Source of the DNA: Bacteroidales bacterium
Lineage (GTDB): Bacteria > Bacteroidota > Bacteroidia > Bacteroidales > JAGONC01
Direction: 5' to 3'
Assembly: GCA_035342335.1 (NCBI GenBank)
Contig: DAOQWY010000004.1
Span: 123,813-187,812, forward strand
Length of the DNA stretch: 64,000 bases
How positions within the stretch are numbered: position 1 is the first letter of the stretch; the number at the start of each line of letters is the position of its first letter. Both the position numbers and the translations under genes were made by a program. A model generated the notes under the pieces. That model searched no databases. It was given only the letters and a program-made list of their open reading frames with translations, and was not told the origin of the DNA. Shown piece by piece: positions 1 through 64,000 of the stretch.

Positions 1-1496
1 ATATAGCCCATGATGATATAGGGCGAACCTGCCAAAGTCCAGGTGCCGCTGACTTCATTGTCCCAGATAAGAGTTTCGTCGGATAGCACCGGTTTGAGTT
101 CTCCCAAGGTAATTTCATGAAAAACGCCGTCCCGTCCATTGGTAGTTATATTACCACTCACCCCCTGCCCTTCCATATAGGTTCTCATGGAATGGCCTGC
201 CAGGTCTTTCAGAAATGAAGCGGCCACATGCCGGGCATTGGCCGTGGCATTTGCCGAAATATCGGTAAGGGTTGAAGGACTTGACTGGCTCGACCAGGTG
301 TAATTTATTGTTCCCACATCGCGGGTTCCGTAATTCGTGTCGATCACGTATTCAAGGATAGGCTCACCTGCGATTTCCAAAGTAACTGCATTTCCGTAAT
401 GATGATACCAGTGCGTACTGCCATTCAGCCCCCAGTCAATGCCTTCGATGTTATTGCCAAGCGTGGAAAGTCCGGATTTTATTTTAAGCTGGTCAATGGT
501 ATATCCCTTGTATTCCAGTTGTGCGTTAAGGTTGGGAAATCCTGTTCCTGCACCTGTGAAGTGGCATAGCGCTGCTTCGGGATCCGGGTCAATGTTGTCG
601 TAATCGCGCGAAGTAATATAATACGCCATCCACCAGTTGATACCATTGTATGTAAAGGTATGGCCATACGCCTGGGGCTCGGGACCCGAACCATCGGCAT
701 CCCATGCGACAACGCCTTCATGGTCTGTCACCAGACCGGTAAACGGAAGTATGGGAAAACCCTTTTCGAGGTATCCGTCAATCACATCGAAATATAATCC
801 GTCAATCCTGCTGTTACCCGAAAAAAACACACCTGTTGAAGTCAGTTTACCTACCAGCCTCAGCTCCCAACCATCCATGTCCTGTAAAAAGGCTGCTGCA
901 ACCTCCTGCACTGGAATGGAACTGTTTTGAGAATGATCAAACGGACGGGTAAAACTGGTTTCAAACTGCCAGATGCCAGGATTGGAATGATCATAAGCAG
1001 TGAAGACATTTTTGCAATAAAACAAGATCATTGGTTCGCCATCCAGTTCAATGTAGCAATAACCGTCATATCTGTTCAAATAATGCTTGTTGCCGTCGGT
1101 AAACCAGTCCTCGCCTTCAATATCATTCCCTTCAATAAGCAACCCATGTTTTATTTTAACCTGTCCGGGCAAAAAGCCATAGCTGGACAGCGCTTGCTCA
1201 AAAAGCGGGAATCCGGTCATTCCTGGCAAAAAATGACAAAATGCCGCATTCGGTTCGGGATCGATGTCATCGTAATCCCTTGAAGCGCTATAGTAGCGTG
1301 AGCTGCCATAGCCGAAAGGATGAGGATGGCCTGCAGCGGCAGGTTCAGGGCCTGTGCCGTCGGCATCCCAAACGGCAATGCCTTCGTGATCTGCCGATAA
1401 TCCCTCGAACGGGATCTGGGCATTTGAATACAGAATGGTCAGCACGATCATCGCAATGGCTAACCCTGTTGTTTGAAGTAATGTATTAGTTTTCAT
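1..1496 (-). CDS. Secreted hypothetical protein. The N-terminal 498 codons are visible and the 3' end runs off the left window edge. Absent from the supplied ORF track.
   Basis: Manual reverse-complement translation from the ATG (complement of 1494..1496) is stop-free to base 1. It starts MKTNTLLQTTGLAIAMIVLTILYSNAQ (signal peptide). Two copies follow of a module DHEG[IV]xxWDADGxGPEP...SRDYDxIDPxPxAAxCHF..G.TGFP...KIK.G...GN.IEG.DW. It ends ...NEVSGTWTLAGSPYIIMGY. Track ORFs 479..721, 637..930, 927..1283 and 1217..1423 lie in other frames. Confidence 0.8.
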   Translation of the reverse strand, partial: MKTNTLLQTTGLAIAMIVLTILYSNAQIPFEGLSADHEGIAVWDADGTGPEPAAAGHPHPFGYGSSRYYSASRDYDDIDPEPNAAFCHFLPGMTGFPLFEQALSSYGFLPGQVKIKHGLLIEGNDIEGEDWFTDGNKHYLNRYDGYCYIELDGEPMILFYCKNVFTAYDHSNPGIWQFETSFTRPFDHSQNSSIPVQEVAAAFLQDMDGWELRLVGKLTSTGVFFSGNSRIDGLYFDVIDGYLEKGFPILPFTGLVTDHEGVVAWDADGSGPEPQAYGHTFTYNGINWWMAYYITSRDYDNIDPDPEAALCHFTGAGTGFPNLNAQLEYKGYTIDQLKIKSGLSTLGNNIEGIDWGLNGSTHWYHHYGNAVTLEIAGEPILEYVIDTNYGTRDVGTINYTWSSQSSPSTLTDISANATANARHVAASFLKDLAGHSMRTYMEGQGVSGNITTNGRDGVFHEITLGELKPVLSDETLIWDNEVSGTWTLAGSPYIIMGY

Positions 1497-1620
1497 AAGA
1501 ACCTCCTTTTTTTTGAGACCTTTTCATATGTTAAATTGTTAAACTGCTAATTGCTGATCCTTCGGGCTTCGCCCTCAGGACATGCTGCCAACTGCCTATT
1601 ATCAGGCTGCCAGTATAAAA
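1497..1620 (-). repeat. Upstream cassette copy E1, same family as 18229..18337 and 63002..63160
   Basis: Read on the minus strand it has collinear blocks CAGTTGGCAGC, GTCCTGAGG, GGATCAGCAATTAGCA, then A/T-rich GTTTAACAATTTAACA, about 45 nt before the ATG at 1496. It contains the triloop hairpin GGGC-TTC-GCCC. Confidence 0.55.
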
Positions 1621-1738
1621 TTACTGCACCAAAAAAGTGAAAATGAAACAGATGCATTGTCGCGCGGGAGAGATACAGGACCGGTGGGGATGGATACTTA
1701 AACGCTGGAAGCTAAAGCAAATCCTAAATTCCAAGCAA

Positions 1739-2035
1739 GTGATTGCCCTATTAAGATCCTGATTCATTCCTCCCTCCCTTACCCGTAGGGCATATCGTAT
1801 TGTAGCAGGTAGGTGGCCGAATTCCCCTCCCTTGCCCGTAGGGCAAGCAGTATTGTACCATAATGGCATGAAATGATTCAATACCCCGTAGGGGTTCCAG
1901 ATTTATGTTTATCCCCTACGGGGAATAAAATCATTGGATGATCCCATTGAGCTACAATTCTTTAACCGCTACGCGGTAAAATACAAATAAAGGAGTACAG
2001 ATCAGTGTTTTACTGCATACAGTTTATTTGATAAG
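1739..2035 (+). repeat. Direct repeat DR-1 (297 nt), partner of 3665..3961
   Basis: Manual alignment gives about 15 mismatches in the first 124 nt, and the last 173 nt (1863..2035) are identical to 3789..3961. Hairpins include CCCCGTAGGGG (1884..1894) pairing with CCCCTACGGGG (1913..1923), and ACCGC-TAC-GCGGT (1965..1977). Confidence 0.9.
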
Positions 2036-2049
2036 ATGATATTTCTTCC

Positions 2050-2110
2050 GGGATTTGTTTTTGATTTGGATCTTGTGATTTGTTTGGATTTTGGAAGTTG
2101 GGATTTGGAA
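2050..2110 (+). repeat. GGGATTTG/GGATTTGG word tract following DR-1
   Basis: 2062..2108 matches 3974..4020 with 3 mismatches in 47 nt, so the direct repeat extends past 2035. Confidence 0.8.
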
Positions 2111-2133
2111 TTTTTTTATGTGGTTGTTCGGAT

Positions 2134-3507
2134 TTACCTTGCTAACATATCCGAAGGTGTAAAAACGTGGAATCCGGGAAGCGCTTTACCGGGTCTTTCT
2201 TTAAGAAATAACGCTTTAATGACAGATTTGCTTTCAACAAACGGGAATGCCGCAATTTTACTGTCAATTGAAGAGGCCAGTTCCCCGACAGGTACCTTAT
2301 CCGACCATTTCACTTCCCCGACAAGCAAGCTGCTTCTATCCAGAGATTCTGATAAAAGGTCAATTTCCATCGCTTTTTTATCTGTTCCGGTACCCCACCA
2401 GCGGGAAGCCGGATTAAATTTTTTACCGTCGATGACCATCTCATGTATCATTTTTCTGCATAAATCTTCCCATAAACCCGACAGATATGAATTATACTTC
2501 GCATCAATCCCCTGCCAGACCTCTTCGATCATACCAGATTCGAGCCTGCTTTTATTGGGGATAAGGAAATTGAAGTAGAAATTCAGGAAGGGATCATCAA
2601 TCTTATAAAGGCTTCGTTTGGCGGATCTCCCAGATTCTCCGAAGGGTACTTCACGACGAATGTATCCCTGGTTGATAAGGAATCCAAAAAGACGCGACAG
2701 CTGAGTCACCGGTTTTCCTAATCTTCTGGCAATTTCGGATGGTTTGTGCACACCGGAGCCGATCAGGCTCATTACGGAAAAAGCCTGCACGGATGTCCTC
2801 ATCTCATCGGAAAATAGACGTTCAGGTTCCTCGTAAAGGATACCGTTTTGATCGAGTATGCTTTTTTTTACAGCTTCTGTAAAATCCTTGTATTCTTTCC
2901 TGATTTCCCAGTATCTGGGGACGCCACCCCAGGCACCATATTCCATGACAGCTTCTTCCGGACGGAGTGACAAGAAAGTATGCATCTCTTTTATTCCCAT
3001 GGGTTTTACCCGGATGATTTCATCACATCGTCCATAGAGTGGTGAGCTGCTGTCCAGGACCATACTGTACATCATTTGCTGGGAGGATCCGCAGAGGATC
3101 AGATGAAAATTCCTCTTATCAGATTCTTCTGTTATTTTTTGTAAAATTGAAGGCAACTCCGGGCTGTTTTTAACCAGGTAGGGAAATTCGTCAATACAAA
3201 TAATTGTCCTTGATTTCAGGACAGAATTCAGACTATGGAACAAACTTTCCCAGTCGGGATAGACAGGTCTGGAAAAACCGGGTGCAAGGGCATCCACCTG
3301 TTTTGCAAGCGCCAGGATCTGGAGGGGTGGTTCTCTTAAATCCGCAGAAAAATATAGGGCATGAGGGGGAAGCACCCGATGCAACAATGTCGACTTTCCA
3401 CACCTGCGCCGGCCATAGACAACGATCAGCTGTGGTTTTTCCTTAACGAAAGCATTCTGCAGCCTTTCAATTTCCTTCTCTCTGTTGACAAACATATGAC
3501 TATTCAT
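2134..3507 (-). CDS. AAA-type ATPase of the COG1672 family (archaeal-ATPase-like plus DUF234) with a wHTH and a C-terminal PD-(D/E)xK-like nuclease motif
   Basis: Walker A is YGRRRCGKSTLL and Walker B is IICIDEFPY. The wHTH is SEIARRLGKPVTQLSRLFGFLINQGYI. The DUF234-like stretch is YKIDDPFLNFYFNFL, followed by EIDLL...LVGEVKW. The track start at 3528 is a TTG inside a TATTTTTG -7 box, and the first ATG is at 3507 (MNSHMFVNREKE). Confidence 0.85.
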   Translation of the reverse strand: MNSHMFVNREKEIERLQNAFVKEKPQLIVVYGRRRCGKSTLLHRVLPPHALYFSADLREPPLQILALAKQVDALAPGFSRPVYPDWESLFHSLNSVLKSRTIICIDEFPYLVKNSPELPSILQKITEESDKRNFHLILCGSSQQMMYSMVLDSSSPLYGRCDEIIRVKPMGIKEMHTFLSLRPEEAVMEYGAWGGVPRYWEIRKEYKDFTEAVKKSILDQNGILYEEPERLFSDEMRTSVQAFSVMSLIGSGVHKPSEIARRLGKPVTQLSRLFGFLINQGYIRREVPFGESGRSAKRSLYKIDDPFLNFYFNFLIPNKSRLESGMIEEVWQGIDAKYNSYLSGLWEDLCRKMIHEMVIDGKKFNPASRWWGTGTDKKAMEIDLLSESLDRSSLLVGEVKWSDKVPVGELASSIDSKIAAFPFVESKSVIKALFLKERPGKALPGFHVFTPSDMLAR

Positions 3508-3525
3508 TTTGAAAATTATGTTTGA

Positions 3526-3533
3526 CAAAAATA
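3526..3533 (-). promoter_or_regulatory. Candidate Bacteroidota -7 box (TATTTTTG) for the ATPase gene
   Basis: The complement of CAAAAATA matches the TAnnTTTG consensus and lies about 19 nt upstream of the ATG at 3507. Confidence 0.4.
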
Positions 3534-3597
3534 ATGCTTTTCAAGCATAAATGATGACGTTTCCTGTTATTTTTTCTTACAAAATCCTACAGGGAAT

Positions 3598-3662
3598 AAA
3601 TCCCAAATCCCAAGGTCCAAAATCCAAACAAATCCCAAATTCCAGGATCCAAATTACAAACA
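3598..3662 (-). repeat. Inverted GGGATTTG-type word tract (CCAAATCC on the plus strand) upstream of the ATPase
   Basis: The sequence is AAATCCCAAATCCCAAGGTCCAAAATCCAAACAAATCCCAAATTCCAGGATCCAAATTACAAACA. A short counterpart, CAAATCCTAAATTCCAAG, lies at 1718..1735. Confidence 0.75.
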
Positions 3663-3664
3663 CT

Positions 3665-3961
3665 GTGATTGCCCTATTTAAATCCTGATTCATTCCCCCT
3701 TCCCTTGCCCATAGGGCATATCGTATTGTAGCAGGTAGGTGACCGAATTCCCTTTCCTTGCCCGCAGGGCATATAGTATTGTAGCATCATGGCATGAAAT
3801 GATTCAATACCCCGTAGGGGTTCCAGATTTATGTTTATCCCCTACGGGGAATAAAATCATTGGATGATCCCATTGAGCTACAATTCTTTAACCGCTACGC
3901 GGTAAAATACAAATAAAGGAGTACAGATCAGTGTTTTACTGCATACAGTTTATTTGATAAG
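3665..3961 (+). repeat. Direct repeat DR-2 (297 nt), partner of 1739..2035
   Basis: See DR-1. The core 3789..3961 is identical to 1863..2035. Confidence 0.9.
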
Positions 3962-4058
3962 GTGATTTGTTTGTGATTTGGATCTTGTGATATGTTTGGA
4001 ATTTGGATGTTGGGATTTGGGATTTGCCTGGATTATGGTGCCTGGGATTTGGGATTTG
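3962..4058 (+). repeat. GGGATTTG/GGAATTTG word tract following DR-2
   Basis: The sequence is GTGATTTGTTTGTGATTTGGATCTTGTGATATGTTTGGAATTTGGATGTTGGGATTTGGGATTTG...CTGGGATTTGGGATTTG. GC hairpins follow at 4072..4093 and 4107..4123 (CCCCGCA-GAA-TGCGGGG). Confidence 0.8.
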
Positions 4059-4226
4059 CGAAAAGCTTGAAGATCCCGCCTTGCGGTGGGATCTTTGTGG
4101 AGTTTACCCCGCAGAATGCGGGGCTTCGACTTGCTGCTTGAAGCTATTAACCTGCAACATGTACCTTGCAACATGCAACACACGTCATAAAATCAACTTT
4201 CCCGCGTTAATAATCCAAATAAACCC

Positions 4227-4234
4227 TATTTTTG
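4227..4234 (+). promoter_or_regulatory. Candidate -7 box (TATTTTTG) for gap
   Basis: It matches TAnnTTTG and lies about 60 nt upstream of the ATG at 4296. Confidence 0.35.
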
Positions 4235-4295
4235 CACCCGCAAAGTTGTAGAGTGAATTTAATATTAAATAATTGAAAATCAAAATAGTAAGACT

Positions 4296-5300
4296 ATGAA
4301 CAAGATTAAAGTCGGCATCAACGGTTTTGGAAGGATTGGAAGAAACGTAATGAAAATAGCACTCGAGCGCGGCAACATCGAGATCATCGGCATCAATGAC
4401 CTGACCAGCACAAGTGTCCTGGCTCATCTGTTAAAGTACGATTCCACCCAGGGAAAATTCAACGGAACGGTTTCCTTTGATGATACGAATCTTATCATTA
4501 ACGGGGTCAGGATCCCTGTAACGGCCGAAAGAAGCCCGATCAACATCCGCTGGGCCACATCACCGGATGTTGTTGTGGAATCTACCGGTGTGTTCCGCTC
4601 CAAAGAGAGTGCAAAGGGAGGGTACGGCGACCACCTGAAGAACGGTGCAAAGAAAGTGATCCTAACCGTTCCTGCAAAGGACGACATTGACCGCATGATC
4701 GTCATCGGAGTGAACGACAATGACCTGAAAGAGACCGATCAGTGCATTTCCAATGCTTCTTGCACGACGAACTGCCTGGCACCGGTCGCCAAGGTGCTCA
4801 ACGACCGGTTCGGCATCGAAAATGGCTTCATGACAACCATCCATTCCTATACGAATGATCAAGTGATCCTTGACGGACCTCATACCGATCTGCGCCGGGC
4901 GCGCTCCGCTGCCATCTCGCAGATCCCGACCACAACGGGCGCTGCCCGGGCAGTCGGCAAGGTAATCCCTGCCCTCAAGGGAAAACTGGATGGAATGGCT
5001 ATCCGCGTCCCCACCCCTACAGGGTCCGTTGTCGACCTGGTAGTCAACCTGAAGGTGGAAGTGACTAAAGATGAAGTCAACAAGGCGATCAAGGAAGCTG
5101 CCGAAGGCCCGATGAAGGGGATCCTCGAATATACCGAAGACCCGATCGTATCGGTCGATATCATCCATAACCCTCATTCATCGATTTTTGATGCACTGAG
5201 CACCATGGTCATGGGCAAAACGGTCAAGATCCTTTCGTGGTACGACAATGAATGGGGCTACTCGGTGAGGGTCGTCGACCTCATTGAGAGAGCATTTTAA
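4296..5300 (+). CDS. gap: Glyceraldehyde-3-phosphate dehydrogenase, type I
   Basis: 334 aa. It has the NAD-binding motif [12 protein letters not shown] and the catalytic motif [12 protein letters not shown]. Confidence 0.95.
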
Positions 5301-5353
5301 TGATTTCAGGATAAGAAAAATTGGTGTAGCTTTGTGGCTGCACATTTTACCCG

Positions 5354-7465
5354 ATGTCCTTTTTCTCACGCCGAATCCCGGTAAAAACGCGCTTTTACGT
5401 TCCTATTGTGACCGGTATCATCATTATGGCGATGATCATCACCATCATCACCATCGCGATGGTACGGCGTAATATTTACCGTTCCCTGGAACGTAATCTG
5501 TCGACGGAGGTCCAGACGATCGTTAAAATGTTTGAGCGTGAAAGAGCACTGAAACTGGACAAGGTCCATCGTGACCTGAAAGTCGCGCACGAGTTGTTTT
5601 ACCAGGATTCACTGGTGATAGGACAAGAAACCTTCGAGGTTCCTGTCCTTAATCAGGTTTCCGGCACTCTGCATCAGGCCGGGCTTCAAAAGTGGTACCT
5701 GGCCGGCAAAGAACTTTATCAGAATTACGATTTCATCGATCGTGTTCATTTTCTTACCGATGCGACCGTTACACTTTTTCAGAAGATCGACAGCGGTTTT
5801 GTGAGGATCTCCACCAACGTGTTGAAGGAAGACAGCAGCCGGGCCATCGGGACATTTATTCCCCTGGACTCCAGCGTGGCAGACACGATCAACCGAATGA
5901 AAACTTTTTTCGGGCGTGCCTTTGTCGTGAATGACTGGTATATTACTGCTTATGAACCCATCCTGTCACAAGGGGAAATCGTGGGCATGCTTTATGTCGG
6001 GGATAAGGAAAAAGACCTGGACAAACTACGCGAAGTCCTTCGTGACCTTAAAATCGGGAAATCAGGATTTCCCTTTGTCATGGATGATCAGGGCACCCTG
6101 ATCATTCACCCGGCACTCCAGGGAGAAAAATACGGTGACGATGACCTGTTTGAAAAGATTGCCCGAATGAAGGAAGGACTGATCATCAGCAGGGGTGGTC
6201 CGGGACGGGAGAAGAACATGATCGCCTTTGATTACTATGAGGACTTTAGGTTTTACATTGGCGTAACCCTGCCCGTCAAGGAAGAAACCGCCCAGATCCT
6301 GAACAAGATCATTCTCAATTCCCTGATCCTTTCCCTTATCATCATCCTGGCCTTTTCCATCTTTGTTTATTATCTCACGATTGAAAATGTCAGAAAATTC
6401 CTGGGAGAACTTGAAGTTTCACAGGCTCAGCTTGACAGTACCAAAAGTGCACTGGCTCAGTCGGAACAGCATTTCAAGACCCTGTTCAACAACAGCAGCG
6501 ATGATATTTTTGTACTGGATATGGAGGGAAACTTCCTGGAGGTGAATCAGGTGGCCTGCGATAACCTTGGGTACAGCCCCGAAGAATTCAAACGGATGAA
6601 CTTCAGGGATATCAAGACACCGAAATTCCTGGATAAAGTTGACCGAAACCTGGAAACCATCCGTATGCTTGGCAAATACCGTTATGAGTCGGAGAATGTG
6701 GCAACAAGCGGCAGGGTGATCCCGGTGGAAATGAACAGCAGGATCATTGAATACAGGGGAAAGAAAGTCATCCTGACCATTGCCAGGGATATTACGGAGC
6801 GCAAGGAGGTTGAAGAAAAGATCCTGCGAACGATCATCCAGACCGAAGAGCGGGAGCGAAAACGGTTCGTTGCCGACCTGCACGACGGGCTGGCACCTAT
6901 TCTGTCGACCATCAAGCTTTATACGGATATCCTGAAGAAGGGCAACTTTAAAAAGATCGATAAAGGGGAAGCGATTGCCAACGTGGAAGAGCTGGTGGAC
7001 ATGGCCATCAAGTCAACACGGGAGATCTCCAACAACATCCGGCCTTCGCTGCTACAGGATTTTGGCCTGGCAGCTGCCATCCACGAATTCACCTCCTATG
7101 TCAAGGCAACGCACGCCGTTGACATTGAGGTGAATACACAGCAATACACGATCGATCACCGTGGAATCGAGGAAACCATCCTCTACCAATCCGTTCAGGA
7201 ACTGATCAACAACACCCTGAAGCATTCAAAAGCGGATCATATCAAGATCGACCTGAAGAGCTTCGACAATCAGATCATCCTGTACTACCGCGATAACGGG
7301 ATTGGTTTTGACCTCACTGCGGAACTGAAGAAAAATACCGGATACGGTCTCAACAATATCATCAATAAAATGAAAACCATCAAGGGATCCTGCGATATCA
7401 ACACCGAAGTGGGGAAAGGGATGTTTTTGATCGCCTCGGTAAGGATCCCGGAAAACAATGCCTGA
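5354..7465 (+). CDS. Membrane sensor histidine kinase (Cache-like periplasmic domain, PAS, HisKA_3, HATPase_c)
   Basis: 703 aa with two TM helices flanking a Cache-like domain (FVRISTNVL...NDWYITAYEPI). It has a PAS-like region, the NarX-type H-box FVADLHDGLAPIL, and an ATPase region DNGIGF...GYGLNNI. Confidence 0.9.
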   Translation: MSFFSRRIPVKTRFYVPIVTGIIIMAMIITIITIAMVRRNIYRSLERNLSTEVQTIVKMFERERALKLDKVHRDLKVAHELFYQDSLVIGQETFEVPVLNQVSGTLHQAGLQKWYLAGKELYQNYDFIDRVHFLTDATVTLFQKIDSGFVRISTNVLKEDSSRAIGTFIPLDSSVADTINRMKTFFGRAFVVNDWYITAYEPILSQGEIVGMLYVGDKEKDLDKLREVLRDLKIGKSGFPFVMDDQGTLIIHPALQGEKYGDDDLFEKIARMKEGLIISRGGPGREKNMIAFDYYEDFRFYIGVTLPVKEETAQILNKIILNSLILSLIIILAFSIFVYYLTIENVRKFLGELEVSQAQLDSTKSALAQSEQHFKTLFNNSSDDIFVLDMEGNFLEVNQVACDNLGYSPEEFKRMNFRDIKTPKFLDKVDRNLETIRMLGKYRYESENVATSGRVIPVEMNSRIIEYRGKKVILTIARDITERKEVEEKILRTIIQTEERERKRFVADLHDGLAPILSTIKLYTDILKKGNFKKIDKGEAIANVEELVDMAIKSTREISNNIRPSLLQDFGLAAAIHEFTSYVKATHAVDIEVNTQQYTIDHRGIEETILYQSVQELINNTLKHSKADHIKIDLKSFDNQIILYYRDNGIGFDLTAELKKNTGYGLNNIINKMKTIKGSCDINTEVGKGMFLIASVRIPENNA

Positions 7466-8105
7466 CATGGATATCATCAAAGTCATGATCGTGGATGATC
7501 ACATCATCTTTCGTAAAGGATTGCGGACCATACTCAATGAGATCGATGAACTGAAGGTGGTGGCGGAGGCTTCCAACGGCGTCGAACTGATGGATGCCCT
7601 GAAAAAAATCCAGACCGATGTTATCTTCATGGACATCCGGATGCCCATGATGGATGGGATCGAGGCCACTAAAAAAGTCACTGCGAAATACCCGGATGTC
7701 AAAATAATCGCACTGACCATGTTCGAGGAAGTGAGTTACTTCAACGAGATGATCGAGGCCGGAGCCGCTGGGTTCCTGCTGAAAAAGACCACAACGAAGG
7801 AACTCAAAACGGCCATTGATGCCGTTCTCCGCGACGATACCTACTTTTCTGAGGAATTTATCGCTTCTGCCAGCAAGTATCAGAGGATCAAGCCCAAAGG
7901 ACCCGATGTCAGGCTCTCCGACCGCGAGTTGGAGGTGCTTGAACTGATCTGCAAAGGAAACTCCAATGCAGAGATTGCCAAATTATTAGGGGTCAGCCAG
8001 CGAACCGTGGACGGACACCGTGCCCACCTCTTCGAAAAAACCGGTGCCAGAAATGCCCCCAACCTGGTGCTCTATGCGGTGAAACATGGACTGATCAGGA
8101 CCTGA
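7458..8105 (+). CDS. NarL/LuxR-family response regulator (REC plus GerE HTH)
   Basis: The REC domain has phosphoacceptor context DVIFMDIRMP. The HTH is LSDRELEVLELICKGNSNAEIAKLLGVSQRTVDGHR. The start overlaps the kinase stop by 8 nt. Confidence 0.93.
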   Translation: MPDMDIIKVMIVDDHIIFRKGLRTILNEIDELKVVAEASNGVELMDALKKIQTDVIFMDIRMPMMDGIEATKKVTAKYPDVKIIALTMFEEVSYFNEMIEAGAAGFLLKKTTTKELKTAIDAVLRDDTYFSEEFIASASKYQRIKPKGPDVRLSDRELEVLELICKGNSNAEIAKLLGVSQRTVDGHRAHLFEKTGARNAPNLVLYAVKHGLIRT

Positions 8106-8417
8106 TGGCACATCACAGACCCCGGAACGGATAAATCCCAGCCAGATTCCGGGTGAGTGACGGAGTTTTACACTGTCTCCGGACGAAAATCCAATGTGTA
8201 AAACACCTATACCTCAAAAAATAATCTTTTTTTTTAATTTTTTTCTGTTTGCCGGTGGGTCATTTCCAATGCTTTCAGTCGAAGGATCCCGATGGAGTTC
8301 AGTTCTGCTTAGTGACTTTAAGTATTTGAAAAACAATATTATAACTATTGAAATATAGGTGTTTCCACCTGTTTTCCGCGTGCACCTTCCACTCTTGCAG
8401 GGTCTGTGTTCCCGCTC

Positions 8418-8425
8418 TAATTTTG
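8418..8425 (+). promoter_or_regulatory. Candidate -7 box (TAATTTTG) for the hydrogenase island
   Basis: It matches TAnnTTTG and lies about 50 nt upstream of the ATG at 8475. A CTTG sits about 21 nt upstream as a weak -33. Confidence 0.35.
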
Positions 8426-8474
8426 CGACTGAATCGAAATAGCAGGTACCATCTTTATTTTAATAAGACAATTT

Positions 8475-8987
8475 ATGGAAGCACAGAAAATTTTAATTGT
8501 AGATGACGACGTTGATGTGATCAATGTCATCACGACTATCCTCGAAAATGAAGGATATGAAGTTATTTCAGCCTTTGATAAGGATGAGGGGCTGCAGCTG
8601 GCCCGTGATAAAAAGCCTGATCTGGCTATTCTTGATGTGATGATGACAACCCATTATGAGGGATTTGAGATGGCCAAGGAATTGAGTGAAGATCGCACCT
8701 TCCGGACGATGCCCGTATTGATGCAAACTTCCATCGATGTTCTGGTAACCACCAAGGAAAGTGTCAGGGAAATGGCCCGGGAGTTCAGAGCCGATCCTCA
8801 TTACAGTGAATTGCAGGTGATCCTGGTCCGGGATGTGGTTTCAGGTAACTGCGGGGTGGATTACCTTACGGAAGACGGACGCTCGATCTGGTTACCGGTG
8901 AACGGTTTTCTCAGAAAACCCGTGGATGCCCGGAAATTGCTCTACGAGATCAAAGCTCAGCTTGAGAAGCAGGCAGCACATTCTTAA
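8475..8987 (+). CDS. Stand-alone receiver (REC) protein with an insertion of about 50 aa and no output domain
   Basis: The sequence shows ILIVDDDVDV...KPDLAILDVMM...MQTS...FLRKP. It is a paralogue of 15245..15631. Confidence 0.85.
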   Translation: MEAQKILIVDDDVDVINVITTILENEGYEVISAFDKDEGLQLARDKKPDLAILDVMMTTHYEGFEMAKELSEDRTFRTMPVLMQTSIDVLVTTKESVREMAREFRADPHYSELQVILVRDVVSGNCGVDYLTEDGRSIWLPVNGFLRKPVDARKLLYEIKAQLEKQAAHS

Positions 8988-9041
8988 ACCTATCCAACTG
9001 CCACTGAGGGAATCCACGGAAACTTAATTAACCAGAGGATA

Positions 9042-9512
9042 ATGAAAACAGATGTTAAAGAGGTACTGGAAAATCATCAGCAGGGTGGTCGCGACAGTCT
9101 GATACCCATCTTGCAGGAAATTCAGGAAAGAGAGGGTTATCTTTCGGAAGAAGCTGTGGTTGCTGTTGGAAAGCATTTGCATATTCCTTCAAGCCGCATT
9201 TATGGGGTAGCCACCTTTTATAATCAGTTCAGGTTTCAGCCTACCGGCAAATACCATATCCAGGTCTGCCGTGGCACCGCCTGTCACGTGCTTGGATCGG
9301 CCACGGTGCTGGCGCACCTGGAAAAGTTGCTGAACATCAAAGCAGGGCAGACCACGCGCGACGGATTGTTCAGCATTGAGATCGTTGCATGCATTGGCGC
9401 CTGTGGACTGGCACCGGTCATCAACATCAGCGGCGAGTTTCATGCAAGGGTTGACGAGGCCAGGGTAGCCGCCATTATTGAGGAATACAGAAAAAGGGAG
9501 GAAACGTTATGA
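9042..9512 (+). CDS. hydC: [FeFe]-hydrogenase gamma subunit, NuoE-like [2Fe-2S] protein
   Basis: 156 aa with the NuoE-type Cys pattern VCRGTACHV...ACIGACGLAPV. Confidence 0.9.
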   Translation: MKTDVKEVLENHQQGGRDSLIPILQEIQEREGYLSEEAVVAVGKHLHIPSSRIYGVATFYNQFRFQPTGKYHIQVCRGTACHVLGSATVLAHLEKLLNIKAGQTTRDGLFSIEIVACIGACGLAPVINISGEFHARVDEARVAAIIEEYRKREETL

Positions 9513-11458
9513 TCACTGAAACGATGACTGACGTAAGGCAAATACTGATGGAAAAGCTCCTCAACGGGGAGACGGAACCACATTCTCACTCTTCGGGGGA
9601 TCTGCTTCGGGCATTGCGCCGGGAAACTCTTCTGAAACCGGTGATCTATATTGGATCCGGAACGTGCGGACTGGGTGCGGGCGCGGATAAGACACAGCAG
9701 GCTGTGAACCGTTACCTGGATGAAAAAGGTATTGATGCCGACATTGTTCAGGTTGGTTGTATTGGCATGTGTTCGGCTGAGCCGCTGCTGGATGTCCAGT
9801 TGCCGGGCAGGAACCGTCTTTGCTTCCAGAAGGTCACCGCGGATAAGGTTGTTAGTCTTCTGGATTCCGCTCTCAAGGGGGAGCCTTCCGAGGAAGACAT
9901 CCTGGGGCAGTTTCGCAACGGGCATACCAGCGCATGGGACAGGATTCCCTTTTTGGATGAGCACCCGTTTTTTGCCCGGCAGACACGGATTGTTTTGAAA
10001 AACTGTGGGATCATTGATCCTGTCAGCATCCGGGAATACATTGCCCATGGCGGTTATCAGAGCCTGCTCACGGTTTTGCAGACCTGCACGTCCCTTGATG
10101 TATGCAACAAGGTGGAGATCAGTGGTTTACGTGGACGTGGTGGTGGTGGGTTCCCTACCGGAAAGAAATGGAAGTTTGCCAACCAAACGGAAGCAGATCA
10201 GAAGTATCTGATCTGCAATGCAGATGAGGGAGATCCCGGAGCATTCATGGACAGAGCAGTGATCGAGGGAGACCCTTACCGTTTGATCGAGGGGATGACC
10301 ATTGCAGCCTATGGTATTGGCGCTTCCAAAGGATATGTGTACATCCGTGCCGAGTACCCGCTGGCCATCCAAAGGTTACGCATCGCGATGGATCAGGCCC
10401 GTAGCTATGGATTGCTGGGAAAAGACCTTGCAGGATCGGGATTCGATTTTGACATCACGGTCAAGATGGGGGCCGGTGCTTTTGTCTGCGGGGAAGAAAC
10501 AGCCCTGATGCACAGCATCGAGGGAAAGCGCGGGATGCCGCGTCCCAGGCCTCCTTTTCCGGCTGTCAGTGGCCTTTTTGGCAAACCTACTGTCATCAAT
10601 AATGTGGAAACCCTGGCCAATTTACCGGTCATCTTTGAAAAGGGTGAAGCCTGGTTCAGTTCAATGGGAACGGCCACCAGCAAGGGTACCAAGGTGTTTG
10701 CCCTGTCGGGCAAGATCAGTCGTACAGGTCTTGTGGAGATCCCGATGGGTACTCCGCTGCGGGATATCATCTTCACTATGGCGGGTGGCATACGCAACGG
10801 CAAGAAATTCAAGGCCGTGCAGATCGGAGGCCCCTCCGGCGGCTGCATAACCGAAGCAAACCTGGATATTCAGATCGACTATGAGTCGCTGATCAGGGCA
10901 GGGGCCATGATGGGAAGCGGAGGACTGGTGGTGATGGACGAGGATACCTGCATGGTGGATGTGGCCAAATTCTTCATGGACTTCATCCAGCGCGAAAGCT
11001 GTGGTAAATGTATTCCCTGCCGGGAAGGAACCCGAAGAATGCTGGAGATCCTGGAGAGCATCACTTCCAAACCAGTCAATACAGGAAATCAATCCCTGAC
11101 ACGCTTCAGGGGAATCATTCAACTGGAGAAACTGGCAAAAGTGATCAGGGAAACCTCTTTGTGCGGACTGGGCCAAACGGCTCCCAATCCGGTACTGAGC
11201 ACGCTCCGCTGGTTCAGGGACGAGTATGAATCGCATATCTACGAACGGAAGTGCCCGGCGGGTGTCTGTACGGATCTGAGAACGTTCCGCATCGATGTGG
11301 ACAAATGCACCGGATGTACGGTTTGCGCAAAGAAATGTCCTACCGGTGCCATCATCGGTGCCAGGAAAACAGCGCATTTCATTGTGGAGGAGAAATGCAT
11401 CGGTTGCGGCAGCTGTGAGGAAGCCTGTAAATTCGGTGCTATTTTTATAAGGGAGTAA
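9509..11458 (+). CDS. hydB: [FeFe]-hydrogenase beta subunit, NuoF-like flavoprotein
   Basis: 649 aa. The FMN/NADH site is GRGGGGFPTGKKW and the [4Fe-4S] motif is ESCGKCIPCREG. It has an N-terminal thioredoxin-like domain and C-terminal ferredoxin motifs CTGCTVCAKKCP and CIGCGSCEEAC. It has an ATGA overlap with hydC. Confidence 0.92.
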   Translation: MITETMTDVRQILMEKLLNGETEPHSHSSGDLLRALRRETLLKPVIYIGSGTCGLGAGADKTQQAVNRYLDEKGIDADIVQVGCIGMCSAEPLLDVQLPGRNRLCFQKVTADKVVSLLDSALKGEPSEEDILGQFRNGHTSAWDRIPFLDEHPFFARQTRIVLKNCGIIDPVSIREYIAHGGYQSLLTVLQTCTSLDVCNKVEISGLRGRGGGGFPTGKKWKFANQTEADQKYLICNADEGDPGAFMDRAVIEGDPYRLIEGMTIAAYGIGASKGYVYIRAEYPLAIQRLRIAMDQARSYGLLGKDLAGSGFDFDITVKMGAGAFVCGEETALMHSIEGKRGMPRPRPPFPAVSGLFGKPTVINNVETLANLPVIFEKGEAWFSSMGTATSKGTKVFALSGKISRTGLVEIPMGTPLRDIIFTMAGGIRNGKKFKAVQIGGPSGGCITEANLDIQIDYESLIRAGAMMGSGGLVVMDEDTCMVDVAKFFMDFIQRESCGKCIPCREGTRRMLEILESITSKPVNTGNQSLTRFRGIIQLEKLAKVIRETSLCGLGQTAPNPVLSTLRWFRDEYESHIYERKCPAGVCTDLRTFRIDVDKCTGCTVCAKKCPTGAIIGARKTAHFIVEEKCIGCGSCEEACKFGAIFIRE

Positions 11459-11483
11459 TGCTCCGATAAAAAACCAAGGAACT

Positions 11484-13208
11484 ATGGATTGTATGATAGA
11501 AGTCAATAACAAGAAGATTGAGGCAACGAAGGGAGAATTACTGATCGATGTCCTTTCAAGGAATGGCATCAGGGTCCCGACGCTCTGCCACATGAAAAAT
11601 TATCTGCCCTCCGGCTCATGCCGGATGTGTGTGGTGGAAAACCTGGCGAATGGGAAACTGATCACCTCCTGTTCCTATCCTGTGGAGGAGGGTATGAAAA
11701 TTCAGACCCACTCCCAGCGGGTGGTCGAATCCCGTAAGGTGATCGTGGAACTCCTGTTGTCAAATCATCCTGATGATTGCCTGTACTGTGTGCGTAACGG
11801 CAAGTGCACCCTGCAGGATCTGGCCGGTGAGCACAATGTGACTGAACGACGGATCAGCGGAAAGAAAAATGATTATCACAAGGATCTATCCAGTGCGAGT
11901 ATTGTCCGCGATCCGGACAAATGCATCCTTTGCGGCAGATGTGTCAGGGTTTGTGAAGAGGTGATGGATGTGTCGGCCATTGATTACATCAACCGCGGAA
12001 GCAGATCCGTCATCGGAACGGCTTTCAACAAGGGACTGAACGTCTCCAGTTGTGTGAACTGCGGGCAGTGCATCCTGGTATGTCCAACCGGAGCCCTTTC
12101 CGAAAGGCCCCATATCAATGAAGTGCAGATGGCTTTGAACGACCGGGATCAGATGGTGATCGTGCAGTACGCGCCTGCGGTAACGGTATCCATTGCCGAA
12201 GAGTTTGGTCTTGAACCGGGCGCCGACCTGAATGGCCTGCTGAATGCAGCCCTTCGGAAGATAGGTTTTGACCGGGTTTTTGATACATCGTTCTCAGCTG
12301 ATTTAACGATCATGGAAGAGTCGGCCGAGTTGATCCATCGCATCCAAAACAACGGTGTTCTGCCTATGATCACCAGTTGCTGTCCGGCCTGGATCAAGTT
12401 TGCGGAGGAATTTGCCCACGACATGCTCCCGAATCTTTCCACGTGCAAATCGCCACAGCAGATGCTGGGAGCCGTCATCAAGAGCTATATCAGCGAAAGG
12501 GAACACAAGGATCCGCACCAGATCTACTCGGTATCGGTGATGCCCTGTGTGGCCAAGAAATTTGAGGCGCAGCGGGAGAACATGACCCACCGGGGCATTA
12601 CGGATGTTGACGCGGTATTGTCGACCCGGGAACTCATCCAGCTGATCCGCCTGTACGGTATTGAAATTGATAAACTTGAACCCCAGACAGCGGATTCTCC
12701 GCTGGGTGTGCGAAGCTCTGCCGGAAAGCTTTTTGGCAACACGGGGGGAGTGATGGAAGCTGCCATTCGTACAGCCTACTTCAAACTTACCGGAAAAGAT
12801 CTGGTCAGTTTCAGGGTCCCTGAAATCAGGGGACTCAAAGGAAGGAAGGAAACGCGTATCCGGATCGGTGACCTGGAGCTGGGGGTGGCTGTGGTGAGTG
12901 GTTTAAAAAATGCCCGCCTGTTGCTGGATGAGATCCGCAACGGCAGAAACGACATTCATTTCATTGAAGTGATGGCCTGTCCGGGTGGGTGTGTGGCCGG
13001 AGGAGGGCAGCGCGTGGGATGCGGAGAATCAGATATTCTGGCCCGAATGCGGACGCTCTATGCCATCGACGATCAGGAAACGATAAAAATGTCGCACAAA
13101 AATCCCGAGGTTATTGAGCTGTACCAGGAATTCCTGGGAGAGCCTCTCGGGCACAAGAGTCATGAATTGCTTCATACAAGCTATATTGAACGTGATGTGA
13201 TGTTGTAG
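11484..13208 (+). CDS. hydA: Catalytic [FeFe]-hydrogenase, CpI-like domain architecture
   Basis: 574 aa. Cluster motifs are CHMKNYLPSGSCRMC, HPDDCLYCVRNGKC, CILCGRCVRVC and CVNCGQCILVCP. H-cluster signatures are ITSCCPAW, VMPCVAKKFE and EVMACPGGCVAGGGQ. Confidence 0.95.
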   Translation: MDCMIEVNNKKIEATKGELLIDVLSRNGIRVPTLCHMKNYLPSGSCRMCVVENLANGKLITSCSYPVEEGMKIQTHSQRVVESRKVIVELLLSNHPDDCLYCVRNGKCTLQDLAGEHNVTERRISGKKNDYHKDLSSASIVRDPDKCILCGRCVRVCEEVMDVSAIDYINRGSRSVIGTAFNKGLNVSSCVNCGQCILVCPTGALSERPHINEVQMALNDRDQMVIVQYAPAVTVSIAEEFGLEPGADLNGLLNAALRKIGFDRVFDTSFSADLTIMEESAELIHRIQNNGVLPMITSCCPAWIKFAEEFAHDMLPNLSTCKSPQQMLGAVIKSYISEREHKDPHQIYSVSVMPCVAKKFEAQRENMTHRGITDVDAVLSTRELIQLIRLYGIEIDKLEPQTADSPLGVRSSAGKLFGNTGGVMEAAIRTAYFKLTGKDLVSFRVPEIRGLKGRKETRIRIGDLELGVAVVSGLKNARLLLDEIRNGRNDIHFIEVMACPGGCVAGGGQRVGCGESDILARMRTLYAIDDQETIKMSHKNPEVIELYQEFLGEPLGHKSHELLHTSYIERDVML

Positions 13209-13240
13209 CAATGAAGGAAGTAACAGAAAACAGTTAACCT

Positions 13241-15235
13241 ATGCGTGGTTCGGTCAGGGATAAGTTGGTCTATACGGTCAAGGACAGATGCAGGGTGTGC
13301 TATACCTGTGTGAGAGAATGTCCTGTGAAGGCGATCAGGATCATCAACGGGCAGGCCGAGGTGATCAGTGAGCGCTGCATCGGTTGTGGGAATTGTGTGG
13401 TAGTGTGCAGCCAGCAGGCGAAAATGTATGTCACCCAGGTCGATTCGGTTCAGGAACTGCTTTCTTCTTCCGAAAAGGTCGTTGCCCTTGTTGCTCCCAG
13501 TTTTCCGGCTGAATTTACCGAATTCAGTGATTTCAGAGTTTTTGTGGGAAAACTTCGTGCACTGGGCTTTGACCACGTGATGGAAGTGGCTTTCGGGGCT
13601 GATCTTGTTGCAGGGGAATACGCCAGGTTGATCGACGAGGAGCACGTTCCCTCCATGATCAGTTCCGATTGCCCTGCCATCGTGTACTACATCCGTCACT
13701 ATCATCCTGAGCTGGTTCCGTACCTGGCCCCCGTGGTGTCTCCCATGGAAGCTGCGGCCCGCGTAGCGAAAAAGAAATATGGCGGGCACGTCAAGCTGGT
13801 CTTTATTGGTCCCTGTATCGCTAAGAAGGCCGAATCGGATGAAGTGGACGAAATCATCACGTTTGAGGAACTCCGGCAGCTTTTTACACAGCATGACTCT
13901 GATCTGCAGGATGTGGCTCCCTCCGACTTTGATCCTCCCCACGCGGGAAAAGGAGCCATTTTCCCATTGAGCAGAGGACTGCTGCAGTCGATGAATAAAA
14001 CGGATGACCTGTGCGATGGCAACATTCTCATCGCCGAAGGAAAACCCTTGTTTAAGGAAGCTATCCGCCAGTTCTCAAAAGAGTTGAAGGGAACCCATCA
14101 TCTTCAATTGCTGTGCTGTGAAGGGTGCATCATGGGACCGGGGATGTCGAGGGACGGGCAACGGTATATCCGCCGGAATTTGATCAGCCGTTATGCCAGC
14201 AAAAAAATGTCGGATAACCGGCATTCACAATGGGTGTTGGACATGGATGCATTTAAGGACATTCCACTGAGTAAATCCTTTAAACCAGCCGACAGGCGTA
14301 TTCCGCTCCCGAACCTGGAAGAAATTGACCAGGTGCTGCTCCGGATGGGCAAAAAGAGCCCGAGCGATCACCTCAACTGCGGGGCCTGTGGCTACGACAC
14401 CTGCGAAGAACACGCCATTGCCATCCTGGAAGGATTGGCGGAAACGGAAATGTGCCTGCCGTATACCATTGAAAAATTACACAAGTCGATTGAAGAACTG
14501 AATTTCTCCAACGAAAAGCTCGCATCAGCACAGCAGGCATTGAAACAATCCGAGAAAATGGCCACCATGGGACAACTGTCGGCAGGCATTGCCCACGAGC
14601 TCAACAATCCTCTTGGCGTGATCACCATGTACAGCAATATCCTGATCGATGAATCCAAACCCGGTGACCCGATCCGGAAGGACCTGGAACTGATCGCCGA
14701 ACAGGCAAGCCGGTGCAAGGGCATCGTCGGCGGATTGCTCAATTTTGCCCGCAAAAACCAGGTGAAACTGGAACTTACGAACATGAAAAGTTTCATCGAA
14801 AAGAGCTTCCAGTCCATCCTAAAAAACGATTCGGTATCCGTTTCGTTCGAATGCACAGCAAAGGATACGGAAGCCATGATCGACCAGGACCAGATGATGC
14901 AGGTTTTGACCAACCTGGAAAAGAACGCCGTGGAAGCCATGCCTGATGGCGGAAACCTGAAGATCATCCTGTCGGGCGATGATGAAAGCATTGAAATCAA
15001 GGTGGCTGATACAGGAACGGGCATCTCCCGGGAAAACATGGAAAAAATTTTCACGCCCTTCTTTACCACAAAACAAATTGGAAGAGGAACCGGACTGGGA
15101 TTGCCCCTGATCTATGGAATCGTCAAAATGCACCGTGGACAGATCAATGTCACATCCAACGCTGATCCGGCAGAGGGACCGACAGGGACCGCTTTTACAA
15201 TGAAACTGCCACGTGTAATAAACCAATTAAATTAA
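13241..15235 (+). CDS. Sensory-type [FeFe]-hydrogenase-like protein (HydS-like) fused to a histidine kinase
   Basis: 664 aa. It has two ferredoxin motifs (CRVCYTCVRECP, CIGCGNCVVVC). The H-domain is collinear with HydA but with variant signatures ISSDCPA, FIGPCIAKKAE and LLCCEGCIMGPG. It then has CGACGYDTC-x16-C (C380, C383, C388, C405), a coiled coil, the HisKA H-box GIAHELNNPLG, and HATPase motifs (NLEKNAVEAM, DTGTGI, GTGLGLPL). Confidence 0.88.
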   Translation: MRGSVRDKLVYTVKDRCRVCYTCVRECPVKAIRIINGQAEVISERCIGCGNCVVVCSQQAKMYVTQVDSVQELLSSSEKVVALVAPSFPAEFTEFSDFRVFVGKLRALGFDHVMEVAFGADLVAGEYARLIDEEHVPSMISSDCPAIVYYIRHYHPELVPYLAPVVSPMEAAARVAKKKYGGHVKLVFIGPCIAKKAESDEVDEIITFEELRQLFTQHDSDLQDVAPSDFDPPHAGKGAIFPLSRGLLQSMNKTDDLCDGNILIAEGKPLFKEAIRQFSKELKGTHHLQLLCCEGCIMGPGMSRDGQRYIRRNLISRYASKKMSDNRHSQWVLDMDAFKDIPLSKSFKPADRRIPLPNLEEIDQVLLRMGKKSPSDHLNCGACGYDTCEEHAIAILEGLAETEMCLPYTIEKLHKSIEELNFSNEKLASAQQALKQSEKMATMGQLSAGIAHELNNPLGVITMYSNILIDESKPGDPIRKDLELIAEQASRCKGIVGGLLNFARKNQVKLELTNMKSFIEKSFQSILKNDSVSVSFECTAKDTEAMIDQDQMMQVLTNLEKNAVEAMPDGGNLKIILSGDDESIEIKVADTGTGISRENMEKIFTPFFTTKQIGRGTGLGLPLIYGIVKMHRGQINVTSNADPAEGPTGTAFTMKLPRVINQLN

Positions 15236-15244
15236 CCAAATGCC

Positions 15245-15631
15245 ATGACAAAAAAAGTATTGATTGTGGATGATGACCCCGATTACCTGAGTCTGCTGAA
15301 ATTCCATGTGGAGGGTTTGGGATTTGAAACCATTACCGCTGAAAGCCAGAAGGAGGGAGAGGAGATCATGCAACAAATGAAACCCGATCTGGCTATCTTC
15401 GACCTGATGATGGAAAACAAAGACAGCGGATTTATTCTCAGCTATAAATTCAAGAAGAAATACCCTGATGTTCCTGTCATCATCGCTACCGCCGTAACGG
15501 CGGAAACAGGAATGATCTTCGGACTGGATACTGAAGAGGAAAAGAGCTGGATCAAAGCGGATCTCTACCTGGAGAAGGGCCTCAGACCCGATCAGCTCCA
15601 CCGTGAGATCAATAAATTATTGCAACTATAA
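15245..15631 (+). CDS. Stand-alone receiver (REC) protein
   Basis: 128 aa with VLIVDDDPDY...KPDLAIFDLMM...IATAV...YLEKG and no output domain. Confidence 0.88.
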   Translation: MTKKVLIVDDDPDYLSLLKFHVEGLGFETITAESQKEGEEIMQQMKPDLAIFDLMMENKDSGFILSYKFKKKYPDVPVIIATAVTAETGMIFGLDTEEEKSWIKADLYLEKGLRPDQLHREINKLLQL

Positions 15632-15649
15632 TCAGGAAAGCTGTTATAA

Positions 15650-16801
15650 ATGGAAAAACTTAAGGTACTTATCGTGGATGATGAACCCGGAATCCGATCA
15701 GGGATCAACAGGATCCTGCGAAACTATTCCGTAGGATTCCCCTTTATGGAAGAGGATTTCCAGTTCGAACTCATCGACGCAGAAACAGGTGAAAAAGCCA
15801 TTGAGATCATTGAGTCAAGCCCGGTCGACATCATTTTGCTGGACAATAAATTACCGGGTATCAACGGGATTGACGTTTTGGAGTACATCAGCAAACAGAA
15901 GTATGATGTTCAGGTCATGATGATCACTTCGTATGCCTCCCTGGACCTGGCCGTAAAGGCCACCAATATCGGGGCATATAATTTCATTCCCAAACCCTTC
16001 ACTCCTGATGAGTTAAAGACGGCCATGGAAGGGATCACCAAGCATCTTTACCTGAAACGAATGACACGTCAGCTTCACAAAGAGGGGAAAGAGATCCGGT
16101 TTCAGTTCCTTTCCGTGCTTTCACACGAGCTCAAGTCACCCATCAATGCCATCGAAGGTTACCTTCAGATCATGAAAGAAAAGCAGGTGGGTGACAAGAT
16201 TGATGATTATGGTGTCATGATCAGCAGATCCATCGAGCGTTTAAAAGGAATGCGGACCCTGATCATGGACCTGCTGGATCTCACCAGGCTTGAGTCAGGA
16301 AAGAAACAACGGGAATTAAAGAAGACCGATCTGTCGGAAATAGCCAAAATGGCGATCCATTCCATGGAACCGCTGGCCATCCAGAAAAACGTCAGCATTT
16401 ATTATGACAACGGAGAACCCTGTTATCTGAACGGTGACAGCGCCGAGATCGAGATCATCATGAACAACCTGCTGTCGAATGCCGTCAAATATAATAAAGA
16501 GGGCGGGCAGATCTATGTTCATATCAAAGGTTCCGACGATAAGGTAGTCATCAAGGTGGAAGATACAGGCATTGGGATGAGCGTGGAAGACCAGGAAAAG
16601 CTGTTCCGGGAATTTGTAAGGATCAAGAACGTCAAAACCAAGAACATCACAGGCAGCGGCCTGGGATTGTCCATCATAAAAAAACTTGTGGATCTGTACG
16701 CCGGTGACATAAAGGTTTCCAGCAAACCCGATGTGGGATCCACCTTTACCGTCACCCTGATGAAAAATGCCGATACAACGAATACCCTTCTGTTACAATG
16801 A
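15650..16801 (+). CDS. Hybrid receiver-histidine kinase (REC-HisKA-HATPase_c)
   Basis: 383 aa. The REC domain is VLIVDDEPGI...DIILLDNKLPGINGI, the H-box is LSVLSHELKSPINAI, and the ATPase region is EDTGIGM...GSGLGLSIIK. Confidence 0.9.
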   Translation: MEKLKVLIVDDEPGIRSGINRILRNYSVGFPFMEEDFQFELIDAETGEKAIEIIESSPVDIILLDNKLPGINGIDVLEYISKQKYDVQVMMITSYASLDLAVKATNIGAYNFIPKPFTPDELKTAMEGITKHLYLKRMTRQLHKEGKEIRFQFLSVLSHELKSPINAIEGYLQIMKEKQVGDKIDDYGVMISRSIERLKGMRTLIMDLLDLTRLESGKKQRELKKTDLSEIAKMAIHSMEPLAIQKNVSIYYDNGEPCYLNGDSAEIEIIMNNLLSNAVKYNKEGGQIYVHIKGSDDKVVIKVEDTGIGMSVEDQEKLFREFVRIKNVKTKNITGSGLGLSIIKKLVDLYAGDIKVSSKPDVGSTFTVTLMKNADTTNTLLLQ

Positions 16802-18228
16802 AATTCACACCCGAAAAATACCGTATTGAAGATGTGTCAGGAACGCCCTTCATCGATCCCGGGGAGATCTGGAATTATTTGGATCATGCGCAGCCGACCA
16901 TGGACCGGGTCAGGCAGATCATCGACCGGTCGCTGAGCAAGAACAGGTTGTCGCTGGAAGAGGTTGCCGTGCTGATCAAAGCCGATGACCCTGCGATGAT
17001 CAGTGCCATTAAGGAAGGTGCACGGAAACTGAAAGAGATAGTCTACGGACAGCGCATCGTGCTTTTTGCTCCGCTGTATGTGGGCAATTCGTGCATTAAT
17101 AACTGCAAATACTGTGGTTTCAAGGCATCCAACCGGCAGGCCGTCCGGCGAACCCTTACCCAGGAGGAGCTGATCGGGAATGTCAAAGCCCTGGAGGACC
17201 AGGGGCAGAAACGCCTCATCCTGGTTTATGGGGAACATCCTTCGTACACTCCGGAGTACATCGCCGGCACGGTTCGCACGGTGTATCAGGTGAAGAAAGG
17301 CAACGGGGAGATCCGAAGGGTGAACATCAACGCGGCGCCTATGGATGTGGAGGGATTCCGGACCATCAAACAGGCGGGCATCGGGACCTACCAGATCTTC
17401 CAGGAAACCTACCACCCGGAAGCCTACACCTGGTATCACCCCAGCGGCCGGAAGAAGGACTATGCTTACCGGCTCGTATCGCTCGACCGCGCCCAGGAGG
17501 CCGGTATCGACGATGTGGGCATAGGTGCGTTGCTGGGACTGTACGACTGGCGCTTTGAGGTAATGGCCCTTGTGAGGCATACCAGCCACCTGGAGGCCTG
17601 TTTCAATGTGGGCCCGCATACCATTTCTTTCCCAAGAGTGCAGGATGCATCGGATTACCAGATCGATGAGCGATACAAGGTTACGGATGAAGATTTTGTC
17701 AGGCTCATTGCCATCCTCCGCCTGGCTGTCCCCTATACGGGTATGATCCTGACAGCCCGGGAGCCTTCCTTTATCAGGGATGAAGTACTCCAGTTTGGTT
17801 GCTCCCAGATCGACGGCGGTACACGCCTGGAATTGGGTGCCTATGCGGAAGAGGATCGGAAAAAATTACAGAATTTAAACCTTGAACAATTCCTGATCAA
17901 TGATAATCGCTCACTGAATGAAGTGATCGATGAGCTGATCCATCAGGGATATATCCCATCCTTTTGCACGGCCTGCTACCGCAAAGGCCGTACTGGTGAG
18001 CATTTTATGGAATTTTCGGTACCGGGATTCATCAAGCGGTTCTGTACCCCGAATGCCCTGCTGACACTGGCTGAATACCTGTGTGACTACGCGCCTGCTG
18101 CCACACGGGAAAAAGGCTGGGCACTGATTGAAAAGAACCTGGGTGAGATGGAAAAGTCGGCCGGCAAGGATGCCCTGCTCGAACGCATGGAAAGAATCAA
18201 AAAGGGGGAAAGGGACCTGTATTTTTAA
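16798..18228 (+). CDS. hydG: [FeFe]-hydrogenase maturase HydG (radical SAM)
   Basis: 476 aa. It has the radical-SAM motif CINNCKYCGF and a C-terminal CTAC-x22-C motif. It has an ATGA overlap with the upstream kinase. Confidence 0.93.
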   Translation: MKFTPEKYRIEDVSGTPFIDPGEIWNYLDHAQPTMDRVRQIIDRSLSKNRLSLEEVAVLIKADDPAMISAIKEGARKLKEIVYGQRIVLFAPLYVGNSCINNCKYCGFKASNRQAVRRTLTQEELIGNVKALEDQGQKRLILVYGEHPSYTPEYIAGTVRTVYQVKKGNGEIRRVNINAAPMDVEGFRTIKQAGIGTYQIFQETYHPEAYTWYHPSGRKKDYAYRLVSLDRAQEAGIDDVGIGALLGLYDWRFEVMALVRHTSHLEACFNVGPHTISFPRVQDASDYQIDERYKVTDEDFVRLIAILRLAVPYTGMILTAREPSFIRDEVLQFGCSQIDGGTRLELGAYAEEDRKKLQNLNLEQFLINDNRSLNEVIDELIHQGYIPSFCTACYRKGRTGEHFMEFSVPGFIKRFCTPNALLTLAEYLCDYAPAATREKGWALIEKNLGEMEKSAGKDALLERMERIKKGERDLYF

Positions 18229-18337
18229 TAGTCGGCGGTCAGCAGCGGAGCGAAGCGACGTCCCGACGGAAGCCAGGATCAGCAGCCAGCAATTTGACAA
18301 TTTGACAATTTAACAATTTATCATATACGATTTTAAG
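18229..18337 (+). repeat. Upstream cassette copy E2 filling the hydG-hydF spacer
   Basis: It has blocks TAGTCGGCGG, GTCCCGACG, GGATCAGCAGCCAGCA, then CAATTTGACAATTTGACAATTTAACAATTTATCA (18290..18323). That 34-mer is the exact reverse complement of 63002..63035. The ATG follows 14 nt later. Confidence 0.8.
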
Positions 18338-19558
18338 ATGTCCAAAGGCATAGAGACCAAACCCCATATCGGGATCTTCGGACGTAGAAATACCGGAAAG
18401 AGCTCCTTTATCAACAGGCTGGTGAACCAGCAGGTTGCCATCGTCTCGGAACAGGCGGGAACCACCACCGATCCCGTCAGAAAGTCCATCGAGATCTTTG
18501 GGATTGGTCCGGCCATCGTCATCGACACGGCCGGTATCGACGATGTGGGTGAACTGGGAGCGATGAGGATCAACAGGACGATGGAAGTGCTCAGAACAGT
18601 TGATTGCGGCGTACTGCTGATCACCGGTAACGGGTTCGGCGAAGAGGAAGAAAGACTGATCCAGGGATTCAGGGAATGGGACATACCCTATCTGATTGTC
18701 CATAACAAAGAAGATCTGGAGCAGCTTCGCCCTGAAACGGAGAAAGCCCTGAGAGAAGGGTACGGATCGACGGTGATCAGGTTCAGTGCGGTTTTGAGCA
18801 ATGATCTGCAGGAAGTGACCGAAGCCCTGAAGGATATCATTCCTGACACGGCCTACCGGTACGCAACGTTGATCGGCGATATTGTTCACAAAGACGACTA
18901 CGTCGTTCTCATCACACCCATCGATCAGGAAGCGCCCGAGGGCCGAATGATCCTGCCGCAGATCATGGTGATCAGGGATGTGCTGGATAATGATGGCATC
19001 AACATCGTACTAAAGGAAAACCAGGTTACGTCATTCTTTCAGACATCGGGTATCCGACCATCACTGGTCATCACCGACAGCCAGGTATTTCACAAGGTCA
19101 AAGACCTGGTGCCGGAAACGGTTCCCCTGACCAGCTTCAGTATCGTTCTGGCACGCAGAAAGGGTAATTTTGAGCATTATCTCAAAGGTACACCCCATCT
19201 TGAAAACCTAAACAATGGCGACAGGGTACTGATCCTGGAATCGTGCACGCACCAGGTGAATTGCGACGACATTGGCCGGAATAAGCTGCCCCGCTGGATC
19301 CGCGAATTCACCGGAAAATCGGTTGAAGTGGATGTTGTGGCAGGACTTGATCCGGTTCCCGCAGATATCCGTGCCTACAGCCTGGTCATCCAGTGCGGAG
19401 GTTGCATGATCACCCGCAAACAGCTTCAAAACCGCCTGAAATTCGCCATCAATGCCGGGATACCGGTATCCAACTACGGACTCGCCATTGCCTATATGAA
19501 TGGCATATTTGAAAGGGTGACCGCTCCTTTTATGACAAGCGATGGATCCAATCAATGA
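18338..19558 (+). CDS. hydF: [FeFe]-hydrogenase maturase GTPase HydF
   Basis: 406 aa. The P-loop is GRRNTGKSS, DTAG is present, and the C-terminal cluster motifs are ESCTH...QCGGC. Confidence 0.93.
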   Translation: MSKGIETKPHIGIFGRRNTGKSSFINRLVNQQVAIVSEQAGTTTDPVRKSIEIFGIGPAIVIDTAGIDDVGELGAMRINRTMEVLRTVDCGVLLITGNGFGEEEERLIQGFREWDIPYLIVHNKEDLEQLRPETEKALREGYGSTVIRFSAVLSNDLQEVTEALKDIIPDTAYRYATLIGDIVHKDDYVVLITPIDQEAPEGRMILPQIMVIRDVLDNDGINIVLKENQVTSFFQTSGIRPSLVITDSQVFHKVKDLVPETVPLTSFSIVLARRKGNFEHYLKGTPHLENLNNGDRVLILESCTHQVNCDDIGRNKLPRWIREFTGKSVEVDVVAGLDPVPADIRAYSLVIQCGGCMITRKQLQNRLKFAINAGIPVSNYGLAIAYMNGIFERVTAPFMTSDGSNQ

Positions 19559-20624
19559 CATTCTGCTGCAGCCCAGCCTGGACCGTGCCCAGATCATCAG
19601 GTTGCTTTCGGCTGAATCAGACACTGAAAAAGAACAAATTTTTGCCAGGGCCTGTGAGGTCAAAAAGGCCCATATGGGGGAACAGATTTTCGTCAGGGGC
19701 CTGATCGAATTATCCAATGTCTGCAGAAAGAATTGCCTTTACTGCGGTGTCAGGAGAGGCATCAGGGATGTCCACAGGTACGACATCCCCGATGATGAGG
19801 TGAATGAAGTGGTGCGGCAGGCACTGGAGCAGGGGTACACTTCGCTGGTCATCCAGTCGGGGGAACGGACCGACAGGAGCTTCATCGACCGGATCGGGCG
19901 GATGCTGAAAAAAATACAGAGCATCTCCAACCAGGGGATGAGGGTCACGTTATCGTGCGGTGAACAAAGCCTGGAAACCTACCGTTGCTGGGCTGACAGC
20001 GGCGCTCACCGATATTTGCTGAGGATCGAGACCACCAACCGTGATCTTTACCGCAGGATCCATCCGGCCGACGACCTCCATCGTTACGACAACCGGATCA
20101 GAGCACTGCAACATCTGAAAGAAGCCGGTTATCTTGTCGGAACCGGCGTCATGATTGGCCTTCCCGGTCAATCCGTGGAGGATCTTGCCGATGATCTGCT
20201 GTTTCTGAGTGACATCCAGGTGGATATGGTTGGGATGGGTCCCTATATCGAGCATGAGAAGACACCTCTTTTTAAAGAAAAAGACCGGCTATGGTCAACG
20301 CAGGAACGGCTGGAGAAAAGTCTTTTAATGATCGCCGTATTGCGCCTTCTTCTGAAAGACATCAACATTGCATCAGCCACTGCATTGGATGTGCTGAGCC
20401 CGGAGGGAAGAACACTGGCGTTCCATGCAGGGGCCAGCGTGCTGATGCCCAACATCACCCCTGTCCGTTACCGTGAGGACTACCTGATCTACAAGGATAA
20501 GCCGGTACTCCTGGAAGCAACGGATCTCATTAAAAGGATCAGCTCAGGTTTGCCGTCAGGAATGAAAATAGACCTGGCGGCGTGGGGGGATCAAAATAAA
20601 GGATTGTCCTCTGAGAAAGCCTGA
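19542..20624 (+). CDS. hydE: [FeFe]-hydrogenase maturase HydE (radical SAM, BioB-like)
   Basis: 360 aa with CRKNCLYCGVRR. It overlaps hydF by 17 nt. Confidence 0.92.
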   Translation: MDPINDILLQPSLDRAQIIRLLSAESDTEKEQIFARACEVKKAHMGEQIFVRGLIELSNVCRKNCLYCGVRRGIRDVHRYDIPDDEVNEVVRQALEQGYTSLVIQSGERTDRSFIDRIGRMLKKIQSISNQGMRVTLSCGEQSLETYRCWADSGAHRYLLRIETTNRDLYRRIHPADDLHRYDNRIRALQHLKEAGYLVGTGVMIGLPGQSVEDLADDLLFLSDIQVDMVGMGPYIEHEKTPLFKEKDRLWSTQERLEKSLLMIAVLRLLLKDINIASATALDVLSPEGRTLAFHAGASVLMPNITPVRYREDYLIYKDKPVLLEATDLIKRISSGLPSGMKIDLAAWGDQNKGLSSEKA

Positions 20625-20907
20625 TCCCCAGACAGCCGGCTGCTCATACATGCGTATGCGCGGATATTTATTGTACCTTTGGCATCAAATACATTCCAAA
20701 TGAAAGGTATCGGTAACAGGCAAAACAAATCGCAGCCTTCCAGGGTCCGAAAGAATTCTTTTTCCGGCCAGATCAAAGGAAAGGGAAGCACATCCGCCTC
20801 CTTCACCCGTCAGGCGAAAAGAATGAATACAGGCACCAAAAGAATGCAAGGCTCGAAATAGTGCATTCAAGCAGCACAATTCCAATGGTTCTTAAAACTC
20901 CAATGCC

Positions 20908-21669
20908 ATGAAACAATGGTACGAATCCCTGTTTGAAAATTACGGACTGCAATACGACAGGGAGGTTTTCGTCCAGGGCACGCCGGGCGAATGTGATTTT
21001 ATCGAAAAGGAGATCCTGTATAATAAGAACGTACGGGTCCTGGACCTTGGCTGTGGTACGGGCCGGCATACCATTGAACTGGCACGGCGCGGTTACAGGG
21101 TGACAGGGATCGATCTGTCGGAGGCCCAACTGAAAAGGGCACGGGAAAAAGCAAAGAAAGCTGGCCTGGTCATTGATTTTCAGCAGCAGGACGCACGGGA
21201 ACTATCGTTCAGGAATGCGTTCGATCTGGTGATCATGCTCTGCGAAGGAGCATTTCCCCTGATGGAGACCGATGAGATGAATTTCCGGATCCTTCAGAAT
21301 GCGGCCTGTGCCCTGAAGGATGACGGCAAGCTGATCTTCACCACGTTGAATGGCTTTTTCCCCATTTTTCATTCCGTCAAGGATTTCCTGGATGCCGGCC
21401 GGGTGGAGGGCAATGCAGTTGAGGAGAACATCACCTTTGACCTGATGACCTTCCGCGATCGCAGCACTCTGCGGATGAAGGATGATTCAGGCCAAGAGAA
21501 GGAGTTAGACTGTAACCAGCGGTATTATGTGCCCACCGAGATCACTTGGTTGTTAAAGTCACTGAATTTTCGAAAAATTGAAATTTTTGGCGCGAAATTG
21601 GGTGCATTCAGCCGCTCTGATCAGCTGACAACGGAAGATTTTGAGATGCTGGTCATTGCAGAAAAATAA
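20908..21669 (+). CDS. Class I SAM-dependent methyltransferase
   Basis: 253 aa with motif I VLDLGCGTGRHT. Confidence 0.85.
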   Translation: MKQWYESLFENYGLQYDREVFVQGTPGECDFIEKEILYNKNVRVLDLGCGTGRHTIELARRGYRVTGIDLSEAQLKRAREKAKKAGLVIDFQQQDARELSFRNAFDLVIMLCEGAFPLMETDEMNFRILQNAACALKDDGKLIFTTLNGFFPIFHSVKDFLDAGRVEGNAVEENITFDLMTFRDRSTLRMKDDSGQEKELDCNQRYYVPTEITWLLKSLNFRKIEIFGAKLGAFSRSDQLTTEDFEMLVIAEK

Positions 21670-21695
21670 AGTGATTCAATCAATTGAATGGTAAA

Positions 21696-22268
21696 ATGGA
21701 AAAAGAAGTCATCACAGCCGTTGCCCTGGGAGTAGGCCTGGCTGCCAGTTGCGGATTCAGGGTCTTCATCCCGTTGCTTGTGGCAAGCATCGCTGCCCGC
21801 ACCGGTCTCTTTCCCCTGAATGAAAGTTTCGAGTGGCTGGCCAGCTGGCCGGCGATCATCAGTTTCGGCACTGCAACCATCTTTGAAATATTTGCATATT
21901 ATATTCCTTTTGTCGACAACCTGCTGGATACGATCACCACGCCACTGGCCATCGGAGCGGGTACGCTGCTGGTGACCTCTGTGTTGCCCATCGACCAGGA
22001 CTTCCTGAAATGGATCACCGGATTGATCGTGGGCGGAGGAGCTGCTGCCACCATACAGGGCGGCAGCGTGCTGACACGGCTTGCCTCTTCAAAGCTGACG
22101 GCAGGCGCAGGGAATCCGGTCGTTGCCACGGGCGAACACGCCGCCGCCGTGGGCTCGTCGGTGCTCACCCTGGTGTCGCCGGTCCTGATCGCCATCGTGT
22201 TTTTCCTCTTCATTGTTTTCATTCTGGTAAAACTGCAGAGACGCCTCAGCCGTAAAAGGGCAACCTGA
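21696..22268 (+). CDS. DUF4126-like integral membrane protein
   Basis: Hydrophobic, Gly/Ala-rich, with AASCGFRVFIPLLVASIAA...FEWLASWPA...YYIPFVDNLLDTITTP. The track start at 21684 is a TTG and the first ATG is at 21696. Confidence 0.7.
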   Translation: MEKEVITAVALGVGLAASCGFRVFIPLLVASIAARTGLFPLNESFEWLASWPAIISFGTATIFEIFAYYIPFVDNLLDTITTPLAIGAGTLLVTSVLPIDQDFLKWITGLIVGGGAAATIQGGSVLTRLASSKLTAGAGNPVVATGEHAAAVGSSVLTLVSPVLIAIVFFLFIVFILVKLQRRLSRKRAT

Positions 22269-22372
22269 GTGTGCAACACCTCGTTACCTCCCCAAAGAAT
22301 CCTGCCGCACGCTGCCATTTTGGCCTTCTTGTCGATCATCAGTTCTTGGAAGGGCTCCTTTTAACGGGTTTT

Positions 22373-22402
22373 CGGGTCTACGGGTCTACGGGTCTACGGG
22401 TC
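22373..22402 (+). repeat. Tandem octamer array (CGGGTCTA, 3.75 copies)
   Basis: The sequence is CGGGTCTACGGGTCTACGGGTCTACGGGTC, in the spacer between convergent gene ends. Confidence 0.9.
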
Positions 22403-22440
22403 TTCTTTCTACTGATAGGGAGGATCGTGATTTGATTAAG

Positions 22441-22478
22441 TGGAATTTGTCTGGAATTTGGATCCTGGAATTTGGAAC
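22441..22478 (+). repeat. GGAATTTG word tract
   Basis: The sequence is TGGAATTTGTCTGGAATTTGGATCCTGGAATTTGGAAC, the same word family as 2050..2110 and 3962..4058. Confidence 0.8.
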
Positions 22479-22495
22479 TTTCCGGTCCCTGGCCT

Positions 22496-25093
22496 CTACC
22501 GGTAAAGATGCACAACCCCTTGCAACGACCTTTTCCGGAGCCCTGTCAGGGTGATCTCATGAACATCGCAGACATAGAAGTAAACTCCCTCGCTGCACTC
22601 CTGATCCGTGTCCTGGTTCTTGCCGTCCCAGTTGATCTGTGGATCCGTGGTTTCAAAAACAACAGTTCCCCAGCGGTTAAAGATTTTTATATCAATACGT
22701 TCCACGGAAGTATAGGGGAAGGGAACCAGGCGATCATTGAATCCATCTGCATTGGGGGTGAAAACATTCGGTAGGGTGTAGATTGAACAGCTGTCGATGC
22801 TCACACAGACCACATTGCTGAAAATGCTCTGATTACCGGCGGTATCCAGGGCGGTGACAGCATAACACCCGGAGATGGACGTCAGGTTCTGGTGCAAATA
22901 ATTTGTGTCGGCCGGATTCAGCAGTGAATCAAGGATGGTGTAATCCCCTTCCAGTGAAGGGGTGAAGTAGATGTAATATCTGACCACATCATCAGCACAA
23001 AAATTATTGGGATTGGTCCAGACAAGGTGATTGGCCACCAGATCACAATCGGTGTCCACCGTCAGTTCAGGGGGGCAGGGCGCCACGTTGTCCACGGGAA
23101 TGTTGCACACAATCTGGGAATTGTTCAGGATCGGATCAATCACACCGGGTGAAGAGTAATGGCCGATGCTCCTAACAAAATAGCAATAGCTGACGCCGTT
23201 GACAAGTCCTGTATCAGCGAAGAACCGGGTATCGGAGTACCCGGCTGAATCGTACGTCTGGGATTCCGCATCAAGCTTGTAGATAATATAGTTTTCATTC
23301 TGCCACGGCACATTCTCCGACCAGTCAAGAAGGATACTGTTGTCAGAAGGTTCACTTCTCAGGTACACAGAAGAAGCCGGCTGGGATGACCCGATCAGGA
23401 AATAATTTCCCTGTCCGTTATTGTACAGATCGATCCTATAGCAGGATGGATGTTCACGGGTATTGATCCCGGAATGAAGGAAGATGGTGTCATTCAGGTC
23501 ATCATAGGAGGCGATTTGTGACAGGCTGGATCCGCTTAAATCTGGGGAAAAATGAATGAGGTAGCGATACGGTCCGGGGGCCTGCACCGTATCAATCTCT
23601 GTAGGTTTTGACCAGACCACCCGGATGGCACCATCTTTTATCCCTGTGGATTCGACACTGACATTGGTGATGACAGGCACGTCCTTTTTCAACGAAGCAC
23701 AGGCTTCATTGGATGCATAACTTTCAGCGCCGTCAGGAAAGATTGCAATGACAAGGTAACAATACTGCAAACCGTGCAGCAGTCCGGCTCCGCTGTTGTC
23801 GTCCAAAAAGGAGGTATTTTCCACGGCGTTCACTGTACCGATCAGTGCGTATCCGGTATAGGCCGGCACTCCTGTTTCACATGGCCCGGGAACGAAACCG
23901 TAAGGGCCGAACCTGCGGTAGATCTCGTAGCCTGCTGCATTGGAGCAACCCACCTTATCCCAGTTTAATTGAATGGTGTTACCTAACGGTTGGGCCGTTA
24001 GATTTTCCGGAGGTGGCCCGTTCACGGTAATATTCGTTGTCGTTATGTCAACCAGTTCTACCGGATAGCCATCATCTGTGGCTTTGAAATAAACTGAATA
24101 GGGCCGTTTCTGGACGTGTGCGCAGATGGGGCTCCAGGTAAAGGTACCCGATACCAGTCCGGAAGTATCCTCCGGTGCGATGAAGGTGGCAGGGCTTTGG
24201 TCAAGGATCAGCGGTCCTCCCGTCGCAGTCAGGGTGATGTTATCATTATCTGCGTCCGTAGCGTTAACGATGAACGTCAGGGTCGTCCCGGCTTTGACAC
24301 ACGTATCGGTGAGCACATCGATGACCGGCGGTGTATTGTCACAGGGTGCAATTTCCACCTGCATATCCCGCGTGATCGTGCCGATCAGCAAGCCGTTTCT
24401 CCATTCTTCGATCAGGAAGGCAAAGTTGTACTCTCCCTGCAGCGTAGGTGCATCCCAAACAATATCGCCGGTGACAGGGTTGATGGTGAATTCTCCGGGA
24501 TCGTGGTTTGGATCCGATACATTGGGATACTCGTAGCCCGGAATGTTATTCCCTCCAACGGTTTTACAGACGGTGAACCTGTAGGAGAGACTGTCGCCTT
24601 CAGCGTCGTACGCACCGGCATTATGGATGAAAGGAATGCCGACACAACCTCTGTCGATGGGCGGATTCAGCAGGACGGGCGAGTCGTTAGGCCCCAGGAA
24701 GGGATTGATGACCAGCTTGGTCTGGATGTAAAAGGGAACATTAACGGAGTTGGGTATATTGATGATCCCGTAGTTCCGGTTGGGATCTTCCATGGAAAGG
24801 GTATAGGTGGATGCTCCACTGTACGAATGTTGTCCGATATAGACGTTCCGGCGGATGTCATTCGCCAGATCGGTCTTTTCCACACGATCCAGAATGCTTG
24901 ATGTTCCGTCACCCCAGAGGATCTCAAGCTCAGGCCGGTCGGCAGGGCTGGGCGCGAAGGTATAGGTCAGGATTTTCACTTCGTAAGTCAGTCCGCTGAT
25001 ATGCCTGTAGGTGATCTCACCTGCTCTTTCGTGTGTGGCATGCACAACCAGGGAAAGCGTAAGGAGCAGGATAAGGACAAACGATCGTATCAT
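22496..25093 (-). CDS. Large secreted surface protein with a T9SS type-B (gliding-motility-associated) C-terminal sorting domain
   Basis: The C-terminus is LPNVFTPNADGFNDRLVP...IFNRWGTVVFE...WDGKN...GVYFYV. The signal peptide is MIRSFVLILLLTLSLVVHA, from the ATG at 25093 (the track start at 25120 is a TTG). The middle is repetitive and Ig/FN3-like. Confidence 0.85.
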   Translation of the reverse strand: MIRSFVLILLLTLSLVVHATHERAGEITYRHISGLTYEVKILTYTFAPSPADRPELEILWGDGTSSILDRVEKTDLANDIRRNVYIGQHSYSGASTYTLSMEDPNRNYGIINIPNSVNVPFYIQTKLVINPFLGPNDSPVLLNPPIDRGCVGIPFIHNAGAYDAEGDSLSYRFTVCKTVGGNNIPGYEYPNVSDPNHDPGEFTINPVTGDIVWDAPTLQGEYNFAFLIEEWRNGLLIGTITRDMQVEIAPCDNTPPVIDVLTDTCVKAGTTLTFIVNATDADNDNITLTATGGPLILDQSPATFIAPEDTSGLVSGTFTWSPICAHVQKRPYSVYFKATDDGYPVELVDITTTNITVNGPPPENLTAQPLGNTIQLNWDKVGCSNAAGYEIYRRFGPYGFVPGPCETGVPAYTGYALIGTVNAVENTSFLDDNSGAGLLHGLQYCYLVIAIFPDGAESYASNEACASLKKDVPVITNVSVESTGIKDGAIRVVWSKPTEIDTVQAPGPYRYLIHFSPDLSGSSLSQIASYDDLNDTIFLHSGINTREHPSCYRIDLYNNGQGNYFLIGSSQPASSVYLRSEPSDNSILLDWSENVPWQNENYIIYKLDAESQTYDSAGYSDTRFFADTGLVNGVSYCYFVRSIGHYSSPGVIDPILNNSQIVCNIPVDNVAPCPPELTVDTDCDLVANHLVWTNPNNFCADDVVRYYIYFTPSLEGDYTILDSLLNPADTNYLHQNLTSISGCYAVTALDTAGNQSIFSNVVCVSIDSCSIYTLPNVFTPNADGFNDRLVPFPYTSVERIDIKIFNRWGTVVFETTDPQINWDGKNQDTDQECSEGVYFYVCDVHEITLTGLRKRSLQGVVHLYR

Positions 25094-25186
25094 GTGGCAA
25101 TCAAAATGGGATGGTGACAAAATTACAAAAATCTTGCCTGAAACTTCTTTTTATGGTGTTCTTATCCTGTAAAACAAGCTTTTTAG

Positions 25187-25194
25187 TAATTTTG
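25187..25194 (+). promoter_or_regulatory. Candidate -7 box (TAATTTTG) for the RelA/SpoT-family gene
   Basis: It matches TAnnTTTG and lies about 40 nt upstream of the ATG at 25235. Confidence 0.35.
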
Positions 25195-25234
25195 TTAAAC
25201 AGCATAAATTATACAGTTCACCAGTTCTGCATCC

Positions 25235-27493
25235 ATGTTCCAGGTCGATTATACGGTTGAGAATAAGGAAATTCTCCGGCGCTACCGGCAATTATTGTCG
25301 GCTTTCCGGCCGGGTGCAGGGAAAAAAGATACCAGGCTCATCAAGAAAGCTTTCCGGTATGCCCTGGATGCCCACAAGGACATGCGGAGGAAGACAGGTG
25401 ACCCCTATATCTATCATCCCCTGGAAGTGGCCCGTATCGTAACGGGCGAGATCGGACTTGGTGAGATATCCATCGTGTGCGCTTTGTTGCATGATGTTGT
25501 GGAGGATACAGTGCATACCCTGTCGGACATTGAAAGAGTGTTCGGGCCTGAAGTTTCCCGCATTATCGACGGATTGACCAAGATCAAGGACATTTTTGAT
25601 TCCAAGACGGATGCACTCACCTATTCTGCTCAGGCGGAGACGTTCAAAAAAATGTTGTTGACGCTTTCCGACGACGTAAGGGTTATCCTGATCAAGATCG
25701 CTGACCGGTTGCATAATATGCGGACACTGGATGCCATGCCGGCCGAGAAACAGCTGAAAACCGCTTCGGAAACCATCTACTGGTTTGCTCCGCTTGCACA
25801 CCGGCTGGGATTGTATGCCATCAAGAGCGAACTGGAGGACCTGGCCCTGAAGTACACAGAACCAGAAATCTTCAGCAACATCAATGCGAAGATCATTGAA
25901 TCGGAGAAGGACCGGAAACGTTTCATCACCCATTTTATCTACCCGATCAAAAAAGCACTCCGCGAGCAAAATTTCAACTTTGAAATAGAAGGGAGACTCA
26001 AGTCGGTATACTCGATCTGGAAAAAAATGAAAGAGAAAGAAATTCCTTTCGAAGAGGTGTACGATCTTTTCGCAATCCGGATCATTATCGACACGCCACT
26101 GGAAACTGAAAAGATTGATTGCTGGAAAGTGTACACCCTCATCACCCATCATTATGCTCCCCTGCGGAACCGGCTGCGCGACTGGATATCCACGCCCAAA
26201 CAAAACGGCTATGAGTCATTGCACACAACCGTGATGAGCGATTCAGGAGATTGGGTGGAAGTTCAGATCCGATCGAAAAGAATGGACGAAATCGCCGAGA
26301 AGGGGTATGCCGCCCATTGGAAATACAAGGATAATGCGACCAGGACATCAGGTCTGGAGCAATGGCTTGGAAAGATATCCGAGATGCTGAAATCGCCTGA
26401 GCTGAATACCCTGGATTTTCTGGAAAACTTTAAAATGGACCTTTTTTCGGATGAGATCTCTGTTTTCACGCCAAAGGGCCATCTTCGCTCCTTACCTGTA
26501 GGGTCCACTGCCGTCGACTTCGCCTATTTGATCCATACGGAGCTGGGCAATCACTGCATCGGGGCTAAAGTGAACCACCGGCTGGTCGCCCTGCATTATG
26601 AGCTCAAGAATGGCGACCAGGTTGAGATCCTGGCCTCCAGGAAACAAAGACCAAAGGAAGAATGGCTGGATTTCGTCGTTACCGCCAAAGCCAGGTCGAA
26701 CATCCGGGAGGCCCTGAAGGAGGAAAAAAAGAAATTCAGCGAAAAAGGCAGGCAACTTTTACAGGAATACTTCAAACAGCTGCATCTGGAAATGAATAAT
26801 GCGAACCTCTTTCGTATGCAGAAATATTTTGACCTGCCGGTTCTGGTCGACCTGTATTATCAGATTGCAATGAAGGAGATTGGAATAAAGGAAATCAGGG
26901 AATGCTGCCAACCGACTGAACGAGGAGGCCTGCTGGGGCTCATCACCAGGCCTTTTACCAAATCCAGAAGTCAGGAAACTGCTTTGCTGGTGGAAATTTT
27001 AGCTGAAAAGGCCCGAAAGCAACCGGAGCTTTTTGTGATCAACCCAAACCAGGAAAACATACCTTATATCATTGCTTCCTGTTGCAATCCCATTCCGGGT
27101 GACGACATTGTCGGTTTCATGACGGATGGTACCAGAATTGACGTGCATCGCACCAACTGCCCCATAGCCGTCCAATTCATGACCAGCTTCGGCAACCGGA
27201 TCATCAAGGCAAAATGGAAAACCCACGAATCCATCGGTTTCCTGACCGGCATGAAGATCACGGCACTGGATAAAAAAGGATTGATCAAAGAAATTACGGA
27301 AATCATTTCCGACCACCTGGATCTGAACATCCGTTCCTTCCATCTTGAAAGCCACGAGGGTGTCATTCAGTGCATGATCATGCTGTATGTGCAGAATGCA
27401 GGCAAGGTGAATGACCTCATTTCAAGACTGAAAGCACTGGATCACGTGAAAAAGGTTACCCGTATCAACCGGATGGATGAAAAAGAAGAATGA
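25235..27493 (+). CDS. RelA/SpoT-family bifunctional (p)ppGpp synthetase/hydrolase
   Basis: 752 aa. It has the HD hydrolase motif LLHDVVEDT, a synthetase region (GYESLHTTV), a TGS domain and a C-terminal ACT-like domain. Confidence 0.93.
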   Translation: MFQVDYTVENKEILRRYRQLLSAFRPGAGKKDTRLIKKAFRYALDAHKDMRRKTGDPYIYHPLEVARIVTGEIGLGEISIVCALLHDVVEDTVHTLSDIERVFGPEVSRIIDGLTKIKDIFDSKTDALTYSAQAETFKKMLLTLSDDVRVILIKIADRLHNMRTLDAMPAEKQLKTASETIYWFAPLAHRLGLYAIKSELEDLALKYTEPEIFSNINAKIIESEKDRKRFITHFIYPIKKALREQNFNFEIEGRLKSVYSIWKKMKEKEIPFEEVYDLFAIRIIIDTPLETEKIDCWKVYTLITHHYAPLRNRLRDWISTPKQNGYESLHTTVMSDSGDWVEVQIRSKRMDEIAEKGYAAHWKYKDNATRTSGLEQWLGKISEMLKSPELNTLDFLENFKMDLFSDEISVFTPKGHLRSLPVGSTAVDFAYLIHTELGNHCIGAKVNHRLVALHYELKNGDQVEILASRKQRPKEEWLDFVVTAKARSNIREALKEEKKKFSEKGRQLLQEYFKQLHLEMNNANLFRMQKYFDLPVLVDLYYQIAMKEIGIKEIRECCQPTERGGLLGLITRPFTKSRSQETALLVEILAEKARKQPELFVINPNQENIPYIIASCCNPIPGDDIVGFMTDGTRIDVHRTNCPIAVQFMTSFGNRIIKAKWKTHESIGFLTGMKITALDKKGLIKEITEIISDHLDLNIRSFHLESHEGVIQCMIMLYVQNAGKVNDLISRLKALDHVKKVTRINRMDEKEE

Positions 27494-27518
27494 AATTATA
27501 TTTATTTAAACTAAATAC

Positions 27519-27540
27519 TAATAAATGAATATTCATTATC
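27519..27540. promoter_or_regulatory. Fur-box-like palindromic operator candidate
   Basis: The sequence is TAATAAATGAATATTCATTATC, with a perfect 14-bp palindrome AATGAATATTCATT at 27524..27537. It lies 22 nt upstream of the fur-family gene start. Confidence 0.45.
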
Positions 27541-27561
27541 TTTAACGCAAATTCCTAGGAC

Positions 27562-28008
27562 ATGAAAGATAGTGATAATTCAAATTTTGAAGCGGTCAGA
27601 AAGATTTTTACCGATTATCTTGAGATGAACGGCCACCGAAAGACCCCGGAGCGGTATACCATCCTGAAGGAGATCTATGATACGGAAGGGCATTTCGACA
27701 TTGAAACGCTCTATATCCGCATGAAGAACAATAAATACAGGGTCAGCAGGGCTACCCTGTACAACACCATCGATTTATTGCTGAACTGCAAGTTAGTGAC
27801 CAAGCATCAGTTTGGGACCAATTCAGCGGAATTTGAGCGTGCGTATAAATTCAGCAAACATGATCATTTCATTGATCTTGACAGCGGTCAGATCAGGGAG
27901 TTCTATGATTCACGGATCCAGGAGATCCGGGAGGCGGTGGAGCAGCTTCTGAACGTGGAAATTTCACATCATTCACTTACTTTTTATGGGAAAATAAAGG
28001 ATAGCTGA
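27562..28008 (+). CDS. Fur-family transcriptional regulator (no CxxC pairs)
   Basis: 148 aa with a Fur-type wHTH ([14 protein letters not shown]...HFDIETLY...[13 protein letters not shown]) and a His-containing C-terminal half. Confidence 0.8.
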
Positions 28009-28031
28009 TTCCGAAAACTGAAAACGAGCCT

Positions 28032-29336
28032 ATGACAAAAGTTGATGTTCTGTTAGGCCTTCAATGGGGAGACGAAGGCAAAGGGAAGGTTGTGGATGTG
28101 TTGTCTGAGGATTATGATATCATTGCCCGGTTCCAGGGTGGAGCCAATGCTGGTCATACCCTCGAGATCGAAGGGGATCGGCATATTCTCCACCTCATTC
28201 CTTCGGGTATCTTTCATGAAAGCAAGATCAATGTCATCGGCAATGGGGTAGTGATCGATCCGTGCATCCTGAGAAGGGAGATTGCCGGCCTCCGAAAGAA
28301 ACAGGTGGATGCCTCCCGGAATCTGTACCTGTCAAAAAAGGCGCACCTGATCCTGCCATCCCACCGGCTGCTGGATGCTGCATACGAACAAATCAAGGGT
28401 AAGTCAAAGATCGGGTCGACACTCAAAGGGATCGGCCCGGCCTATACGGACAAGACCGCCCGTAACGGGATCCGGCTCGGTGAAATTCTGTATTCAGGAT
28501 TCTATGATCTGTACAAGTCGTTGAAAGATCATCACATGGGGATCGTTGCCCTGGCGGACTGGGATTACAAAGCCTGCCTGCTCGACGGGATCCCGTTTGA
28601 GGAGTATGAAAGTCAGTGGTTTGAATCCATTGAGATGCTGAAAAATTTCCGGATCATCGACAGTGAGTACTTCATCAATCAGAAGCTGGCTGATCATAAG
28701 ACCATTCTCGCGGAAGGAGCCCAGGGAACGATGCTTGACGTTGAGTTTGGCACCTATCCGTTTGTCACCTCCTCCAGCACCGTCTGTGCGGGAGTCTGCA
28801 CTGGTCTGGGCATTGCGCCCGCCAGGGTGGGGAACGTGTTTGGCATCGTCAAGGCCTATTGCACACGTGTTGGCAGCGGACCCTTCCCAACGGAATTAGA
28901 CGATCCAACCGGTGAGCAGATGCGGGTGAAAGGGAACGAATACGGCTCGACCACCGGAAGGGCCAGGAGATGCGGCTGGCTTGACCTGGTAGCCCTGCGC
29001 TATGCGATCATGCTCAACGGGGTTACGGACCTGATCATGACCAAAGCTGACGTTCTCAGTGGTTTCGAGCGCCTGAAGGTCTGCACTCACTACCGCAGGA
29101 ACCTTGACGTGATGGATGCGTTCCCGTACGGTATTTTACACGAACCGGTCGTACCTGTCTACCAGGAAATGGAAGGATGGGATCAGGATCTGCAGTCCCT
29201 GGGATCGTATGATGCAGCACCAAGCGCGTTTAAAGAGTATGTACGGTTTATTGAACAGGAAGTAAGGGTGCCCTTTTTGTATATTTCAACCGGAGCCGGC
29301 CGGAAACAGATTTTTAAGATCAGGAAGGCATCATAG
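28032..29336 (+). CDS. purA: Adenylosuccinate synthase
   Basis: 434 aa with [22 protein letters not shown] and [13 protein letters not shown]. Confidence 0.96.
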
Positions 29337-32300
29337 CTTACGCTTGACTTCCCGTTGTTCATATCCTTCGATGATGTCACCCGCCTTGATATCGTTGTAA
29401 TTTTCAATGCTCAATCCGCATTCATAGCCTGACGACACTTCCTTCACATCTTCCTTGAACCGTTTAAGAGATCCCAGCTGACCTTCATAGACAACAATTC
29501 CATCGCGGATGACCCTGATTTTCGTATTCCGTGTAATTTTCCCGTCCAGCACGATGCACCCTGCGATGGAACCCACTTTGGTTATTTTGAATACCTCCCG
29601 GACTTCCACGTTACAAAGGATTTTTTCTTCGATATCCGGTGCGAGCATTCCTTCAATGGCATCCTTGATCTCATTGATGGCGTTGTAGATGATGGAATAC
29701 AGCCGCATGTCGATCTGTTCCTGTTCAGCCAGTTTCCTGGCGCTGAGGGATGGGCGCACGTTGAATCCGATGATGACTGCGTTGGAAGCGGAAGCCAGCA
29801 ACACATCCGATTCCGTGATCTGCCCCACCGACTTATGAATGACGTTGACCTGCACTTCTTCGTTGGAGAGTTTAAGCAGCGAGTCGGAAAGAGCTTCTAC
29901 CGATCCGTCGACATCGCCTTTGACGATCAGGTTGAGTTCTTTGAAATCGCCGATGGCGATTCTGCGGCCGATCTCATCCAGTGTGATATGCTTCTGGGTC
30001 CGCAGGCCCTGTTCGCGTTGCAGTTGAAGCCGTTTGTTGGCGATGGCTTTGGCATCCCGTTCGTCAGGCAGTACATTGAAGCGGTCACCGGCCTGGGGTG
30101 CTCCGTTCAGTCCCAGGAGCAGGATGGGTTTGGAGGGGCCGGCGACCTTGATGATTTGGTTCCGTTCGTTATACATAGCTTTCACCTTGCCAAAATGAGC
30201 TCCGGCAAGGACAATGTCACCAACTTTCATTGAACCTTCCTGTACCAGGAGTTTGGCAATGTAACCACGGCCTTTGTCGAGGGAGGATTCAATGACCGCG
30301 CCGGTGGCTGGTTTTTTGGAATTTGCCTTTAACTCGAGCACTTCAGATTCCAGAAGGACCTTGTCGAGCAGCAGGTCAATGTTCGTCCCTTTTTTGGCGG
30401 ATATTTCCTGGCACTGGTATTTGCCGCCCCAGTCTTCCACCAGTATGTTCATTTTGGCCAGTTGTTCCCTGATCTTTTCAGTATTTGCGTTGGGTTTATC
30501 AATTTTATTGATGGCAAATACGATGGGTACGCCGGCGGCCTGGGCGTGGTTGATGGCTTCCACTGTTTGCGGCATGATGTTGTCATCGGCCGCGACGACA
30601 ATGATCACCACATCGGTCATCATCGCACCGCGTGCCCGCATGGCAGTGAAGGCTTCATGGCCGGGTGTGTCAAGGAACGTGATGGATTTGCCGTTTTCCA
30701 GCATCACCTCATAGGCTCCGATGTGCTGGGTGATCCCCCCTGCTTCCCCGGCAATGACGTTGGCATGGCGGATGTAATCAAGCAAAGAGGTCTTTCCGTG
30801 GTCAACATGTCCCATCACGGTTACGATAGGGGCACGTTCTTCCAGATCCTCCGGCCGGTCGGTCTCTTCGGTATGGAGAATGGCCTCCTGTACCTCAACG
30901 CTGACAAATTCAACCTTGTAACCAAACTCGTCGGCCACCACGGCCAGTGTTTCAGCATCCAGCCGCTGATTGATGGATACGAACAGTCCCAGGGTCATGC
31001 AGGTGGAAATGATCTGCGTCACAGGAACATTCATCATGGTGGCCAGCTCATTGGCGGTGACAAATTCAGTGACTTTGATCACTTTCTTTCCCTCTTCAAT
31101 TTTCTGTTCTTCTTCCATCTTGAGTTTTTGAACCATTTCCCTCTTAATTTTCCTGTATTTGGAAGCTTTCGATTTACCTGTAGCGCTTAAACGCTGAAGC
31201 GTTTCCTTGATCTGTTTCTGGATTTCATCTTCTGAAACCTCAGGACGGAAATGGTCACGGGGTATATGGCGGTCTTTGAACCGCGGTTTCGTTGTCTTTT
31301 CGGTCTTTCTCTCTTCGAAGCGGGTATCTTTCTCATCCGAAGGTTTCCTGATGCGTTTCCGCTTCTTTTTTGCTTTCAGCTGCTCATCCGAGGAAGATGC
31401 AACAGGTTTTTTCTTTTCCGGTTTTTTGACTTCCGGCAACTCGATCGTCCCCAGGATGGTGGGGCCTGCCAGTTTTTCTGTTCTTACCCTGATGAAGTTC
31501 ACATCATCCCTGGGAGATTTTTCCACAGGCGGTTCTTCAGCTTTAACCTCTTTTTCCCCTGCATCAACGGCTTCCGTCTGAGCAGGCGTTTGCGAAACAG
31601 GTGTGCCGCTAACCTCAGCAGGAGCTGGTTCGGGGGATGGCTGGGCTTCTGCCTCTTTCTCCGCCACAGGTACTTCCTCGGCAGGCCTGGCGGGGCGATC
31701 CACTTTTTTCGCCCGTTTACCGGTAAGCTTATCAAGTTCCATCTGGCCCAGGATCTTAAGCTTCGGTTCCAAGCCTTTTTTTGCCTTGATGACCTCGGGT
31801 TCGGTTGTTTCTTCTTCGGTTGTTTTGGTTTTTGCCTCGCTAAGGTCAGCAGTGATCAGTTCTGTTCCGTCGGCAGGGGCTTCGTCAGCCGGCGGTACAC
31901 CGGTCAAAACGCCGGCTTTTTCTTCCCTGGCTTCTTCAGCCTCTTTTTTTACGGTTGGTGGTGCTTCCGGAGCCTCTTTGGGTGATTCAGCTTCTTTTTT
32001 TGCAACCTTTCTGACCGGTTCGGCCGCCTTGCCAACCGACGGCCTGGTCTTTACATCTTCGTATCCGTAATCCTCATAATCGAAGGATATACTCTTGATG
32101 ATCAGTTCGCTCTGGTCCTTAGAGCCTTCTTTGTCAACCTCTTTCAGCATCCTGTCATCGATGGAGATCGTATGATGATCCGAATAGTCCAGCCCGATTT
32201 TATCCGCTTCTTCCTTGACAAATTTCTCTGACTGGAATTCATTCATGAGTAAAGCGTACATCTCGGATGTAAGCTTGGCATTGGGAGATTCTTCCAGGTG

Positions 32301-32399
32301 GTGTCCCTTTTTCTTGAGGAATTCCACGATGGTGGTAATGCCAATGTTAAACTCCTTGGCGGCCTTGACTAATCGTATTACTTTACTCGTTTCTTCCAT
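29331..32399 (-). CDS. infB: Translation initiation factor IF-2
   Basis: 1022 aa. The G-domain has [22 protein letters not shown] and NKID. It has a long E/K/P/A-rich N-terminal linker. Confidence 0.97.
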
Positions 32400-32513
32400 A
32401 AAGTGCTGAGGGGTGTGCCTCTTAACAGATTGCGAAAATAATCATTAATTTCATCCAACGGTTCAATTTTTGAATTACATGGTTGATTCTCAATTTATTG
32501 ATTCAATTAAATT

Positions 32514-33752
32514 TCATTCAAATTCAGCTTTCAGTATTTTTATCACCCATTGAATGGTTTCCTCCTCAAGTTCAGTACGTTTCACCAGATCGTCGGTACT
32601 GAGTTCCATCACACTTTTTGCCGTATCACATCCTATATTTTTTAGTTCGTCGATGATCCACTGATCTATTTCATCGGAGAATTCCTGGAGATCCACATCG
32701 TCTTCCACATCGGTGTCGGTATCCCTGTAGACATCGATCTCGTAACCTGTCAGTTTGCTGGCCAGTTTGATGTTGAATCCGCCTTTGCCGATGGCCAGTG
32801 AAACCTGATCGGGTTTCATGTAGACTTCTGCCCGTTTGTTTTCTTCATCAATGATGATGGAGGATATTTTGGCGGGGCTGAGTGAACGTGTTATGTAAAG
32901 GGATGGGTTGGTGGTGAAGTTGATCACATCGATGTTTTCATTTTTCAATTCCCTGACGATGCCATGGATGCGTGAACCTTTCATCCCGACACAGGCACCG
33001 ACCGGATCGATACGGTCGTCGTAGGATTCGACAGCGATTTTCGCCCGTTCACCGGGAACACGGACTATTTTCTTTATGGTGATAAGACCGTCGTAAACCT
33101 CAGGTACTTCTGATTCAAAAAGCCTTTCCAGGAAGATCGGCGATGTACGCGACAGGATGATGATCGGTGTATTGTTGCGCATCTCCACCTTCGACACCAC
33201 AGCGCGGATCGTGTCGCCCTTCCGGTAAAAATCCGTCGGGATCTGTTCTGATTTGGGCAGGGTCAGCTCGATGTACTCATCATCCAGCACCAGGATCTCT
33301 TTTTTCCAGACCTGATATACTTCACCCGTAATGATCTCGCCGATCTTGTCCTTGTATTTCCGGTAGATGTTGTCTTTTTCATATTCCTGGATCTTGGAGA
33401 TCAGGTTTTGCCGGATGGTCAGGATTTCCCTTCTGCCAAAGTCCTTCATTTTGATTTCTTCCGATACTTCTTCCCCCACCTCGAAATCCGGTTCGATCTT
33501 GATGGCCTCTGAGTAAGCGATCTGCGTATTGGGATCCTCAACAGCGCCGTCTTCAACAATCTCCCTGCTGCGCCAGATCTCAAGATCTCCTTTATCGATA
33601 TTGACAATAATGTCGAAATTATCTTCCGAACCGAATTTCTTGGTCAACAGATGCGTAAAAACATCTTCCAGGATGCGCATCAGTGTCTCGCGTTCGATAT
33701 TTTTGAATTCCTTGAATTCCGAAAACGTTTCAACTAAATTGATATGTTCCAT
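32514..33752 (-). CDS. nusA: Transcription termination/antitermination factor NusA
   Basis: 412 aa with S1 and two KH domains (GACVGMKGSRIHGIVREL, AIGKGGFNIKLASKLTGYEI). Confidence 0.96.
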   Translation of the reverse strand: MEHINLVETFSEFKEFKNIERETLMRILEDVFTHLLTKKFGSEDNFDIIVNIDKGDLEIWRSREIVEDGAVEDPNTQIAYSEAIKIEPDFEVGEEVSEEIKMKDFGRREILTIRQNLISKIQEYEKDNIYRKYKDKIGEIITGEVYQVWKKEILVLDDEYIELTLPKSEQIPTDFYRKGDTIRAVVSKVEMRNNTPIIILSRTSPIFLERLFESEVPEVYDGLITIKKIVRVPGERAKIAVESYDDRIDPVGACVGMKGSRIHGIVRELKNENIDVINFTTNPSLYITRSLSPAKISSIIIDEENKRAEVYMKPDQVSLAIGKGGFNIKLASKLTGYEIDVYRDTDTDVEDDVDLQEFSDEIDQWIIDELKNIGCDTAKSVMELSTDDLVKRTELEEETIQWVIKILKAEFE

Positions 33753-33766
33753 AGCCCATTCTGATA

Positions 33767-34246
33767 TTAAGCAACGTTATATTCATCGAAGGAGACGACT
33801 CCTTTTGTTTCCTTTATCTGATCGAAAGGCAGCCTGTAAGGTTCAACATCCTGTTCCTTGCCGCCTTTTTTTTTCTTTGGCCTGACCTCAATGAATTTTT
33901 CATCCACCTGGAGCAGCGCCCCCCGGATGATCGTTCCATCCTTTAGCAGGACCTGAACCTGGCGCCCCACGTTTTTACGGTACTGCCTCAGGTAAAGGTA
34001 CGGGTGATCAATTCCGGCGGAGGATACCCTGAGCTCAAAATCCTCTGCATCCCGGTTGAGATGGGATTCAATATAACGGCTCAGCCCGGCGCAATCGTCA
34101 ATGGTCACTTCCCGGTCGCCGTCGATGTAAACCAGGATCCTGTTACCCGGCTTGACCAGCACATCCATCAGAAACAACGGGCCGCCGGCAAGGTGGTCGT
34201 TGATCATGTTCACTATTTGCGTTTGCTCGATCATTGTTTGTGTCAT
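33767..34246 (-). CDS. rimP: Ribosome maturation factor RimP
   Basis: It sits upstream of nusA-infB in the conserved order. The track start at 34294 is a GTG and the ATG at 34246 (MTQTMIEQ...) gives a typical length of about 160 aa. Confidence 0.85.
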   Translation of the reverse strand: MTQTMIEQTQIVNMINDHLAGGPLFLMDVLVKPGNRILVYIDGDREVTIDDCAGLSRYIESHLNRDAEDFELRVSSAGIDHPYLYLRQYRKNVGRQVQVLLKDGTIIRGALLQVDEKFIEVRPKKKKGGKEQDVEPYRLPFDQIKETKGVVSFDEYNVA

Positions 34247-34324
34247 GGTGCAGGAATAAAATAGGGGACGCCGGTCCCCTCCATTCCAAAGCACATACGT
34301 CTGTCGTTCCTTCGAAAAGAGCTG

Positions 34325-34397
34325 TTGTCCGACCAGGGCTCGAACCTGGACTCTTCTGAACCAAAATCAGACGTGTTGCCAATTACACCATCGGACA
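34325..34397 (-). tRNA. tRNA-Gln (anticodon UUG), 73 nt, CCA not encoded
   Basis: The cloverleaf was folded by hand. Acceptor TGTCCGA/TCGGACA (U1-A72), D arm GTGT-AATTGGCA-ACAC, anticodon arm TCTGA-TTTTGGT-TCAGA, T arm CCAGG-TTCGAGC-CCTGG, discriminator A. Confidence 0.9.
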
Positions 34398-34423
34398 GGA
34401 ACAGGCCTTTTCGAAAAGGTCTG

Positions 34424-34431
34424 CAAAAATA
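34424..34431 (-). promoter_or_regulatory. Candidate -7 box (TATTTTTG) for tRNA-Gln
   Basis: The complement of CAAAAATA lies about 27 nt upstream of the mature 5' end. The palindrome 34403..34422 lies in the short leader. Confidence 0.35.
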
Positions 34432-34604
34432 CAAAAAAATTCACATATTGTTCCAGCAGGCCATTATTTGTTGGAACTTCGGCCATTTCTTTGTTTTCCG
34501 GATCATCTGTGAGAAAAATGGAGGCAGTCCGGTAAGGTACAGGTAAAATTCATAATTTAGCTCCCGGGTTTTATCGTTGACCTTAACTTAATTAATTCTG
34601 TTTA

Positions 34605-37600
34605 ATGAAACCATATAACCGGTACAACACGATCCTGGGTTGGATCGTCTTTGCTGTCGCGACAGTTGTTTACTCGCTGACGGTAGAACCTACAGCCAGC
34701 TGGTGGGACTGTGGCGAATACATAGCCACAGCTTATAAACTTCAGGTCGGGCATCCGCCTGGTGCTCCGTTCTTTCAGCTGGCGGGCCGGTTCTTTTCCC
34801 TTTTTGCCTTTGGCGACACTTCCCGGGTTGCCCTCATGATCAACATGATGTCGGTCCTGTCAAGCAGTTTCACCATCCTGTTCCTGTTCTGGACCATTAC
34901 GATGCTGGCAGAAAAGATGGTTTTCTGCAAAGGCGAAGAGATCACAGCCGGACAGGCCTACACCGTTTTGGGTGCCGGACTGGTCGGTGCGCTGGCCTAT
35001 GCGTTTTCAGATTCTTTCTGGTTTTCAGCCGTCGAAGGTGAGGTTTATGCGATGTCCTCTTTTTTCACCGCACTGGTTTTTTGGGCGATCCTCAGATGGG
35101 AAAAAGTTGCCGGGGAGCCACACGCCTTCAGGTGGCTGATTTTCATCGCTTATATGATGGGACTTTCCATTGGTGTCCACTTGCTCAACCTGCTGGCCAT
35201 ACCTGCCATTGCATTCGTGTATTATTACAAAAAACAGAAAGCGACCTCAAAAGGGATGATCCTTACCGGAGTGATTTCCATTCTGCTGCTTGCTTTCATC
35301 ATGTACGTGATCGTTCCTGAGATCGTTAACCAGTTTGCCACGGCGGAACTGCTGTTTGTCAACACGTTCGGATTGCCCTTCAACTCGGGTACGATCGCTT
35401 TCTTTATCATCATCATCGGATTAAGTGTCACCGGTATCCTGTATACCATCAAAGACCCCGTATCGAACGTACTCCGGTGGTCGATGCTTATCCTGCTGGG
35501 ATGCCTGGTCGTTTTAATTCTGGCTGCAAGTTCTTCCGGGGGGAATTTTGTCATACGCCTGATCATCTGTGGCGTACTCCTGACCCTGCTCTACATGGCT
35601 CGCAACCGGAAAGCCCTGCTCAACACGGTCGTTCTCTCTTTTGTGTTCATCCTCATCGGCTACTCCTCTTTTCTGCTGATCGTGATCCGTGCCAATGCCA
35701 ACACACCCATCAATGAAAATGAACCTTCCGATGCCATCAGCCTGTTATCCTATCTGAACAGAGAACAATATGGTGATTGGCCTATTTTCTATGGTCCGTA
35801 CTACAATGCACCCCTGGATCCGGAAAATCCGTATAAAGACGGGAATCCGATCTATATAAAAGATTTAAATACAGGAAAATACGTTATTACAGACGATCGA
35901 AAGTCTTCGATTCCGAACTATGACAACCGTTTTTGCACCATTTTTCCGCGTATGTGGAGTAACCAGAAGGAGTCACATATTTCCGCCTACAAGCAGTGGG
36001 GCAGGGTGAAAGGTCATCCCATACGCTATACCAACCGGCAGGGAGAAGCCGAGGTCATCAACAAACCTACTTTCGGTGAGAATCTGCGGTTCTTTTTCAG
36101 TTACCAGGTAGGACATATGTACTGGCGCTACTTTCTCTGGAACTTTGTCGGGCGTCAGAATGATATTGAAGGGCACGGGGGGATCTCAGAAGGCAACTGG
36201 ATCAGTGGAATCCCTTTCATCGACAAGATGCACATCGGCAGCCAGGAGTATCTGCCTTTCAGCATGAAAAACCCTGCCCGGAACAAGTTTTATGCGCTTC
36301 CTCTGATACTGGGACTCGCCGGGTTGTTCTATCAGCTGAAACGTGATAAGAAAAATACCTTCGTGGTGGCCCTGTTGTTTATCATGACCGGTTTTGCCAT
36401 CATCATTTATCTCAACCAGTACCCGTATCAGCCAAGAGAGAGGGATTATGCCTATGCGGGATCATTTTATGCCTTTGCTATCTGGTTAGGGATGGGTGTC
36501 ATGGCTGTTGCGGAGTTATTCAACCGTTTCTTAAAACAGCATCACGCTGCCATCTTTGCGACGGTATTGTGCTTTTTACTGGTGCCTTTCATCATGGCAC
36601 AGCAGGGCTGGAATGACCATAACCGCTCCGGTAAATATGCAGCCAGGGATTTTGCTGCCAACTATCTGAATTCCTGTGCTCCGAATGCAATCCTGATCAC
36701 AAACGGGGACAACGACACTTTCCCCCTGTGGTATGCCCAGGAGGTGGAAGGGATTCGGACCGACGTCAGAGTGGTCAATTTCATGCTGGCCAGCGGTGAC
36801 TGGTATGTCCGCCAGATGATGAAAAAAGTGTATGATTCGGATCCCCTGCCCTTTACCCTGAAAGCAGAACAGTACAATAAAGGTGTCAACGAGATCATCC
36901 CTTATTACGAGGAATCCAGTATCAAGGGAAGATCCGAATTGAAAAAGGTGATCGATTTCATCGCCAGTGAAAGTCAGTCCACCAGGTTGCCTGTCCAGAG
37001 CGGCGAATGGATCAACTATTTTCCGACCAAAAGTGTCCGGTTATCCGTCGACTCGGCCAACGCAGTGAAAAACGGCGTTGTTCCTGCATACTATGCTGAC
37101 CGGATTGAACCCTTTGTCGACTGGCAGATCAAAACCAATTACTTATACCGGAACGATTTGATGCTGCTTGATTTTCTGGCGACCAACAACTGGAAGCGCC
37201 CTCTTTATTTTGCCAACCCAAACAGCGTCAGCCAGGTACTGGATATTGACACCTACTGTCATCTTGAAGGATTTGTCTACAGGTTCATGCCGGTAAAAGC
37301 CGAACACCATATCCGGGGCCTTTCGGGGTTGAACACGCAGGCCTCATATGACATCCTGATGAATAAGTGTAAATGGGGTAACCTGAACGATCCGGGGGTT
37401 ACTGTGGACCGTGAGAGTTTTCGCAATACCATGATTCCCAAACAGAATTTCATGCGATTGGTACAGGCCTTAATGGATGCTAAAAAGGCGGATTCGGCAG
37501 TCAGGGTGACCGACCGGGTGATTGAAATATTTCCCAACGAAAAATTCCCGTTCGACCTGTACATGATCCCCTTCCTGGAGATCTATTACCAGGCAGGAGA

Positions 37601-37829
37601 GATCGAGAAAGCTAACCGGATGAACGAGATCCTGCTCAATAATCACGAAGGGAATATCATCTATTACCAGTCACTTTCCGGCAAGTTCGCTGAATATTAT
37701 TCAGAAGACCAGGAACAGGCGTTCATGGTCTTGAACCGCCTGGCGGAGCTTGCCCGTGAATATGACCAGAAAGAACTTGCCGACCGTATCGATGGGGTCA
37801 TAAAATACCGGCTGGAACTTTTTAAGTAA
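34605..37829 (+). CDS. DUF2723-family polytopic membrane protein (GT-C-like putative glycosyltransferase)
   Basis: 1074 aa with many TM helices. The N-terminal motif is [30 protein letters not shown]. Confidence 0.85.
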   Translation: [1074 protein letters not shown]

Positions 37830-38619
37830 TTTCCCTGGTATTTCTCTTTTTAGAGCGCCAGACCATGAAGGTCCCCAGCAGTATGAAGGGAATGCTCAGG
37901 GATTGGCCCAGGTTCAGAAGGTACTTTGCCTCAAACTGCACCTGGGGCTCCTTCAGAAATTCGATGAAAAACCGGGACGCAAATATCAAAATCAGAAACA
38001 TCCCAAAAAGAAATCCGGGCCGGGGGTGTCCTCCCTTATGGTCGTAGTGCCATAACAAATAGATAAAGATCAGCAGGTAGGTCAGTGCTTCATAGATCTG
38101 GGTCGGATGACGGGGAACCAGGTTATCCCTGACAAAGATAAATGCCCAGGGCAGGTCAGCTGGCTTGCCAAAGATCTCTGAATTCATCAGGTTTCCGAGC
38201 CTGATCAGTACGCCCGACAGGGCAACAACGATGACAATCCTGTCGAGGGTCCACAGAAAGGTCTGCGAGCTTTTCCTTGAAAAAAGGTAAATGGCCAGGA
38301 TGATCCCAATGGCTGCCCCGTGACTTGCCAGTCCTCCTTCCCATATTTTGAGTATTTCCAACGGATGGCTCAGGTAGTAGGCTGGTTCGTAGAACAGGCA
38401 ATGTCCGAGCCGCGCACCGATGATGGTGCCAACGACCATAAAGGTCGTAAGCCTGTCCAGCTCCTTGACGGGAACACCCTCCTTGCGGAAGAACCGGGCC
38501 ATGATCAGGTACCCAACGTAGAAACCCAGCGCAAAGAGCAATCCGTACCACCTGACCGACAGAGATCCCACGTGAAATATTTCCGGATGGACATTCCAGG
38601 TAATGTAGTTTAAGATCAT
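37822..38619 (-). CDS. lgt: Prolipoprotein diacylglyceryl transferase
   Basis: It has SVRWYGLLFALGF, GARLGHCLFYEP, GGLASHGAAIG, RLGNLMNSEIFGKP and HPTQIYEA. The track start at 38640 is a TTG and the ATG is at 38619. Confidence 0.93.
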   Translation of the reverse strand: MILNYITWNVHPEIFHVGSLSVRWYGLLFALGFYVGYLIMARFFRKEGVPVKELDRLTTFMVVGTIIGARLGHCLFYEPAYYLSHPLEILKIWEGGLASHGAAIGIILAIYLFSRKSSQTFLWTLDRIVIVVALSGVLIRLGNLMNSEIFGKPADLPWAFIFVRDNLVPRHPTQIYEALTYLLIFIYLLWHYDHKGGHPRPGFLFGMFLILIFASRFFIEFLKEPQVQFEAKYLLNLGQSLSIPFILLGTFMVWRSKKRNTREIT

Positions 38620-38733
38620 AAAGCAGAAATCAAAGATCAAAAGTAAAATTTTTTTCTGACCTGGAAATAAACATTACCACGACAGGGTACGTTTCGTGCC
38701 TTTTCCGGATTAACAGGTAAACCCATCCTTTCA

Positions 38734-39834
38734 GTGACCGATTCGCTTGTTTGTCAAATTGCACTAACCCTGGTTCCCGGTGTGGGGGGAGTCAACGGAA
38801 GGAAGCTGGTGGCATACTGCGGCGGAGTGGAGGCTGTTTTCAGGGAAAAGACCAAAGCCCTGCTCAGGATTCCCGGTATCGGCAACACCCTTGCCGGAGC
38901 GTTGCACAGTGCCGATGTGATCTCCCGTGCTGAAAAGGAAGCCCGGTTCGTGGAGAAAAACAGGATAAGGACTGTGTTTTATACGGACAAGGAATATCCC
39001 CGGCGGCTGCACCATTGTGCCGATGCCCCCATGATGCTCTATGTCAAAGGACCGGTTGATCTGAACAACGACAGGATCCTGAGCATGGTCGGTACCCGGA
39101 GCGCCACCGAATATGGAAAAGAGGTGGTCAGTCACCTGATCGATGGCCTGGCTGCATTTAATGTATTGATAGTTAGTGGTTTAGCTTATGGGATCGATTC
39201 CTGTTCCCATAAAGCAGCGCTGTTGAACAACCTGCCGACGGTGGCAGTGCTGGCCCACGGCCTCGACAGGATCTACCCCCAGGCCAACCGGTCACTGGCT
39301 GTCAGGATGATTGAATGGGGAGGACTGGTGACGGAGTTTATAAGCGAGACCAATCCCGATAGGGAAAATTTTCCGAAACGGAACCGGATCATTGCCGGAC
39401 TTGCCGATGCAGTTGTGGTTGTGGAAGCCGGCAGGAAGGGTGGAGCCCTGATCACGGCGGAAATCGCCAATTCGTACAACCGCGATGTGTTTGCTGTTCC
39501 GGGGAGACTATCGGATGAATATTCGGTAGGATGTAACTTCCTGATCAGGACCAATAAAGCTGCCCTGATACAATCAAACGAGGATATCATTTACCTGATG
39601 GGATGGGAAAAATCCGGGGAATTCACCGGCAGCAGGCAGGCATTGCTGTTTCATTCGCTGACACAGGAGGAGGAGATGCTGGTGAAAATCCTGGATGCAC
39701 AGGGGGAATGCACCGTTGATTGGTTGTCGCTGCAATCAGGTCTTACACTGGGGAAAGTGACTTCCCTGCTGCTGACCCTGGAGTTCAAAGGAATCGTTAA
39801 AAGCTTGCCAGGGAAGATTTATAAGATGGGATGA
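38734..39834 (+). CDS. dprA: DNA-processing protein DprA (Smf)
   Basis: 366 aa with MVGTRSATEYGK, SGLAYGIDSCSHKAAL and FPKRNRIIAGLADAVVVVEA. It has a GTG start and a C-terminal wHTH. Confidence 0.9.
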   Translation: MTDSLVCQIALTLVPGVGGVNGRKLVAYCGGVEAVFREKTKALLRIPGIGNTLAGALHSADVISRAEKEARFVEKNRIRTVFYTDKEYPRRLHHCADAPMMLYVKGPVDLNNDRILSMVGTRSATEYGKEVVSHLIDGLAAFNVLIVSGLAYGIDSCSHKAALLNNLPTVAVLAHGLDRIYPQANRSLAVRMIEWGGLVTEFISETNPDRENFPKRNRIIAGLADAVVVVEAGRKGGALITAEIANSYNRDVFAVPGRLSDEYSVGCNFLIRTNKAALIQSNEDIIYLMGWEKSGEFTGSRQALLFHSLTQEEEMLVKILDAQGECTVDWLSLQSGLTLGKVTSLLLTLEFKGIVKSLPGKIYKMG

Positions 39835-39876
39835 AGCTTACAGGCTCTGCCTTTTGTATCTTTACATCCTGAATAA

Positions 39877-40809
39877 ATGCAGATGGAAGGGCTCGTTACA
39901 AAATCCACCGGCAGCTGGTATCTGGTCCGTTTACCCGACGGCACACATCTTTCCTGCACACTCAGGGGAAACCTCCGCCTTCGGGGGATCAAGACCACCA
40001 ATCCCGTTGCCGTGGGCGACAGAGTGGAGGTGGAATATTCCAGCGACAGAGGAGTTGGCGTGATCAGGGATATCCTTAAAAGGCACAATTATATCATCCG
40101 GAAATCAACCAAATTATCAAAGATATCCCACATCATCGCTGCCAACATAGACCAGGCCTTTCTCATTGCCACCCTGGCCCAGCCCCGTACATCCACCGGG
40201 TTTATCGACCGGTTCCTGGTAACGGCGGAAGCCTATCATATTCCGGCCGGACTGATCTTCAACAAGCAGGATCTGTATGATAAGGAACTCCAGCAGCGTC
40301 ACGATGAACTGGTCGCATTGTATTCGCACATAGGCTATGCTTGTTTTGGGACATCTGCCCTGACCGGGGAAGGCATTAGATCGCTGGCCTATGCTCTGCA
40401 GCATAAAACCACCCTTTTTTCCGGTCATTCGGGTGTTGGAAAGTCAGAAATAATCAATGTTCTGGAGCCGGGATTGAAATTAAGGACTGCCGAAGTCTCC
40501 TCCTACCACCTCAAGGGGGTTCATACGACCACTTTTGCAGAGCTTTTTGAGCTCTCCTCCGGAGGATTCATCATTGATACCCCCGGGATCAGGGAATTTG
40601 GGCTGATTGATTTCAAAAAAGAGGAAGTTGCCGAGCGGTTTCCCGAGATGCGTGCTCTGATGCATCAGTGCCAGTTCCATAACTGCACCCACGTCCACGA
40701 GCCCCGGTGCGCTGTCAAAAAAGCCCTGGAGGAAGGAACGATCGATGCCGGGAGGTATCGGAACTATTTACGCATCCTTCAGGGCGACTGGGATGAGATG
40801 ATCATATAA
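39877..40809 (+). CDS. rsgA: Ribosome small-subunit-dependent GTPase RsgA
   Basis: 310 aa with an OB fold, [17 protein letters not shown] and the zinc knuckle [14 protein letters not shown]. Confidence 0.94.
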
Positions 40810-40820
40810 ATGTACAGGTT

Positions 40821-41273
40821 ATGCGTGTCGTCATTCAGCGTGTTAAGAATGCTTCCGTGGTGATCAACGGAAAAGTAAAAGGACAGATTGGTCAGGGCCT
40901 GCTCATTTTGCTGGGTGTTGAACCGGCTGACACCCTGGAGGATGCGGAGTGGCTGTGCGGCAAGATCGTACGGCTGAGGATCTTTGATGATCCCGGGGGT
41001 GTGATGAACCTGGCTGTGACCGATGTCCATGGAGAAATCCTGGTCATCAGCCAGTTCACCCTGCACGCCAGCACAAAGAAAGGGAACCGGCCTTCCTATA
41101 TCCGCGCTGCCCGCCCTGAAGTGGCCATTCCGTTGTATGATCACTTCATCCGGACCCTGCAGGGATTGATGGGTACACCTGTCCAAAGCGGGGACTTCGG
41201 AGCCCTGATGCAGGTGGCCCTGGTCAACGACGGACCGGTCACCATCCTGATCGACAGCCGGAACAAAGAATAG
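40821..41273 (+). CDS. dtd: D-aminoacyl-tRNA deacylase
   Basis: 150 aa with MRVVIQRV...SQFTLHA...NDGPVT. Confidence 0.94.
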
Positions 41274-41282
41274 AAGCCAAAA

Positions 41283-43607
41283 TTAAAAGCTATATTTCAG
41301 GCCCAGGCTGGGCATGATAGGTAACTGGTCCACCCGTTCGTTGGTGACACGGTCGATATAAAATACATTATCCCGGTTGTATACGTTGGTGGCTCCCAGG
41401 TTGATCTCCAATTTCGCGTGGTTCCCTATAAAGAAAATCTTTTTGAAGTTGATGTCCAACCGGTGAAAAACCGGTAAACGGCCCTGGTTGACCTCGCCAT
41501 ATTGGATACCCAGGTTTCCGTTTACAGTGGTGTAATCCGTGTTGATCCCATCATAAAACGTTATTTTTTCGTAAAATCCCTGGGTTTCCGTAAACGGGAA
41601 CCCAGTGCCCAGATTCCACCGTGAACTGAATTCCCAGGTTCTGGCCGGACCAAGGGTATACGTCAGAACGAGATTCACATTGTGGCGACGATCATAGTGC
41701 GGGTAGTATCCGATGATGCCGTCATCCAGTTTGATGTATCCCAGTGAGTACACACCCCAGAAATAAAACCGCTCATATTCGGTCTTGACCGAAAAATCCA
41801 TCCCTGTGGCATATCCCTTTTCAATGATGAAATCCTTCTTCAGTTCATCAGGCTTATCCGCATTGTCTTCGGAATCGTCATAGATCTTGTTGCGGTTAAG
41901 ATTGGTCAGCTGGGAGAAGTTTTTATAATATCCCTCCAGGTTAAAGATGATATGCCTTCCCAGGTTATATTCAAATCCAAGGATGGCATGCTGGGCCTTT
42001 TGCAGTTTGTGGTTCACATCCTTGCCGTCGAATTCCTCAGGCAGGTTGTCGGGCCCTGACAGAAATCCGTAGAACAGGTTCACCACGTCGCGGTCCGACC
42101 GGGCACTGATCAGGTTCTGGGAGTATAATCCGCCAGCCAGCTTGATCCTGAAGTCATCCGTGGCATTGTATTTTAAGGCCAGGCGTGGCTCCGGTGACAG
42201 GTCTCCGAGCGATGCATACCATTGGACCCGGAAGCTCGGTTCGATCAGGAACTTCCCTGCGATCATCTTATACTGGATGTAAATTCCCAGTTCAGTGGTG
42301 TTCTCTTTTTGCTCGATCTTGCGGTTGAGGGAGTTGTAAAAATCAAACAATGTTTTAAATCCCATCATCTCAACACCATACTTTATCATATCCTTTCCCA
42401 GCAGATAGGTGAAGTCGAGGCCAAGATTGAATCCGTTGATCTGGCTCGACCGTGTTGGACTGGTACCTTCATCGAGGGTGATCTTATAGTCGGTATAGGC
42501 GATATATCCTTCCATCAAGGCCGGGGATTTCCCCGGAATGACCAGGAAGTTGGTGCCAACGCCATAGGAATCCCAGTGATAATCGGCGATCGACTGATAA
42601 TCATTGACTCTGTCATCATACCGGAAACCAAAAAAATTGACCTTGCTGCCGTTGGCGGCATTCAGCGATATTTTCCCGTAGAGGTCGGTAAAGGTAAAAG
42701 GCAATCCTGCAGAGTCAATATACTGGTAAAATATTTCAGAGGATTTGTCCAGGTAGGAATGACGTCCGGAGAGGATGAAGGAGGAACTTCCCGAGCCGCC
42801 TTCACGTTGTTTTTTAATCGGACCTTCAATGAGCAGTTCTGCGCCGAATGTGCTGGCCCCCACCTTCCCGGCAAACCGTTTTTTATTGCCGTCGCGCGTT
42901 GTGATGTCGATCACCGATGAGATCCTGTCGCCATATTCAGCTCCGAAGCCCCCGGTGAAAACTTCCGTATTCCGGATGATATCCGTTTCGAAGACAGAAA
43001 ACAGCCCAATGGAATGAAAGGGATTATAGATGGTCATTCCGTCAAGGAGCACCTTATTCTGGACAGGTGAGCCTCCCCGGATATAGAGCTGCCCCCCCTG
43101 GTCCCCTGTGAAGATCACCCCCGGAAGCACCTGCAGGTATTGCGCCAGGTCAGGAATTCCACCGATGGAAGGGATCTGGCTGATTTGTTTCGGGGTGATC
43201 TTGATGACCGATACCATGGTCTCTGTTTTTGATTCACTCCGCTCGGCCGTTATGTCAATGCCCTTCAGGACATAGGAAGCCTCCTTCAGATACAACTGTT
43301 TGGTTATTACATCATTGGGTCTGATGGTGACGGGCATGCGCAGTGTGTCATATCCGATGAAGGTCACCATCAAGGTATAATCACCGGGTGGAATGTGGGA
43401 TATGGCAAAGTAGCCATTCTCGTCGGTGGCTCCACCATGGCTTGTCTGATAGAGATAGACATTGGTGTAAATGACGGGTTCCCCGTTGGTTTGATCGTAA
43501 ACGAATCCCCTGATGGTCCCATCCTGGGCTGTAGCTTCCTTTACTGTCAGCTGTAAGACCATCAATAAAAGGAATCCTGAACTGAAAATCTTAACGAGGA
43601 ACTTCAT
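41283..43607 (-). CDS. TonB-dependent outer-membrane receptor with a CarboxypepD_reg-like N-terminal domain
   Basis: It has a signal peptide, the stretch GTIRGFVYD...NGYFAI..PGDYTL, a plug (LQVLPGV...IRGG...LLDGMTIYNP), and a C-terminal ...LGLKYSF. The ATG is at 43607. Confidence 0.88.
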   Translation of the reverse strand: MKFLVKIFSSGFLLLMVLQLTVKEATAQDGTIRGFVYDQTNGEPVIYTNVYLYQTSHGGATDENGYFAISHIPPGDYTLMVTFIGYDTLRMPVTIRPNDVITKQLYLKEASYVLKGIDITAERSESKTETMVSVIKITPKQISQIPSIGGIPDLAQYLQVLPGVIFTGDQGGQLYIRGGSPVQNKVLLDGMTIYNPFHSIGLFSVFETDIIRNTEVFTGGFGAEYGDRISSVIDITTRDGNKKRFAGKVGASTFGAELLIEGPIKKQREGGSGSSSFILSGRHSYLDKSSEIFYQYIDSAGLPFTFTDLYGKISLNAANGSKVNFFGFRYDDRVNDYQSIADYHWDSYGVGTNFLVIPGKSPALMEGYIAYTDYKITLDEGTSPTRSSQINGFNLGLDFTYLLGKDMIKYGVEMMGFKTLFDFYNSLNRKIEQKENTTELGIYIQYKMIAGKFLIEPSFRVQWYASLGDLSPEPRLALKYNATDDFRIKLAGGLYSQNLISARSDRDVVNLFYGFLSGPDNLPEEFDGKDVNHKLQKAQHAILGFEYNLGRHIIFNLEGYYKNFSQLTNLNRNKIYDDSEDNADKPDELKKDFIIEKGYATGMDFSVKTEYERFYFWGVYSLGYIKLDDGIIGYYPHYDRRHNVNLVLTYTLGPARTWEFSSRWNLGTGFPFTETQGFYEKITFYDGINTDYTTVNGNLGIQYGEVNQGRLPVFHRLDINFKKIFFIGNHAKLEINLGATNVYNRDNVFYIDRVTNERVDQLPIMPSLGLKYSF

Positions 43608-43777
43608 CAAATGTCAATTTGAAAGAAGTCACAAAATTATGGATTTTTTGGATTGGAGTTAGGATTCGAACCTTCGAAACATGATATAAAACCGACATTA
43701 TCCTATGAAAAAAAGATTAACTTCGTACGCTTCAATGTATATCGAACTTTATATAGTTTGGATTGTTAATAGATCGT

Positions 43778-45148
43778 ATGAAAGGTAAAAAAATAGCACT
43801 TCAGCAGGGGCGGCTGGTGGTCCCTGATCATCCCATCATTCCGTTCATAGAGGGCGACGGCACCGGTCCTGACATCTGGCGGGCAGCCAGGCGTGTATTC
43901 GATGCGTCGGTGGAGAAAGCTTACAGGGGCCACCGGCAGGTCATCTGGAAGGAGGTTTTCGCGGGCGAGAATTCGTTCAACCGCTTTGGGCAATGGCTCC
44001 CAGCGGAGACTGTTGAAGCCTTCAGGGAACACCTGGTGGGCATCAAAGGTCCCCTGACCACCCCCATAGGGGGAGGCATCCGCTCATTGAACGTCGCTTT
44101 GCGTCAGGAGCTCGACCTTTACACCTGCCTGCGGCCGGTACGGTATATTCCGGGAGTCCCTTCACCGGTGGTCAGACCACAGGATGTGGACATGATCATC
44201 TTCCGTGAGAATACGGAAGATATTTATGCAGGGATCGAGTGGGCGGCGGGTACACCAGAGGTTAAAAAGGTGATTGGTTTCCTTCAGAAGGAGATGGGGG
44301 TTGACCGGATCCGTTTTCCTGAAACCTCCGGTATCGGTATCAAACCCGTTTCCATGGAAGGGACCAAACGGCTGGTCCGTGCTGCGATCCGGTATGCGCT
44401 GGACAACGGAAGAACTTCGGTCACCCTGGTGCACAAAGGCAATATCATGAAGTTTACGGAGGGTGGATTCAAGAACTGGGGATATGAAGTTGCACAGCAG
44501 GAGTACCGGAATCAAACCGTGACCGAACGCGAAAGCTGGATCCTTTCCAACCAGGATGCCAACCCCGGTCTCACAGCGGAACAGAATGCGCAACGGATCG
44601 AGCCTGGATATTACCTGATGACTGATTCCCAGAAGGGTGCTGTGCGCAGGGAGGTGGAACAGGCTCTGACACTGGTGCCCACGCATGGCAATGGCCAGTG
44701 GAAGAGCAAACTGCTGATCCGCGACAGCATTGCCGACATCACCCTGCAGCAGGTTCTCACCAGGGCCACAGAATTCGATATCATCGCCACGCTTAATCTG
44801 AACGGGGATTATTTATCAGATGCCCTGGCCGCACAGGTGGGCGGCATCGGAATCGCACCGGGAGCCAACATCAACTGGGAAAGCGGACACGCCATCTTTG
44901 AAGCCACTCACGGGACTGCACCCAAATATGCCAATCTGGATAAGGTCAATCCCGGCTCGGTGATCCTTTCCGGGGGAATGATGCTCGGTTACCTGGGCTG
45001 GAAGGAGGCTGGAGAAATGATATGGAACGGGCTGGTAAGAACGATTGCACAGAAAAGAGTCACCTACGACTACCACCGGATGATGCCGGAAGCCACCCTT
45101 TTAAAATGTTCCGAATTTGCCTCTGCGATCATCGAAAATATGGAATGA
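43778..45148 (+). CDS. icd: NADP-dependent isocitrate dehydrogenase
   Basis: It belongs to the isocitrate/isopropylmalate dehydrogenase family, with [26 protein letters not shown]. The track start at 43763 is a TTG and the ATG is at 43778 (MKGKKIAL...). Confidence 0.9.
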
Positions 45149-45186
45149 GTTTTTACGTCCGATCATAATCCATCAACCATTGCCTT

Positions 45187-46524
45187 ATGACCATCCTGAA
45201 ACAAAAGTTACGCGAAAAGATTGAAGAATGGAGACCCAGGGTATCCCGCCTGGTTCATGAACATGCCGATGTTGTTGTCGACCAGGTTACGGTCGGACAG
45301 ATCTTCGGAGGAATGAGGGGACTCAAATGCCTGGTGACCGATATTTCCTATCTGGATCCCTTGGAAGGGATCCGGTACCGTGGATTTACGCTGCCCGAGG
45401 TATTCGAAAAACTCCCAAGACCCAAAGGAGCAGAATCCCCTTATGTGGAGGGACTGATCTATCTTTTACTGATTGGTGAAATCCCAACGGAAGAACAGGT
45501 GGAGGACGTGATCGATGAATTTCACAAACGCAGGATCCTGCCCCGCTATGTCTACGACGTCATTGATCAGTTTCCCTGCTGCAGCCATCCGATGACCATT
45601 TTTTCATCAGCGGTGATGACCCTGCAGCGCGAATCGTTTTTTGCAAAAAAGTATGCTGCCGGGTTGAACAAGACCCTCTACTGGGAACCAACCTTTGAGG
45701 ATGCGCTGAATTTGATTGCCAAATTACCGGAAATCGCTACGTACATCTATGCAAAACTCTACCGTGACGGAAAGCGTGTCCAATCGAATCCGGCACTGGA
45801 CCTTGGCGGCAACTTCGCGCACATGATGGGCATTCCGAAGCCCTACGATGATGTTGCCCGTATGCATTTCATCATTCATTCCGACCATGAGAGCGGTAAC
45901 GTCAGTGCGCACACCGGTCACCTGGTGGCCAGCACGCTCGCCGACGTTTACCTTGGTGTATCCGCCATGATCAACGGTCTTGCAGGTCCGCTGCATGGCC
46001 TGGCCAATCAGGAAGTCCTTCGCTGGCTTCACGAGCTGATGGACAGGATGGATCATAAGATACCCACGGAGGACGAGATGAAGCAATATGTTTGGGATAC
46101 CCTGAATGCAGGGATGGTGATCCCTGGGTATGGGCACGCTGTTTTACGGAAGACAGATCCGAGGTTCCTCCTGCAACGCGAGTTTGCCCTGAAGCATATG
46201 GCCGATGATCCCATCTTCAAATACGTTGACCTTCTCTACCGGGTTGCCCCTCCAATCCTGATCGAGCACGGTAAGGCGAAAAATCCCTGGCCGAACGTTG
46301 ACGCCCATTCCGGAGCCCTTCAGTGGTACTATGGGGTTAGGGAGTATGATTTTTATACGGTCCTGTTCGGTATCGGGCGGGCCATTGGGATCTGCGCCAA
46401 TGTGATCTGGGATCGTGCGCTGATGTATCCCCTGGAACGTCCTAAATCCGTTACGACGGCCATGATCGAGGAAATCGTGGCGAAAGCCAAAAAGAAAGAG
46501 CCAGAGCAGGAGGTTGCCTCCTGA
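45187..46524 (+). CDS. gltA: Citrate synthase
   Basis: 445 aa with HSDHESGNVSAHT, PGYGHAVLRKTDPR and NVDAHSG. Confidence 0.92.
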   Translation: MTILKQKLREKIEEWRPRVSRLVHEHADVVVDQVTVGQIFGGMRGLKCLVTDISYLDPLEGIRYRGFTLPEVFEKLPRPKGAESPYVEGLIYLLLIGEIPTEEQVEDVIDEFHKRRILPRYVYDVIDQFPCCSHPMTIFSSAVMTLQRESFFAKKYAAGLNKTLYWEPTFEDALNLIAKLPEIATYIYAKLYRDGKRVQSNPALDLGGNFAHMMGIPKPYDDVARMHFIIHSDHESGNVSAHTGHLVASTLADVYLGVSAMINGLAGPLHGLANQEVLRWLHELMDRMDHKIPTEDEMKQYVWDTLNAGMVIPGYGHAVLRKTDPRFLLQREFALKHMADDPIFKYVDLLYRVAPPILIEHGKAKNPWPNVDAHSGALQWYYGVREYDFYTVLFGIGRAIGICANVIWDRALMYPLERPKSVTTAMIEEIVAKAKKKEPEQEVAS

Positions 46525-46556
46525 CCGCATGGGGCTTGTGAGCTATTTAATGTATC

Positions 46557-46706
46557 GGGGTGTGTTAAAATACATTTTTTTAAACACGAAGGTACTCAAA
46601 GTTCTTCACAAAGGAACACTAAGTTTCTGATATCCAATAATAATACTTGGTGTCCCTTCGTGTAAACCTTCGTGTTCCTTCGTGGTTAAATACTTATGGC
46701 ACACCC
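46557..46706 (+). repeat. Palindromic intergenic element A, bounded by terminal inverted repeats (about 150 nt)
   Basis: It is an imperfect hairpin built from CACGAAGG/CCTTCGTG words. It is roughly 85-90 percent identical by eye to the reverse complement of 49808..49960. It lies between the convergent 3' ends of gltA and acpH. Confidence 0.85.
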
Positions 46707-46733
46707 GTATATTTTACGGTTCTTTCCCCTAAA

Positions 46734-47351
46734 TCAAGGTCCAGGACTTGTACCCGAGTCAATGCCAGTGATCTTTTCGATCTCTTGCCGCGCATAAAGG
46801 ATCAGCTCCGGGAAAAACTCCCGGAATTCATCCCGGAAGGAGTCATAATGGTCGCGAAGATCGCTGACAGCTTTTTCCATTCCCGACCGGTAGGGTGTCC
46901 GGATGGCCATACCCCGGAGGCTTTGCTGGAGGAAATCCAGGTTTGCGTACGAAGCCAGCCAGTCGTCTTCCATCATATACGGAAGAATTCGCTTTGTGCG
47001 AGCGGGTAAAATATCAAAATTCTGCATCAGGATCGCATAGCTTCGAGCCGTAAATTCCGTCAGGTCCTGGAAAGAGTACGCCGACCAGCCTGTGGCCAGA
47101 AAATGGTCATAGAACATATCCGCCACTACACCGGCATATTTATGCTGGTTTCTGTACAGCCTTCTTTTGCTCCTGAGGTATACCGGATGATGGTCCGTAA
47201 ACGAATCGATCCGGCGATGCAGCTGAATGCCCTGCACAATTTCCTCCCTGTAATGATCAAATGCATTTCCGGGAATGTGGTCAGCAATGAAATTCCCTAC
47301 CAGGATATCCGGACGTTCTCCGGATAAGAATGCATGGGCCAGGAAATTCAT
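46734..47351 (-). CDS. acpH: Acyl carrier protein phosphodiesterase
   Basis: 205 aa with the N-terminus MNFLAHAFLSGERPDILVGNFIADHI, typical of AcpH. Confidence 0.85.
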   Translation of the reverse strand: MNFLAHAFLSGERPDILVGNFIADHIPGNAFDHYREEIVQGIQLHRRIDSFTDHHPVYLRSKRRLYRNQHKYAGVVADMFYDHFLATGWSAYSFQDLTEFTARSYAILMQNFDILPARTKRILPYMMEDDWLASYANLDFLQQSLRGMAIRTPYRSGMEKAVSDLRDHYDSFRDEFREFFPELILYARQEIEKITGIDSGTSPGP

Positions 47352-47456
47352 CGTGATTTTTTAAGTGATGAGGGACAAAATTACTTATAATTGGTATAAA
47401 TAAGCTTCCCGGCCGGAAAAGAAAAAGCAGTCCTGGTTCGACTGAAGGATTTTTTT

Positions 47457-47464
47457 TAAATTTG
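47457..47464 (+). promoter_or_regulatory. Candidate -7 box (TAAATTTG) for iorAB
   Basis: It matches TAnnTTTG and lies about 44 nt upstream of the ATG at 47508. Confidence 0.35.
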
Positions 47465-47507
47465 TCTGAAACCATTCCACTTGTTGATTTTTTAACTTTT
47501 TTTTATC

Positions 47508-49136
47508 ATGGATCAATGGGTTTTATTGGGTGATGAGGCGATTGCACAGGGAGCCATCGATGCTGGCCTGACCGGCATTTATGCTTATCCCGGCACCCCT
47601 TCCACCGAGATAACCGAATACGTTGAACGCTCCCGGGAGGCTCGCCAGCGGCAGATCAAGGCCACCTGGTGTGCCAATGAGAAAACAGCCATGGAATGCG
47701 CCATAGGCCTATCCTATGCGGGAAAACGGGGCATGGCCTGCATGAAGCATGTCGGCCTGAATGTAGCTGCGGACCCTTTCATGAACTCAGCCATCACCGG
47801 AGCCAATGGGGGCCTTTTGGTGGTCAGCGCTGATGATCCGTCGATGCATTCTTCACAGAATGAGCAGGATTCGCGCTTTTATGGAAAATTTGCCATGTTG
47901 CCCATTCTTGAACCCGGCAATCAGCAGGAAGCATACGACATGGTCCATGAAGGGTTCAGCCTATCTGAACGGTTGAAACTTCCTGTTCTGATCCGCATCA
48001 CTACACGACTTGCCCATTCCCGCGCCGTGGTGAAGCGCAGCCAGAAGGTCGTGGGTCAAAATCAGATCCGGTTGCCCGATAATCCGATGCAATACATTCT
48101 TTTGCCCGTCAGCGCCCGGAAACGTTATAAAGAGTTGCTTGCCAAGCAGGAAAAGGTGATCAGCGAGGCAGAAGGATCCAGGTTCAACCACTGGACCGAC
48201 GGTCCTGACCGATCCCTGGGGATCATTGCAGCCGGCATTGCCTTGAATTATCTTCTTGAGAACTATGATGACCGAAAGTGTCCTCATCCGGTGGTGAAGA
48301 TCGGGCAGTATCCCATGCCACGGACAATGATGGAAAAACTTTACAGTTCCTGCGAACGGATCCTCGTTCTGGAGGATGGTTATCCCTTTATCGAAGAACT
48401 TTTGAGGGGGTACCTCAATGACGGCAAGAAGATCGTGGGCAGGATGGATGGTACGCTCCCGATGGAAGGTGAGCTGAATCCCGGCAAGGTTGCCAGGGCC
48501 CTTGGACTGCCGTTGCAACCGGGATTGCCTGTGCCTGAAGGGATTGTTTCGCGTCCGCCGTCGCTCTGCAAGGGATGCCCTCATATTTTTTCGTTCAATG
48601 CCCTGAATGAAGCGGTGAGTTCGTTTTCGAAGGGCCGGGTTTTCTCCGATATCGGATGTTATTCGCTGGGTGCCCTGGCACCCTATCAGGCCATCAATTC
48701 GCTGGTCGACATGGGTGCTTCCATCACCATGGCCAAAGGCGCCTCGGATGCCGGCTTGGTCCCTTCCATTGCCGTCATTGGGGATTCCACATTCATCCAC
48801 TCAGGCATAACCGGCCTGGTGGATGCAGTGAACAGCCGGTCACCCATCACCGTGGTGATCCTGGATAACCAGACCACAGCCATGACAGGAGGCCAGCCTT
48901 CCCTGGCTTCGCCCAGGATTGAAACCATATGTGAGGGAACTGGCGTTGAAAAGGACCATATCCATATCCTGAATCCCATTCCCAAAAACCACGAGACGAA
49001 TCTGAACATCATACGGCAGGAGCTCGAATATAAAGGTGTTTCAGTGATCATACCCCGGCGGGAGTGCATCCAGACTGCCGCCAGGAAATTAAAGCAGGCC
49101 AGGAGTCAGAAGCCGGTCAGAGAGGAGATCGCATGA
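47508..49136 (+). CDS. iorA: Indolepyruvate:ferredoxin oxidoreductase alpha subunit (TPP enzyme)
   Basis: 542 aa with YPGTPSTEI, CKGCPH and the TPP-binding stretch GDSTFIHSG...LDNQTTAMTGGQ. Confidence 0.88.
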   Translation: MDQWVLLGDEAIAQGAIDAGLTGIYAYPGTPSTEITEYVERSREARQRQIKATWCANEKTAMECAIGLSYAGKRGMACMKHVGLNVAADPFMNSAITGANGGLLVVSADDPSMHSSQNEQDSRFYGKFAMLPILEPGNQQEAYDMVHEGFSLSERLKLPVLIRITTRLAHSRAVVKRSQKVVGQNQIRLPDNPMQYILLPVSARKRYKELLAKQEKVISEAEGSRFNHWTDGPDRSLGIIAAGIALNYLLENYDDRKCPHPVVKIGQYPMPRTMMEKLYSSCERILVLEDGYPFIEELLRGYLNDGKKIVGRMDGTLPMEGELNPGKVARALGLPLQPGLPVPEGIVSRPPSLCKGCPHIFSFNALNEAVSSFSKGRVFSDIGCYSLGALAPYQAINSLVDMGASITMAKGASDAGLVPSIAVIGDSTFIHSGITGLVDAVNSRSPITVVILDNQTTAMTGGQPSLASPRIETICEGTGVEKDHIHILNPIPKNHETNLNIIRQELEYKGVSVIIPRRECIQTAARKLKQARSQKPVREEIA

Positions 49137-49726
49137 AAAAAGATATCATCCTTGCAGGCGTTGGAGGGCAGGGAGTCCTTTCCATTTCTGCCCTCATTGG
49201 GTTGGCCGCAATGAAAGCCGGTCTGTTTCTCAAACAGGCTGAGGTACACGGGATGAGCCAGCGTGGCGGAGAAGTCCACTCTCACCTGCGTATGTCCAAT
49301 ACCGAAATAGCTTCCGACCTGATCCCTGAGGGGAAGGCCGATCTGATCCTATCGGTCGAACCCATGGAAGGACTGCGTTACCTTCCCATGCTGTCAGGCG
49401 ATGGTTGGCTGGTTACCAATACCCAGCCCTACGTCAACATTTCCAACTACCCTGATCTGGAAATGATCCTCAGGGAAATTGAAAAAGTACCCCGCCATCT
49501 GGCGCTCAATGCTGAGGAGATGGCTAAGGACCTGGGCTCCACCAGAATGATGAACACCATGATGCTCGGCGCTTCCGTACCTTTTTTGATGATCCCTTTC
49601 GAAAAATTCGGTGAAGCCATCGCTGATTTTTTTGCCTCTAAAGGCCAGGAATTGATCGATCTTAACCTGGCTGCCTTACGCAAAGGATATGATTTTGCAG
49701 TGAAATTCACTGATCCTTTAATCTAA
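49133..49726 (+). CDS. iorB: Indolepyruvate:ferredoxin oxidoreductase beta subunit
   Basis: It starts MKKDIILAGVGGQGVL...HGMSQRGG. It has an ATGA overlap with iorA, and the track ORF starts earlier at 49064. Confidence 0.88.
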   Translation: MKKDIILAGVGGQGVLSISALIGLAAMKAGLFLKQAEVHGMSQRGGEVHSHLRMSNTEIASDLIPEGKADLILSVEPMEGLRYLPMLSGDGWLVTNTQPYVNISNYPDLEMILREIEKVPRHLALNAEEMAKDLGSTRMMNTMMLGASVPFLMIPFEKFGEAIADFFASKGQELIDLNLAALRKGYDFAVKFTDPLI

Positions 49727-49807
49727 TTCCGTTACTTTTGCGACGGCGGACGGAAATAAGACTGTACCCCGGTAATGAGTTCTTTTAATTTTACCCTACC
49801 CCTGCAC

Positions 49808-49960
49808 GGGGGTGTGTCATAAGTACTTAACCACTAAGGAACACGAAGGTTTTCACAAAGGGACACAAAGTAATATTACTGATTATCAATCCCTTAGTGT
49901 TCCTTCGTGAAGCACTTTGAGTACCTTTGTGTTTAAAGTATGTATTTTGACACAACCTCG
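49808..49960 (-). repeat. Palindromic intergenic element B, an inverted copy of element A
   Basis: Its reverse complement aligns with 46557..46706 end to end. Its right terminus TTTTGACACAACCTCG matches the terminal repeat of element C. Confidence 0.85.
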
Positions 49961-49995
49961 ACGGGGGAGGGGTATTAATATCTGCTGGTCACTGC

Positions 49996-51246
49996 ATGAA
50001 GAGAGTACTTGAAATCGTCATACTGCTGCTGATATCGCTGGCAATTATTTTTCTTATTCGTTATTTCATACGGGATGAATACATGGAGGCTCCCCCTGCT
50101 GATCCCCCGCCTCCTCAGATGAAGTATGGGATCGTGATCGATTCTTTCAACCTGTTTAACCGTACCGTTTTGAAAGATCAGAACCTGTCGGATATTCTGA
50201 CATATTATGGTGTTGATTATCAGACAGTTGATAATATCATCAGGCTCAGTCAGCCTGTCTTTGACCTGAGAAAGCTGCGGACGGGGAATAGTTATACGGT
50301 CATGTGCGGTGACGATGCTGATCAACAGGCACATTACCTGGTCTATGAGGATTCCCCTGTTTCCTATGTCGTTTACCGGCTGACCGATTCGCTCTGCGTG
50401 TACAGGAACGTGAAGGATATCAAGCGAATCGTGACGACCACCCACGGATCGATCAGTTCCTCCCTGTGGAATGCCATGATCGGGAGCGGTGCCGACCCTG
50501 CCCTGGCCATGGAGCTTTCGGATATTTATGCCTGGACGGTCGACTTTTTTGGGATACAAAAGGGGGATACCTACGATGTGCTATACGAGCAGCTGATTGC
50601 GGAAGGGGACACGATCGGCATCGGCAAGGTGCTGGCTGCCTGCCTGAACAATGACGGCCATCCGTTTTATGCTTTCCATTTCGTTCAGGACAGCGTGGCG
50701 GGGTATTACGATGAGCAGGCCAGGAACCTGCGGCGGGCCTTCTTAAAAGCACCGCTGGAGTACCGGAGGATCAGTTCCAAATTCTCGCACAGCCGTTATC
50801 ATCCGGTACTGAAGATCCGGCGCCCTCATCACGGGGTGGATTATGCGGCACCTGTCGGAACCCCTGTCCGGACCATCGGCGACGGGGTGGTGGTTCAGAT
50901 GTCGTACCAGAAAGGGGGAGGAGGGAGAATGATCAAAATAAGGCATAATACCACTTATACCACGATTTACATGCACCTTCACGGGTATGCCAAAGGCATG
51001 AGGGAGGGACTTCGTGTCAGGCAGGGGGACGTGATCGGGTATGTTGGCTCCTCGGGTTTATCCACCGGACCGCACCTGGATTTCCGGGTGTATAAAAATG
51101 GCACTCCCATCGATCCCCTGAAGATGGAATCCCCCCCGGCCGATCCGGTGAAACCGGTTTACAGGCCACAGTTCGACAGCCTAAGGATGGAATACACCAG
51201 GCAGCTTACACAAAAAAATCAGGGGATAACAAATGTTACCCCCTGA
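49996..51246 (+). CDS. M23-family metallopeptidase (LytM-type), membrane anchored
   Basis: 416 aa with an N-terminal TM helix. It has HHGVDYAAPVGTPV and GSSGLSTGPHLDFRV. Confidence 0.9.
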   Translation: MKRVLEIVILLLISLAIIFLIRYFIRDEYMEAPPADPPPPQMKYGIVIDSFNLFNRTVLKDQNLSDILTYYGVDYQTVDNIIRLSQPVFDLRKLRTGNSYTVMCGDDADQQAHYLVYEDSPVSYVVYRLTDSLCVYRNVKDIKRIVTTTHGSISSSLWNAMIGSGADPALAMELSDIYAWTVDFFGIQKGDTYDVLYEQLIAEGDTIGIGKVLAACLNNDGHPFYAFHFVQDSVAGYYDEQARNLRRAFLKAPLEYRRISSKFSHSRYHPVLKIRRPHHGVDYAAPVGTPVRTIGDGVVVQMSYQKGGGGRMIKIRHNTTYTTIYMHLHGYAKGMREGLRVRQGDVIGYVGSSGLSTGPHLDFRVYKNGTPIDPLKMESPPADPVKPVYRPQFDSLRMEYTRQLTQKNQGITNVTP

Positions 51247-51261
51247 TGAAGGATTTTTGAC

Positions 51262-51402
51262 TTTACGAGGTTGTGTCAAAAGGGATTATTATAATGAAAA
51301 CCGCAAAGACGCAAAGACGCAAAGTCCTCATAATCAATATTTTTTTTCTTAGCGGCTTCGCGGCTTTGCGGTGTAAAATGACTTTTGACACAACCTCGTA
51401 AA
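51262..51402. repeat. Palindromic intergenic element C with perfect 21-bp terminal inverted repeats
   Basis: TTTACGAGGTTGTGTCAAAAG (51262..51282) is the exact reverse complement of 51382..51402. The core has CGCAAAGA x3 (51302..51324) facing GCGGCTTCGCGGCTTTGCGG. It lies between convergent gene 3' ends. Confidence 0.9.
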
Positions 51403-51412
51403 ACAGTTACTC

Positions 51413-52846
51413 TTACGGAACCAATTCTGTTCCCCCAGCCCACCAAACCTTGTAGTTATAGACGAAGTTCTCGTCTCCGAGATACTGTGAAGGCACGTTA
51501 TCGGGATTCGATGACACTTCGCTCAGTGCAAACGGGAACCTGTTGACGAAACCTTTTGTGGCGTTGTTTGGATTATGCATCGTCGGTATGCCTGTACGGC
51601 GGTAGTCGTTGTAGGCCTCGATCGCTTCAAATTCATAGAACGCAATGTATTTCTGCGTGATGAGTTCCTTCAGTTCATTTCCCGGTATCCTGGGTGCCAC
51701 TTCGTTGAGGATGTAATCCTCTGCCCCTTCAACACCGTGGAAGGCAAAGTTGGCTGCAATGGCCTCGCCAAACGAATAGGCCCAGGATGCATCTCCCTTC
51801 ATCAATTTCGCTTCGGCTTCAATGAACTTCAGCTCGTGATAGGTCATCAGCGGGATGGGAGCTGTACGTCCGTTTTCAGTGATCAGCGATGTTGAGTACG
51901 TCCCACCCTGGTTTTCTACGGCTGTGCCATTGGGTGCCGGATTGTAAGCATCCTCGATCTGAGTGAAATAGGCAGCGATACGCGGGTCGTTCCGTTCATT
52001 CATCAGGTTGAACAATGTTTGTCCAGCGGAGAGATGGGTCCTGTCGTTGAGGAACTGGTACCAGGGATTTTCGCCTGATGCAGTGGCCTCAAAGGCATCG
52101 AACAGGAAGTTATCATCACTGCTTTGAAAGCCATTGGCAAGATAATTCAGGGCTTCTGTTGCAGCAGCAGCGCCATTGATCTTTGACAGGCGCAGGGCAT
52201 AACGTGCTTTCAGCGACCAGGCTGCTTTGATCCAGGCGTTTTGATCACCGCCGTAGATGTAATCGGCAGAAGGGATCTTGTTCACCGTTTTGCCCAGGTT
52301 CACAATGGCATCATCCAGCATGGCCTGTATCTTGGGATACAGTTCGGATTGCTTGTCGTATTTCGGCTGAAGGATTTCAGCGCCCATGAGGGCCTCTGTC
52401 CAGGGCACTTCACCCCACATGTCGGTGGCCACTGCCAGGTTATAGGCGGTCAGTACCTGGGCAATCCCTCTTGCCCAGTAGTTTTCAGGTTCCGTGCCAT
52501 CCGGAGCGGTTTTGGTCAGAATGTCTTTCAGCTCATTCATAACATCATACAGACCGTTCCAGTTGTTGTTCATTAGCGAGGCATCGTTCTGGGCCTGGCG
52601 TTTGTCAGCTACGGCTGACTGGGCCCAGGTGCCGGCACTGTGTTCGATATACACGGTGGCATACCAGGCGATATCACAGCCGGTGGTTTCAAAGGCTGTT
52701 TTCAGGATGGCATCCGGAAGAATACTCCCGGCTTCCATATTCAGTGCATCGTTTCGCTCCATGTCGATTTCATCCATCTTTTCATCGCTGCAGGCGAAAA
52801 GACTGAGACCAAGAGCGGTAACCAGCAATATTTTTAGTGTTTTCAT
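51413..52846 (-). CDS. SusD/RagB-family outer-membrane lipoprotein (pair 1)
   Basis: 477 aa. It has the lipoprotein signal LGLSLFAC and lies immediately downstream of a SusC-like gene. Confidence 0.88.
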   Translation of the reverse strand: MKTLKILLVTALGLSLFACSDEKMDEIDMERNDALNMEAGSILPDAILKTAFETTGCDIAWYATVYIEHSAGTWAQSAVADKRQAQNDASLMNNNWNGLYDVMNELKDILTKTAPDGTEPENYWARGIAQVLTAYNLAVATDMWGEVPWTEALMGAEILQPKYDKQSELYPKIQAMLDDAIVNLGKTVNKIPSADYIYGGDQNAWIKAAWSLKARYALRLSKINGAAAATEALNYLANGFQSSDDNFLFDAFEATASGENPWYQFLNDRTHLSAGQTLFNLMNERNDPRIAAYFTQIEDAYNPAPNGTAVENQGGTYSTSLITENGRTAPIPLMTYHELKFIEAEAKLMKGDASWAYSFGEAIAANFAFHGVEGAEDYILNEVAPRIPGNELKELITQKYIAFYEFEAIEAYNDYRRTGIPTMHNPNNATKGFVNRFPFALSEVSSNPDNVPSQYLGDENFVYNYKVWWAGGTELVP

Positions 52847-52865
52847 ACGCTATCTGTTTTTTAGA

Positions 52866-55800
52866 TTAGAAAATGATGTTTAAGCCGGCGCCAAAGGAAG
52901 TGGTCTGCGGCAGCGACATGTAATCCATGCCTCCCTGCATGTTTCCCATTCCCTGTGAGGCTTCCGGGTCATAGTTCGGAAGGGTTGTCCACAGGAGAAT
53001 GTTTCGGGCAAACAGGTTGATGGAGAGACCCTGCAGAACAGGTGAAACGAGTTTCTTCGGGAAATTGAAGCCAAGGGTGATGTCCCTGATCTTTACAAAG
53101 GAAGTTTCCCAGATGTTGGATTCCGACATGCTTCCGAACACATCATTGTAGAGGTCCGGGTAAGCGTAGAAATCATCAACGCCACCTCTGACAATGTCGT
53201 TGGGTGTTCCATCGGCTTTCACCGCTTCCAGATCCGGGCAGATGTTGATTACGCCATCCTGTGAAGTCTGTCCGCCAAAGATATAGGGTGTTTCACGGTC
53301 TTCGGTTTCTCCGGAGGCACCATACAGCCTGGTCAGACGATTTGAACCGGAGTACATCTGGCCGCCATCCTTCCAGTCGAGCTGAACGCCCAGGGTGAGC
53401 ATCTTGAAGAAGGTGAAGGTGTTGGTGAAGCTAAGGATGAAATTGGGCGATACATCGCCGATCTTTCCAAAGTCGCCGATCAGGGGCATGCCGTAATAGT
53501 AGCTGTCGGGGTCTTCATCCACCAGGACCTGATTCATAATGGGATCTCCATTTTCATCTTTGGGATGTGCATACTGATTTCCATAAATGGCCGGATAAGT
53601 ATCGCCGGCGGAGGCACGGATGTTCGGTTCCACATACCCGCCCAGTGCGATGTTTTCAACACCTTCGGCGAGTTCTTCACAGACATTCTTGATCTTGGTG
53701 AAGTTTGCAAAGAAGTCCCACTGGAAATTGGAAAGTTTTACCGGTGTCAGGTACAGCACGATTTCGTGCGCTTTTGAGGTCATTTTCCCGGCATTGGTCA
53801 CGTAGGAGGCAAATCCGGTAGATTGTGCCAGGGGAACGGCAAAGATCTGGTCTTCCGCAGTCTGGTCAGAAAAGGTATAATCAAGTCCAATACGGTCGTT
53901 GAATAATTTCAGTTCGATCCCGTATTCGAGTGTTCTGGTATTCTGGGGAACCAGTTCGGGGTCGTAGAGTGTTGTTGTGGGTTTATAACCTGTGACCCCG
54001 CCCAGCGGGAATAGGATCCCGTCGTTCAGGAAGCCGCTGCCTGCGCCTCCCTGGACATAGACCGGCTTATTGTAATTACCGGCCTGTCCGACTTCAGCAT
54101 AGGATACGCGGACCTTGCCAAAATTCAGGATGGTACTGCCCTGCAATCCGGCCAGTTCAGTGAACACCCATCCCAGTGATGCAGAGGGATAGAAGAAGGA
54201 GCGGTTGCCGCTGGGCATGCTTGAAACCACGTCGTTACGTCCTGTGACATTGAGGTAGATCATGCCTTTGTAGTCCAGCGAAAGGTTGCCGAAGAATCCG
54301 ACGGTCCTGTCCCAGTATTTCGACTCATCAGCTGTCTGAGTGGTCGTGTTCGACATGTTGTTCCATCCCGGGAGGGTGAAGCCCGTTCCGAGCATGGTCC
54401 AGTACCTGGATTTATTGTCGATGAATTCATTCCCCAGGATCAGGGATCCGCCAAAATTACCGAATTGCTTGACAAATGTCAATGTTGCCAATGAATTGAT
54501 CACCGTACGCATCACGCCGTAATTATTGATGGATCCGCCGGTCGGTGCCCGATAACCGAAAGTGGTCTTATTGGGATTGGTATAATCGGCTGCCGTGGGC
54601 AGGGCCTGGCCGGTGCCTGCACTTCCCATCTGGTAGATATCTTCGTTATCTGTATTATAGGCATCAATACCGATCTGGTATTTGACCTTCATCCAGTCGA
54701 TGGGTGCGTATTGCAGGTAGGTGTTTCCGAAGAAACGGGTTGTGCCTTCCAGGAACTTGTTGTTTTCCACCGCCCATCTTGGATTTTCACCCACGGCACC
54801 GCGGCGGTAGCTGATCTGGCGGTAATCGCCCAGCGGGCCTTCCAGGTGGTAGGGTGTGCCTACCAGGTCAAAGGAGGCAGGAGCACCATAGACTGTAAAC
54901 AGGTAGCTGGAGTTCCCGGAGGGAATCTTGTTGAGGGTGACATCCGAGAAATTGGCTGAAAATCCGGTTTCCCATTTTTCTCCCATTTTGAAATTACCTG
55001 CTGCTTTGGCATTGTAACGGTCCATCCCGGTGTTTTTGATGATCCCGTTCTGGTTGTTGGCGCTGAAGCCCACGGAATAGTTGCCTGCATTGGTTGCACC
55101 GGCGATGTTGATGCTGTTGGAGAACGTGGATCCGTTCTTGTCATAGAAATTTTCAGGATTGTTGTAAGCAACAGGATCCTGCCAGCCTCCCTTGTAGGGA
55201 TCCCACCATTTTCCTTGTTGCCCGAAGTTGTTTCCACCGTAGGTGGGATCATTGGGCAGATCCGTCAGTTTGGGTCCCCAGGAATAGGAGTTGGCCGCGT
55301 AGAAGTCGTTGTAGTATCCCTGTGCGTAGGTTTGCTGCACTTCAGGAAGGCGGGCGACCACATCGGAGGTAAAATTTGTGGAAAGAGTGACCATGACGGG
55401 TTTTCCTACCTGTGTGGTGGCGCCCTTCTTGGTGGTGATGAGAATCACCCCATTGGAAGCGCGCAATCCATAAAGAGCAGCAGCAGCCTGTCCTTTCAGC
55501 ACACTGATGTTCTCGATGTCGTTGGGATCGATGTCGAGTGCCCGGTTGGAAAAGTAAGCCCCGGTAACATTCTGTGAATAGTCGGGGGTACTGGTAATGG
55601 GCATACCGTCGACAACGTACAGGGGTGTGTTGTCACCGTCGAAAGAACGGGCCCCGCGGATAAAGACGGTGGCGGGTGAACCCGGCATCCCGGAGGATTG
55701 CCGCACCTCAACGCCCGCAAACTTACCCGAAAGGGCCGTTTGCATGTTGGGATTAGCCGTTTTGGACAGGTCTTCACCGGTCACTTCCTGGACGGCATAG

Positions 55801-56159
55801 CCAAGGGATTTTTTCTCCCGTGGAATACCCAGTGCAGTTACGACAACCCCTTCAATGTCGAGGATATCCGGTTCCAGCGATGCATCGATGGTGTTCTCCG
55901 TACCCATCTGGACTTCCAGGGATACCCGGCCGACAAAGGAAAAAACAAGGGATTTTGCCTCCTGCGGGACGGTGAGTTGGTAATACCCATCTTCATTGGT
56001 GGTCGTACCAATGGTGGTGTTTTTCACCAGGACGGTGGCTCCCGGGATGGGTTGCCCATCATCGGAATTGGTTACTGTCCCGGAGATCGTTTTCTGTGCC
56101 TGCACGATGTTCATGCCCATAAAGAGCAGTAGTACAAGCAGTAGGGTAACTTTTTTCAT
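52866..56159 (-). CDS. SusC/RagA-family TonB-linked outer-membrane transporter (pair 1)
   Basis: 1097 aa. It has a signal peptide, a CarboxypepD_reg-like region (ISGTVTNSDDGQPIPGATVLVKNT), a plug (IRGARSF...PLYVVDGMP), and a C-terminal ...GLNIIF. Confidence 0.92.
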   Translation of the reverse strand: MKKVTLLLVLLLFMGMNIVQAQKTISGTVTNSDDGQPIPGATVLVKNTTIGTTTNEDGYYQLTVPQEAKSLVFSFVGRVSLEVQMGTENTIDASLEPDILDIEGVVVTALGIPREKKSLGYAVQEVTGEDLSKTANPNMQTALSGKFAGVEVRQSSGMPGSPATVFIRGARSFDGDNTPLYVVDGMPITSTPDYSQNVTGAYFSNRALDIDPNDIENISVLKGQAAAALYGLRASNGVILITTKKGATTQVGKPVMVTLSTNFTSDVVARLPEVQQTYAQGYYNDFYAANSYSWGPKLTDLPNDPTYGGNNFGQQGKWWDPYKGGWQDPVAYNNPENFYDKNGSTFSNSINIAGATNAGNYSVGFSANNQNGIIKNTGMDRYNAKAAGNFKMGEKWETGFSANFSDVTLNKIPSGNSSYLFTVYGAPASFDLVGTPYHLEGPLGDYRQISYRRGAVGENPRWAVENNKFLEGTTRFFGNTYLQYAPIDWMKVKYQIGIDAYNTDNEDIYQMGSAGTGQALPTAADYTNPNKTTFGYRAPTGGSINNYGVMRTVINSLATLTFVKQFGNFGGSLILGNEFIDNKSRYWTMLGTGFTLPGWNNMSNTTTQTADESKYWDRTVGFFGNLSLDYKGMIYLNVTGRNDVVSSMPSGNRSFFYPSASLGWVFTELAGLQGSTILNFGKVRVSYAEVGQAGNYNKPVYVQGGAGSGFLNDGILFPLGGVTGYKPTTTLYDPELVPQNTRTLEYGIELKLFNDRIGLDYTFSDQTAEDQIFAVPLAQSTGFASYVTNAGKMTSKAHEIVLYLTPVKLSNFQWDFFANFTKIKNVCEELAEGVENIALGGYVEPNIRASAGDTYPAIYGNQYAHPKDENGDPIMNQVLVDEDPDSYYYGMPLIGDFGKIGDVSPNFILSFTNTFTFFKMLTLGVQLDWKDGGQMYSGSNRLTRLYGASGETEDRETPYIFGGQTSQDGVINICPDLEAVKADGTPNDIVRGGVDDFYAYPDLYNDVFGSMSESNIWETSFVKIRDITLGFNFPKKLVSPVLQGLSINLFARNILLWTTLPNYDPEASQGMGNMQGGMDYMSLPQTTSFGAGLNIIF

Positions 56160-56380
56160 AAATCACCAGTTTTTAGTTTGACATAGTTTGACTACTAGAA
56201 ATTATTACTGTTAATAATTCTCTTAAGATAATGATTTACAATCGATTATAATATAGATTTTTCAAGTATGCAAGATACAAAATAAAATATAATTCACAAC
56301 AGAAATTTTTTTTGCTTTTTAAAAGTTCACTTACCCCGGCCTTCAGGCCGGGAACTAACCTCGGGGTATTCGCTTCAGTG

Positions 56381-56418
56381 AAAAAAAAGAAGGCTGCCCC
56401 GGGATTCGGGGCAGCCTC
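56381..56418 (-). terminator. Rho-independent terminator after SusD pair 2
   Basis: On the minus strand, GGCTGCCCCG-AATCC-CGGGGCAGCC forms a 10-bp GC stem followed by TTCTTTTTTTT. It starts 24 nt after the stop at 56442. A second hairpin, CCCGGCC-TGAA-GGCCGGG, lies at 56335..56352. Confidence 0.85.
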
Positions 56419-56441
56419 CATTTGGCCAGCAGTCTGTGGGA

Positions 56442-57920
56442 TTAGTTAACGCCTGTACGTTTATCCCACCACATCCTTTCGCCCCAGAATTGATCCACGA
56501 CCTTGGCAGCTTCGGGCTCAAGGTTCGTTGCGTTGAGGTTGGCTTCTGTGGTCGGATAAGGATAGCGGAAAGGCTGCCGGTTATGAACACCCACATAGAC
56601 GGATCCGGGTGCCACGTCAATTGCCGGCACATCGGTACGGCGGTTTTCGGCCCAGGCTTCCTGGCCCTGTTTGTACAGGCAGATCCATTTCTCAAGGTAG
56701 ATCTGCTTCATGTCATTGTTCCAGGCAATGGCCGGCTGGGCCATATAGGTTTCAATATCGCCTGCTGCTACTCCATTTTCTTCCATGGAAGCAACAATGC
56801 CGGCTTCATAGGCACTCTGTGCTGTCCAGCCTGGTGTGCCCCATCCGTTCTTGGCAGCTTCGGCAATGATGAAGGCTACTTCGGCGTAACGCATGAAGGG
56901 GGTGAATCCCGCCGGGTCGTCCCTGTAAATTGCCCCGATACGGGAGGTTGTCGGGACGATTTCGGAGTCGTCGACCGCGCCGGGATCAACGCCTTTATAT
57001 ACACCATCCGGATTTGGATGGGCATAGACCGGTAACCGCGGATCATTGTTCGCCAGCTGGATGTCGACGAGCACACTGCAGACCCCGTGATCATCACGTG
57101 TTTCACTGTCTTCGTAATAGGGCTCCTTGTAGGGGGAGGTACCGGGCCAGTACATGAAGGCATTATCATCATTGCTTTGCATGACCGGGTATTTGCCGGC
57201 ATTGCCCAGGACTTCTTCGATGACGGCCTTGGCTCCGCCGGGATTCACGATCGACATACGGATGGCAGCACGCAGCCGCAGGGAGTTGCAGAATTTCTGC
57301 CATTTGGAAACATCTCCGTGGAAAAGGAGGTCACCATCGCCCAGGTCATCGTCGTGGCCCTCGGCAAAGAGATCCGCTGCAGCCTTCAGTTGAGCAAGAA
57401 TGTCATCATAGATCTGACTCTGAGGATCATAGGGGGGAAGGGTGACCTGGTCGTCCGGATCGGTACCTTTTAAAGCACTCCTCCAGGGAACGTTACCCCA
57501 CTGGTCGGTGGTCATCTGAAGCAGCATGGCCTGGAATGTCATGGCAACCGCTTTCATGTTCGGTGTTCCTTCCGCATCGCTTTTATCCTGGATCACTTTC
57601 AGGTCGTTCATGGAGTAATAATAATAAGCCCAGGCATTGTTGACCACACCTTCACGGAATTCGTAGCGCGCTTCGTCAATGTACTGGATCTTGGAGATAT
57701 GCCCTGCATAGCTGCACATTTCGTTCATGCCCTGCCAGGCGTTGAATAGGTTGTCACCGACATACCTCAGGTCAAAGGCGAGGATGTTGGTCGATGGCAC
57801 ATCCGAAGGCTGGTTGGGGTTGACGTTCATCTCTTCGAAATTTTTTGTACAGGAGATGGAAGAAAAGATGAGCACCAGAACCAGCAGAATATTTAAATTC
57901 ACTATTTTTTTCATATTCAT
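56442..57920 (-). CDS. SusD/RagB-family outer-membrane lipoprotein (pair 2)
   Basis: 492 aa. It has the lipoprotein signal FSSISC and lies downstream of a SusC-like gene. Confidence 0.88.
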   Translation of the reverse strand: MNMKKIVNLNILLVLVLIFSSISCTKNFEEMNVNPNQPSDVPSTNILAFDLRYVGDNLFNAWQGMNEMCSYAGHISKIQYIDEARYEFREGVVNNAWAYYYYSMNDLKVIQDKSDAEGTPNMKAVAMTFQAMLLQMTTDQWGNVPWRSALKGTDPDDQVTLPPYDPQSQIYDDILAQLKAAADLFAEGHDDDLGDGDLLFHGDVSKWQKFCNSLRLRAAIRMSIVNPGGAKAVIEEVLGNAGKYPVMQSNDDNAFMYWPGTSPYKEPYYEDSETRDDHGVCSVLVDIQLANNDPRLPVYAHPNPDGVYKGVDPGAVDDSEIVPTTSRIGAIYRDDPAGFTPFMRYAEVAFIIAEAAKNGWGTPGWTAQSAYEAGIVASMEENGVAAGDIETYMAQPAIAWNNDMKQIYLEKWICLYKQGQEAWAENRRTDVPAIDVAPGSVYVGVHNRQPFRYPYPTTEANLNATNLEPEAAKVVDQFWGERMWWDKRTGVN

Positions 57921-57963
57921 CGTTTTTAGTATTTATACAATGTAAAGAACTGAATTCGGCCTG

Positions 57964-60900
57964 CTAGAAAGAAATCCTGAGTTTCAATCCAAGATTCCTC
58001 ACCGGAGGCAGCTGGTACTGTTCAAGACCCACACCTGTGTTGGTTGCGCCAAAACCAGTTTCCGGATCGATACGGATGTCATTGGTTTTATGCCTGTAGA
58101 GCAATCCCAGGTTTCTGCCGTAGAACGACAGGTTAAGCCCTTTGATGAAATTGGACTTTGCGAGCAGGTCTCTCGGGAAGTCATAAGCGAAGATCAGCTC
58201 GCGGAATTTAATGAAACTACCGTCGATGATGCTGGGTTCAGGCCATCCCCAATAGTTTTCATAATAGCTCTGTGCTGAAATGACGATATCATTTACCGAA
58301 CCATCTTCTTTGACTCCATTGATGATCAGTCCGTTTTCACGCACCTGGCCGTTCACTGCCCTGACGAAGCCATCGTCGTCGTAGCTCTCCGCTGCTGATT
58401 CAGCCGAAATGCCTGCATAGGCGCCGAACCAGTCGGTCACGCTGAACACATCCCCGCCTTTGCGGAAGTCAAACAGGAAGGTGAGCATGAAGCCTTTCCA
58501 GTTGAATGTATTTCTGAAACCGCCAACGAAGTCGGGATTGATATTGCCGATATTGACAGGCAGGGAAGTCAGTTTGCGCTGTCCGTCCTCGTTAACGATT
58601 ATGTTACCATCATCATCCCTGAGGGCGGCTCTGCCACGGATGACTCCCCACGGGTCGCCCGGTCTTGCCTCAATCGTAACGCCACCCCAGGAGGAAACGA
58701 TGGTATACGCCTGCAGATCTCCGTAAAGCGTAACGATTTCGTTATTGTTTTTTGAGAAGTTGAGGGTCATTTCCCAGTTCAGCCCCCTGGTCGATTTCAG
58801 GATGGAACCGTACAGCATCAGTTCATGACCCCAGTTGTGGATCTCGCCTGCATTCAGACGCATGGAACCGTAACCGGTGGCATAGGAAATATTCACTGCC
58901 ATGATCTGGTTCTTGGTGGTCTTGTCATAATACGTATAATCAATGCCGAAGCGGTTGTTGAAGAATTTCAGGTCTGTTCCAAACTCGAGGCTGGAGGTTT
59001 CTTCCGGTTTCAGGTTCAGCGGGGGTACCTGCCGGGCATAGTTATATTGCGGCACTCCAAAGATCGGAGAGGAGGATGCATAGGTGGGCAGGATCTGATA
59101 GGGATCCGTTGAGTTCCCCACCTGTGCCCAGCTAGCCCTGATCTTGCCGAAGGTCAGGATATTGGACGGGATGTTGAAGGTTTCGGTGAATACCCAGCTT
59201 AAACCCACGGAGGGGTAGAAGTACGACCATTCGTCTTTTGGCAGCGTGGAGCTCCAGTCATTACGTCCGGTGACATCCAGGTAGAGCATTCTTCTGAAGC
59301 TCAGTCCGATAGATCCGAACACGCTGTTGGTTGCCCTTTCTTCATCGTACTGGCTCACCTGGGGGTTCCCGTTCACGTTGCCGATCGTGTAAAGGTCGGG
59401 AACAGCCAGTTCACTTGCGGTAAGGGTGGACGAGTTGTATGTCCTTGTCATGTAGTTTCCTCCGAGCGTGGCCCTGATGCCAAAATCTTCCGAAAGATCC
59501 TTGTCTGCATTCAAATAAACATCCGCATTGGTCTCGGTAAATCTCATTTCGGTTTGTGTAAAGGATCCACCGAAGGAGGATTCAATGGAGCGGTCAGCGA
59601 CAACATGCTTTCTGACTTCATTCCAGTAATCGGTTCCCACGCGTCCCATGATGCTCAGCCAGTCGGTCAGTTTATAGTTTAGCATCACATTTCCAAACAG
59701 ACGGTTACGTTCCCTGGAGGTCGTGTTCTTGTTGACAGTCCAGTAGGGATTGTTGTGGTAGCTGGCGTTCCAGTTGTAAGGATTCCCCCATACATCATCC
59801 GTATCCCAGTTTTCTTCGAGCGTCTTCATATTGACCTGACGGCCGAACCAGGAACCGAGGGATTGCATGATGTTGTTCTCATCGTATCCGCCACCAGGAA
59901 TGTTGTCACTCTGGTTGAGCACATAATTGGCAATCACGGTGGCCGTAAGTCGTTTTGACAATTCTGTCGTACCGCTGAAGTTCACCGTGTATTTATCCAG
60001 GTCTGTATTGGGGATGGCACCCCTGGTGGTCTGATAACCCAGTGACATACGGGCGGCTGATTTATCCGTACCGCCGGTGAGTTCCAGGTTGTTGTCCCAG
60101 GTATGTCCCGTATCAAAGAAATCCTCCACGTTGTCGGGATTGGATACCCAGGGAGTGGCTGTCCGGGTGTCGGGATCGTTGGGATCGGTCAGGGGGCTGT
60201 CGTATTGTGGAAGTTTCAGTCCAATATCCAGTCTTGGTCCCCAGGATTCATCGATCCCGTCGTTCACTCCACCCCAGTTGCCATCGTAGTAGGAGAATGC
60301 ATTTTCCCTGGCCCAGGCTTCATAGGATGCCAGGTCAAAGGAGGTGGCTCCGGTGGATTCAAAATAAGCCCATTCGTCTCCGTAATATCCCTGGCCATAA
60401 TCATTTTGATAGAGCGGGACATAGGCAATGTTCTCAATTTGGTAGGAAGTCGTATAGGCCACGCCGATGCCTTTTGAAGCGCCTTTCTTGGCCGATTTGG
60501 TGGTGATCAGGATCACGCCGTTGGCTGCACGGGATCCGTACAGGGCGGCGGCATTGGCACCTTTCAATACGCTCATCGACTCGATGTTGGCCGGATCAAT
60601 GTCCATGGCGGCATTACCAAAGTCCTGTCCGCCATACTGATCAACGGCTGAAGAATAGTTGGAGATCGGAACGCCGTCGACGACAAACAGAGGCTGGTTT
60701 TCACCGAAGGAGCTGTTCCCGCGGATCACGATACGGGAGGAAGCACCAACGGCACCGCTGGCACTCACCACCTGTACACCTGCCACCTTGCCCGACAGGG
60801 CGTTCACAATGTTGTTTTCCTTGGCTTGTTCCAGATCCTCTCCTTTCACGTCCTGCACAGCGTAACCAAGGGCTTTTTTCTCACGTGTGATACCCAGGGC

Positions 60901-61224
60901 CGTGACAACCACCCCTTCCAGGTCCATGATATCTGACTCCAGAACGACATTGATGACGTTCTGATTACCGATCTCAATTTCCTGGGTGATCATCCCAACA
61001 AACTGGAAGACCAGGACACGGGCATCGCTGGGTACGGTCAGCTCGTAAAGCCCGTATTCGTTGGTAGTGGTCCCAATGGTCGTTCCTTTCACCAGAACCG
61101 TCGCACCGGGAATCGGAGCTTCGTCCGAGGCCCCGGTGATCGAGCCGGTGATGGTTCTTTGGGCCATCACTGCCTGCACTCCAATAAACATAAGGAGAGC
61201 AAGCAACATCGTAAATTTTCTCAT
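57964..61224 (-). CDS. SusC/RagA-family TonB-linked outer-membrane transporter (pair 2)
   Basis: It is a paralogue of 52866..56159 with the same N-terminal pattern (ITGSITGASDEAPIPGATVLVKGT) and a C-terminal ...LKLRISF. The ATG is at 61224 (the track start at 61230 is a TTG). Confidence 0.92.
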   Translation of the reverse strand: MRKFTMLLALLMFIGVQAVMAQRTITGSITGASDEAPIPGATVLVKGTTIGTTTNEYGLYELTVPSDARVLVFQFVGMITQEIEIGNQNVINVVLESDIMDLEGVVVTALGITREKKALGYAVQDVKGEDLEQAKENNIVNALSGKVAGVQVVSASGAVGASSRIVIRGNSSFGENQPLFVVDGVPISNYSSAVDQYGGQDFGNAAMDIDPANIESMSVLKGANAAALYGSRAANGVILITTKSAKKGASKGIGVAYTTSYQIENIAYVPLYQNDYGQGYYGDEWAYFESTGATSFDLASYEAWARENAFSYYDGNWGGVNDGIDESWGPRLDIGLKLPQYDSPLTDPNDPDTRTATPWVSNPDNVEDFFDTGHTWDNNLELTGGTDKSAARMSLGYQTTRGAIPNTDLDKYTVNFSGTTELSKRLTATVIANYVLNQSDNIPGGGYDENNIMQSLGSWFGRQVNMKTLEENWDTDDVWGNPYNWNASYHNNPYWTVNKNTTSRERNRLFGNVMLNYKLTDWLSIMGRVGTDYWNEVRKHVVADRSIESSFGGSFTQTEMRFTETNADVYLNADKDLSEDFGIRATLGGNYMTRTYNSSTLTASELAVPDLYTIGNVNGNPQVSQYDEERATNSVFGSIGLSFRRMLYLDVTGRNDWSSTLPKDEWSYFYPSVGLSWVFTETFNIPSNILTFGKIRASWAQVGNSTDPYQILPTYASSSPIFGVPQYNYARQVPPLNLKPEETSSLEFGTDLKFFNNRFGIDYTYYDKTTKNQIMAVNISYATGYGSMRLNAGEIHNWGHELMLYGSILKSTRGLNWEMTLNFSKNNNEIVTLYGDLQAYTIVSSWGGVTIEARPGDPWGVIRGRAALRDDDGNIIVNEDGQRKLTSLPVNIGNINPDFVGGFRNTFNWKGFMLTFLFDFRKGGDVFSVTDWFGAYAGISAESAAESYDDDGFVRAVNGQVRENGLIINGVKEDGSVNDIVISAQSYYENYWGWPEPSIIDGSFIKFRELIFAYDFPRDLLAKSNFIKGLNLSFYGRNLGLLYRHKTNDIRIDPETGFGATNTGVGLEQYQLPPVRNLGLKLRISF

Positions 61225-61474
61225 AATCAATAGTTTTAGGTTAGTACTAAATTGCAGAAATTATTCGATATTACTATTTCTCAACTACTTGAAGGAAGAA
61301 TGAAATTGAATGTTTCGTTTTTAATCGCTTTATTAATAATTTTTTTTTGAAAGTGACAGCCAAATTAAAAAGAAAACCTGGTTCCACCAAAAAAAAATTA
61401 ACAAAAATTAACAGGAAGGTTTTTTTTATTGGTATAAACCAGGCGATCAGGAGGAACAGGGAACACATCAAGGG

Positions 61475-63001
61475 TTATTCCAGGCTTCCAATGACCTTTT
61501 CAACTTCTTCCAGGATCTCACAGGATTGGACCAGTGCTTTCATGGCGTTATGGTCAGGATAGAGTGGCCGGTCGACATCCAGGAAGGCCACGTGCTTGCG
61601 GATCACCTCTTTGGCCCTGGTGGTTCCCGTTCCAAAGGTGTACTCTCTGAAGTCCAAAGCCTGCGCAGCGGCCATCAGTTCGATGCCCAGGATGCCATAG
61701 GCATTGTCGAGGATCTGGAAGTTCTTCAGGGCGGTGTTCATCCCCATCGAAACAAAGTCCTCCTGGTCGGCAGCGGCGGGTATGGATTGAATGCAGGCTG
61801 GCATGGAAAGGATGCGTTGTTCCACGATCTGCATATCGGCCGTGTACTGGCTGAGCATCAAGCCCGAGAACATGCCGGCTCCCTTGGTCAGGAATGCGGG
61901 CAGGCCTACGCTCAGGGCCGGATTGTTCAGGCGGTTCATCCTTCGTTCCGACAGAACGCTGACCATGGTGATGGCTGCTCCTGCCATGTCCATGGGTAGT
62001 GCCACCGGGCTACCCTGGAAATTGGCCCCGGAAAGCTGCAGGTTCTCTTCCGGGAAAAAGATCGGGTTATCCCCCACGCCATTGAGCTCGGTCTCCACCT
62101 GGCTGCGTGCATAGGCCAGCGCATCGTGGGCCGCACCGATCACCTGCGGGGTGGAACGCATCGAATAAGCATCCTGCACCTTGCATTTGATCCGGTTTTC
62201 GGCCAGATCTCCGTGCTCGGCCACCTTGCGAATGGCGCGGGCCGACCGGATGGCCCCGGAGAATCCCCTTGCTTCGTGCAGCTTGGGCAGATAAGGCTTC
62301 ATATTGGCCTTCAGGGCCTCCAGCGACATGGCTGCCGCAATCTCAGCCTGTTTCAGCCAGCGGTTGGCATCATAAAGGAAGATGGCGCTCATGGAGGTCA
62401 GCAGGTTGGAACCATTGATGGTGGCCAGACCGTCACGCGCTTTCAGTCCGGGTACGGGGATGCCGGCCCGGTCTAACGCTTCTTTGCCTTCCAGCAGTTC
62501 ACCCTTGTAGTATGCTTTGCCCTCACCCATCATCAGCAGGGCGATCTGCGACATCGGGGCCAGGTCGCCGCAGGCACCCACCGAACCTTTCTGGCAAACA
62601 TGAGGTGTTACGCCCTTGTTGAGCATCTCCACCAGTGTCTGCGTGATCTCAAGGCGACACCCTGAATGCCCCTTGGCATGAACGTTTGCCCTCGACAGCA
62701 TGGCTGCCCTGACATGCTCCAGCGGAGCCGGGTCGCCAATGCCGGCCGCATGGTTGTAGATCAGGTAGCGCTGGAACTGGCTTACCTGTTCGTCGGTCAG
62801 GACCACCTCCGAAAACTCTCCGATGCCGGTGTTGATCCCGTACATGATCTCGCCAGCCTCGAGCTTTCGCTCTACCATGTTCCTGCATTTAATGATACGT
62901 TCTTTTGCTTCAGGATGAAGCTCCACTTTTTGACCCAGCCGGGCCACGTTGATAATGTCTTCTATGGTTAGTTTATTGCCTGTGATATGATATGGTTTCA
63001 T
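61475..63001 (-). CDS. hutH: Histidine ammonia-lyase homologue (HAL/PAL family) with an Ala-Cys-Gly triad at the MIO position
   Basis: 508 aa with YGINTGIGEF, NHAAGIG, GSVGACGDLAPMS, ATINGS, VQDAYSMRSTPQV and DQEDFVSMG. Confidence 0.85.
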   Translation of the reverse strand: MKPYHITGNKLTIEDIINVARLGQKVELHPEAKERIIKCRNMVERKLEAGEIMYGINTGIGEFSEVVLTDEQVSQFQRYLIYNHAAGIGDPAPLEHVRAAMLSRANVHAKGHSGCRLEITQTLVEMLNKGVTPHVCQKGSVGACGDLAPMSQIALLMMGEGKAYYKGELLEGKEALDRAGIPVPGLKARDGLATINGSNLLTSMSAIFLYDANRWLKQAEIAAAMSLEALKANMKPYLPKLHEARGFSGAIRSARAIRKVAEHGDLAENRIKCKVQDAYSMRSTPQVIGAAHDALAYARSQVETELNGVGDNPIFFPEENLQLSGANFQGSPVALPMDMAGAAITMVSVLSERRMNRLNNPALSVGLPAFLTKGAGMFSGLMLSQYTADMQIVEQRILSMPACIQSIPAAADQEDFVSMGMNTALKNFQILDNAYGILGIELMAAAQALDFREYTFGTGTTRAKEVIRKHVAFLDVDRPLYPDHNAMKALVQSCEILEEVEKVIGSLE

Positions 63002-63160
63002 TGATAAATTGTTAAATTGTCAAATTGTCAAATTGTTAGTCCTTGTTCTATTGTTCTATTGCTGACTGCCGATCCCTCGTCACTGAGTTCCTCGGGACAG
63101 GCTGCCGACTGGCTACCGGCTACCGGCTACCGGCTACCGGCTACTGGCTACCGGCTACCG
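63002..63160 (-). repeat. Upstream cassette copy E3 abutting the hutH start codon, expanded by word arrays
   Basis: 63002..63035 is the exact reverse complement of 18290..18323. It then has (TAGAACAA)x2, GGATCGGCAGTCAGCA, GTCCCGAGG, CAGTCGGCAGC, and the heptamer array GCTACCG x7 (63111..63160, one GCTACTG variant) preceded by the degenerate copy GCTGCCG (63101..63107). Confidence 0.85.
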
Positions 63161-63267
63161 ATAAAGCGAGGTACGGTTGATCTTGATCTTGAATTCGAGG
63201 ATGGAGTTACGCATGGGATGAAATAGTCATTTGCTCGGCCCTTCGGGCCTCGCGTCATTACTGGTTA

Positions 63268-64000
63268 TTATTGGGTTTTAAGGTTATTCAGAAATGTTTC
63301 GAAAGAGGTGGAAAATTGTTCTCCCTTTTTCATATCCCTGATGCTGATGGTCCCAGAGGTCAGTTCATTCTCGCCAATGAGCACAACGTAGGGAATTCCT
63401 TTTTTATCGGCATAGGCGATCTGTTTCTTCACTTTGGCAAGGTCAGGGTAGATTTCGGTGTTGATCCCTGCATCGCGCAGTTGATCGGCCAGTTCCATGC
63501 ACCGTAAGGCTTCCTTGTGTCCGAAGTTGATAAAAAGAACCCGGGTGGAGGTAGAAGCGGTTTCGGGAAACAGATTCAGTTCAAGCATCAGGTCGTAAAT
63601 ACGGTCAGCGCCGAACGATATTCCTACACCAGAAACCCCTTCCAGGCCGAAGATCCCGGTCAGGTCGTCGTATCTTCCACCGCCGCAGATGCTTCCGATG
63701 CTTCTGCTGGCGGGAACCACCTCGATGATGGTGCCGGTATAATAGTTCAGTCCCCTGGCCAGTGTAAGATCGAGCTGGAGTTCACCTTTCCGCAGCACCG
63801 GTTCACAATACTGAAATACCTCTTCTGTTTCCCGGATCCCCTGGAGGCCTGCGGGCGAATGAACGAAGGCTTCTTTCAGGTTGTCGAGCTTCTCCTGGTG
63901 GTCACCTTTCTGGTGCAGTACCCTGCGCAACCGGTCAAGAACGGATGGAGCTATGCCTTTATCCGACAGCTCTTTCAGCGCATTCTCCATACCCGTCTTG
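63268..64000 (-). CDS. hisS: Histidyl-tRNA synthetase, C-terminal part (the 5' end lies beyond the right window edge)
   Basis: It has the class II motif 3 region SICGGGRYDDLTGIFG and an anticodon-binding domain (VLFINFG...YVVLIGENEL). The frame stays open past the internal Met at 63990 to base 64000. Confidence 0.9.
   Translation of the reverse strand, partial: KTGMENALKELSDKGIAPSVLDRLRRVLHQKGDHQEKLDNLKEAFVHSPAGLQGIRETEEVFQYCEPVLRKGELQLDLTLARGLNYYTGTIIEVVPASRSIGSICGGGRYDDLTGIFGLEGVSGVGISFGADRIYDLMLELNLFPETASTSTRVLFINFGHKEALRCMELADQLRDAGINTEIYPDLAKVKKQIAYADKKGIPYVVLIGENELTSGTISIRDMKKGEQFSTSFETFLNNLKTQ

Follow-up and report, generated by a model that had tools for sequence, protein, structure and literature searches.

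The window, by which we mean the whole 64-kb stretch of Bacteroidales DNA analysed here, carries two copies of a hairpin-rich intergenic repeat on either side of a gene for an AAA ATPase, with the gene for GAPDH lying downstream of the second copy. In order along the stretch, the features of the locus are these:

1716..1736, no strand assigned: left-arm remnant of (AAATCCC)n type at copy 1, aligned to the inner end of the left arm of copy 2 and fitting the arm pattern with 2 mismatches
1779..1805, plus strand: extra half-module of copy 1, CCC-GTA-GGG (1782-1790) and then the box GTATTGTAG, with GTAG at 1802-1805
1831..1858, plus strand: left outer mini-hairpin CTTGCCC-GTA-GGGCAAG (1831-1847) and left box GTATTGTAC (1850-1858) of copy 1
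1863..2035, no strand assigned: identical tract in copy 1, its identity to copy 2 limited to the window's assembly; the ancestral bases are A at 1959 and T at 1987
1884..1923, no strand assigned: central 'double-foot' REP hairpin, CCCC-GTAG-GGG...CCC-CTAC-GGGG, an 11-bp perfect inverted repeat with an 18-nt loop
1952..1977, minus strand: right box CTACAAT (1952-1958) and right mini-hairpin ACCGC-TAC-GCGGT (1965-1977)
1978..2035, no strand assigned: locus-specific 58-nt tail, within the local duplication and the identical tract and outside the family module
2018: A in ancestral copy 1, from the assembly comparison (assembly L002 only)
2051..2116, plus strand: right arm of (GGGATTT)n type at copy 1
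2134..3528, minus strand: AAA ATPase gene between the copies, with Pfam matches to ATPase_2 and DUF234
3595..3662, minus strand: left (AAATCCC)n arm of copy 2, in the opposite orientation to the right arms of the two copies
3705..3904, no strand assigned: hairpin mosaic of copy 2, from its alignment with copy 1 and the family layout, comprising an extra half-module CCC-ATA-GGG (3708-3716), a left hairpin TGCCC-GCA-GGGCA (3759-3771), a left box GTATTGTAG (3776-3784), the central hairpin (3810-3849), the right box (3878-3884) and the right hairpin (3891-3903)
3789..3961, no strand assigned: identical tract in copy 2, without variation in four assemblies and the apparent donor allele
3962..4058, plus strand: right (GGGATTT)n arm of copy 2
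4167..4291, plus strand: promoter-proximal region of GAPDH, context outside the element
4296-5300: GAPDH gene, downstream of copy 2

An earlier note, made from the sequence of the window, had singled out the 173-nt tract as a candidate non-coding RNA or protein-binding module. Direct comparison confirmed that its two copies match at 173/173 positions and that the copies differ at both borders (1862 A vs 3788 C; 2036 A vs 3962 G). The identity of about 88% given for the adjoining 124 nt was counted as 109/124 (87.9%), the two triloop changes were found as described (GTA to ATA, 1782-1790 vs 3708-3716; GTA to GCA, 1835-1843 vs 3761-3769), and our ORF comparison agrees that no ORF is common to the two copies. 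The repeat unit exceeds the size first described, with 394 nt aligned at 90% identity (1721-2113 vs 3647-4025). Only these two copies were found in the 64-kb window, with no further copies or solo half-modules detected; the scan for half-modules is itself imperfect, since it failed to pick up the plus-strand half of either known copy.

Both the hairpin module and the DUF234 ATPase were absent from the orthologous site of four sister-species loci, at which the histidine kinase is 81-83% identical and the downstream genes are syntenic. Module and ATPase are accessory at this locus, and the block of first repeat, ATPase and second repeat is lineage-specific. The sole stretch upstream of GAPDH conserved in the sister species is that at 4167-4291, 88% identical over 125 nt to two of the sister loci (L176 and L177), and within it lies TATTTTTG, which we take to be a Bacteroidetes-type -7 box (consensus TAnnTTTG). 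The nearest homologues of the ATPase are 60-69% identical and scattered over phyla in unrelated contexts. A mobile cassette made up of the ATPase and bounding REP repeats was considered and rejected, five of the homologue contexts being without hairpin modules and without flanking direct or inverted repeats.

The locus was retrieved from independent metagenome assemblies via the exact GAPDH protein sequence. Over the 15 kb compared, the window differs from two of these assemblies, which represent one strain with it (L001 and L003), at just 2 positions in 15,000, namely 1959 and 1987, while a third (L002, 99.5% identical overall) differs at the same two positions and additionally at 2018. Positions 1959 and 1987 both fall in the core of copy 1, and because the window has the copy-2 base at each, copy 1 was homogenised to copy 2. 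In these three independent assemblies the cores of the two copies are 2-3 nt apart; perfect identity is a property of the window's assembly and not of the locus, and it reflects homogenisation rather than selection. Among the explanations that the earlier note offered, a very recent gene-conversion tract is the best account of the perfect identity, given the pattern at 1959 and 1987, with collapse during assembly or polishing equally viable. The duplication itself is real, since JGI and ENA assemblies contain it together with these differences between the copies. Three short-read contigs stop within the identical tract, exactly 30 nt short of its right border, which is the expected effect of a genuine genomic repeat on short-read assembly.

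Older homogenisation is also likely, because the divergence of the core, even in its ancestral state (2/173 positions), is well below that of the left part of the repeat (23/142; Fisher p = 6e-7). The conservation of the ancestral core needs either an older conversion event or some selection, and we regard the former as the likely one. Most likely, the 173-nt core is not a functional unit but the part of a ~400-nt intergenic duplication that was homogenised last.

The structured unit at the locus is one mosaic module of ~147 nt (1832-1978, with its second copy at 3758-3904), in which an outer C(GNA)G mini-hairpin is followed by a TTGTAG box, a ~27-nt spacer fixed in length and free in sequence, the central double-foot hairpin, and then the same blocks as a mirror image. 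The long-range pairing described earlier holds at each point: CCCCGTAGGGG (1884-1894) and CCCCTACGGGG (1913-1923) are exact reverse complements, AATGATT (1872-1878) is complementary to AATCATT (1929-1935), and the right-hand hairpin, ACCGCTACGCGGT, was found at 1965-1977. The AATGATT/AATCATT extension is private to this element and was not seen across the family described below. Read on the minus strand, the right half runs ACCGC-GTA-GCGGT and then ..TTGTAG, mirroring the left half. The left box is degenerate in copy 1 (GTATTGTAC), with GTATTGTAG in copy 2, and the extra half-module of copy 1 is laid out like the half-modules of the family. The left edge of the identical tract falls within the left spacer, in the middle of the module, and its right edge 57 nt after the right hairpin, where the sequence is peculiar to the locus and found in no other family member; the module's own left hairpins are thereby left in the 88% region. 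Because the edges of the tract ignore those of the module, the tract has the look of gene conversion or assembly collapse, not of selection.

The central stem is widespread. In a scan of species genomes (one genome per species), the pattern CCCCGTAGGGG-N(8-30)-CCCCTACGGGG occurred at at least 120 loci against roughly 1.6 expected, the latter being our own estimate for uniform sequence; among the matches listed, these loci came from many phyla, often with several per genome. A Bacteroidota-specific version of the pattern gave 48 metagenome loci. Altogether, 171 modules were recovered from Bacteroidota, Acidobacteriota, Planctomycetota and other phyla, with a recurrent layout: on the outside lies a 5-bp mini-hairpin whose loop is G-N-A or G-N-N-A, 8-10 nt on comes an RTAG box (TTGTAG, CAATAG and similar forms), and a spacer leads from there to the central hairpin, beyond which all these blocks recur in mirror image. 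In the flavour found in Acidobacteriota and Planctomycetota, another canonical REP hairpin is present, and the box forms its GTAG foot.

The element belongs to a subfamily, B1, with members at eight loci (L128, L141, L150, L151, L152, L171, L173 and L174). Ten B1 modules measure 147-159 nt and have invariant hairpins and boxes, those of the left side included, and spacers that are constant in length and unconserved in sequence and pairing, the blocks reading TTGCCC-GTA-GGGCA / AGTATTGTAG / central hairpin / CTACAATACT / ACCGC-TAC-GCGGT. In other B1 members, the sequence after the right hairpin is unrelated to the 1978..2035 tail. The consensus fold of B1 retains three local hairpins only. Folding of the whole module into one long hairpin was rejected, spacer complementarity being just modest: it exceeded the 95th percentile of cross-module comparisons in 51/161 modules, and amounts to 14-15/28 in the element described here.

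Across the family, the signal is strongly directional within each half. Hairpins with a G-N-A triloop and a stem of 5 bp or more were present on the inward-reading strand of 178/329 half-modules and on the opposite strand of 13/329, with a mean of 1.8 and a maximum of 6 such hairpins in dinucleotide shuffles and 1/223 in DNA taken 1.5 kb away from the modules. In 133 of these 178 halves, an RTAG box followed 8-10 nt after the mini-hairpin. The outer stems covary, with 82 cells changed on both sides compared with 24.8 in shuffles (0/500 shuffles equalled it), and the closing C-G pair was retained in 48/50; the hairpins used for this analysis had been pre-filtered for at least 4 Watson-Crick pairs, which makes the percentage paired and the absence of G.T pairs partly circular. 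Within B1, a double change occurred in 1/21 pairs only and the covariation term was -0.18 kcal/mol, which speaks against a strand-specific RNA structure.

Of the 104 modules with sufficient flanking sequence, 95 were intergenic. Over 93 classified sites, the flanking genes (27 convergent, 23 divergent and 39 co-directional) are arranged close to randomly and not in a terminator-like manner, and the modules show no preferred orientation relative to them across the family. The strong conservation of blocks and spacing over unrelated loci and phyla implies that the family as a whole is maintained, and the combination of invariant hairpins, fixed spacing and free spacers suggests recognition by a protein of extruded or single-stranded DNA. 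The proposal of a DNA hairpin array or protein-binding module under selection is supported at the level of the family, where the selected unit is the ~147-nt module (1832-1978) and not the 173-nt tract.

A structured RNA, the other proposal made for the core, is not supported. Such a reading, in which the core or the entire module would act as a non-coding or cis-regulatory RNA (for example an sRNA, a terminator or part of a 5' or 3' UTR), would gain from hairpins that are kept in many genomes and from a fold that is well below that of shuffled sequences (z = -4.4 on the plus and -3.6 on the minus strand); transcribed REPs of other bacteria can, moreover, act as RNA (Di Nocera et al. 2013, PMC3733652). 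Against this, a search of the whole window against Rfam at the gathering threshold returned a tRNA (34325-34397) as its sole match, with no family in the repeat region. Relaxing the search to E <= 10 over 1500-4300 added nothing relevant besides mir-9080, a hairpin model for a eukaryotic miRNA, which scored 26.6 bits where the gathering score is 100; we reject this sub-threshold match as merely reflecting a long hairpin. Scans of the region for sigma-70 promoters and terminators gave counts at the level of shuffles.

The symmetry of the module argues for DNA. The top strand bears the G-N-A loops of the left half and the bottom strand those of the right, a signal mirrored on both DNA strands (the 178 vs 13 of 329 above) that a single transcript would not need: one transcript would have G-N-A on one side and U-N-C on the other, and as there is no reason to keep U-N-C, the element is better read as DNA than as RNA. 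C(GNA)G triloops are classic extra-stable DNA mini-hairpins, and we infer that the hairpins function as single-stranded DNA. An RNA reading also sits poorly with spacers that are neither conserved nor consistently paired, with the 23 of 93 intergenic sites that lie between divergent genes (copy 2 of the window among them), and with the absence of the module upstream of the orthologous GAPDH in sister species in which the promoter is conserved. We therefore consider an RNA function very improbable.

Inverted low-complexity arms of 65 nt (3598-3662 and 3993-4057), 85% complementary to each other, flank copy 2, which together with them folds at z = -10.7; copy 1 has a right arm, its left arm being reduced to a 20-nt remnant. 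This arrangement might be taken for a classical MITE, an arm-hairpins-arm unit of ~460 nt with the arms as terminal inverted repeats (TIRs), mobilised by a DDE transposase and inserted independently at the two sites. Family members in other phyla likewise sit between inverted low-complexity arrays, which would fit such a unit, but the arm sequences are wholly different between family members, the hairpins being conserved, and do not qualify as TIRs. Furthermore, (AAATCCC)n arms stand alone in several intergenic gaps of sister genomes, including the orthologous GAPDH-upstream site in L178, and because they occur there without hairpin modules they are a separate feature. The near-loss of the left arm of copy 1, the lack of a further copy of the unit in the 64 kb and the lack of a target-site duplication by eye (...cagggaat / arm ... 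arm / cgaaaagc, with no shared direct repeat) also count against a MITE, an origin that we judge quite improbable.

The same arms, as inverted repeats around a ~330-nt segment between divergent genes, could in principle make copy 2 an invertible promoter that flips between ATPase and GAPDH. All four independent assemblies and L134 have one orientation, however, and copy 1 is without a left arm, the segment does not include the GAPDH promoter that sister species conserve, and other family members have unrelated arms and occur in every gene context. An inverton is thus barely credible here.

The central hairpin ties the module to REP sequences. TnpA_REP/RAYT proteins of subclass 2.4, which corresponds to Bertels group 4, have been reported in Cyanobacteria, Bacteroidetes and other phyla, with long REPs in which the bottom of the stem consists of three G-C pairs, with 'double foot' forms (GT[AG]G...C[TC]AC) and with REP copies also inserted in frame within the transposase gene (Quentin et al. 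2018, PMC6006769). The central hairpin reads GTAG + GGG ... CCC + CTAC, as published for this subclass (PMC6006769): GTAG (1888-1891) and CTAC (1916-1919) lie inside the 11-bp inverted repeat, and GGG(G) (1891-1894) pairs with (C)CCC (1913-1916). Examples in the published table are GTAGGGGTAGCT..AGCTACCCCTAC (code FtafA01), GTAGGGGTTTAAC.. (code CyspB01), and, also given by species code, GTAGGGGCGAAA..TTTCGCCCCTAC and GTAGGGGCGACC..GGTCGCCCCTAC (PMC6006769). The first two of these (GTAGGGGTAGCT.. and GTAGGGGTTTAAC..) share their first 7-13 nt with the central hairpin. We take FtafA01 to be Fluviicola, a genus of Bacteroidetes, and CyspB01 to be Cyanothece, and assume that the codes of the other two denote Caldilinea (GTAGGGGCGAAA..TTTCGCCCCTAC) and Chloroflexus (GTAGGGGCGACC..GGTCGCCCCTAC). 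Unlike the REPs of subclass 2.4, the double foot here is extended by CCCC/GGGG, and around the hairpin stands a 147-nt mosaic of fixed form to which mini-hairpins and boxes have been added; strings specific to the composite were absent from the table (PMC6006769). Canonical REPs have their GTAG unpaired at the foot of the hairpin, in contrast to this element, in which it is paired in the central hairpin and lies in the loop of the mini-hairpins.

Hairpins of this type are found with RAYT genes. One locus in Dehalococcoidia (L078) is a REPtron, with a central-type hairpin on both flanks and inside the ORF, and two Y1 genes of Bacteroidales (P0212 and P0221, at loci L180 and L184) carry an in-frame double-foot hairpin within the ORF. 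The pairing of hairpin type and RAYT gene is confirmed in these three fetched loci, two of them from Bacteroidales. A homologue search returned 7,986 relatives, one of which was annotated RayT, and the two Bacteroidales genes are among these relatives. No Y1 transposase gene was found in the 64-kb window, nor beside Bacteroidota-type modules when all fetched loci were searched by regular expression and tblastn, a search that found Y1 genes only in the Dehalococcoidia locus and in one from Methylococcales (L080), 5.8 kb from the hairpin. No composite modules were found near P0212 or P0221, both of which lie inside type I restriction-modification operons. For this genome, it is the identity of the motif that suggests a link to a RAYT. 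Type-A modules were also considered as 'atypical structures' of class 3 Y1 proteins and were rejected, with no matching strings in the supplementary table of PMC6006769.

Among known systems, the module resembles the BIMEs of Escherichia coli and the REPINs of Pseudomonas (Bertels & Rainey 2011, PMC3116915), as an inverted mosaic of REP-type hairpins in alternating orientation and fixed order with conserved linking motifs, intergenic, present singly or in tandem arrays (L128, L151, L171 and L149) and a substrate for local recombination. It differs from them in occurring in different phyla with different sequences, in combining, within each half, three types of hairpin whose order is stereotyped, and in placing GTAG inside C(GNA)G triloops, and, unlike REPINs, most modules appear not to be single long hairpins, although the inverted arrangement is present. 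The GTAG REP superfamily forms head-head and tail-tail dimers with spacers of 20-100 bp, some families being nested in longer palindromes, and was described from Proteobacteria, Cyanobacteria, Chloroflexi and the PVC superphylum, Bacteroidetes not being reported (Di Nocera et al. 2013, PMC3733652). The module shares with that superfamily the dimeric arrangement and GTAG-bearing stem-loops, nested here in inverted low-complexity arms, and departs from it in that the GTAG tag described there is unpaired at one end of the stem (PMC3733652).

The subterminal hairpin ends of IS200/IS605 elements and of PATEs, their derivatives lacking ORFs, offer a further comparison, from which the module differs in having no tnpA or tnpB between its halves and in that these halves mirror each other instead of forming separate left and right ends. 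A hairpin with a conserved tetranucleotide at a fixed ~9 nt nonetheless presumably resembles the end of a Y1 transposase substrate of this kind, in which a cleavage or guide site lies close to the hairpin, and we treat the likeness as a lead only. A literature search for the motif string CCCGTAGGG matched only primers and guide RNAs. Further searches turned up no account of the composite in Bacteroidales, and its architecture appears to be uncatalogued. It is possible, if on balance doubtful, that the ~150-nt composite is a cross-phylum single-stranded DNA hairpin element in its own right, with mini-hairpin and box serving as 'ends' for a RAYT of the 2.4 type or for another HuH enzyme. If true, this would be a REPIN-like system outside Proteobacteria, possibly tied to inverted microsatellite arms of 7-mers.

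The reading that we consider probable is that the locus holds two BIME/REPIN-like DNA repeat modules of the GTAG/RAYT-2.4 type, with recombination between them, and that the identical core is a homogenisation tract. The hairpins would extrude in single-stranded DNA, where both strands would present equal GTAG-bearing structures, and would be recognised by a RAYT/TnpA_REP enzyme of the HuH-Y1 kind (subclass 2.4), which would spread or maintain the modules in intergenic DNA; judging from the sequence, such a RAYT may act on the modules in this organism. Here the two nearby copies bracket the DUF234 ATPase gene, itself acquired, and recombination between them would have erased the private variants of copy 1. 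The hairpins might alternatively be inert relics, without present mobility or function, of a local segmental duplication formed when the ATPase was acquired. The presence of two copies only in the window, the lineage-specific block in which they lie and the tolerance in copy 2 of loop changes such as GTA to ATA would suit such relics, which are, however, difficult to reconcile with blocks and spacing conserved so strongly across unrelated loci and phyla and with homologues of the ATPase that elsewhere have no flanking duplications; we deem them unlikely.

Recombining modules of the BIME/REPIN kind are, most likely, a largely ordinary finding, that of a known repeat type and not of an RNA gene, and one false candidate for a non-coding RNA is thereby removed from the window. 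The window also flags a site at which assemblies of this Bacteroidales population break or homogenise, and raises the question of why the modules are so often embedded between inverted arms of short tandem repeats. REP/RAYT biology is known almost wholly from Proteobacteria, and the mosaic, with its subclass 2.4 foot, recurs from Bacteroidota to Acidobacteriota and Planctomycetota. Both strands of the 147-nt module, together with the candidate enzymes P0212 and P0221, provide test material for RAYTs outside Proteobacteria.

Low-complexity arrays with a period of ~7 nt, of the types (GGGATTT)n and (AACATGC)n, are common in the intergenic DNA of the window's Bacteroidales lineage, as seen in the window and at the sister-species loci L176, L178 and L179:

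Window, 2051-2116, 3595-3662, 3962-4058 and 4149-4180: short-period arrays
L178, 5750-5840 and 9924-9997: short-period arrays
L176, 7667-7706 and 12759-12814: short-period arrays
L179, 1294-1344, 3532-3586 and 7817-7886: short-period arrays

In other phyla, hairpin modules are placed between different inverted 7-mer arrays (GTCCTGA at locus L013, TTGTCAT at L027, GTCTCAT at L125 and TTTTCCC at L128). Modules of B1, the subfamily containing the window element, are flanked at loci L150 (module 739-890) and L152 by repeated, inverted copies of a different palindrome, CCGACGGGTAAACCCGTCGG, so several families of palindromic repeats occur together. A pair of B1-type modules lying ~800 nt apart was also observed in another digester or activated-sludge Bacteroidota genome:

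L139, 991-1036 and 1789-1834: paired B1-type modules
L170 and L174, both on contig UOWG01000089: paired B1-type modules

One half is common to both copies of this pair; in place of the second half, one of them carries a poly-pyrimidine tract containing CCCTTCCCCCTTGCC, which resembles the tract preceding the mini-hairpins in the window.

Two further GC-rich hairpins, with no conservation in sister species, lie at window 4072-4124, between the right arm of copy 2 and the GAPDH promoter:

First hairpin: GATCCCGCC-TTGC-GGTGGGATC, then TTTGTGG, terminator-like
Second hairpin: CCCCGCA-GAA-TGCGGGG

At the start of the window (1-1496, minus strand) lies a partial gene for a large secreted protein, covering its N-terminal 498 residues, over which no Pfam match was found; internal repeats are present (676-727 is similar to 1342-1393). 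The full-length version in L001, an independent assembly of the same strain, comprises 930 aa with Beta_helix and Por_Secre_tail (T9SS) domains.

No close orthologue was found for the DUF234/ATPase_2 gene (window 2134-3560, minus strand), the top homologues being 60-69% identical and scattered among Bacteroidales, Acidobacteriota, Aminicenantes and Desulfonatronum, most on contigs of 1.4-5 kb. A ~40-nt upstream box accompanies the gene into unrelated contexts (L185, L187, L188, L189 and L190), and is probably its promoter or operator:

Window ~3515-3545, minus strand: upstream box, containing GAAAARCATTATYTTTGTYAWRCATAAT

RAYT-like Y1 genes of Bacteroidales are housed in type I restriction-modification operons:

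L180-L183 (4001-4552 in L180): RAYT-like Y1 gene
L184, 4001-4675: RAYT-like Y1 gene

Within the ORF of each of these genes (L180-L183 and L184) lies an in-frame double-foot REP, and in L180-L183 hsdR begins downstream, the RAYT-like gene ending 4 nt upstream of it. One possible reading of the Bacteroidales RAYT-like protein in the restriction-modification operon is a HuH enzyme that has been domesticated in a defence setting.

Follow-up and report, generated by a model that had tools for sequence, protein, structure and literature searches.

The window, meaning the whole stretch of 64,000 nucleotides analysed, has an [FeFe]-hydrogenase operon in which hydA is followed by a gene (hydS-HK) whose sequence supports its assignment as a group-C-type sensory [FeFe]-hydrogenase homologue joined to an intact histidine kinase. 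Judged from sequence, the locus is a real and ordinary member of a widespread and known, biochemically uncharacterised class, HydDB group C1, and the ORFs, motifs, junctions and alignments observed in the island are not due to chance. The protein probably works in the cytoplasm as a hydrogenase-derived sensor kinase, with H2 as its input and feedback on the HydABC hydrogenase as its effect. The features are listed in Table 1; the ORF coordinates of an earlier note on this DNA agree with these, and Pfam and NCBIfam assignments place the cassette between hydCBA and hydGFE as that note had described. Public Bacteroidales MAGs hold a protein 100% identical to the 664-aa sensor kinase.

Table 1. 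Features of the hydrogenase island in the window; positions are nucleotides unless given as residues.
Feature	Position	Strand	Description
Cache_3-Cache_2/PAS/HisKA_3 sensor kinase	5354..7465	+	Pfam; candidate second input
REC-GerE (NarL/LuxR-type) response regulator	7458..8105	+	Pfam; overlaps Cache kinase gene
Palindrome AGGTGTTTCCACCT	8357..8370	.	Upstream of putative promoter; tentative operator
TAATTTTG	8418..8425	+	Match to Bacteroidetes -7 promoter consensus, 50 nt before REC170 start; tentative
REC170, second single-domain receiver	8475..8987	+	Pfam; REC128 paralogue; opens operon
hydC	9042..9512	+	NuoE-like 2Fe-2S subunit; PF01257 E 2.4e-50; NCBIfam NuoE family
hydB	9509..11458	+	NuoF-like flavoprotein, two C-terminal 4Fe-4S motifs
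hydA	11484..13208	+	Catalytic group A; canonical TSCCPAW, MPCVAKKFE, MACPGGCVAGGGQ motifs
hydS-HK	13241..15235	+	664 aa; sensory [FeFe]-hydrogenase homologue fused to histidine kinase; HydDB group C1 type
Ferredoxin domain, N-terminal 2x[4Fe-4S]	13241..13420	+	Fer4 dicluster, residues 11-56, Pfam E 2.8e-8
H-domain	13472..14140	+	Fe_hyd_lg_C (PF02906), residues 78-300, E 7.8e-45
C-terminal Fe-S domain	14372..14461	+	FeS (PF04060), residues 378-407, E 7.9e-9
Signalling coiled coil, L406 to H452	14456..14596	+	Leucine stripe; orthologue offsets; AlphaFold helices
Kinase core, HisKA + HATPase_c	14567..15214	+	N, G1, F, G2 boxes
HisKA in hydS-HK	residues 443-506		Pfam E 8.4e-13
HATPase_c in hydS-HK	residues 548-658		Pfam E 5e-23
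REC128, single-domain receiver	15245..15631	+	DD 9-10, D53, T82, K111
REC-HisKA-HATPase, Rec-controlled kinase	15650..16801	+	LvrB-like architecture; D65, K115, H159
hydG maturase	16798..18228	+	TIGR03955 E 1.3e-152
hydF maturase	18338..19558	+	TIGR03918 E 1.7e-143
hydE maturase	19542..20624	+	TIGR03956 E 8.9e-88

The sensor kinase is modular in structure. Motif scanning and Pfam recovered each of the elements noted before, these being two ferredoxin motifs, an exact Cx2Cx4Cx16C motif (C380, C383, C388, C405), the H452 box and HATPase_c. The ferredoxin cysteines (17/20/23/27 and 46/49/52/56) form two complete Cx2Cx2Cx3C motifs, both sets being invariant in alignments of 17 and of 41 sequences, and further cysteines lie at 144, 192 and 292/293/296. 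The AHELNNP sequence begins at residue 451, making H452 the phospho-accepting histidine, and the best solved-structure match of the kinase core is ZraS (E 9e-35). With Pfam, HydA has an Fe_hyd_SSU tail which the sensor kinase lacks.

BLASTP of the sensor kinase against the adjacent HydA (27% identity over 286 columns, E 8e-23) reproduced four of the motif pairs listed in the earlier note, namely VVALVAPSF/VIVQYAPAV, FGADL/FSADL, SSDCP/TSCCP and GPCIAKKAE/MPCVAKKFE. For the fifth pair, LLCCEGC/VMACPGGC, the ligand cysteines are present but the spacing is one residue off: in the multiple alignment the partners of C293 and C296 are HydA C499 and C503, so that the sensor is spaced CxGC (Cx2C) against CPGGC (Cx3C) in HydA. 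None of the PDB matches listed was a solved group C structure with which this L3 geometry could be checked. In all, C144, C192, C293 and C296 align with C300, C355, C499 and C503 of CpI/HydA, and these four ligands, which had been claimed as kept, are invariant in 76/76 species-level orthologues from at least 14 lineages. An additional cysteine, C292, varies between lineages (present in 49/76). In the second sphere, K195 corresponds to K358 and P86-S87 to P231-S232; across the set the equivalents of K358, E361 and P231 are invariant and that of S232 is found in 75/76. The alignments demonstrate that every residue predicted to be needed for holding the H-cluster is retained, and the cluster could be assembled by the neighbouring HydG/F/E maturases.

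Similar constancy is found in the C-terminal half. The Cx2Cx4Cx16C cysteines are kept in 76/76 orthologues, as are H452, the N box and the G1 box, with G2 in 75/76; taken together, the kinase boxes are kept in 75-76 of 76. C405, the last cluster cysteine, lies two residues ahead of an invariant proline that starts a heptad-locked coiled coil, which enters the H-box histidine of the intact kinase core directly. The offset from C405 to H452 is 47 residues in 62 orthologues and 40 in the remaining 14, no other length being found, and the shorter linker is the exact loss of heptad 417-423. A leucine stripe occupies heptad position 'd' (406, 413, 420, 427, 434, 441, 448) with about 100% conservation. 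The AlphaFold model (mean pLDDT 78, most 10-residue H-domain blocks averaging 80-96) has helices at 406-433 and 441-471; residues 427-449 at the coiled-coil/DHp junction are of low confidence, which is to be expected when a dimeric kinase is modelled as a monomer. Foldseek matches of the model were CbA5H, DdH, the HydA of HydABC, and CpI (E 1e-15 to 1e-18), while its kinase part matches ZraS.

The neighbouring enzyme is a NuoEF-linked bifurcating-type hydrogenase, as had been proposed. HydA matches the NCBIfam model NF040763, 'NADH-dependent [FeFe] hydrogenase, group A6' (783 bits; cutoff 765), and HydB has Complex1_51K, NADH_4Fe-4S and two Fer4 domains (Pfam; NCBIfam nuoF_fam E 1.3e-146). A survey of 80 loci carried out the gene-neighbourhood check that had been suggested and found the hydrogenase linkage to be tight and widespread across phyla. 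The trio of sensor kinase, REC and REC-kinase comes straight after hydA in most of the 80 genomes: hydA is immediately upstream in 64 of the 74 loci with room for it, the REC-kinase is at most 2.6 kb downstream in 63/69, the order REC then REC-kinase is found in 49/69, and a maturase gene is present in 34/80. Orthologues in Hydrogenedentota (L037, L062) share 49-51% identity with the window protein. The conserved ligands, the whole-heptad linker and the cross-phylum synteny all indicate that a functional metallocentre, coupled to the kinase, is under strong purifying selection. Other representatives have the same input module fused to GGDEF, MCP, sigma-54 activator or PAS-kinase outputs, and it therefore behaves as a sensor.

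HydDB defines [FeFe] group C1 as 'histidine kinase-linked (putative)' from sequence clustering, without biochemistry and with its role given as undetermined (Sondergaard, Pedersen and Greening 2016, PMC5037454), in line with the earlier note's mention of a subgroup catalogued from genomes only; 'putatively sensory' is still the term used in a 2026 preprint. The window locus differs from C1 in nothing essential: an H-domain protein of sensory type goes with a histidine kinase and is encoded beside a bifurcating group A3 hydrogenase, an arrangement noted for Petrimonas mucosa of the Bacteroidales (PMC7768429), and HATPase_c also occurs in the C1 proteins of Hydrogenedentota (PMC11406978). In the papers searched, neither the heptad-locked linker nor the conserved REC and REC-kinase partners were found described.

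The nearest characterised relatives are the HydS enzymes of Thermotoga maritima (group C, M2f) and Thermoanaerobacter mathranii (group D, M2e), both of them H-cluster proteins with low turnover (PMC8163306). They also have the four-Cys motif, which that paper gives as a hallmark of the HydS type and which the earlier note had correctly named for Thermotoga. Like these, the window protein has the 2x[4Fe-4S], H-domain and Cx2Cx4Cx16C input module, has lost the proton-relay cysteine and proton pathway, and adjoins a trimeric bifurcating hydrogenase. M353 and M497 are also replaced, with Gly (G190) as in TmHydS, invariant among the 76 orthologues, and Leu (L291) as in TamHydS. However, in TmHydS a PAS domain comes next in the chain and TamHydS lacks any fused signalling domain, whereas here the Fe-S domain leads through the coiled coil to the kinase with no PAS; the window's clade also has Asp at the C299 position, and its family is known from sequence alone, while the two HydS enzymes are spectroscopically characterised. 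The regulatory [NiFe]-hydrogenases of group 2b (HoxBC-HoxJ-HoxA, HupUV-HupT-HupR) are unrelated in metallocentre and fold, have sensor and kinase as separate proteins joined via a PAS-like domain instead of one polypeptide, and act through an NtrC-type DNA-binding regulator, where the conserved partners in the window have no DNA-binding domain.

In the mechanism we favour, H2 would be bound and oxidised at the H-cluster, altering the redox state of the cluster chain, and this change would pass via the coiled coil to shift the autokinase/phosphatase balance of the sensor kinase. Both REC128 and the receiver domain of the LvrB-like kinase may then take phosphoryl groups, and this Rec-controlled kinase could in turn phosphorylate another receiver, be it REC170 or an output particular to the lineage. 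H2 partial pressure would by this route feed back on the NADH/ferredoxin-linked HydABC, and in the clade of the window the neighbouring Cache-kinase/LuxR-type pair probably also sets transcription of the operon.

The N-terminal 2x[4Fe-4S] domain is a typical point of electron entry and the partner complex is NADH/ferredoxin-linked, so that the protein may instead sense redox state, the ferredoxin pool or a gas (CO/O2), with ferredoxin or HydABC reducing the cluster chain, the H-domain acting as a mere redox-active or ligand-binding scaffold and the kinase reporting cellular redox poise. The lack of the proton-transfer pathway required for turnover is consistent with this, and so are the published HydS-type enzymes, which are very slow catalysts and behave unusually with CO. 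It is nonetheless unlikely: a pure ferredoxin-type sensor has no need of residues contacting only the [2Fe] subcluster, and the (near-)invariance of K358, P231 and S232 over at least 14 lineages counts against it, as do the invariant equivalent of the bridging Cys503 and the frequent maturase genes.

It is more doubtful still that the protein is a working hydrogenase or an extra HydABC subunit, its kinase reporting turnover or assembly and not ambient H2. Its position directly after hydA would fit, and in 26/31 Bacteroidota orthologues the proton-relay Cys299 is replaced by Asp (D143 in the window). Cys-to-Asp variants keep activity. A structure of the CpI variant C299D has been deposited (6glz), and a Hydrogenedentota study treats group C3 proteins as a 'T subunit' of Bfu complexes (PMC11406978). 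However, C299, E279, S319 and E282, by which catalytic enzymes canonically transfer protons, are all replaced, the last three by Tyr, Ala and Leu; non-Bacteroidota orthologues have T, S, A or P in place of C299; the Fe_hyd_SSU tail is absent; and the fusions to GGDEF, MCP and sigma-54 outputs are the behaviour of an input domain. Least credible of all is a degenerate relic with no [2Fe] subcluster, a kinase regulated otherwise and a merely historical hyd linkage, as the unmatched strict P1-P3 signatures (SSDCPAI for TSCCPxW, no GGGQP tail) and one survey that concluded so for C1 proteins, reporting these motifs missing (PMC11406978), stand against ligands and second-sphere residues conserved over very large evolutionary distances, whole-heptad linkers and synteny kept across phyla; in the alignments here the flanking signature residues alone differ.

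Returning to the receiver partners of the putative H2-sensing kinase, the REC128 start follows the sensor-kinase stop (TAA, 15233-15235) after 9 nt, and the REC-kinase stop overlaps the hydG start by ATGA (16798-16801), both junctions being as first reported. The DD, D53, T/S82 and K111 equivalents of REC128 and D65, K115 and H159 of the REC-kinase are kept in 50/50 cassettes. REC170, already noted as a paralogue, is 34% identical to REC128 (E 6e-16) with an insertion of about 45 residues between beta-4 and beta-5, and in 15/80 loci a receiver of its type immediately precedes a hydC.

A multi-step phosphorelay had been proposed for these proteins. No Hpt domain was found in the island proteins with Pfam and NCBIfam, and the REC-kinase has the LvrB-type Rec-DHp-CA architecture; a kinase-to-kinase cascade, by analogy with LvrB, is therefore the more likely model. 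The Rec-controlled kinase mechanism is established for LvrB (PMC13269768), which at 382 aa (PDB 8vc9) resembles the 383-aa REC-kinase, itself encoded next to an upstream kinase and having the conserved Asp and His. LvrB and the REC-kinase have no specific kinship in sequence beyond their common domains: the NCBIfam LvrB model hits the kinase core of the sensor, with no preference for the REC-kinase, and the Asp-to-His offset is 105 in LvrB and 94 in the window REC-kinase (36/50 cassettes). No REC-anti-sigma protein like LvrC was seen within the window. We infer the order of phosphotransfer from this analogy and from one fusion protein (P0143), in which sensor kinase and REC form a single chain, the REC being of REC128 type (121 vs 21 bits).

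The conserved core has no DNA-binding or enzymatic output, and the earlier note had seen no DNA-binding output in any of the three receivers. In the closest Bacteroidales the candidates can be narrowed, since the Cache-kinase/REC-GerE pair accompanies the hyd cluster in these relatives only. The REC-GerE regulator, a candidate DNA-binding regulator of the hyd operon, is linked in the window and in 5/80 surveyed loci, all of close Bacteroidales, and the Cache kinase is upstream of the cluster in the window, L005 and L007 and downstream in L004. The LuxR-type regulator evidently has the HisKA_3 Cache kinase, and not the hydrogenase-derived sensor kinase, as its cognate kinase. In other phyla NtrC-type or other receivers are found near the cluster. 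Upstream of REC170, the tentative promoter element TAATTTTG is conserved as TACTTTTG in L007, with matches to the consensus over the whole window being not above chance. The AGGTGTTTCCACCT palindrome, itself not statistically established, has a similar element in L006 and is one of the few blocks conserved between the intergenic regions of the window and L007.

Ten closely packed genes run on the + strand of the window from 8475 to 20624 (see table), with a GAPDH gene also located upstream of this hyd operon. The junctions are exactly as an earlier note on this DNA described them, there being a 9-nt gap between the genes for sensor-kinase (a hydrogenase-like H-domain fused to a histidine kinase) and the receiver-only protein REC128, and an ATGA overlap between those for REC-kinase and hydG. 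Subunits of the HydABC type were identified with Pfam and NCBIfam, namely a NuoE-like HydC, a NuoF-like HydB and a HydA with a NuoG-like N-terminus, the last scoring above the curated cutoff of NF040763 ('NADH-dependent [FeFe] hydrogenase, group A6'), and the enzyme is predicted to be NADH/ferredoxin-linked and of the bifurcating type. The window sequence is identical to a 338-kb contig in JGI metagenome 3300010356, and the sensor-kinase protein is annotated in public Bacteroidales MAGs. An Rfam scan of the window at gathering thresholds returned one tRNA only, distant from the hyd locus. That the region could be a horizontally inserted island is ruled out by its even GC and by the same gene order in other phyla.

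Features of the hyd region (nucleotide positions in the window) and domains of its two cassette kinases (residue numbers)
Feature	Position	Strand	Basis or remark
Cache_3-Cache_2/PAS/HisKA_3 kinase	5354-7465	+	Pfam
REC-GerE regulator (LuxR-type)	7458-8105	+	Pfam; 8-nt overlap with Cache kinase gene
Hairpin, 12-nt stem, T tracts after	8162-8207		3' of LuxR-type gene, in 8106-8474 (~370 nt)
Palindrome AGGTGTTTCCACCT	8357-8370		Tentative operator
TAATTTTG -7 box	8418-8425		Tentative promoter element
REC170, receiver-only, 170 aa	8475-8987	+	Pfam/NCBIfam
hydC (NuoE-like)	9042-9512	+	Pfam/NCBIfam
hydB (NuoF-like, two C-terminal ferredoxin motifs)	9509-11458	+	Pfam/NCBIfam
hydA, N-terminal 2Fe-2S/NuoG-like domain	11484-13208	+	Pfam/NCBIfam
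Sensor-kinase, 664 aa	13241-15235	+	Pfam
Sensor-kinase, Fer4 dicluster	residues 11-56		Pfam
Sensor-kinase, Fe_hyd_lg_C (PF02906)	residues 78-300		E-value 7.8e-45
Sensor-kinase, 'FeS' domain	residues 378-407		Pfam
Sensor-kinase, HisKA	residues 443-506		E-value 8.4e-13
Sensor-kinase, HATPase_c	residues 548-658		E-value 5e-23
REC128, receiver-only, 128 aa	15245-15631	+	Pfam
REC-kinase (REC-HisKA-HATPase), 383 aa	15650-16801	+	Pfam
REC-kinase, Response_reg	residues 6-126		Pfam
REC-kinase, HisKA	residues 152-217		Pfam
REC-kinase, HATPase_c	residues 262-371		Pfam
hydG	16798-18228	+	NCBIfam
hydF	18338-19558	+	NCBIfam
hydE	19542-20624	+	NCBIfam

Sensor-kinase has two N-terminal Cx2Cx2Cx3C motifs, while its Cx2Cx4Cx16C motif (C380/C383/C388/C405) and H452 lie exactly where they had been placed, and BLASTP reproduced the reported blocks of alignment with the adjacent HydA (27% identity, E-value 8e-23). 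The claim that all four cluster-ligating cysteines are kept also stands, with C144/C192/C293/C296 falling on C300/C355/C499/C503 (CpI/HydA numbering); the alignment at L3 does not, as the spacing there differs by one residue, being CxGC (Cx2C) in sensor-kinase versus Cx3C (CxxGC) in catalytic HydA. An extra cysteine that is variable between lineages, C292, sits beside the L3 ligands. The correspondence was taken from a 165-sequence alignment, the HydA of the window sharing CpI numbering at the motif positions used, and the ligand assignment draws on sequence alignment plus fold match. The AlphaFold model has a mean pLDDT of 78, with most 10-residue blocks of the H-domain averaging 80-96, and was matched by Foldseek to CbA5H, DdH, TkHydA and CpI (E-values 1e-15 to 1e-18, ~410-465 columns). 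Its C-terminal third matches ZraS, which is also the best solved match of the kinase core (E-value 9e-35), and the PDB matches listed include no solved group C structure. The CN ligands' second-sphere anchors are present, K195 corresponding to K358 and P86-S87 to P231-S232. With PF02906, the fold, the four ligand cysteines and these residues, the protein appears to possess an [FeFe]-hydrogenase H-domain, and its kinase portion has a predicted complete HisKA-family core (H-box His plus N, G1, F and G2 boxes).

Residues of the catalytic type are replaced at several positions of the 165-sequence alignment, these being C299 by D143, M353 by G190, M497 by L291, E279 by Y127, S319 by A163 and E282 by L130. 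HydS-type proteins are marked by an N-terminal 2x[4Fe-4S] region and, C-terminal to the H-domain, a Cx2Cx4Cx16C motif (PMC8163306). Sensor-kinase apparently belongs to this type, possessing the motifs, the M353/M497 and proton-relay replacements and a neighbouring group A hydrogenase. However, a PAS domain intervenes in TmHydS, the sensory enzyme of Thermotoga maritima, whereas none is present between the Fe-S domain and kinase of sensor-kinase. Hydrogenedentota proteins with HATPase_c have been typed by HydDB as group C1 (PMC11406978), the class named 'histidine kinase-linked (putative)', and orthologues from this phylum are 49-51% identical to sensor-kinase. The locus is, by the typing of these related proteins, probably a member of the known, uncharacterised group C1 kind, with which it shares the association with a histidine kinase, in the window as part of one chain. 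A neighbouring Hnd-type hydrogenase, as found here, has also been noted for Petrimonas mucosa (PMC7768429) and for Hydrogenedentota (PMC11406978). A 2026 preprint still terms C1 'putatively sensory', and no biochemistry on kinase-linked [FeFe] sensors was found in the literature searched.

A search with the input module (residues 1-430) against 1.84 billion cluster representatives gave 1026 representatives at E <= 1e-30. Of the best 150, 45 have a fused kinase recognisable by homology, with about as many by domain typing. When each GTDB species was represented by a single genome, scanning yielded at least 596 loci. The best 80 of these are spread over Bacteroidota, Ignavibacteria, Planctomycetota, Myxococcota, Hydrogenedentota, Spirochaetota, Acidobacteriota, Thermoleophilia (Actinomycetota), Elusimicrobiota, Verrucomicrobiota, Fibrobacterota, Desulfobacterota, Bdellovibrionota and KSB1. 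All 76 full-length orthologues have the four H-cluster cysteines, K358, E361, P231, Gly at M353 and the four C-terminal Fe-S cysteines, as well as kinase residues H452, N558/N562 and D590/G592/G594, while S232 and G616/G618/G620 (G2) are each found in 75/76. The C1 proteins of Hydrogenedentota have been reported to lack the P1-P3 motifs (PMC11406978); since all ligands are present in the 76 orthologues, this statement is probably a matter of over-strict signatures.

The C299 position (D143, codon 13667-13669) is occupied by Asp in 26 of the 31 Bacteroidota orthologues and by T, S, A or P outside this phylum, and is a partial exception to the loss of proton-relay residues. As Asp is able to relay protons in engineered hydrogenases, this clade may retain more turnover than other sensors. 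The structure of CpI C299D has been deposited as 6glz.

The last Fe-S ligand, C405, is followed by L406, an invariant P407 and then a helix up to H452. Heptad 'd' positions of this linker (406, 413, 420, 427, 434, 441 and 448) are ~100% hydrophobic, and its 'a' positions are I, I, N, Q, E and Q with H452 at the end. Of the 76 orthologues, 62 have a Cys405-to-His452 offset of 47 residues and 14 one of 40, the block absent from the shorter linkers being exactly heptad 417-423. Variation by whole heptads is as predicted for a rigid coiled-coil signalling helix, and of all arguments from sequence this restriction speaks most strongly for a readout of the cluster domain's state by the kinase. In a minority of relatives (P0124) a PAS domain is inserted.

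With window 13241-14530 as query, the same input module (2xFer4, H-domain and Cx2Cx4Cx16C) was found with other outputs in the cluster representatives P0141, P0171, P0158, P0145, P0181, P0124 and P0143, these outputs being a GGDEF cyclase, an MCP signalling domain, sigma-54 AAA+ activators with HTH (with or without PAS), a PAS-kinase and a kinase-REC hybrid. In HydDB, the subtypes of [FeFe] group C are limited to kinase-, chemotaxis- and phosphatase-linked ones. A constant input with swapped outputs is typical of input domains in signalling, which the module would accordingly resemble. This swapping, the lost catalytic residues and what has been published on TmHydS and on TamHydS, the Thermoanaerobacter mathranii enzyme (PMC8163306), speak for a sensor. 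Sensor-kinase is probably an H-cluster-based H2 or redox sensor kinase which feeds a kinase cascade. Its main rival, considered unlikely, is a redox or gas sensor without H2 specificity. The maturase genes hydG, hydF and hydE share an operon with sensor-kinase. H2 sensing by [FeFe] 'sensory hydrogenases' is so far a proposal, and the two enzymes studied, TmHydS and TamHydS, have no measurable signalling output.

Many Bacteroidales loci have a second sensory-type H-domain protein of ~620-630 aa with the Fe-S motif and no kinase or other recognised output (L030:3055-4920 and equivalents in L013, L014, L016, L018, L022, L024-L026, L029, L031, L044 and L048). Together with an 84-aa HydC-like ORF it lies in divergent transcriptional orientation to hydC, and the pair is absent from the window.

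The conservation of the gene neighbourhood, which had been proposed as a check, was borne out. Among 80 non-redundant loci hydA lies directly upstream of sensor-kinase in 64 of the 74 with room, in several phyla, and a REC-HisKA-HATPase gene is encountered no more than 2.6 kb downstream in 63/69. The exact order of REC then REC-kinase occurs in 49 of these 69; REC-kinase comes directly after sensor-kinase in 11. All 50 cassettes retain acceptor residues D53 and K111 of REC128 and D65, K115 and H159 of REC-kinase, and in 36 of them the latter has an Asp-to-His offset of 94. The DD, D, T/S and K receiver residues are found in all receivers of the window and, in agreement with the earlier note, Pfam and NCBIfam identified no HTH domain in any. 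The observation made in that note is confirmed, as is its interpretation as far as a group-C-type sensor-kinase beside HydABC is concerned; its 'multi-step phosphorelay' is the wrong description, because no Hpt family match was obtained in any protein scanned (Pfam, NCBIfam) and the second His is the H-box of a full kinase (15650-16801).

REC-kinase instead has the apparent architecture of a Rec-controlled kinase (Rec-DHp-CA), with no other sensor domain and with Asp and His conserved, an architecture shared with LvrB of Leptospira. In LvrB, phosphorylation of Rec by an upstream kinase frees the catalytic domains and switches on autophosphorylation (PMC13269768). By analogy, sensor-kinase would take the role of LvrA upstream of REC-kinase. 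In P0143 sensor, kinase and REC form one chain, and its REC matches the REC128-type profile with 121 bits and that of the REC-kinase receiver with 21, which hints that REC128 may be the direct substrate of sensor-kinase.

The receiver at 8475 (REC170) is, as previously proposed, a second paralogue, of the REC128 type. Such receivers are found directly upstream of a hydC in 15/80 loci, including the second Ignavibacteria hydrogenase cluster. REC170 has a ~45-residue insertion between beta-4 and beta-5 (window 8733-8870, ~residues 87-132), on the face normally serving receivers for output, and its orthologues are 147-173 aa in Bacteroidota versus 121-130 aa for the Ignavibacteria equivalent.

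An output domain is absent from the conserved core of sensor-kinase, REC and REC-kinase. It is conceivable, if quite unlikely, that sensor-kinase, REC128, the Rec-controlled kinase and the REC170-type receiver form a cross-phylum H2-responsive cascade with no transcription-factor endpoint, in which the receiver-only proteins would act directly on HydABC or its electron partners; one of these receivers, which in Bacteroidota has the 45-residue insertion, recurrently precedes hydC. If so, this would be a post-translational, H2-dependent gating of electron bifurcation, with transcription being the task of regulators specific to single lineages, for example the Cache-kinase/LuxR pair. No description of the cross-phylum cassette of REC and Rec-controlled kinase, the heptad-locked linker or the Bacteroidota-specific Asp was found in the literature searched, and the cassette goes undescribed in the paper on Melioribacter roseus; these features are refinements and not a new category.

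The sensor-kinase of the window is a typical member of a catalogued family, its significance is not window-specific, and it would be a good experimental system. In this family the readout is direct, namely the predicted autophosphorylation of H452, tied to the metallocentre by a putatively rigid, register-locked helix, which makes the family the simplest system for testing H2 sensing. It occurs in hundreds of species of many anaerobic phyla, mostly beside an NADH/ferredoxin hydrogenase that sets fermentation balance, and through its function it matters for H2 homeostasis in digesters, sediments and guts.

The Cache kinase and REC-GerE pair precedes the hyd cluster in the window, L005/L009, L007 and L015 and follows hydE in L004. 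It is present in only 5/80 surveyed loci and travels with the cluster in the window and its closest relatives; that it stays nearby at differing positions argues for a functional and not accidental linkage. Since the two genes overlap and the HisKA_3 and NarL types pair, it is a self-contained two-component system and not an obvious substrate of sensor-kinase.

Upstream of REC170, the AGGTGTTTCCACCT palindrome and TAATTTTG box are among the few blocks common to the 85%-related L007, which suggests a statistically unsecured operator-promoter arrangement of the hyd operon. The window shows no enrichment in the Bacteroidetes -7 motif TAnnTTTG (33 matches versus 28 expected), and the 8418 site is kept as a candidate only because of its conservation in L007. 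With one mismatch, GGTGWWWWCACC gave 8 matches versus 2.1 expected, only one of them at the locus. A scan of 4000-23000 for sigma-70 promoters and intrinsic terminators, a method unsuited to Bacteroidota, gave counts at or below shuffled expectation.

In L073-L080 and L083 (Ignavibacteria and related) the cassette lies between two different hydrogenase operons, one being hydCBA with a 660-aa HydB and the downstream one REC-hydC'B'A' with a 400-aa HydB and a 630-655-aa HydA, then another HATPase protein. This position suggests that one sensor may arbitrate between two hydrogenases. Neighbours in other loci include NtrC-type sigma-54 activators and a REC-Ser/Thr kinase. In a Myxococcota MAG a receiver is fused to a formate/nitrite transporter (L045:8664-9956, PF01226, E-value 2.5e-75) directly before the sensor-kinase gene; a channel under REC control is an unusual architecture.

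Follow-up and report, generated by a model that had tools for sequence, protein, structure and literature searches.

The hydG–hydF spacer of an uncultured Bacteroidales bacterium is probably a mosaic intergenic repeat and not a portable promoter

The analysed window (the whole 64,000-nt stretch of a Bacteroidales contig, to which all coordinates refer) contains three related spacers, which we call cassettes A, B and C. They lie 5' of a secreted-protein gene, of hydF and of hutH, respectively. The identities of hydG, hydF, hydE, hisS and hutH (aromatic amino acid lyase) are supported by Pfam, and the start codons at 1496, 18338 and 63001 are read as claimed in the initial annotation. The ordered blocks which it described as common to the three spacers are found in the sequence at their coordinates; they are homologous and collinear, with one copy of each block per spacer and the same order throughout. 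Each spacer has one copy of the block GGATCRGCANNNAGCA, and these three are its only occurrences in the window, against an expectation of 0.2. Taken alone, GTCCYGASG (5 matches vs 1.9 expected) and AGTYGGCRG (4 matches vs 1.6 expected) are not significant in the window. The 34-mer CAATTTGACAATTTGACAATTTAACAATTTATCA reported before both hydF and hutH proved to be an exact duplicate (18290-18323 on the plus strand, 63002-63035 on the minus strand), which was matched in 0 of 100 shuffles. Independent assemblies of the source genome exist from several digester and sludge samples (e.g. JGI 3300010356, GCA_035341615.1); its short-read contigs break at hydF owing to the exact 34-mer (L003-L005).

Read toward the downstream gene, the shared layout consists of a run of 7-nt units, a hairpin, one or two CAGCAGT-type 7-nt units, an A/T-rich run of 8-nt units and the ATG (Table 1). 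The first run is composed of seven GGTAGCC units in copy C and of AGTCGGC or GGTCAGC remnants in copies A and B; the 8-nt units are CAATTTGA and its AA/AT variants, plus CAATAGAA. Other spacers of the window are also rich in 7-8 nt arrays and small hairpin modules, so the cassette exemplifies a feature that is general in this genome. For example, the 128-nt inverted repeats at 46579 and 49810 are two copies of another hairpin module; a transposon between them was rejected since the enclosed genes are housekeeping ones (ACP phosphodiesterase, 2-oxoacid:ferredoxin oxidoreductase).

Table 1. Modules of the three cassettes and their positions in the 64,000-nt window.
Feature	Position	Strand	Evidence or remark
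Cassette A spacer	1497..1620	-	downstream ATG at 1496
Copy A, irregular heptamer-like 5' flank GGCAGCCTGATAATAGGCAGTTGGC	1587..1611	-	sequence
Copy A, AGTTGGCAG block	1585-1593	-	sequence
Copy A, type-1 GA-hairpin core AGCATGTCCTGAGGGCGAAGCCCGAAGGATCAGCA	1552..1586	-	covariance model 55.5 bits, E 1e-15
Copy A, two octamers, CAGTTTAA + CAATTTAA	1531..1546	-	
Cassette B spacer (hydG-hydF, 109 nt)	18229..18337	+	hydF ATG at 18338
Copy B, heptamer-type array remnant TAGTCGGCGGTCAGCAGC	18229..18246	+	abuts hydG stop TAA (18226-18228)
Copy B, degenerate double GA-hairpin, variant T3: GGAGCGAAGCGACG mini-hairpin, then TCCCGACGGAAGCCAGGATC	18247..18280	+	
Copy B, 3' heptamer remnant AGCAGCCAG, within the GGATCRGCANNNAGCA block	18281..18289	+	sequence
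Copy B, octamer array CAATTTGA x2, CAATTTAA, CAATTTAT, plus CA (= 34-mer)	18290..18323	+	TRF period 8, 3.8 copies
Copy B, native hydF leader TATACGATTTTAAG	18324..18337	+	kept with few base changes in array-bearing close relatives
Cassette C spacer	63002..63160	-	hutH ATG at 63001
Conserved 19-codon small ORF MRNSILEFKIKINRTSLYR*	63155..63214	-	5' boundary of cassette C
Copy C, heptamers GGTAGCC x7, then AGTCGGC	63104..63160	-	TRF period 7, 7.1 copies, 95% matches
Copy C, type-2 GA-hairpin core AGCCTGTCCCGAGGAACTCAGTGACGAGGGATCGGCA	63067..63103	-	covariance model 56.6 bits, E 4e-16
Copy C, heptamer remnant GTCAGC, CAATAGAA x2, CAAGGACTAA	63036..63066	-	TRF period 8 at 63043-63061
Copy C, octamer array (= copy B 34-mer)	63002..63035	-	abuts hutH ATG (63001)

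The best preserved hairpins are those of copies A and C, with predicted folds of -19 kcal/mol (z -2.2) and -20.1 kcal/mol, respectively. The exact core of copy A is present in eight matches from six distinct loci, and a 498-aa ATG-started ORF begins 34 nt 3' of its octamers. The heptamer array of copy C is reported by TRF as GGCTACC x7.1 at 63111-63160, and its CAATAGAA units are also present in L048, L050, L053, L060 and L087. The direct upstream neighbour of cassette C is not hisS but the 19-codon small ORF (63214-63155), the amino acids of which are conserved in four species with synonymous changes, and its TAG stop sits in the first copy C heptamer.

Copy B, located between hydG and hydF, is the most degenerate of the three, since the covariance model gives it only 10 bits (E ~5, at 18260-18284). 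The second part of its double hairpin is a worn type-1-like hairpin, and the 38-mer at 18247-18284 has, with three Y/R positions allowed, a second occurrence at an independent locus of another genome (L062/L084). The copy B hairpin folds no better than shuffled sequence, so that the structural part at hydF may be decaying. Four independent assemblies of this species, obtained from different samples, agree at every base of the hydF spacer; turnover is therefore slow on the strain scale, and it is unlikely that the copies are assembly artefacts.

To describe the family, the core pattern was run against JGI metagenomes and gave 51 loci, with the core lying within heptamer arrays in about 40 of them. 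A covariance model (R1) was built from 26 aligned distinct cores, and its search added copies; together with four reference-genome loci, about 45 distinct copies were obtained after removal of duplicates and chance matches. When the strict pattern was scanned over one genome per species, RA.bin148 and STD1_41, both Bacteroidota assemblies, were the only ones with true copies, and about 23 of the 27 matches were rejected as chance occurrences inside coding sequences of unrelated phyla. On long contigs the density is at least about 7 copies per Mb, as counted by hand with the strict pattern. No copy was found in the viral contigs searched, and a phage origin was rejected for this reason. The heptamer units of the family are RGTCRGC and also GGTAGCC and CAACAGT; the octamer units are CAATTTRA and CAATAGAA. 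In 26 of 45 cores, a 21-nt flank reached a period-7 self-identity of 0.7 or more, compared with 1% of random 21-mers. Some cores are themselves arranged in tandem, with periods of 34, 36 and 41 nt, and are in all cases head to tail (three in L043, two each in L053 and L078).

Two main types of the hairpin are distinguished, type 1 (copy A, TGTCCTGAGGGCGAAGCCCGAAGGATC) and type 2 (copy C, TGTCCCGAGGAACTCAGTGACGAGGGATC), both 27-33 nt long. In their predicted fold, a G·U and four base pairs are followed by a tandem G·A/A·G and an inner stem; this is capped by a loop of three bases, which is nearly always A-final (GAA, GCA, GUA, others). The inner stem of type 2 includes a second tandem G·A, which is replaced by A-U and G·U pairs in L041. 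Among the 26 sequences, pair 10-28 is U-A in 15, C-G in 10 and a mismatch in one, although the retrieval pattern permitted any Y and any R at these positions, and pair 16-22 is represented by five pair types (C-G, A-U, G-C, G-U and U-G). The observed covariation score was reached by none of 500 shuffles, and slid registers collapse; covariation is visible only at two or three pairs because the retrieval pattern left little of the outer stem free to vary. The hairpin is under structural constraint. In all 26 variants the sense strand gives the more stable fold (-10.2 vs -6.1 kcal/mol for the antisense strand), as expected if G·U and G·A pairs matter.

Known RNA classes do not account for this module. 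The Rfam scan of the window at the gathering threshold gave tRNA only, and searches by E-value with cassettes B and C and seven loci of the family yielded microRNA matches only, all due to chance. A hammerhead (CUGAnGA...GAAA core) was rejected because the likeness of CUGAGG...CGAAGG and of the L094 variant CUGAUGAGCGAAGCGAAA is superficial: stem II would have only 2 bp, and the family cores match no Rfam model. A riboswitch or shared regulatory leader was rejected because the downstream genes are unrelated and copies occur in convergent spacers and in coding sequences.

The arrangement of the modules relative to genes is polar. In about 22 of 24 judgeable loci the upstream gene is on the same strand as the core and usually ends 5-60 nt before it; about 17 downstream genes share this strand and about 6 are convergent, all these counts being approximate because genes were called as longest ORFs by a simple greedy procedure. 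An orientation test with stop-to-stop ORFs was dropped as too noisy due to spurious antisense ORFs. The heptamer array starts at the stop codon itself in at least 12 loci (e.g. TAGTCGGCAG). At the other end of the spacer, an orientation bias relative to start codons had been expected from the initial annotation, and the octamer arrays do show it: they face an ATG-started long ORF within 45 nt in 13-15 distinct loci in the forward direction vs 2 in reverse, at a distance of 2-34 nt from the ATG, and the octamer unit often continues into the start codon (CAATG). Copies A and C (minus) and copy B (plus) all lie on the strand of the local genes, with no GC-skew switch across the window; therefore, the orientation of the element tracks transcription, not replication.

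Comparison of orthologous spacers allowed us to follow the modules at fixed sites. For hydG-hydF, we used species whose HydF proteins are 77-79% identical and whose gene order is conserved. In L086 the spacer is only 31 nt long (TAATTGACAATTTATTATAATGGGATTCAGG) and has no arrays; in L087 it is 95 nt long and has octamers only, with units other than those of the window; in L085 it is 81 nt long and has six heptamers and three octamers without a hairpin; in the window, 109 nt hold heptamer remnants, the degenerate hairpin and four octamers. The outgroup L088 has an unrelated 135-nt spacer with a classical terminator. The six heptamers of L085 are clean and lie at the site of the copy B remnant (TAGTCGGC AGTCAGC etc.). 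The ATG-proximal stretch CAATTTATCATATACGATTTTAAG of the window is recognisable with few base changes in L085 (TATCAGATGTAGC) and L087 (TATAAGATTTTAGG); the L086 leader is shorter (TATAATGGGATTCAGG) and has a single octamer-like unit. This module series and the ATG-proximal stretch common to L085 and L087 show that the hydF cassette was built stepwise on the native leader, and the 31-nt spacer without arrays shows that hydF can do without the cassette.

The hisS-hutH region was compared in five species with 85-100% identical HutH. The small ORF is retained in all five loci, and all sequence from its stop to the hutH ATG differs. Depending on the species, the heptamer units are GGTAGCC, GGTCRGC, CAGCAGT/CAACAGT or GTTGGCA, and the hairpin is of type 2, of type 1, an unrelated hairpin module, or absent, with varying copy number. 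The octamer sets differ too, the most distant species having only an A-rich octamer-like leader. The architecture is kept while unit and hairpin types are swapped. The hutH octamer array of the window is the same as its own hydF array and unlike the orthologous hutH arrays, an indication of intragenomic copy-paste or gene conversion. In these alignments, fixed orthologous sites acquire and lose modules, and the modules there expand and are exchanged.

Some copies reside inside genes. The acetoacetate-CoA ligase gene of RA.bin148 carries in frame a 66-nt stretch of heptamers, a type-1 core and heptamers again, that is, 22 residues which are missing from the solved homologue PDB 4wd1. Its relatives at 82-90% identity have different inserts at exactly the same site, which is empty in one relative at 88% identity and in more distant ones; the empty loci include L093. 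No target-site duplication was visible at the DNA junctions of the insert, the right end of which adjoins an in-frame ATG. The second in-frame copy sits before a type IX secretion C-terminal domain, and the third one joins gldF-like and gldG-like ORFs. All in-gene copies are sense-oriented, and in this orientation the common heptamers are free of stops in every frame.

We suggest that the hydG-hydF spacer is probably a clade-specific mosaic intergenic repeat of uncultured Bacteroidales from digesters and activated sludge, composed of three independently evolving module types and having its role at the RNA level, and that it is not a portable promoter. In this repeat, the heptamers begin at the upstream stop, the hairpin is lodged within them, and the octamers reach and often enter the next start codon. 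Module turnover may be driven by replication slippage together with copy-paste or gene conversion between dispersed copies. Slippage would lengthen or shorten the arrays until coding boundaries are reached, and this would explain the filling of spacers from stop to start. Since the element is on the sense strand of its neighbours, it is probably co-transcribed with them, as far as orientation can tell. The hairpin is then a candidate intercistronic or 3' RNA structure, which could serve as a decay barrier or a processing point like REP in E. coli operons. The octamer tract is a candidate unstructured, AUG-free, A/U-rich loading zone for initiation of the non-Shine-Dalgarno kind. In Bacteroidetes, initiation proceeds without Shine-Dalgarno sequences and is tuned by low structure and by A at -3 (PMC6847099).

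A functionless selfish element would predict an identical turnover pattern, and a selfish element acting at the DNA level is a serious rival, although it is compatible with the RNA-level reading. In its pure form, which we regard as unlikely, the hairpin would be the ssDNA substrate of an HUH/Y1 transposase (REP/RAYT- or IS200/IS605-like) with seamless insertion and excision, the heptamers would be preferred landing sites, and no RNA function would exist. The ligase gene fits this well, with an insertion lacking a visible target-site duplication and an empty site in a closely related gene, as do the different module types found at the same site between species and the cores nested or in tandem within arrays. 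The hairpin has mismatches and a GCGAAGC-type mini-hairpin, and mini-hairpins of this type are very stable as DNA. However, the orientation follows the local gene strand within 64 kb (A and C minus, B plus, no GC-skew switch) and not one chromosome strand, which disfavours lagging-strand targeting. Moreover, tandem cores are direct and not inverted, no transposase is present among the nine window proteins scanned with Pfam, and the viral contigs lack copies. The palindrome also carries no GTAG/CGTC tag, which marks REP (PMC3733652).

A more far-reaching proposal, which we find rather improbable, is an undescribed modular, transcription-polar system for building spacers in a lineage of uncultured Bacteroidales. 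Here the heptamers would be landing pads, the GA-hairpins would be inserted and excised cleanly, with no target-site duplication even at the in-frame hot spot of an enzyme gene, and the CAAUUURA tract would be a transferable initiation enhancer for non-Shine-Dalgarno ribosomes. Such seamless entry and exit would imply an unknown ssDNA- or RNA-mediated mobility.

It is also conceivable, though doubtful, that the octamers or heptamers recruit a post-transcriptional regulator of the S1, Csp or CsrA type and thereby form a translational regulon, as proposed for TAACTGA repeats. The forward placement directly before the ATG of unrelated genes and the parallel with the repeats of PMC4679880 speak for such a binding array. 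Nevertheless, the downstream genes (hydF, hutH, etfB-like, others) have no common function, units and copy number change freely at the same gene between close species, and L086 has just one octamer-like unit.

In the initial annotation, the cassette was tentatively taken for a portable promoter or 5' leader module, which would give hydF-hydE a transcription start of their own; on this reading, hutH and the edge gene would be expressed independently as well. The leader part of this idea is supported by the forward orientation of the octamers (13-15 loci vs 2 in reverse); the promoter part finds no support in our data and now seems very unlikely. Bacteroidota promoters use TTTG-containing -33 and -7 elements, the latter being TAnnTTTG. 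The three cassettes were scanned for this -7 box and have none, even when it is relaxed to NAnnTTTG or TAnnTTTN, whereas 11 other genes of the window clearly have it 18-66 nt 5' of their starts; these genes typically open a same-strand run. One such box, at 8418-8425, precedes the response regulator heading the hydrogenase cluster.

Apart from their facing the start codons, the octamers favour a promoter by containing TTTG and TTGACA: at 18302-18331 of copy B, the octamer TTGACA and TACGAT make a 10/12 sigma-70-type match, which would place the start at about the hydF ATG. We know of no use of the sigma-70-type consensus by Bacteroidota primary sigma factors, and the best match in copy C has its -10-like hexamer within the coding sequence of hutH. 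Spacers between convergent genes hold the heptamer and hairpin part too, and so do ORFs, in frame; a promoter would be purposeless at such sites. A relative has the 31-nt hydG-hydF spacer without the cassette, and modules arrive and change singly in orthologous spacers, at variance with a portable unit. The box scan, orientation, orthologous spacers and in-gene copies therefore disfavour both a portable promoter and an operon break at hydF, and hydF is most likely part of a transcript starting upstream of position 8475. A terminator-like site was sought in the three cassettes as well, and none was found; an intrinsic terminator was rejected because there is no T tract and CAGCAGT units come after the hairpin.

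A phase-variable switch, in which slippage of the 7- or 8-nt arrays would toggle the downstream genes within a population, is suggested by whole-unit differences between species (four hydF octamers in the window vs three in L085) but is highly improbable, given the spacer identity in four same-species assemblies without strain-level length variation, the housekeeping or metabolic downstream genes, which are not surface antigens, and the non-coding arrays, in which unit changes leave the reading frame unshifted.

Returning to the mosaic repeat with an RNA-level role, its practical meaning for annotation is that neither a promoter nor an operon break should be assigned to the 109-nt gap in the hydrogenase maturation cluster. 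Should the octamer tract turn out to promote initiation, organisms with ribosomes which ignore Shine-Dalgarno sequences would have in it a natural and transferable leader. The exact filling of spacers from stop to start, the architecture kept during module exchange between close species and the direction following transcription set this repeat apart. To our knowledge, the family is undescribed; it has no Rfam match, and the nearest paper found deals with a different heptamer.

Among known systems, the closest analogues are the REP palindromes, the hairpin of which has a role in mRNA stability at malE-malF, and their mosaics, BIMEs. These are short imperfect palindromes forming extragenic mosaics with other motifs (PMC2817692, PMC3733652). 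The likeness lies in an imperfect palindrome of 20-40 nt repeated extragenically (here 27-33 nt, about 45 copies, mostly in spacers). It extends to the tens or more of copies mostly in operon spacers or 3' of genes, the mosaic structure, transcription with the neighbours (probable here) and a hairpin able to affect mRNA stability. The differences are that the core consensus of the family, AGCnTGTCCYGAGG...GARGGATCRGCA, has neither GTAG nor CGTC at its ends (tag: PMC3733652), and that its tandem copies are direct while BIME neighbours alternate (PMC2817692). In addition, the palindrome of the family is embedded in 7-nt tandem arrays, is strongly transcription-polar and has in-frame gene copies.

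In cyanobacteria, STRR heptamer arrays with inserted small dispersed repeats (SDR) have reportedly been described by Mazel (1990) and by Elhai (2008); the CAACAGT unit (here in L038, L089 and L094) is presumably STRR3. Both systems have head-to-tail heptamers in non-coding DNA (GGCTACC x7.1 in the window, six units in L085), and the SDR are said to be likewise tiny hairpin-forming repeats inside arrays, sometimes nested, the presence of which varies between close relatives. Our family belongs to another phylum and apparently has another hairpin sequence; its arrays fill the spacer between stop and start codon and continue into octamer arrays.

Direct repeats of the TAACTGA heptamer, which form arrays just 5' of start codons, have been reported from Beggiatoaceae, Cyanobacteria and five Bacteroidetes (MacGregor 2015, PMC4679880). 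They share with the family the short, mostly intergenic tandem direct repeats running forward and ending one to a few nucleotides before the start codon, the position upstream of functionally unrelated genes and the length changes by whole units (between strains in the case of TAACTGA). In contrast, the unit here is the 8-nt CAATTTRA or CAATAGAA, unrelated in sequence and coupled to a hairpin and a heptamer array. TAACTGA arrays were not seen.

Finally, Rickettsia palindromic elements (RPE) are 100-150 bp long and lie in frame in protein genes, without tandem arrays. The palindromes of our family also persist in frame, adding a peptide segment and leaving the ORF unbroken; however, most of its copies are intergenic, and it is tied to tandem arrays. 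The family is thus of the small mosaic extragenic repeat kind and outside any named family, because the REP tag and BIME alternation are absent and both unit and period differ from those of TAACTGA. It unites traits so far known separately from REP/BIME, cyanobacterial STRR/SDR, TAACTGA repeats and Rickettsia RPEs.

The mosaic spacer repeat also enters coding sequence. A hot spot for in-frame copies is the site after IIFRGE in acetoacetate-CoA ligase (L017, 1-300, and the loci L094, L095 and L093). Proteins that are 82-100% identical carry at least eight different inserts here, each 14-31 residues long, and one allele, whose protein is 88% identical, has no insert. In addition, two tandem type-1 cores (L053, 2188-2256) lie within an 868-codon open frame, in which a gldF-like end continues into a gldG-like start, uninterrupted by a stop codon; this frame may represent read-through, or a fusion made by the repeat.

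Duplication of the 34-mer octamer array has left its mark on the assemblies. Three short-read assemblies (L003, L004 and L005) end at position 1, 44 nt 5' of the hydF ATG and within the hydF 34-mer, whose second copy is at hutH, and it is this duplicated repeat that breaks the contigs.

Other spacers of the window are occupied by further arrays and hairpins, which are summarised in the table.

Repeat arrays, hairpins and other features located in the window
Feature	Position	Strand	Remarks
TAATTTTG -7 boxes	8418-8425		others also present
	25118-25125, 43632-43639, 47376-47383	-	
Strong Shine-Dalgarno-like GGAGG	1502-1506	-	5 nt 5' of edge secreted-protein gene ATG
300-nt direct repeat	1721-2020, 3647-3946		92% identity between copies
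GGGATTTGG-type arrays	2050-2113, 3598-3662, 3962-4058		flank 300-nt direct repeat
ACGGGTCT x5 array; TGGAATT/GGAATTTGGA array	22364-22403; 22441-22477		convergent spacer 3' of DUF4126 gene
Two 128-nt inverted repeats	46579-46706, 49810-49937		87% complementary
Long hairpin	51262-51402		between convergent genes
Small ORF MRNSxLEFKIKINRTALY*	63155-63214	-	between hisS and hutH; also in L089, L090, L092
Hairpin module CGCGAGG-stem-CCGAGCAAATGAC	63233-63254	-	directly 3' of hisS stop codon

The 300-nt direct repeat is composed of several small hairpin modules of the CCCCGTAGGGG, GCCCATAGGGC and CCGCTACGCGG types, which differ among species in the DUF4126/CHU_C spacer. The convergent spacer 3' of the DUF4126 gene carries wholly different modules in the orthologous spacers of three relatives, among them, in L085, a tandem run with an assembly gap inside. 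The 128-nt inverted repeats, built of CACGAAGG/CCTTCGTG octamers, enclose an ACP phosphodiesterase gene and a 2-oxoacid:ferredoxin oxidoreductase pair; since these are housekeeping genes, we rejected a transposon bounded by the repeats. The arms of the long hairpin include CGCAAAGA x3 and complementary CTTTGCGG-type octamers, and the hairpin, formed from an octamer array, may serve as a bidirectional terminator.

In the hisS-hutH spacer, the small ORF varies from 18 to 27 codons, its amino acid sequence being conserved in four species with synonymous changes, and is a candidate leader peptide for hutH. The neighbouring hairpin module, which also has a tandem G·A, recurs in L089, L090, L050 and L062. 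Its inner stem is swapped among orthologues (GGCCC/GGGCC versus GGCGC/GCGCC) and in one of them holds a nested hairpin.

Canonical TAATTTTG -7 boxes are located 24-49 nt upstream of the first genes in same-strand runs and can be used directly to map the window's likely promoters. A8 precedes the GGAGG of the edge secreted-protein gene. This motif is unusual for the phylum, in which ribosomes do not generally make use of Shine-Dalgarno sequences.

Follow-up and report, generated by a model that had tools for sequence, protein, structure and literature searches.

The window analysed here, a 64,000-nt stretch of DNA from a Bacteroidales bacterium, carries three palindromic elements, A, B and C, which are a real and clearly non-random feature. 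We consider it reasonably probable that they are non-autonomous mobile repeats of the kind represented by MITEs, ERIC and Correia elements, which insert without target duplication and would be moved in trans by an enzyme reading their conserved 16-bp ends, called clamps below. Comparison of orthologous spacers shows A, B and C to be insertions by all appearances, with copies gained and lost quickly between close relatives. Copies of the clamp family land in intergenic DNA, often between convergent genes and frequently at the centres of short palindromes.

Structure and setting of elements A, B and C

The elements and their parts are as follows, with positions counted from the first letter of the window.

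46557..46706, no strand: element A, the element of B inverted, with both clamps degenerate (GGGGTGTGTTAAAATA ... TTATGGCACACCC)
46579..46690, no strand: central word hairpin of A, 46-nt arms, 78% complementary
49808..49959, no strand: element B proper (repeat search, fold and clamp profile)
49832..49909, no strand: central word hairpin of B, words CACTAAGG / CACGAAGG / CACAAAGG and their complements
51262..51402, no strand: element C as a whole, with its 5-nt outer stem TTTAC/GTAAA
51267..51282, plus strand: left clamp of C, GAGGTTGTGTCAAAAG (terminus profile; nhmmer E = 1.5e-4)
51382..51397, plus strand: right clamp of C, CTTTTGACACAACCTC, the exact complement of the left clamp
51300..51372, no strand: central word hairpin of C, ACCGCAAAG-ACGCAAAG-ACGCAAAG versus CTTAGCGG-CTTCGCGG-CTTTGCGGT
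51218..51247, minus strand: terminator-like hairpin, context only (terminator scan: 13 pairs, tail TTTTTTTGTGT)

Element C ends in perfect 21-bp inverted repeats, TTTACGAGGTTGTGTCAAAAG at 51262–51282 and its exact complement at 51382–51402, which the repeat finder extends to 26 nt at 92%. Its core is an imperfect hairpin with three CGCAAAG-type words per arm (51300–51324 versus 51348–51372); the 25-nt central arms are 84% complementary and align with the word hairpins of other copies. The coordinates and sequences of these repeats and of the hairpin are as described in an earlier note on this DNA, and the related termini that it reported for A and B prove to be degenerate or perfect versions of the clamp. 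In B, the left clamp is degenerate (GGGGGTGTGTCATAAG, 49808–49823) and the right clamp is perfect (ATTTTGACACAACCTC, 49944–49959), its last 15 bases (49945–49959) being the exact complement of GAGGTTGTGTCAAAA. This 15-mer has three exact occurrences in the 64-kb window. The terminus profile matches only A, B and C in the 64 kb, all within 4.9 kb.

A and B represent a single element, present in opposite orientations. Over 128 nt they are 87% complementary, a global alignment gives 84% identity, and together they form a 128-bp inverted pair around 3.1 kb. The A/B cores had been described as designs separate from that of C. In fact, the A/B cores can be aligned with the C core from end to end and their words are variants of CRCNRAG, so that they are diverged copies of one core rather than swapped modules. 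The idea of conserved clamps around different cores is thus borne out between lineages across the phylum, but not among A, B and C themselves.

The RNA folds of A, B and C range from −45 to −60 kcal/mol. C reaches −60 kcal/mol with z about −10 on both strands, and A and B give z from −4.4 to −7.7. For each element, none of 200 shuffles folded as well as the real sequence. Among ORFs of 80 aa or more, a single one touches an element (46647–47009, plus strand). It starts inside A and is taken as spurious, since nearly all of it runs opposite the ACP phosphodiesterase gene of the other strand.

The gene order is isocitrate dehydrogenase, citrate synthase, A, ACP phosphodiesterase (minus strand), the 2-oxoacid:ferredoxin oxidoreductase (POR) subunits, B, M23 peptidase, C, and the susD-like and susC-like genes (both minus strand). 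The gene annotation thereby agrees with the earlier placement of A and C between convergent genes: A is located between the citrate synthase and ACP phosphodiesterase genes, and C between the M23 peptidase gene and the susD-like gene, whose stop codons are 15 nt and 10 nt away, respectively. The genes on either side of B are in tandem; B is 81 nt downstream of the stop codon of POR gamma and 36 nt upstream of the start codon of M23.

No T-run follows A, B or C, either on inspection of the sequence or in the terminator scan, as had been noted before. The scan calls nothing on the hairpins themselves, and its sole match touching an element is a weak 5-pair site (46705–46719) at the right edge of A. 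The elements are therefore not canonical intrinsic terminators, and the earlier suggestion of termination hairpins is ruled out in that sense. A hairpin with a T-run is found instead at 51218–51247, where it overlaps the last codons of the M23 gene and serves the susC/susD transcript; its sequence is conserved in relatives. Since C is located between the susD stop codon and this canonical terminator, C is probably transcribed.

The window contains other repeats as well. Two 300-nt direct repeats (1721–2020 and 3647–3946, 92% identical) surround an ATPase_2/DUF234 gene (2134–3528, minus strand). They are bordered by GGGATTTG-type word arrays (2050–2116, 3598–3662 and 3964–4060), inverted between the two sides, and each contains several small CCCGTAGGG-type hairpins. 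These repeats gave no meaningful Rfam match and could be another repeat or mobile unit, or an RNA of unassigned kind. A 34-nt word array, CAATTTGACAATTTGACAATTTAACAATTTATCA, is present at 18290–18323 and, as a perfect inverted copy 44.7 kb apart, at 63002–63035. The two copies lie directly upstream of the start codons of a hydF-like gene at 18338 and of the minus-strand gene 61475–63001, with a weaker copy at 1529–1561, and the array may be a shared 5′ regulatory element. Intergenic tandem word arrays are also found at 63108–63160 and 22380–22483 (ACCGGCT about seven times, the 8-mer ACGGGTCT three times, and GGAATTTGG words), and word repeats in intergenic DNA seem to be a common trait of the source genome. 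An imperfect palindrome of about 164 nt (8201–8364; AAACACCTATACCTC...TATAGGTGTTT; 35-nt arms, 71% complementary) carries no clamp motif; one gene ends before it, at 8105, and a response-regulator gene starts after it, at 8475.

The clamp family in Bacteroidota

The clamp is a 16-bp sequence, G(G/A)GGTTGTGTCAAAAG...CTTTTGACACAACC(C/T)C, present once at each end of an element, and the two are mutually complementary. The corresponding terminus profile reads G-(G/A)-G-GTTGTGTCAAAA-G-(G/T)-(G/C). Pairs with both clamps exact were found at 37 loci, 6 in genomes and 31 in metagenomes. In the genome search, both 13-mers had to occur exactly, 95–125 nt apart, among 185,579 species representatives; the 31 metagenome loci came from a slightly looser pattern. 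The invariance of the clamp is partly imposed, since the searches themselves required it. Genomes with a perfect copy belong to Phocaeicola massiliensis, two Saprospiraceae, two Lewinellaceae and one uncultured Bacteroidetes, and the family is thus sparse, with 6 of the 185,579 species representatives.

The clamp is the sole part conserved across distant Bacteroidota, and the cores differ between lineages. The elements of the family are non-coding and about 125–155 bp in length. The first type of interior is that of P. massiliensis, in which two GTAG-tagged REP-like hairpins are arranged head to head; at least two copies are present in this species, at L017:5730–5877 and L017:13071–13206, separated by 7 kb and each flanked by convergent genes. 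The second type is a word hairpin built from words such as CGCAGAGA or CACGGAGA. The third has the central palindrome CCTnnnAGGTTTTnAAAACCTnnnAGG, and the fourth comprises the A/B and C cores of the window. The word-hairpin (Saprospiraceae-type) copies and the A/B and C copies align over their whole length, indicating homology beyond the clamp. In the third type, constant CCT/AGG blocks surround a 3-bp "barcode" that is always mirrored on the other arm, as seen in one alignment (A2: L006, L008, L010, L012, L015, L018, L019, L022 and L028). The three barcode pairs and others change on both sides with pairing kept, at 6 pairs in total. The mirrored barcode may reflect either pairing under selection or copying of one arm from the other.

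Two side observations were made on the P. massiliensis core (L001:1277–1424 and L017:13071–13206). The stems of its two GTAG-tagged hairpins differ from each other by compensatory changes (GGGCGAG/CTCGCCC versus GGGCAGG/CCTGCCC), and one arm carries CGTGGATAA, a near match to the DnaA box.

Both arms of the elements share semi-conserved subterminal motifs, GAAAA and, about 33 nt in, CAAATTTTnATT. The spacers just inside the clamps differ between the two arms, do not pair and are conserved within a lineage, so that the element has an orientation and is no full palindrome. All copies are intergenic; by crude gene calls, 10 of the 21 scorable copies are located between convergent, 7 between tandem and 4 between divergent genes. 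In convergent spacers, the copies fill the space to within 10–35 nt of the stop codons.

We searched for a partner enzyme and for a known identity of the elements. In Rfam, the whole window gave only a tRNA at the gathering score, and nothing relevant was found in 46400–51500 at E up to 5. ORF clustering over 27 independent loci detected no protein family in three or more of them. No transposase is present among the 18 annotated ORFs of the window, which lie outside about 9–18 kb, or in the gene lists of the syntenic relatives, which cover about 34–64 kb of the window. The examined loci, about 1 Mb in all, hold no clamp pair of IS size, and blastn of four element types against plasmid and phage collections gave only chance low-complexity matches. 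A scan of viral contigs with GGGTTGTGTCAAAAG returned 50 loci, nearly all of them single chance matches inside genes. Four viral loci with clamp-like pairs 2.4 kb apart are one phage locus with collagen-like repeats and were rejected. Among the viral contigs, only L078 and L079 hold a paired variant (230 nt).

In the literature, the clamp sequence, searched in both orientations, turned up only in eukaryotic constructs without relation to it. Searches for Bacteroidetes MITEs yielded no more than a bulk MITE census and a REP survey, neither of which describes the clamp family, and no published description of small non-coding repeats in Bacteroidota was found in the literature search. The ends of Cas13b direct repeats, GTTG...CAAC, may resemble the clamp.

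Empty sites and palindromic flanks

The spacers and flanking features used in the comparison with relatives are listed below.

Site A: spacer of 209 nt in the window, 11–29 nt in relatives
Site B: spacer of 269 nt in the window, from overlapping genes (no spacer) to 102 nt in relatives
Site C: spacer of 166 nt in the window, 67–220 nt in relatives, with other hairpins inside
46549..46733, no strand: extra DNA at site A, with 185 nt where L043, the closest relative, has an empty 22-nt spacer
49792..49807, plus strand: left arm of the outer hairpin at site B, TACCCTACCCCTGCAC (comparison with L043)
49960..49974, plus strand: right arm of the outer hairpin at site B, GACGGGGGAGGGGTA (comparison with relatives)
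L043:11250–11320, L044:11270–11360, L098:7265–7355 and L099:7270–7358: hairpins at site C in relatives

All five syntenic contigs (L043, L044, L046, L098 and L099), whose M23 peptidases are 79–84% identical to that of the window, have the same gene order without A, B and C. The terminus profile detected no clamp in about 90 kb of the DNA of the relatives. In L043, the empty site A reads TGTGAGCTATTT joined to CAAGGTCCAGG (the right flank is also given as CAAGGTCC). The right-hand 27 nt of the extra DNA in the window (TTTCCCCTAAA) may be partly ancestral, as L046 has TTTCCCCAAAA. Digester metagenome contigs contain copies 99% (L026) and 95% (L009 and L033) identical to C, at different loci, and the L009 locus provides a second pair of filled and empty sites, its relative L104 having a 17-nt spacer. 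Recent gain is favoured over repeated loss by the tight empty spacers in several relatives and by the near-identical copies at other loci. The receptor gene beside the P. massiliensis copy has nearest homologues (73–77% identical) that are not syntenic.

Two contigs end or diverge in ways that should be noted separately. L106, the contig most closely related to the L009 locus, stops 37 nt past the gene (L106:1342–1378), inside an outer hairpin arm (TTTACCCCTCCC); this contig end suggests that nested palindromes break metagenome assemblies. The strain-level contig L040 is 99.6% identical to the window from 47662 onward. L040:1–493 diverges totally from the window (about 47170–47661) within the POR alpha/beta gene, and the gene upstream is not the one found in the window, reflecting either a recombination breakpoint or an assembly chimera.

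The flanks of the copies show no target-site duplication: no direct repeat of 2–5, 8 or 9 bp was found at any offset, the observed values being equal to those of a control in which left and right flanks of different copies were paired. The MITE-like character suggested earlier therefore holds in the small size, non-coding nature, inverted repeats, multiple copies and empty sites in relatives, but not in the target-site duplication; in the same way, the proposed comparison of orthologous spacers gave presence and absence (five relatives empty) and no duplication. The flanks outside G(G/A)G are instead inverted-complementary over at least 3 nt in 10 of 26 copies, versus 1.8% of mismatched-flank controls (Mann-Whitney p = 1e-5). 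Within one metagenome, the outer stems vary (AGAC, AAAC and TC) among copies with near-identical cores, which makes ordinary compensatory mutation unlikely as their source. The palindromic flanks may be either targets or products of insertion.

At site B, L043 has a bare palindrome, ATTACCCTGCCCC joined to GGGGAGGGGTATCAAT; in the window, B occupies the exact centre of this palindrome. Outer arms of this kind (TACCCYNCCCC-TGCAC ... AC-GGGGGAGGGGTA) are present on both sides of the L026 and L033 copies and on one side of the L009 copy, and they occupy site C in relatives with other contents. The nesting of B and the shared outer arms indicate that the hairpins are nested, with an outer C4TC4 hairpin, the clamp element, and a word or REP-like core. 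As two taxa are compared at site B, gain and loss are indistinguishable there, and the bare palindrome in L043 could be a deletion remnant rather than a target. At site A, a short outer stem arrived together with the element.

At site C, the relatives carry a different hairpin family made of CCCCTCCCC/GGGGAGGGG words, at the positions listed above, and three of them have a further hairpin, TCCCCGCGAAAGCGGGGA, nested inside. L043 has a minimal 22-bp version of the CCCCTCCCC/GGGGAGGGG hairpin alone at site B. These hairpins look like a second, lineage-specific palindromic family that hosts clamp elements.

Origin of the elements and comparison with known systems

In the mobile-repeat reading that we favour, the clamp would be the binding site of a putative transposase or recombinase encoded elsewhere in the genome and acting in trans. 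Taken together, the absence of target duplication and the palindromic flanks suggest that insertion is blunt or guided by structure, for example into the centre of a hairpin or cruciform or into single-stranded DNA, and does not proceed by the staggered cut of a DDE transposase. An inserted element would then be carried in mRNA 3′ regions and fold into a long hairpin, and any effects on RNA stability or read-through would be secondary. Several points stand against this reading: the target-site duplication, a defining feature of MITEs, is absent, no autonomous element or partner enzyme was found at the loci and in the collections searched, the bare palindrome at site B may be a deletion remnant, the family is sparse, and the invariance of the clamp partly reflects the search patterns.

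A role of the elements as RNA 3′ hairpins is plausible from their predicted folds and positions. In its strong form, this alternative holds that the host has selected the hairpins to block exonucleases, to stop convergent read-through or to be cut by RNase III, with their spread being incidental and the clamp being a putative site at which a conserved RNA-binding protein of Bacteroidota would bind or cut. The very stable folds on both strands and the compensatory changes in the central stems are consistent with such a role, as is the location of about half of the scorable copies between convergent genes, near stop codons. So are the probable transcription of C, after the susD stop codon and before a terminator, and the constant presence of some hairpin, though of a different kind, at site C in relatives. 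However, the relatives manage with a hairpin-free site A of 11–29 nt and with overlapping genes at site B, so that the element is not needed there. No copy has a T-run behind it, 4 of the 21 scorable copies are located between divergent genes, and neither fold energy nor G-U content consistently favours one strand. The 95–99% identity at unrelated loci further argues for recent copying rather than conservation in place. We regard host selection as the origin of the elements as unlikely. The two readings are compatible, because a mobile hairpin can be co-opted by its host.

A comparably tentative idea is a form of DNA movement that has not been described, in which the clamp hairpin would be inserted bluntly into palindrome centres by an enzyme resembling HUH enzymes or tyrosine recombinases. 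Such insertion would build Russian-doll hairpins, with C4TC4 arms outside, the clamp element within them, and the word or REP-like core innermost. The enzyme would have to be specific for single strands or structures and to read a 16-bp duplex conserved across classes. As a variant of this idea, a conserved protein of the host that binds RNA or DNA may have been co-opted and dock on the clamp.

The elements might also be ordinary MITEs of a known IS family (IS256-like or IS6-like), in which the target duplications have decayed or been recombined away. IS256-like and IS6-like inverted repeats have the form G(G/A)...TGT...CAAAA, and the G(G/A)G ends with TGTGTCAAAAG resemble what we take to be the inverted repeats of IS256 and IS26/IS257. 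The subterminal motifs shared by the arms (GAAAA and CAAATTTTnATT) are of a sort common at transposon ends. Even the copies that are 95–99% identical, and hence young, carry no 5-, 8- or 9-bp duplication, however; their flanks are inverted rather than direct repeats, and neither the examined loci nor the plasmid and phage collections nor the viral contigs yielded a full-length partner. Such an origin is quite improbable. Least probable of all are immobile DNA-level sites of protein binding or recombination (invertible segments, Xer-type or attC-like sites): inverted repeats 100–125 bp apart do resemble the layout of Bacteroidales invertible promoters, and a constant stem base with a variable centre recalls the attC design, but the segment between the repeats is itself palindromic, so that inversion would change little, most copies are located at gene 3′ ends in a housekeeping setting that contains no recombinase, the boxes run in the opposite order to those of attC, and the copies are dispersed without cassette arrays.

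The favoured reading of A, B and C as mobile repeats bears on several questions. The 16-bp signature makes copies findable in any genome or metagenome by a simple pattern, and fast gain and loss between close relatives makes them a potential strain marker and a potential cause of contig breaks. Hairpins of 50–100 kcal/mol in the 3′ regions of housekeeping operons could alter mRNA decay, convergent read-through and recombination. The absence of target duplication and the palindrome-centred insertion suggest a transposition chemistry unlike that of classical MITEs. Bacteroidota dominate gut and wastewater communities, and the host Phocaeicola massiliensis DSM 17679 is cultivable, so that the enzyme and the RNA effects are open to experiment.

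Among known systems, REP sequences are defined as imperfect palindromes of 20–40 nt with a GTAG or CGTC tag at one end (PMC3733652). Like REP/BIME, the clamp elements are extragenic palindromes that favour 3′ ends and convergent spacers and make no target duplication, and the P. massiliensis core holds two GTAG-tagged hairpins. The REP/BIME assignment proposed earlier is nevertheless rejected, since the elements are 125–155 nt long and their ends read G(G/A)GGTTGTG, without a GTAG or CGTC tag; the one place with GTAG hairpins is the interior of the P. massiliensis core. REP sequences are associated with RAYT (Y1 transposase) genes; none flanked by clamp-element copies was seen at the loci examined.

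Integron attC sites have an overall length of about 60–140 nt and the boxes RYYYAAC (R″, 5′ side) ... GTTRRRY (R′, 3′ side), and they come with an IntI integrase and with cassette arrays of one orientation. The clamp elements share with them paired conserved boxes at the stem base, a variable centre and a location at gene 3′ ends. They are rejected as attC sites because the order of the clamp boxes is reversed (GTTGTGT...ACACAAC), their sequence does not match R″/R′, and the copies are dispersed, with no integrase and no cassette array. The neighbouring genes (citrate synthase, POR, M23 peptidase and susC/susD) also differ from those of attC sites in being of housekeeping type and in mixed orientation. 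An inverton, in which inverted repeats flank a promoter ahead of a regulated gene, an invertase is close by and a population contains both orientations, is rejected as well, as the interior is palindromic, 10 of the 21 scorable copies are located between convergent genes and no recombinase is nearby.

The palindrome-inserting IS elements offer a parallel for site B. IS1397 and ISKpn1 insert in REP loops, and the IS1111 group inserts in attC or REP sequences; similarly, a clamp element is located at the centre of an existing palindrome at site B, giving nested hairpins. Those IS elements are full-length and protein-coding, whereas the unit inserted here is a non-coding palindrome of 130–150 bp.

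ERIC and the Correia elements of Neisseria are, like the clamp elements, imperfect palindromes of about 125–155 bp that are non-coding, multi-copy, intergenic and probably transcribed, that fold into long hairpins and that vary by internal insertions. To our knowledge, no cognate transposase has been firmly identified for ERIC and Correia elements, as is the case here. The clamp elements have no sequence relation to either and belong to another phylum. Correia elements duplicate a TA target, whereas no duplication accompanies the clamp elements. Unlike in ERIC and Correia elements, only the 16-bp clamp is conserved, across classes of Bacteroidota, and the cores differ completely between lineages.

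MITEs differ in that the clamp elements make no target-site duplication and often have mutually inverted flanks; no parent IS was found for them in the loci and collections searched. The clamp elements resemble them in small size, terminal inverted repeats, many copies, presence or absence between relatives and lineage-specific interiors. What is unusual in the family is its conserved clamp, the absent target duplication and the nested-palindrome architecture.
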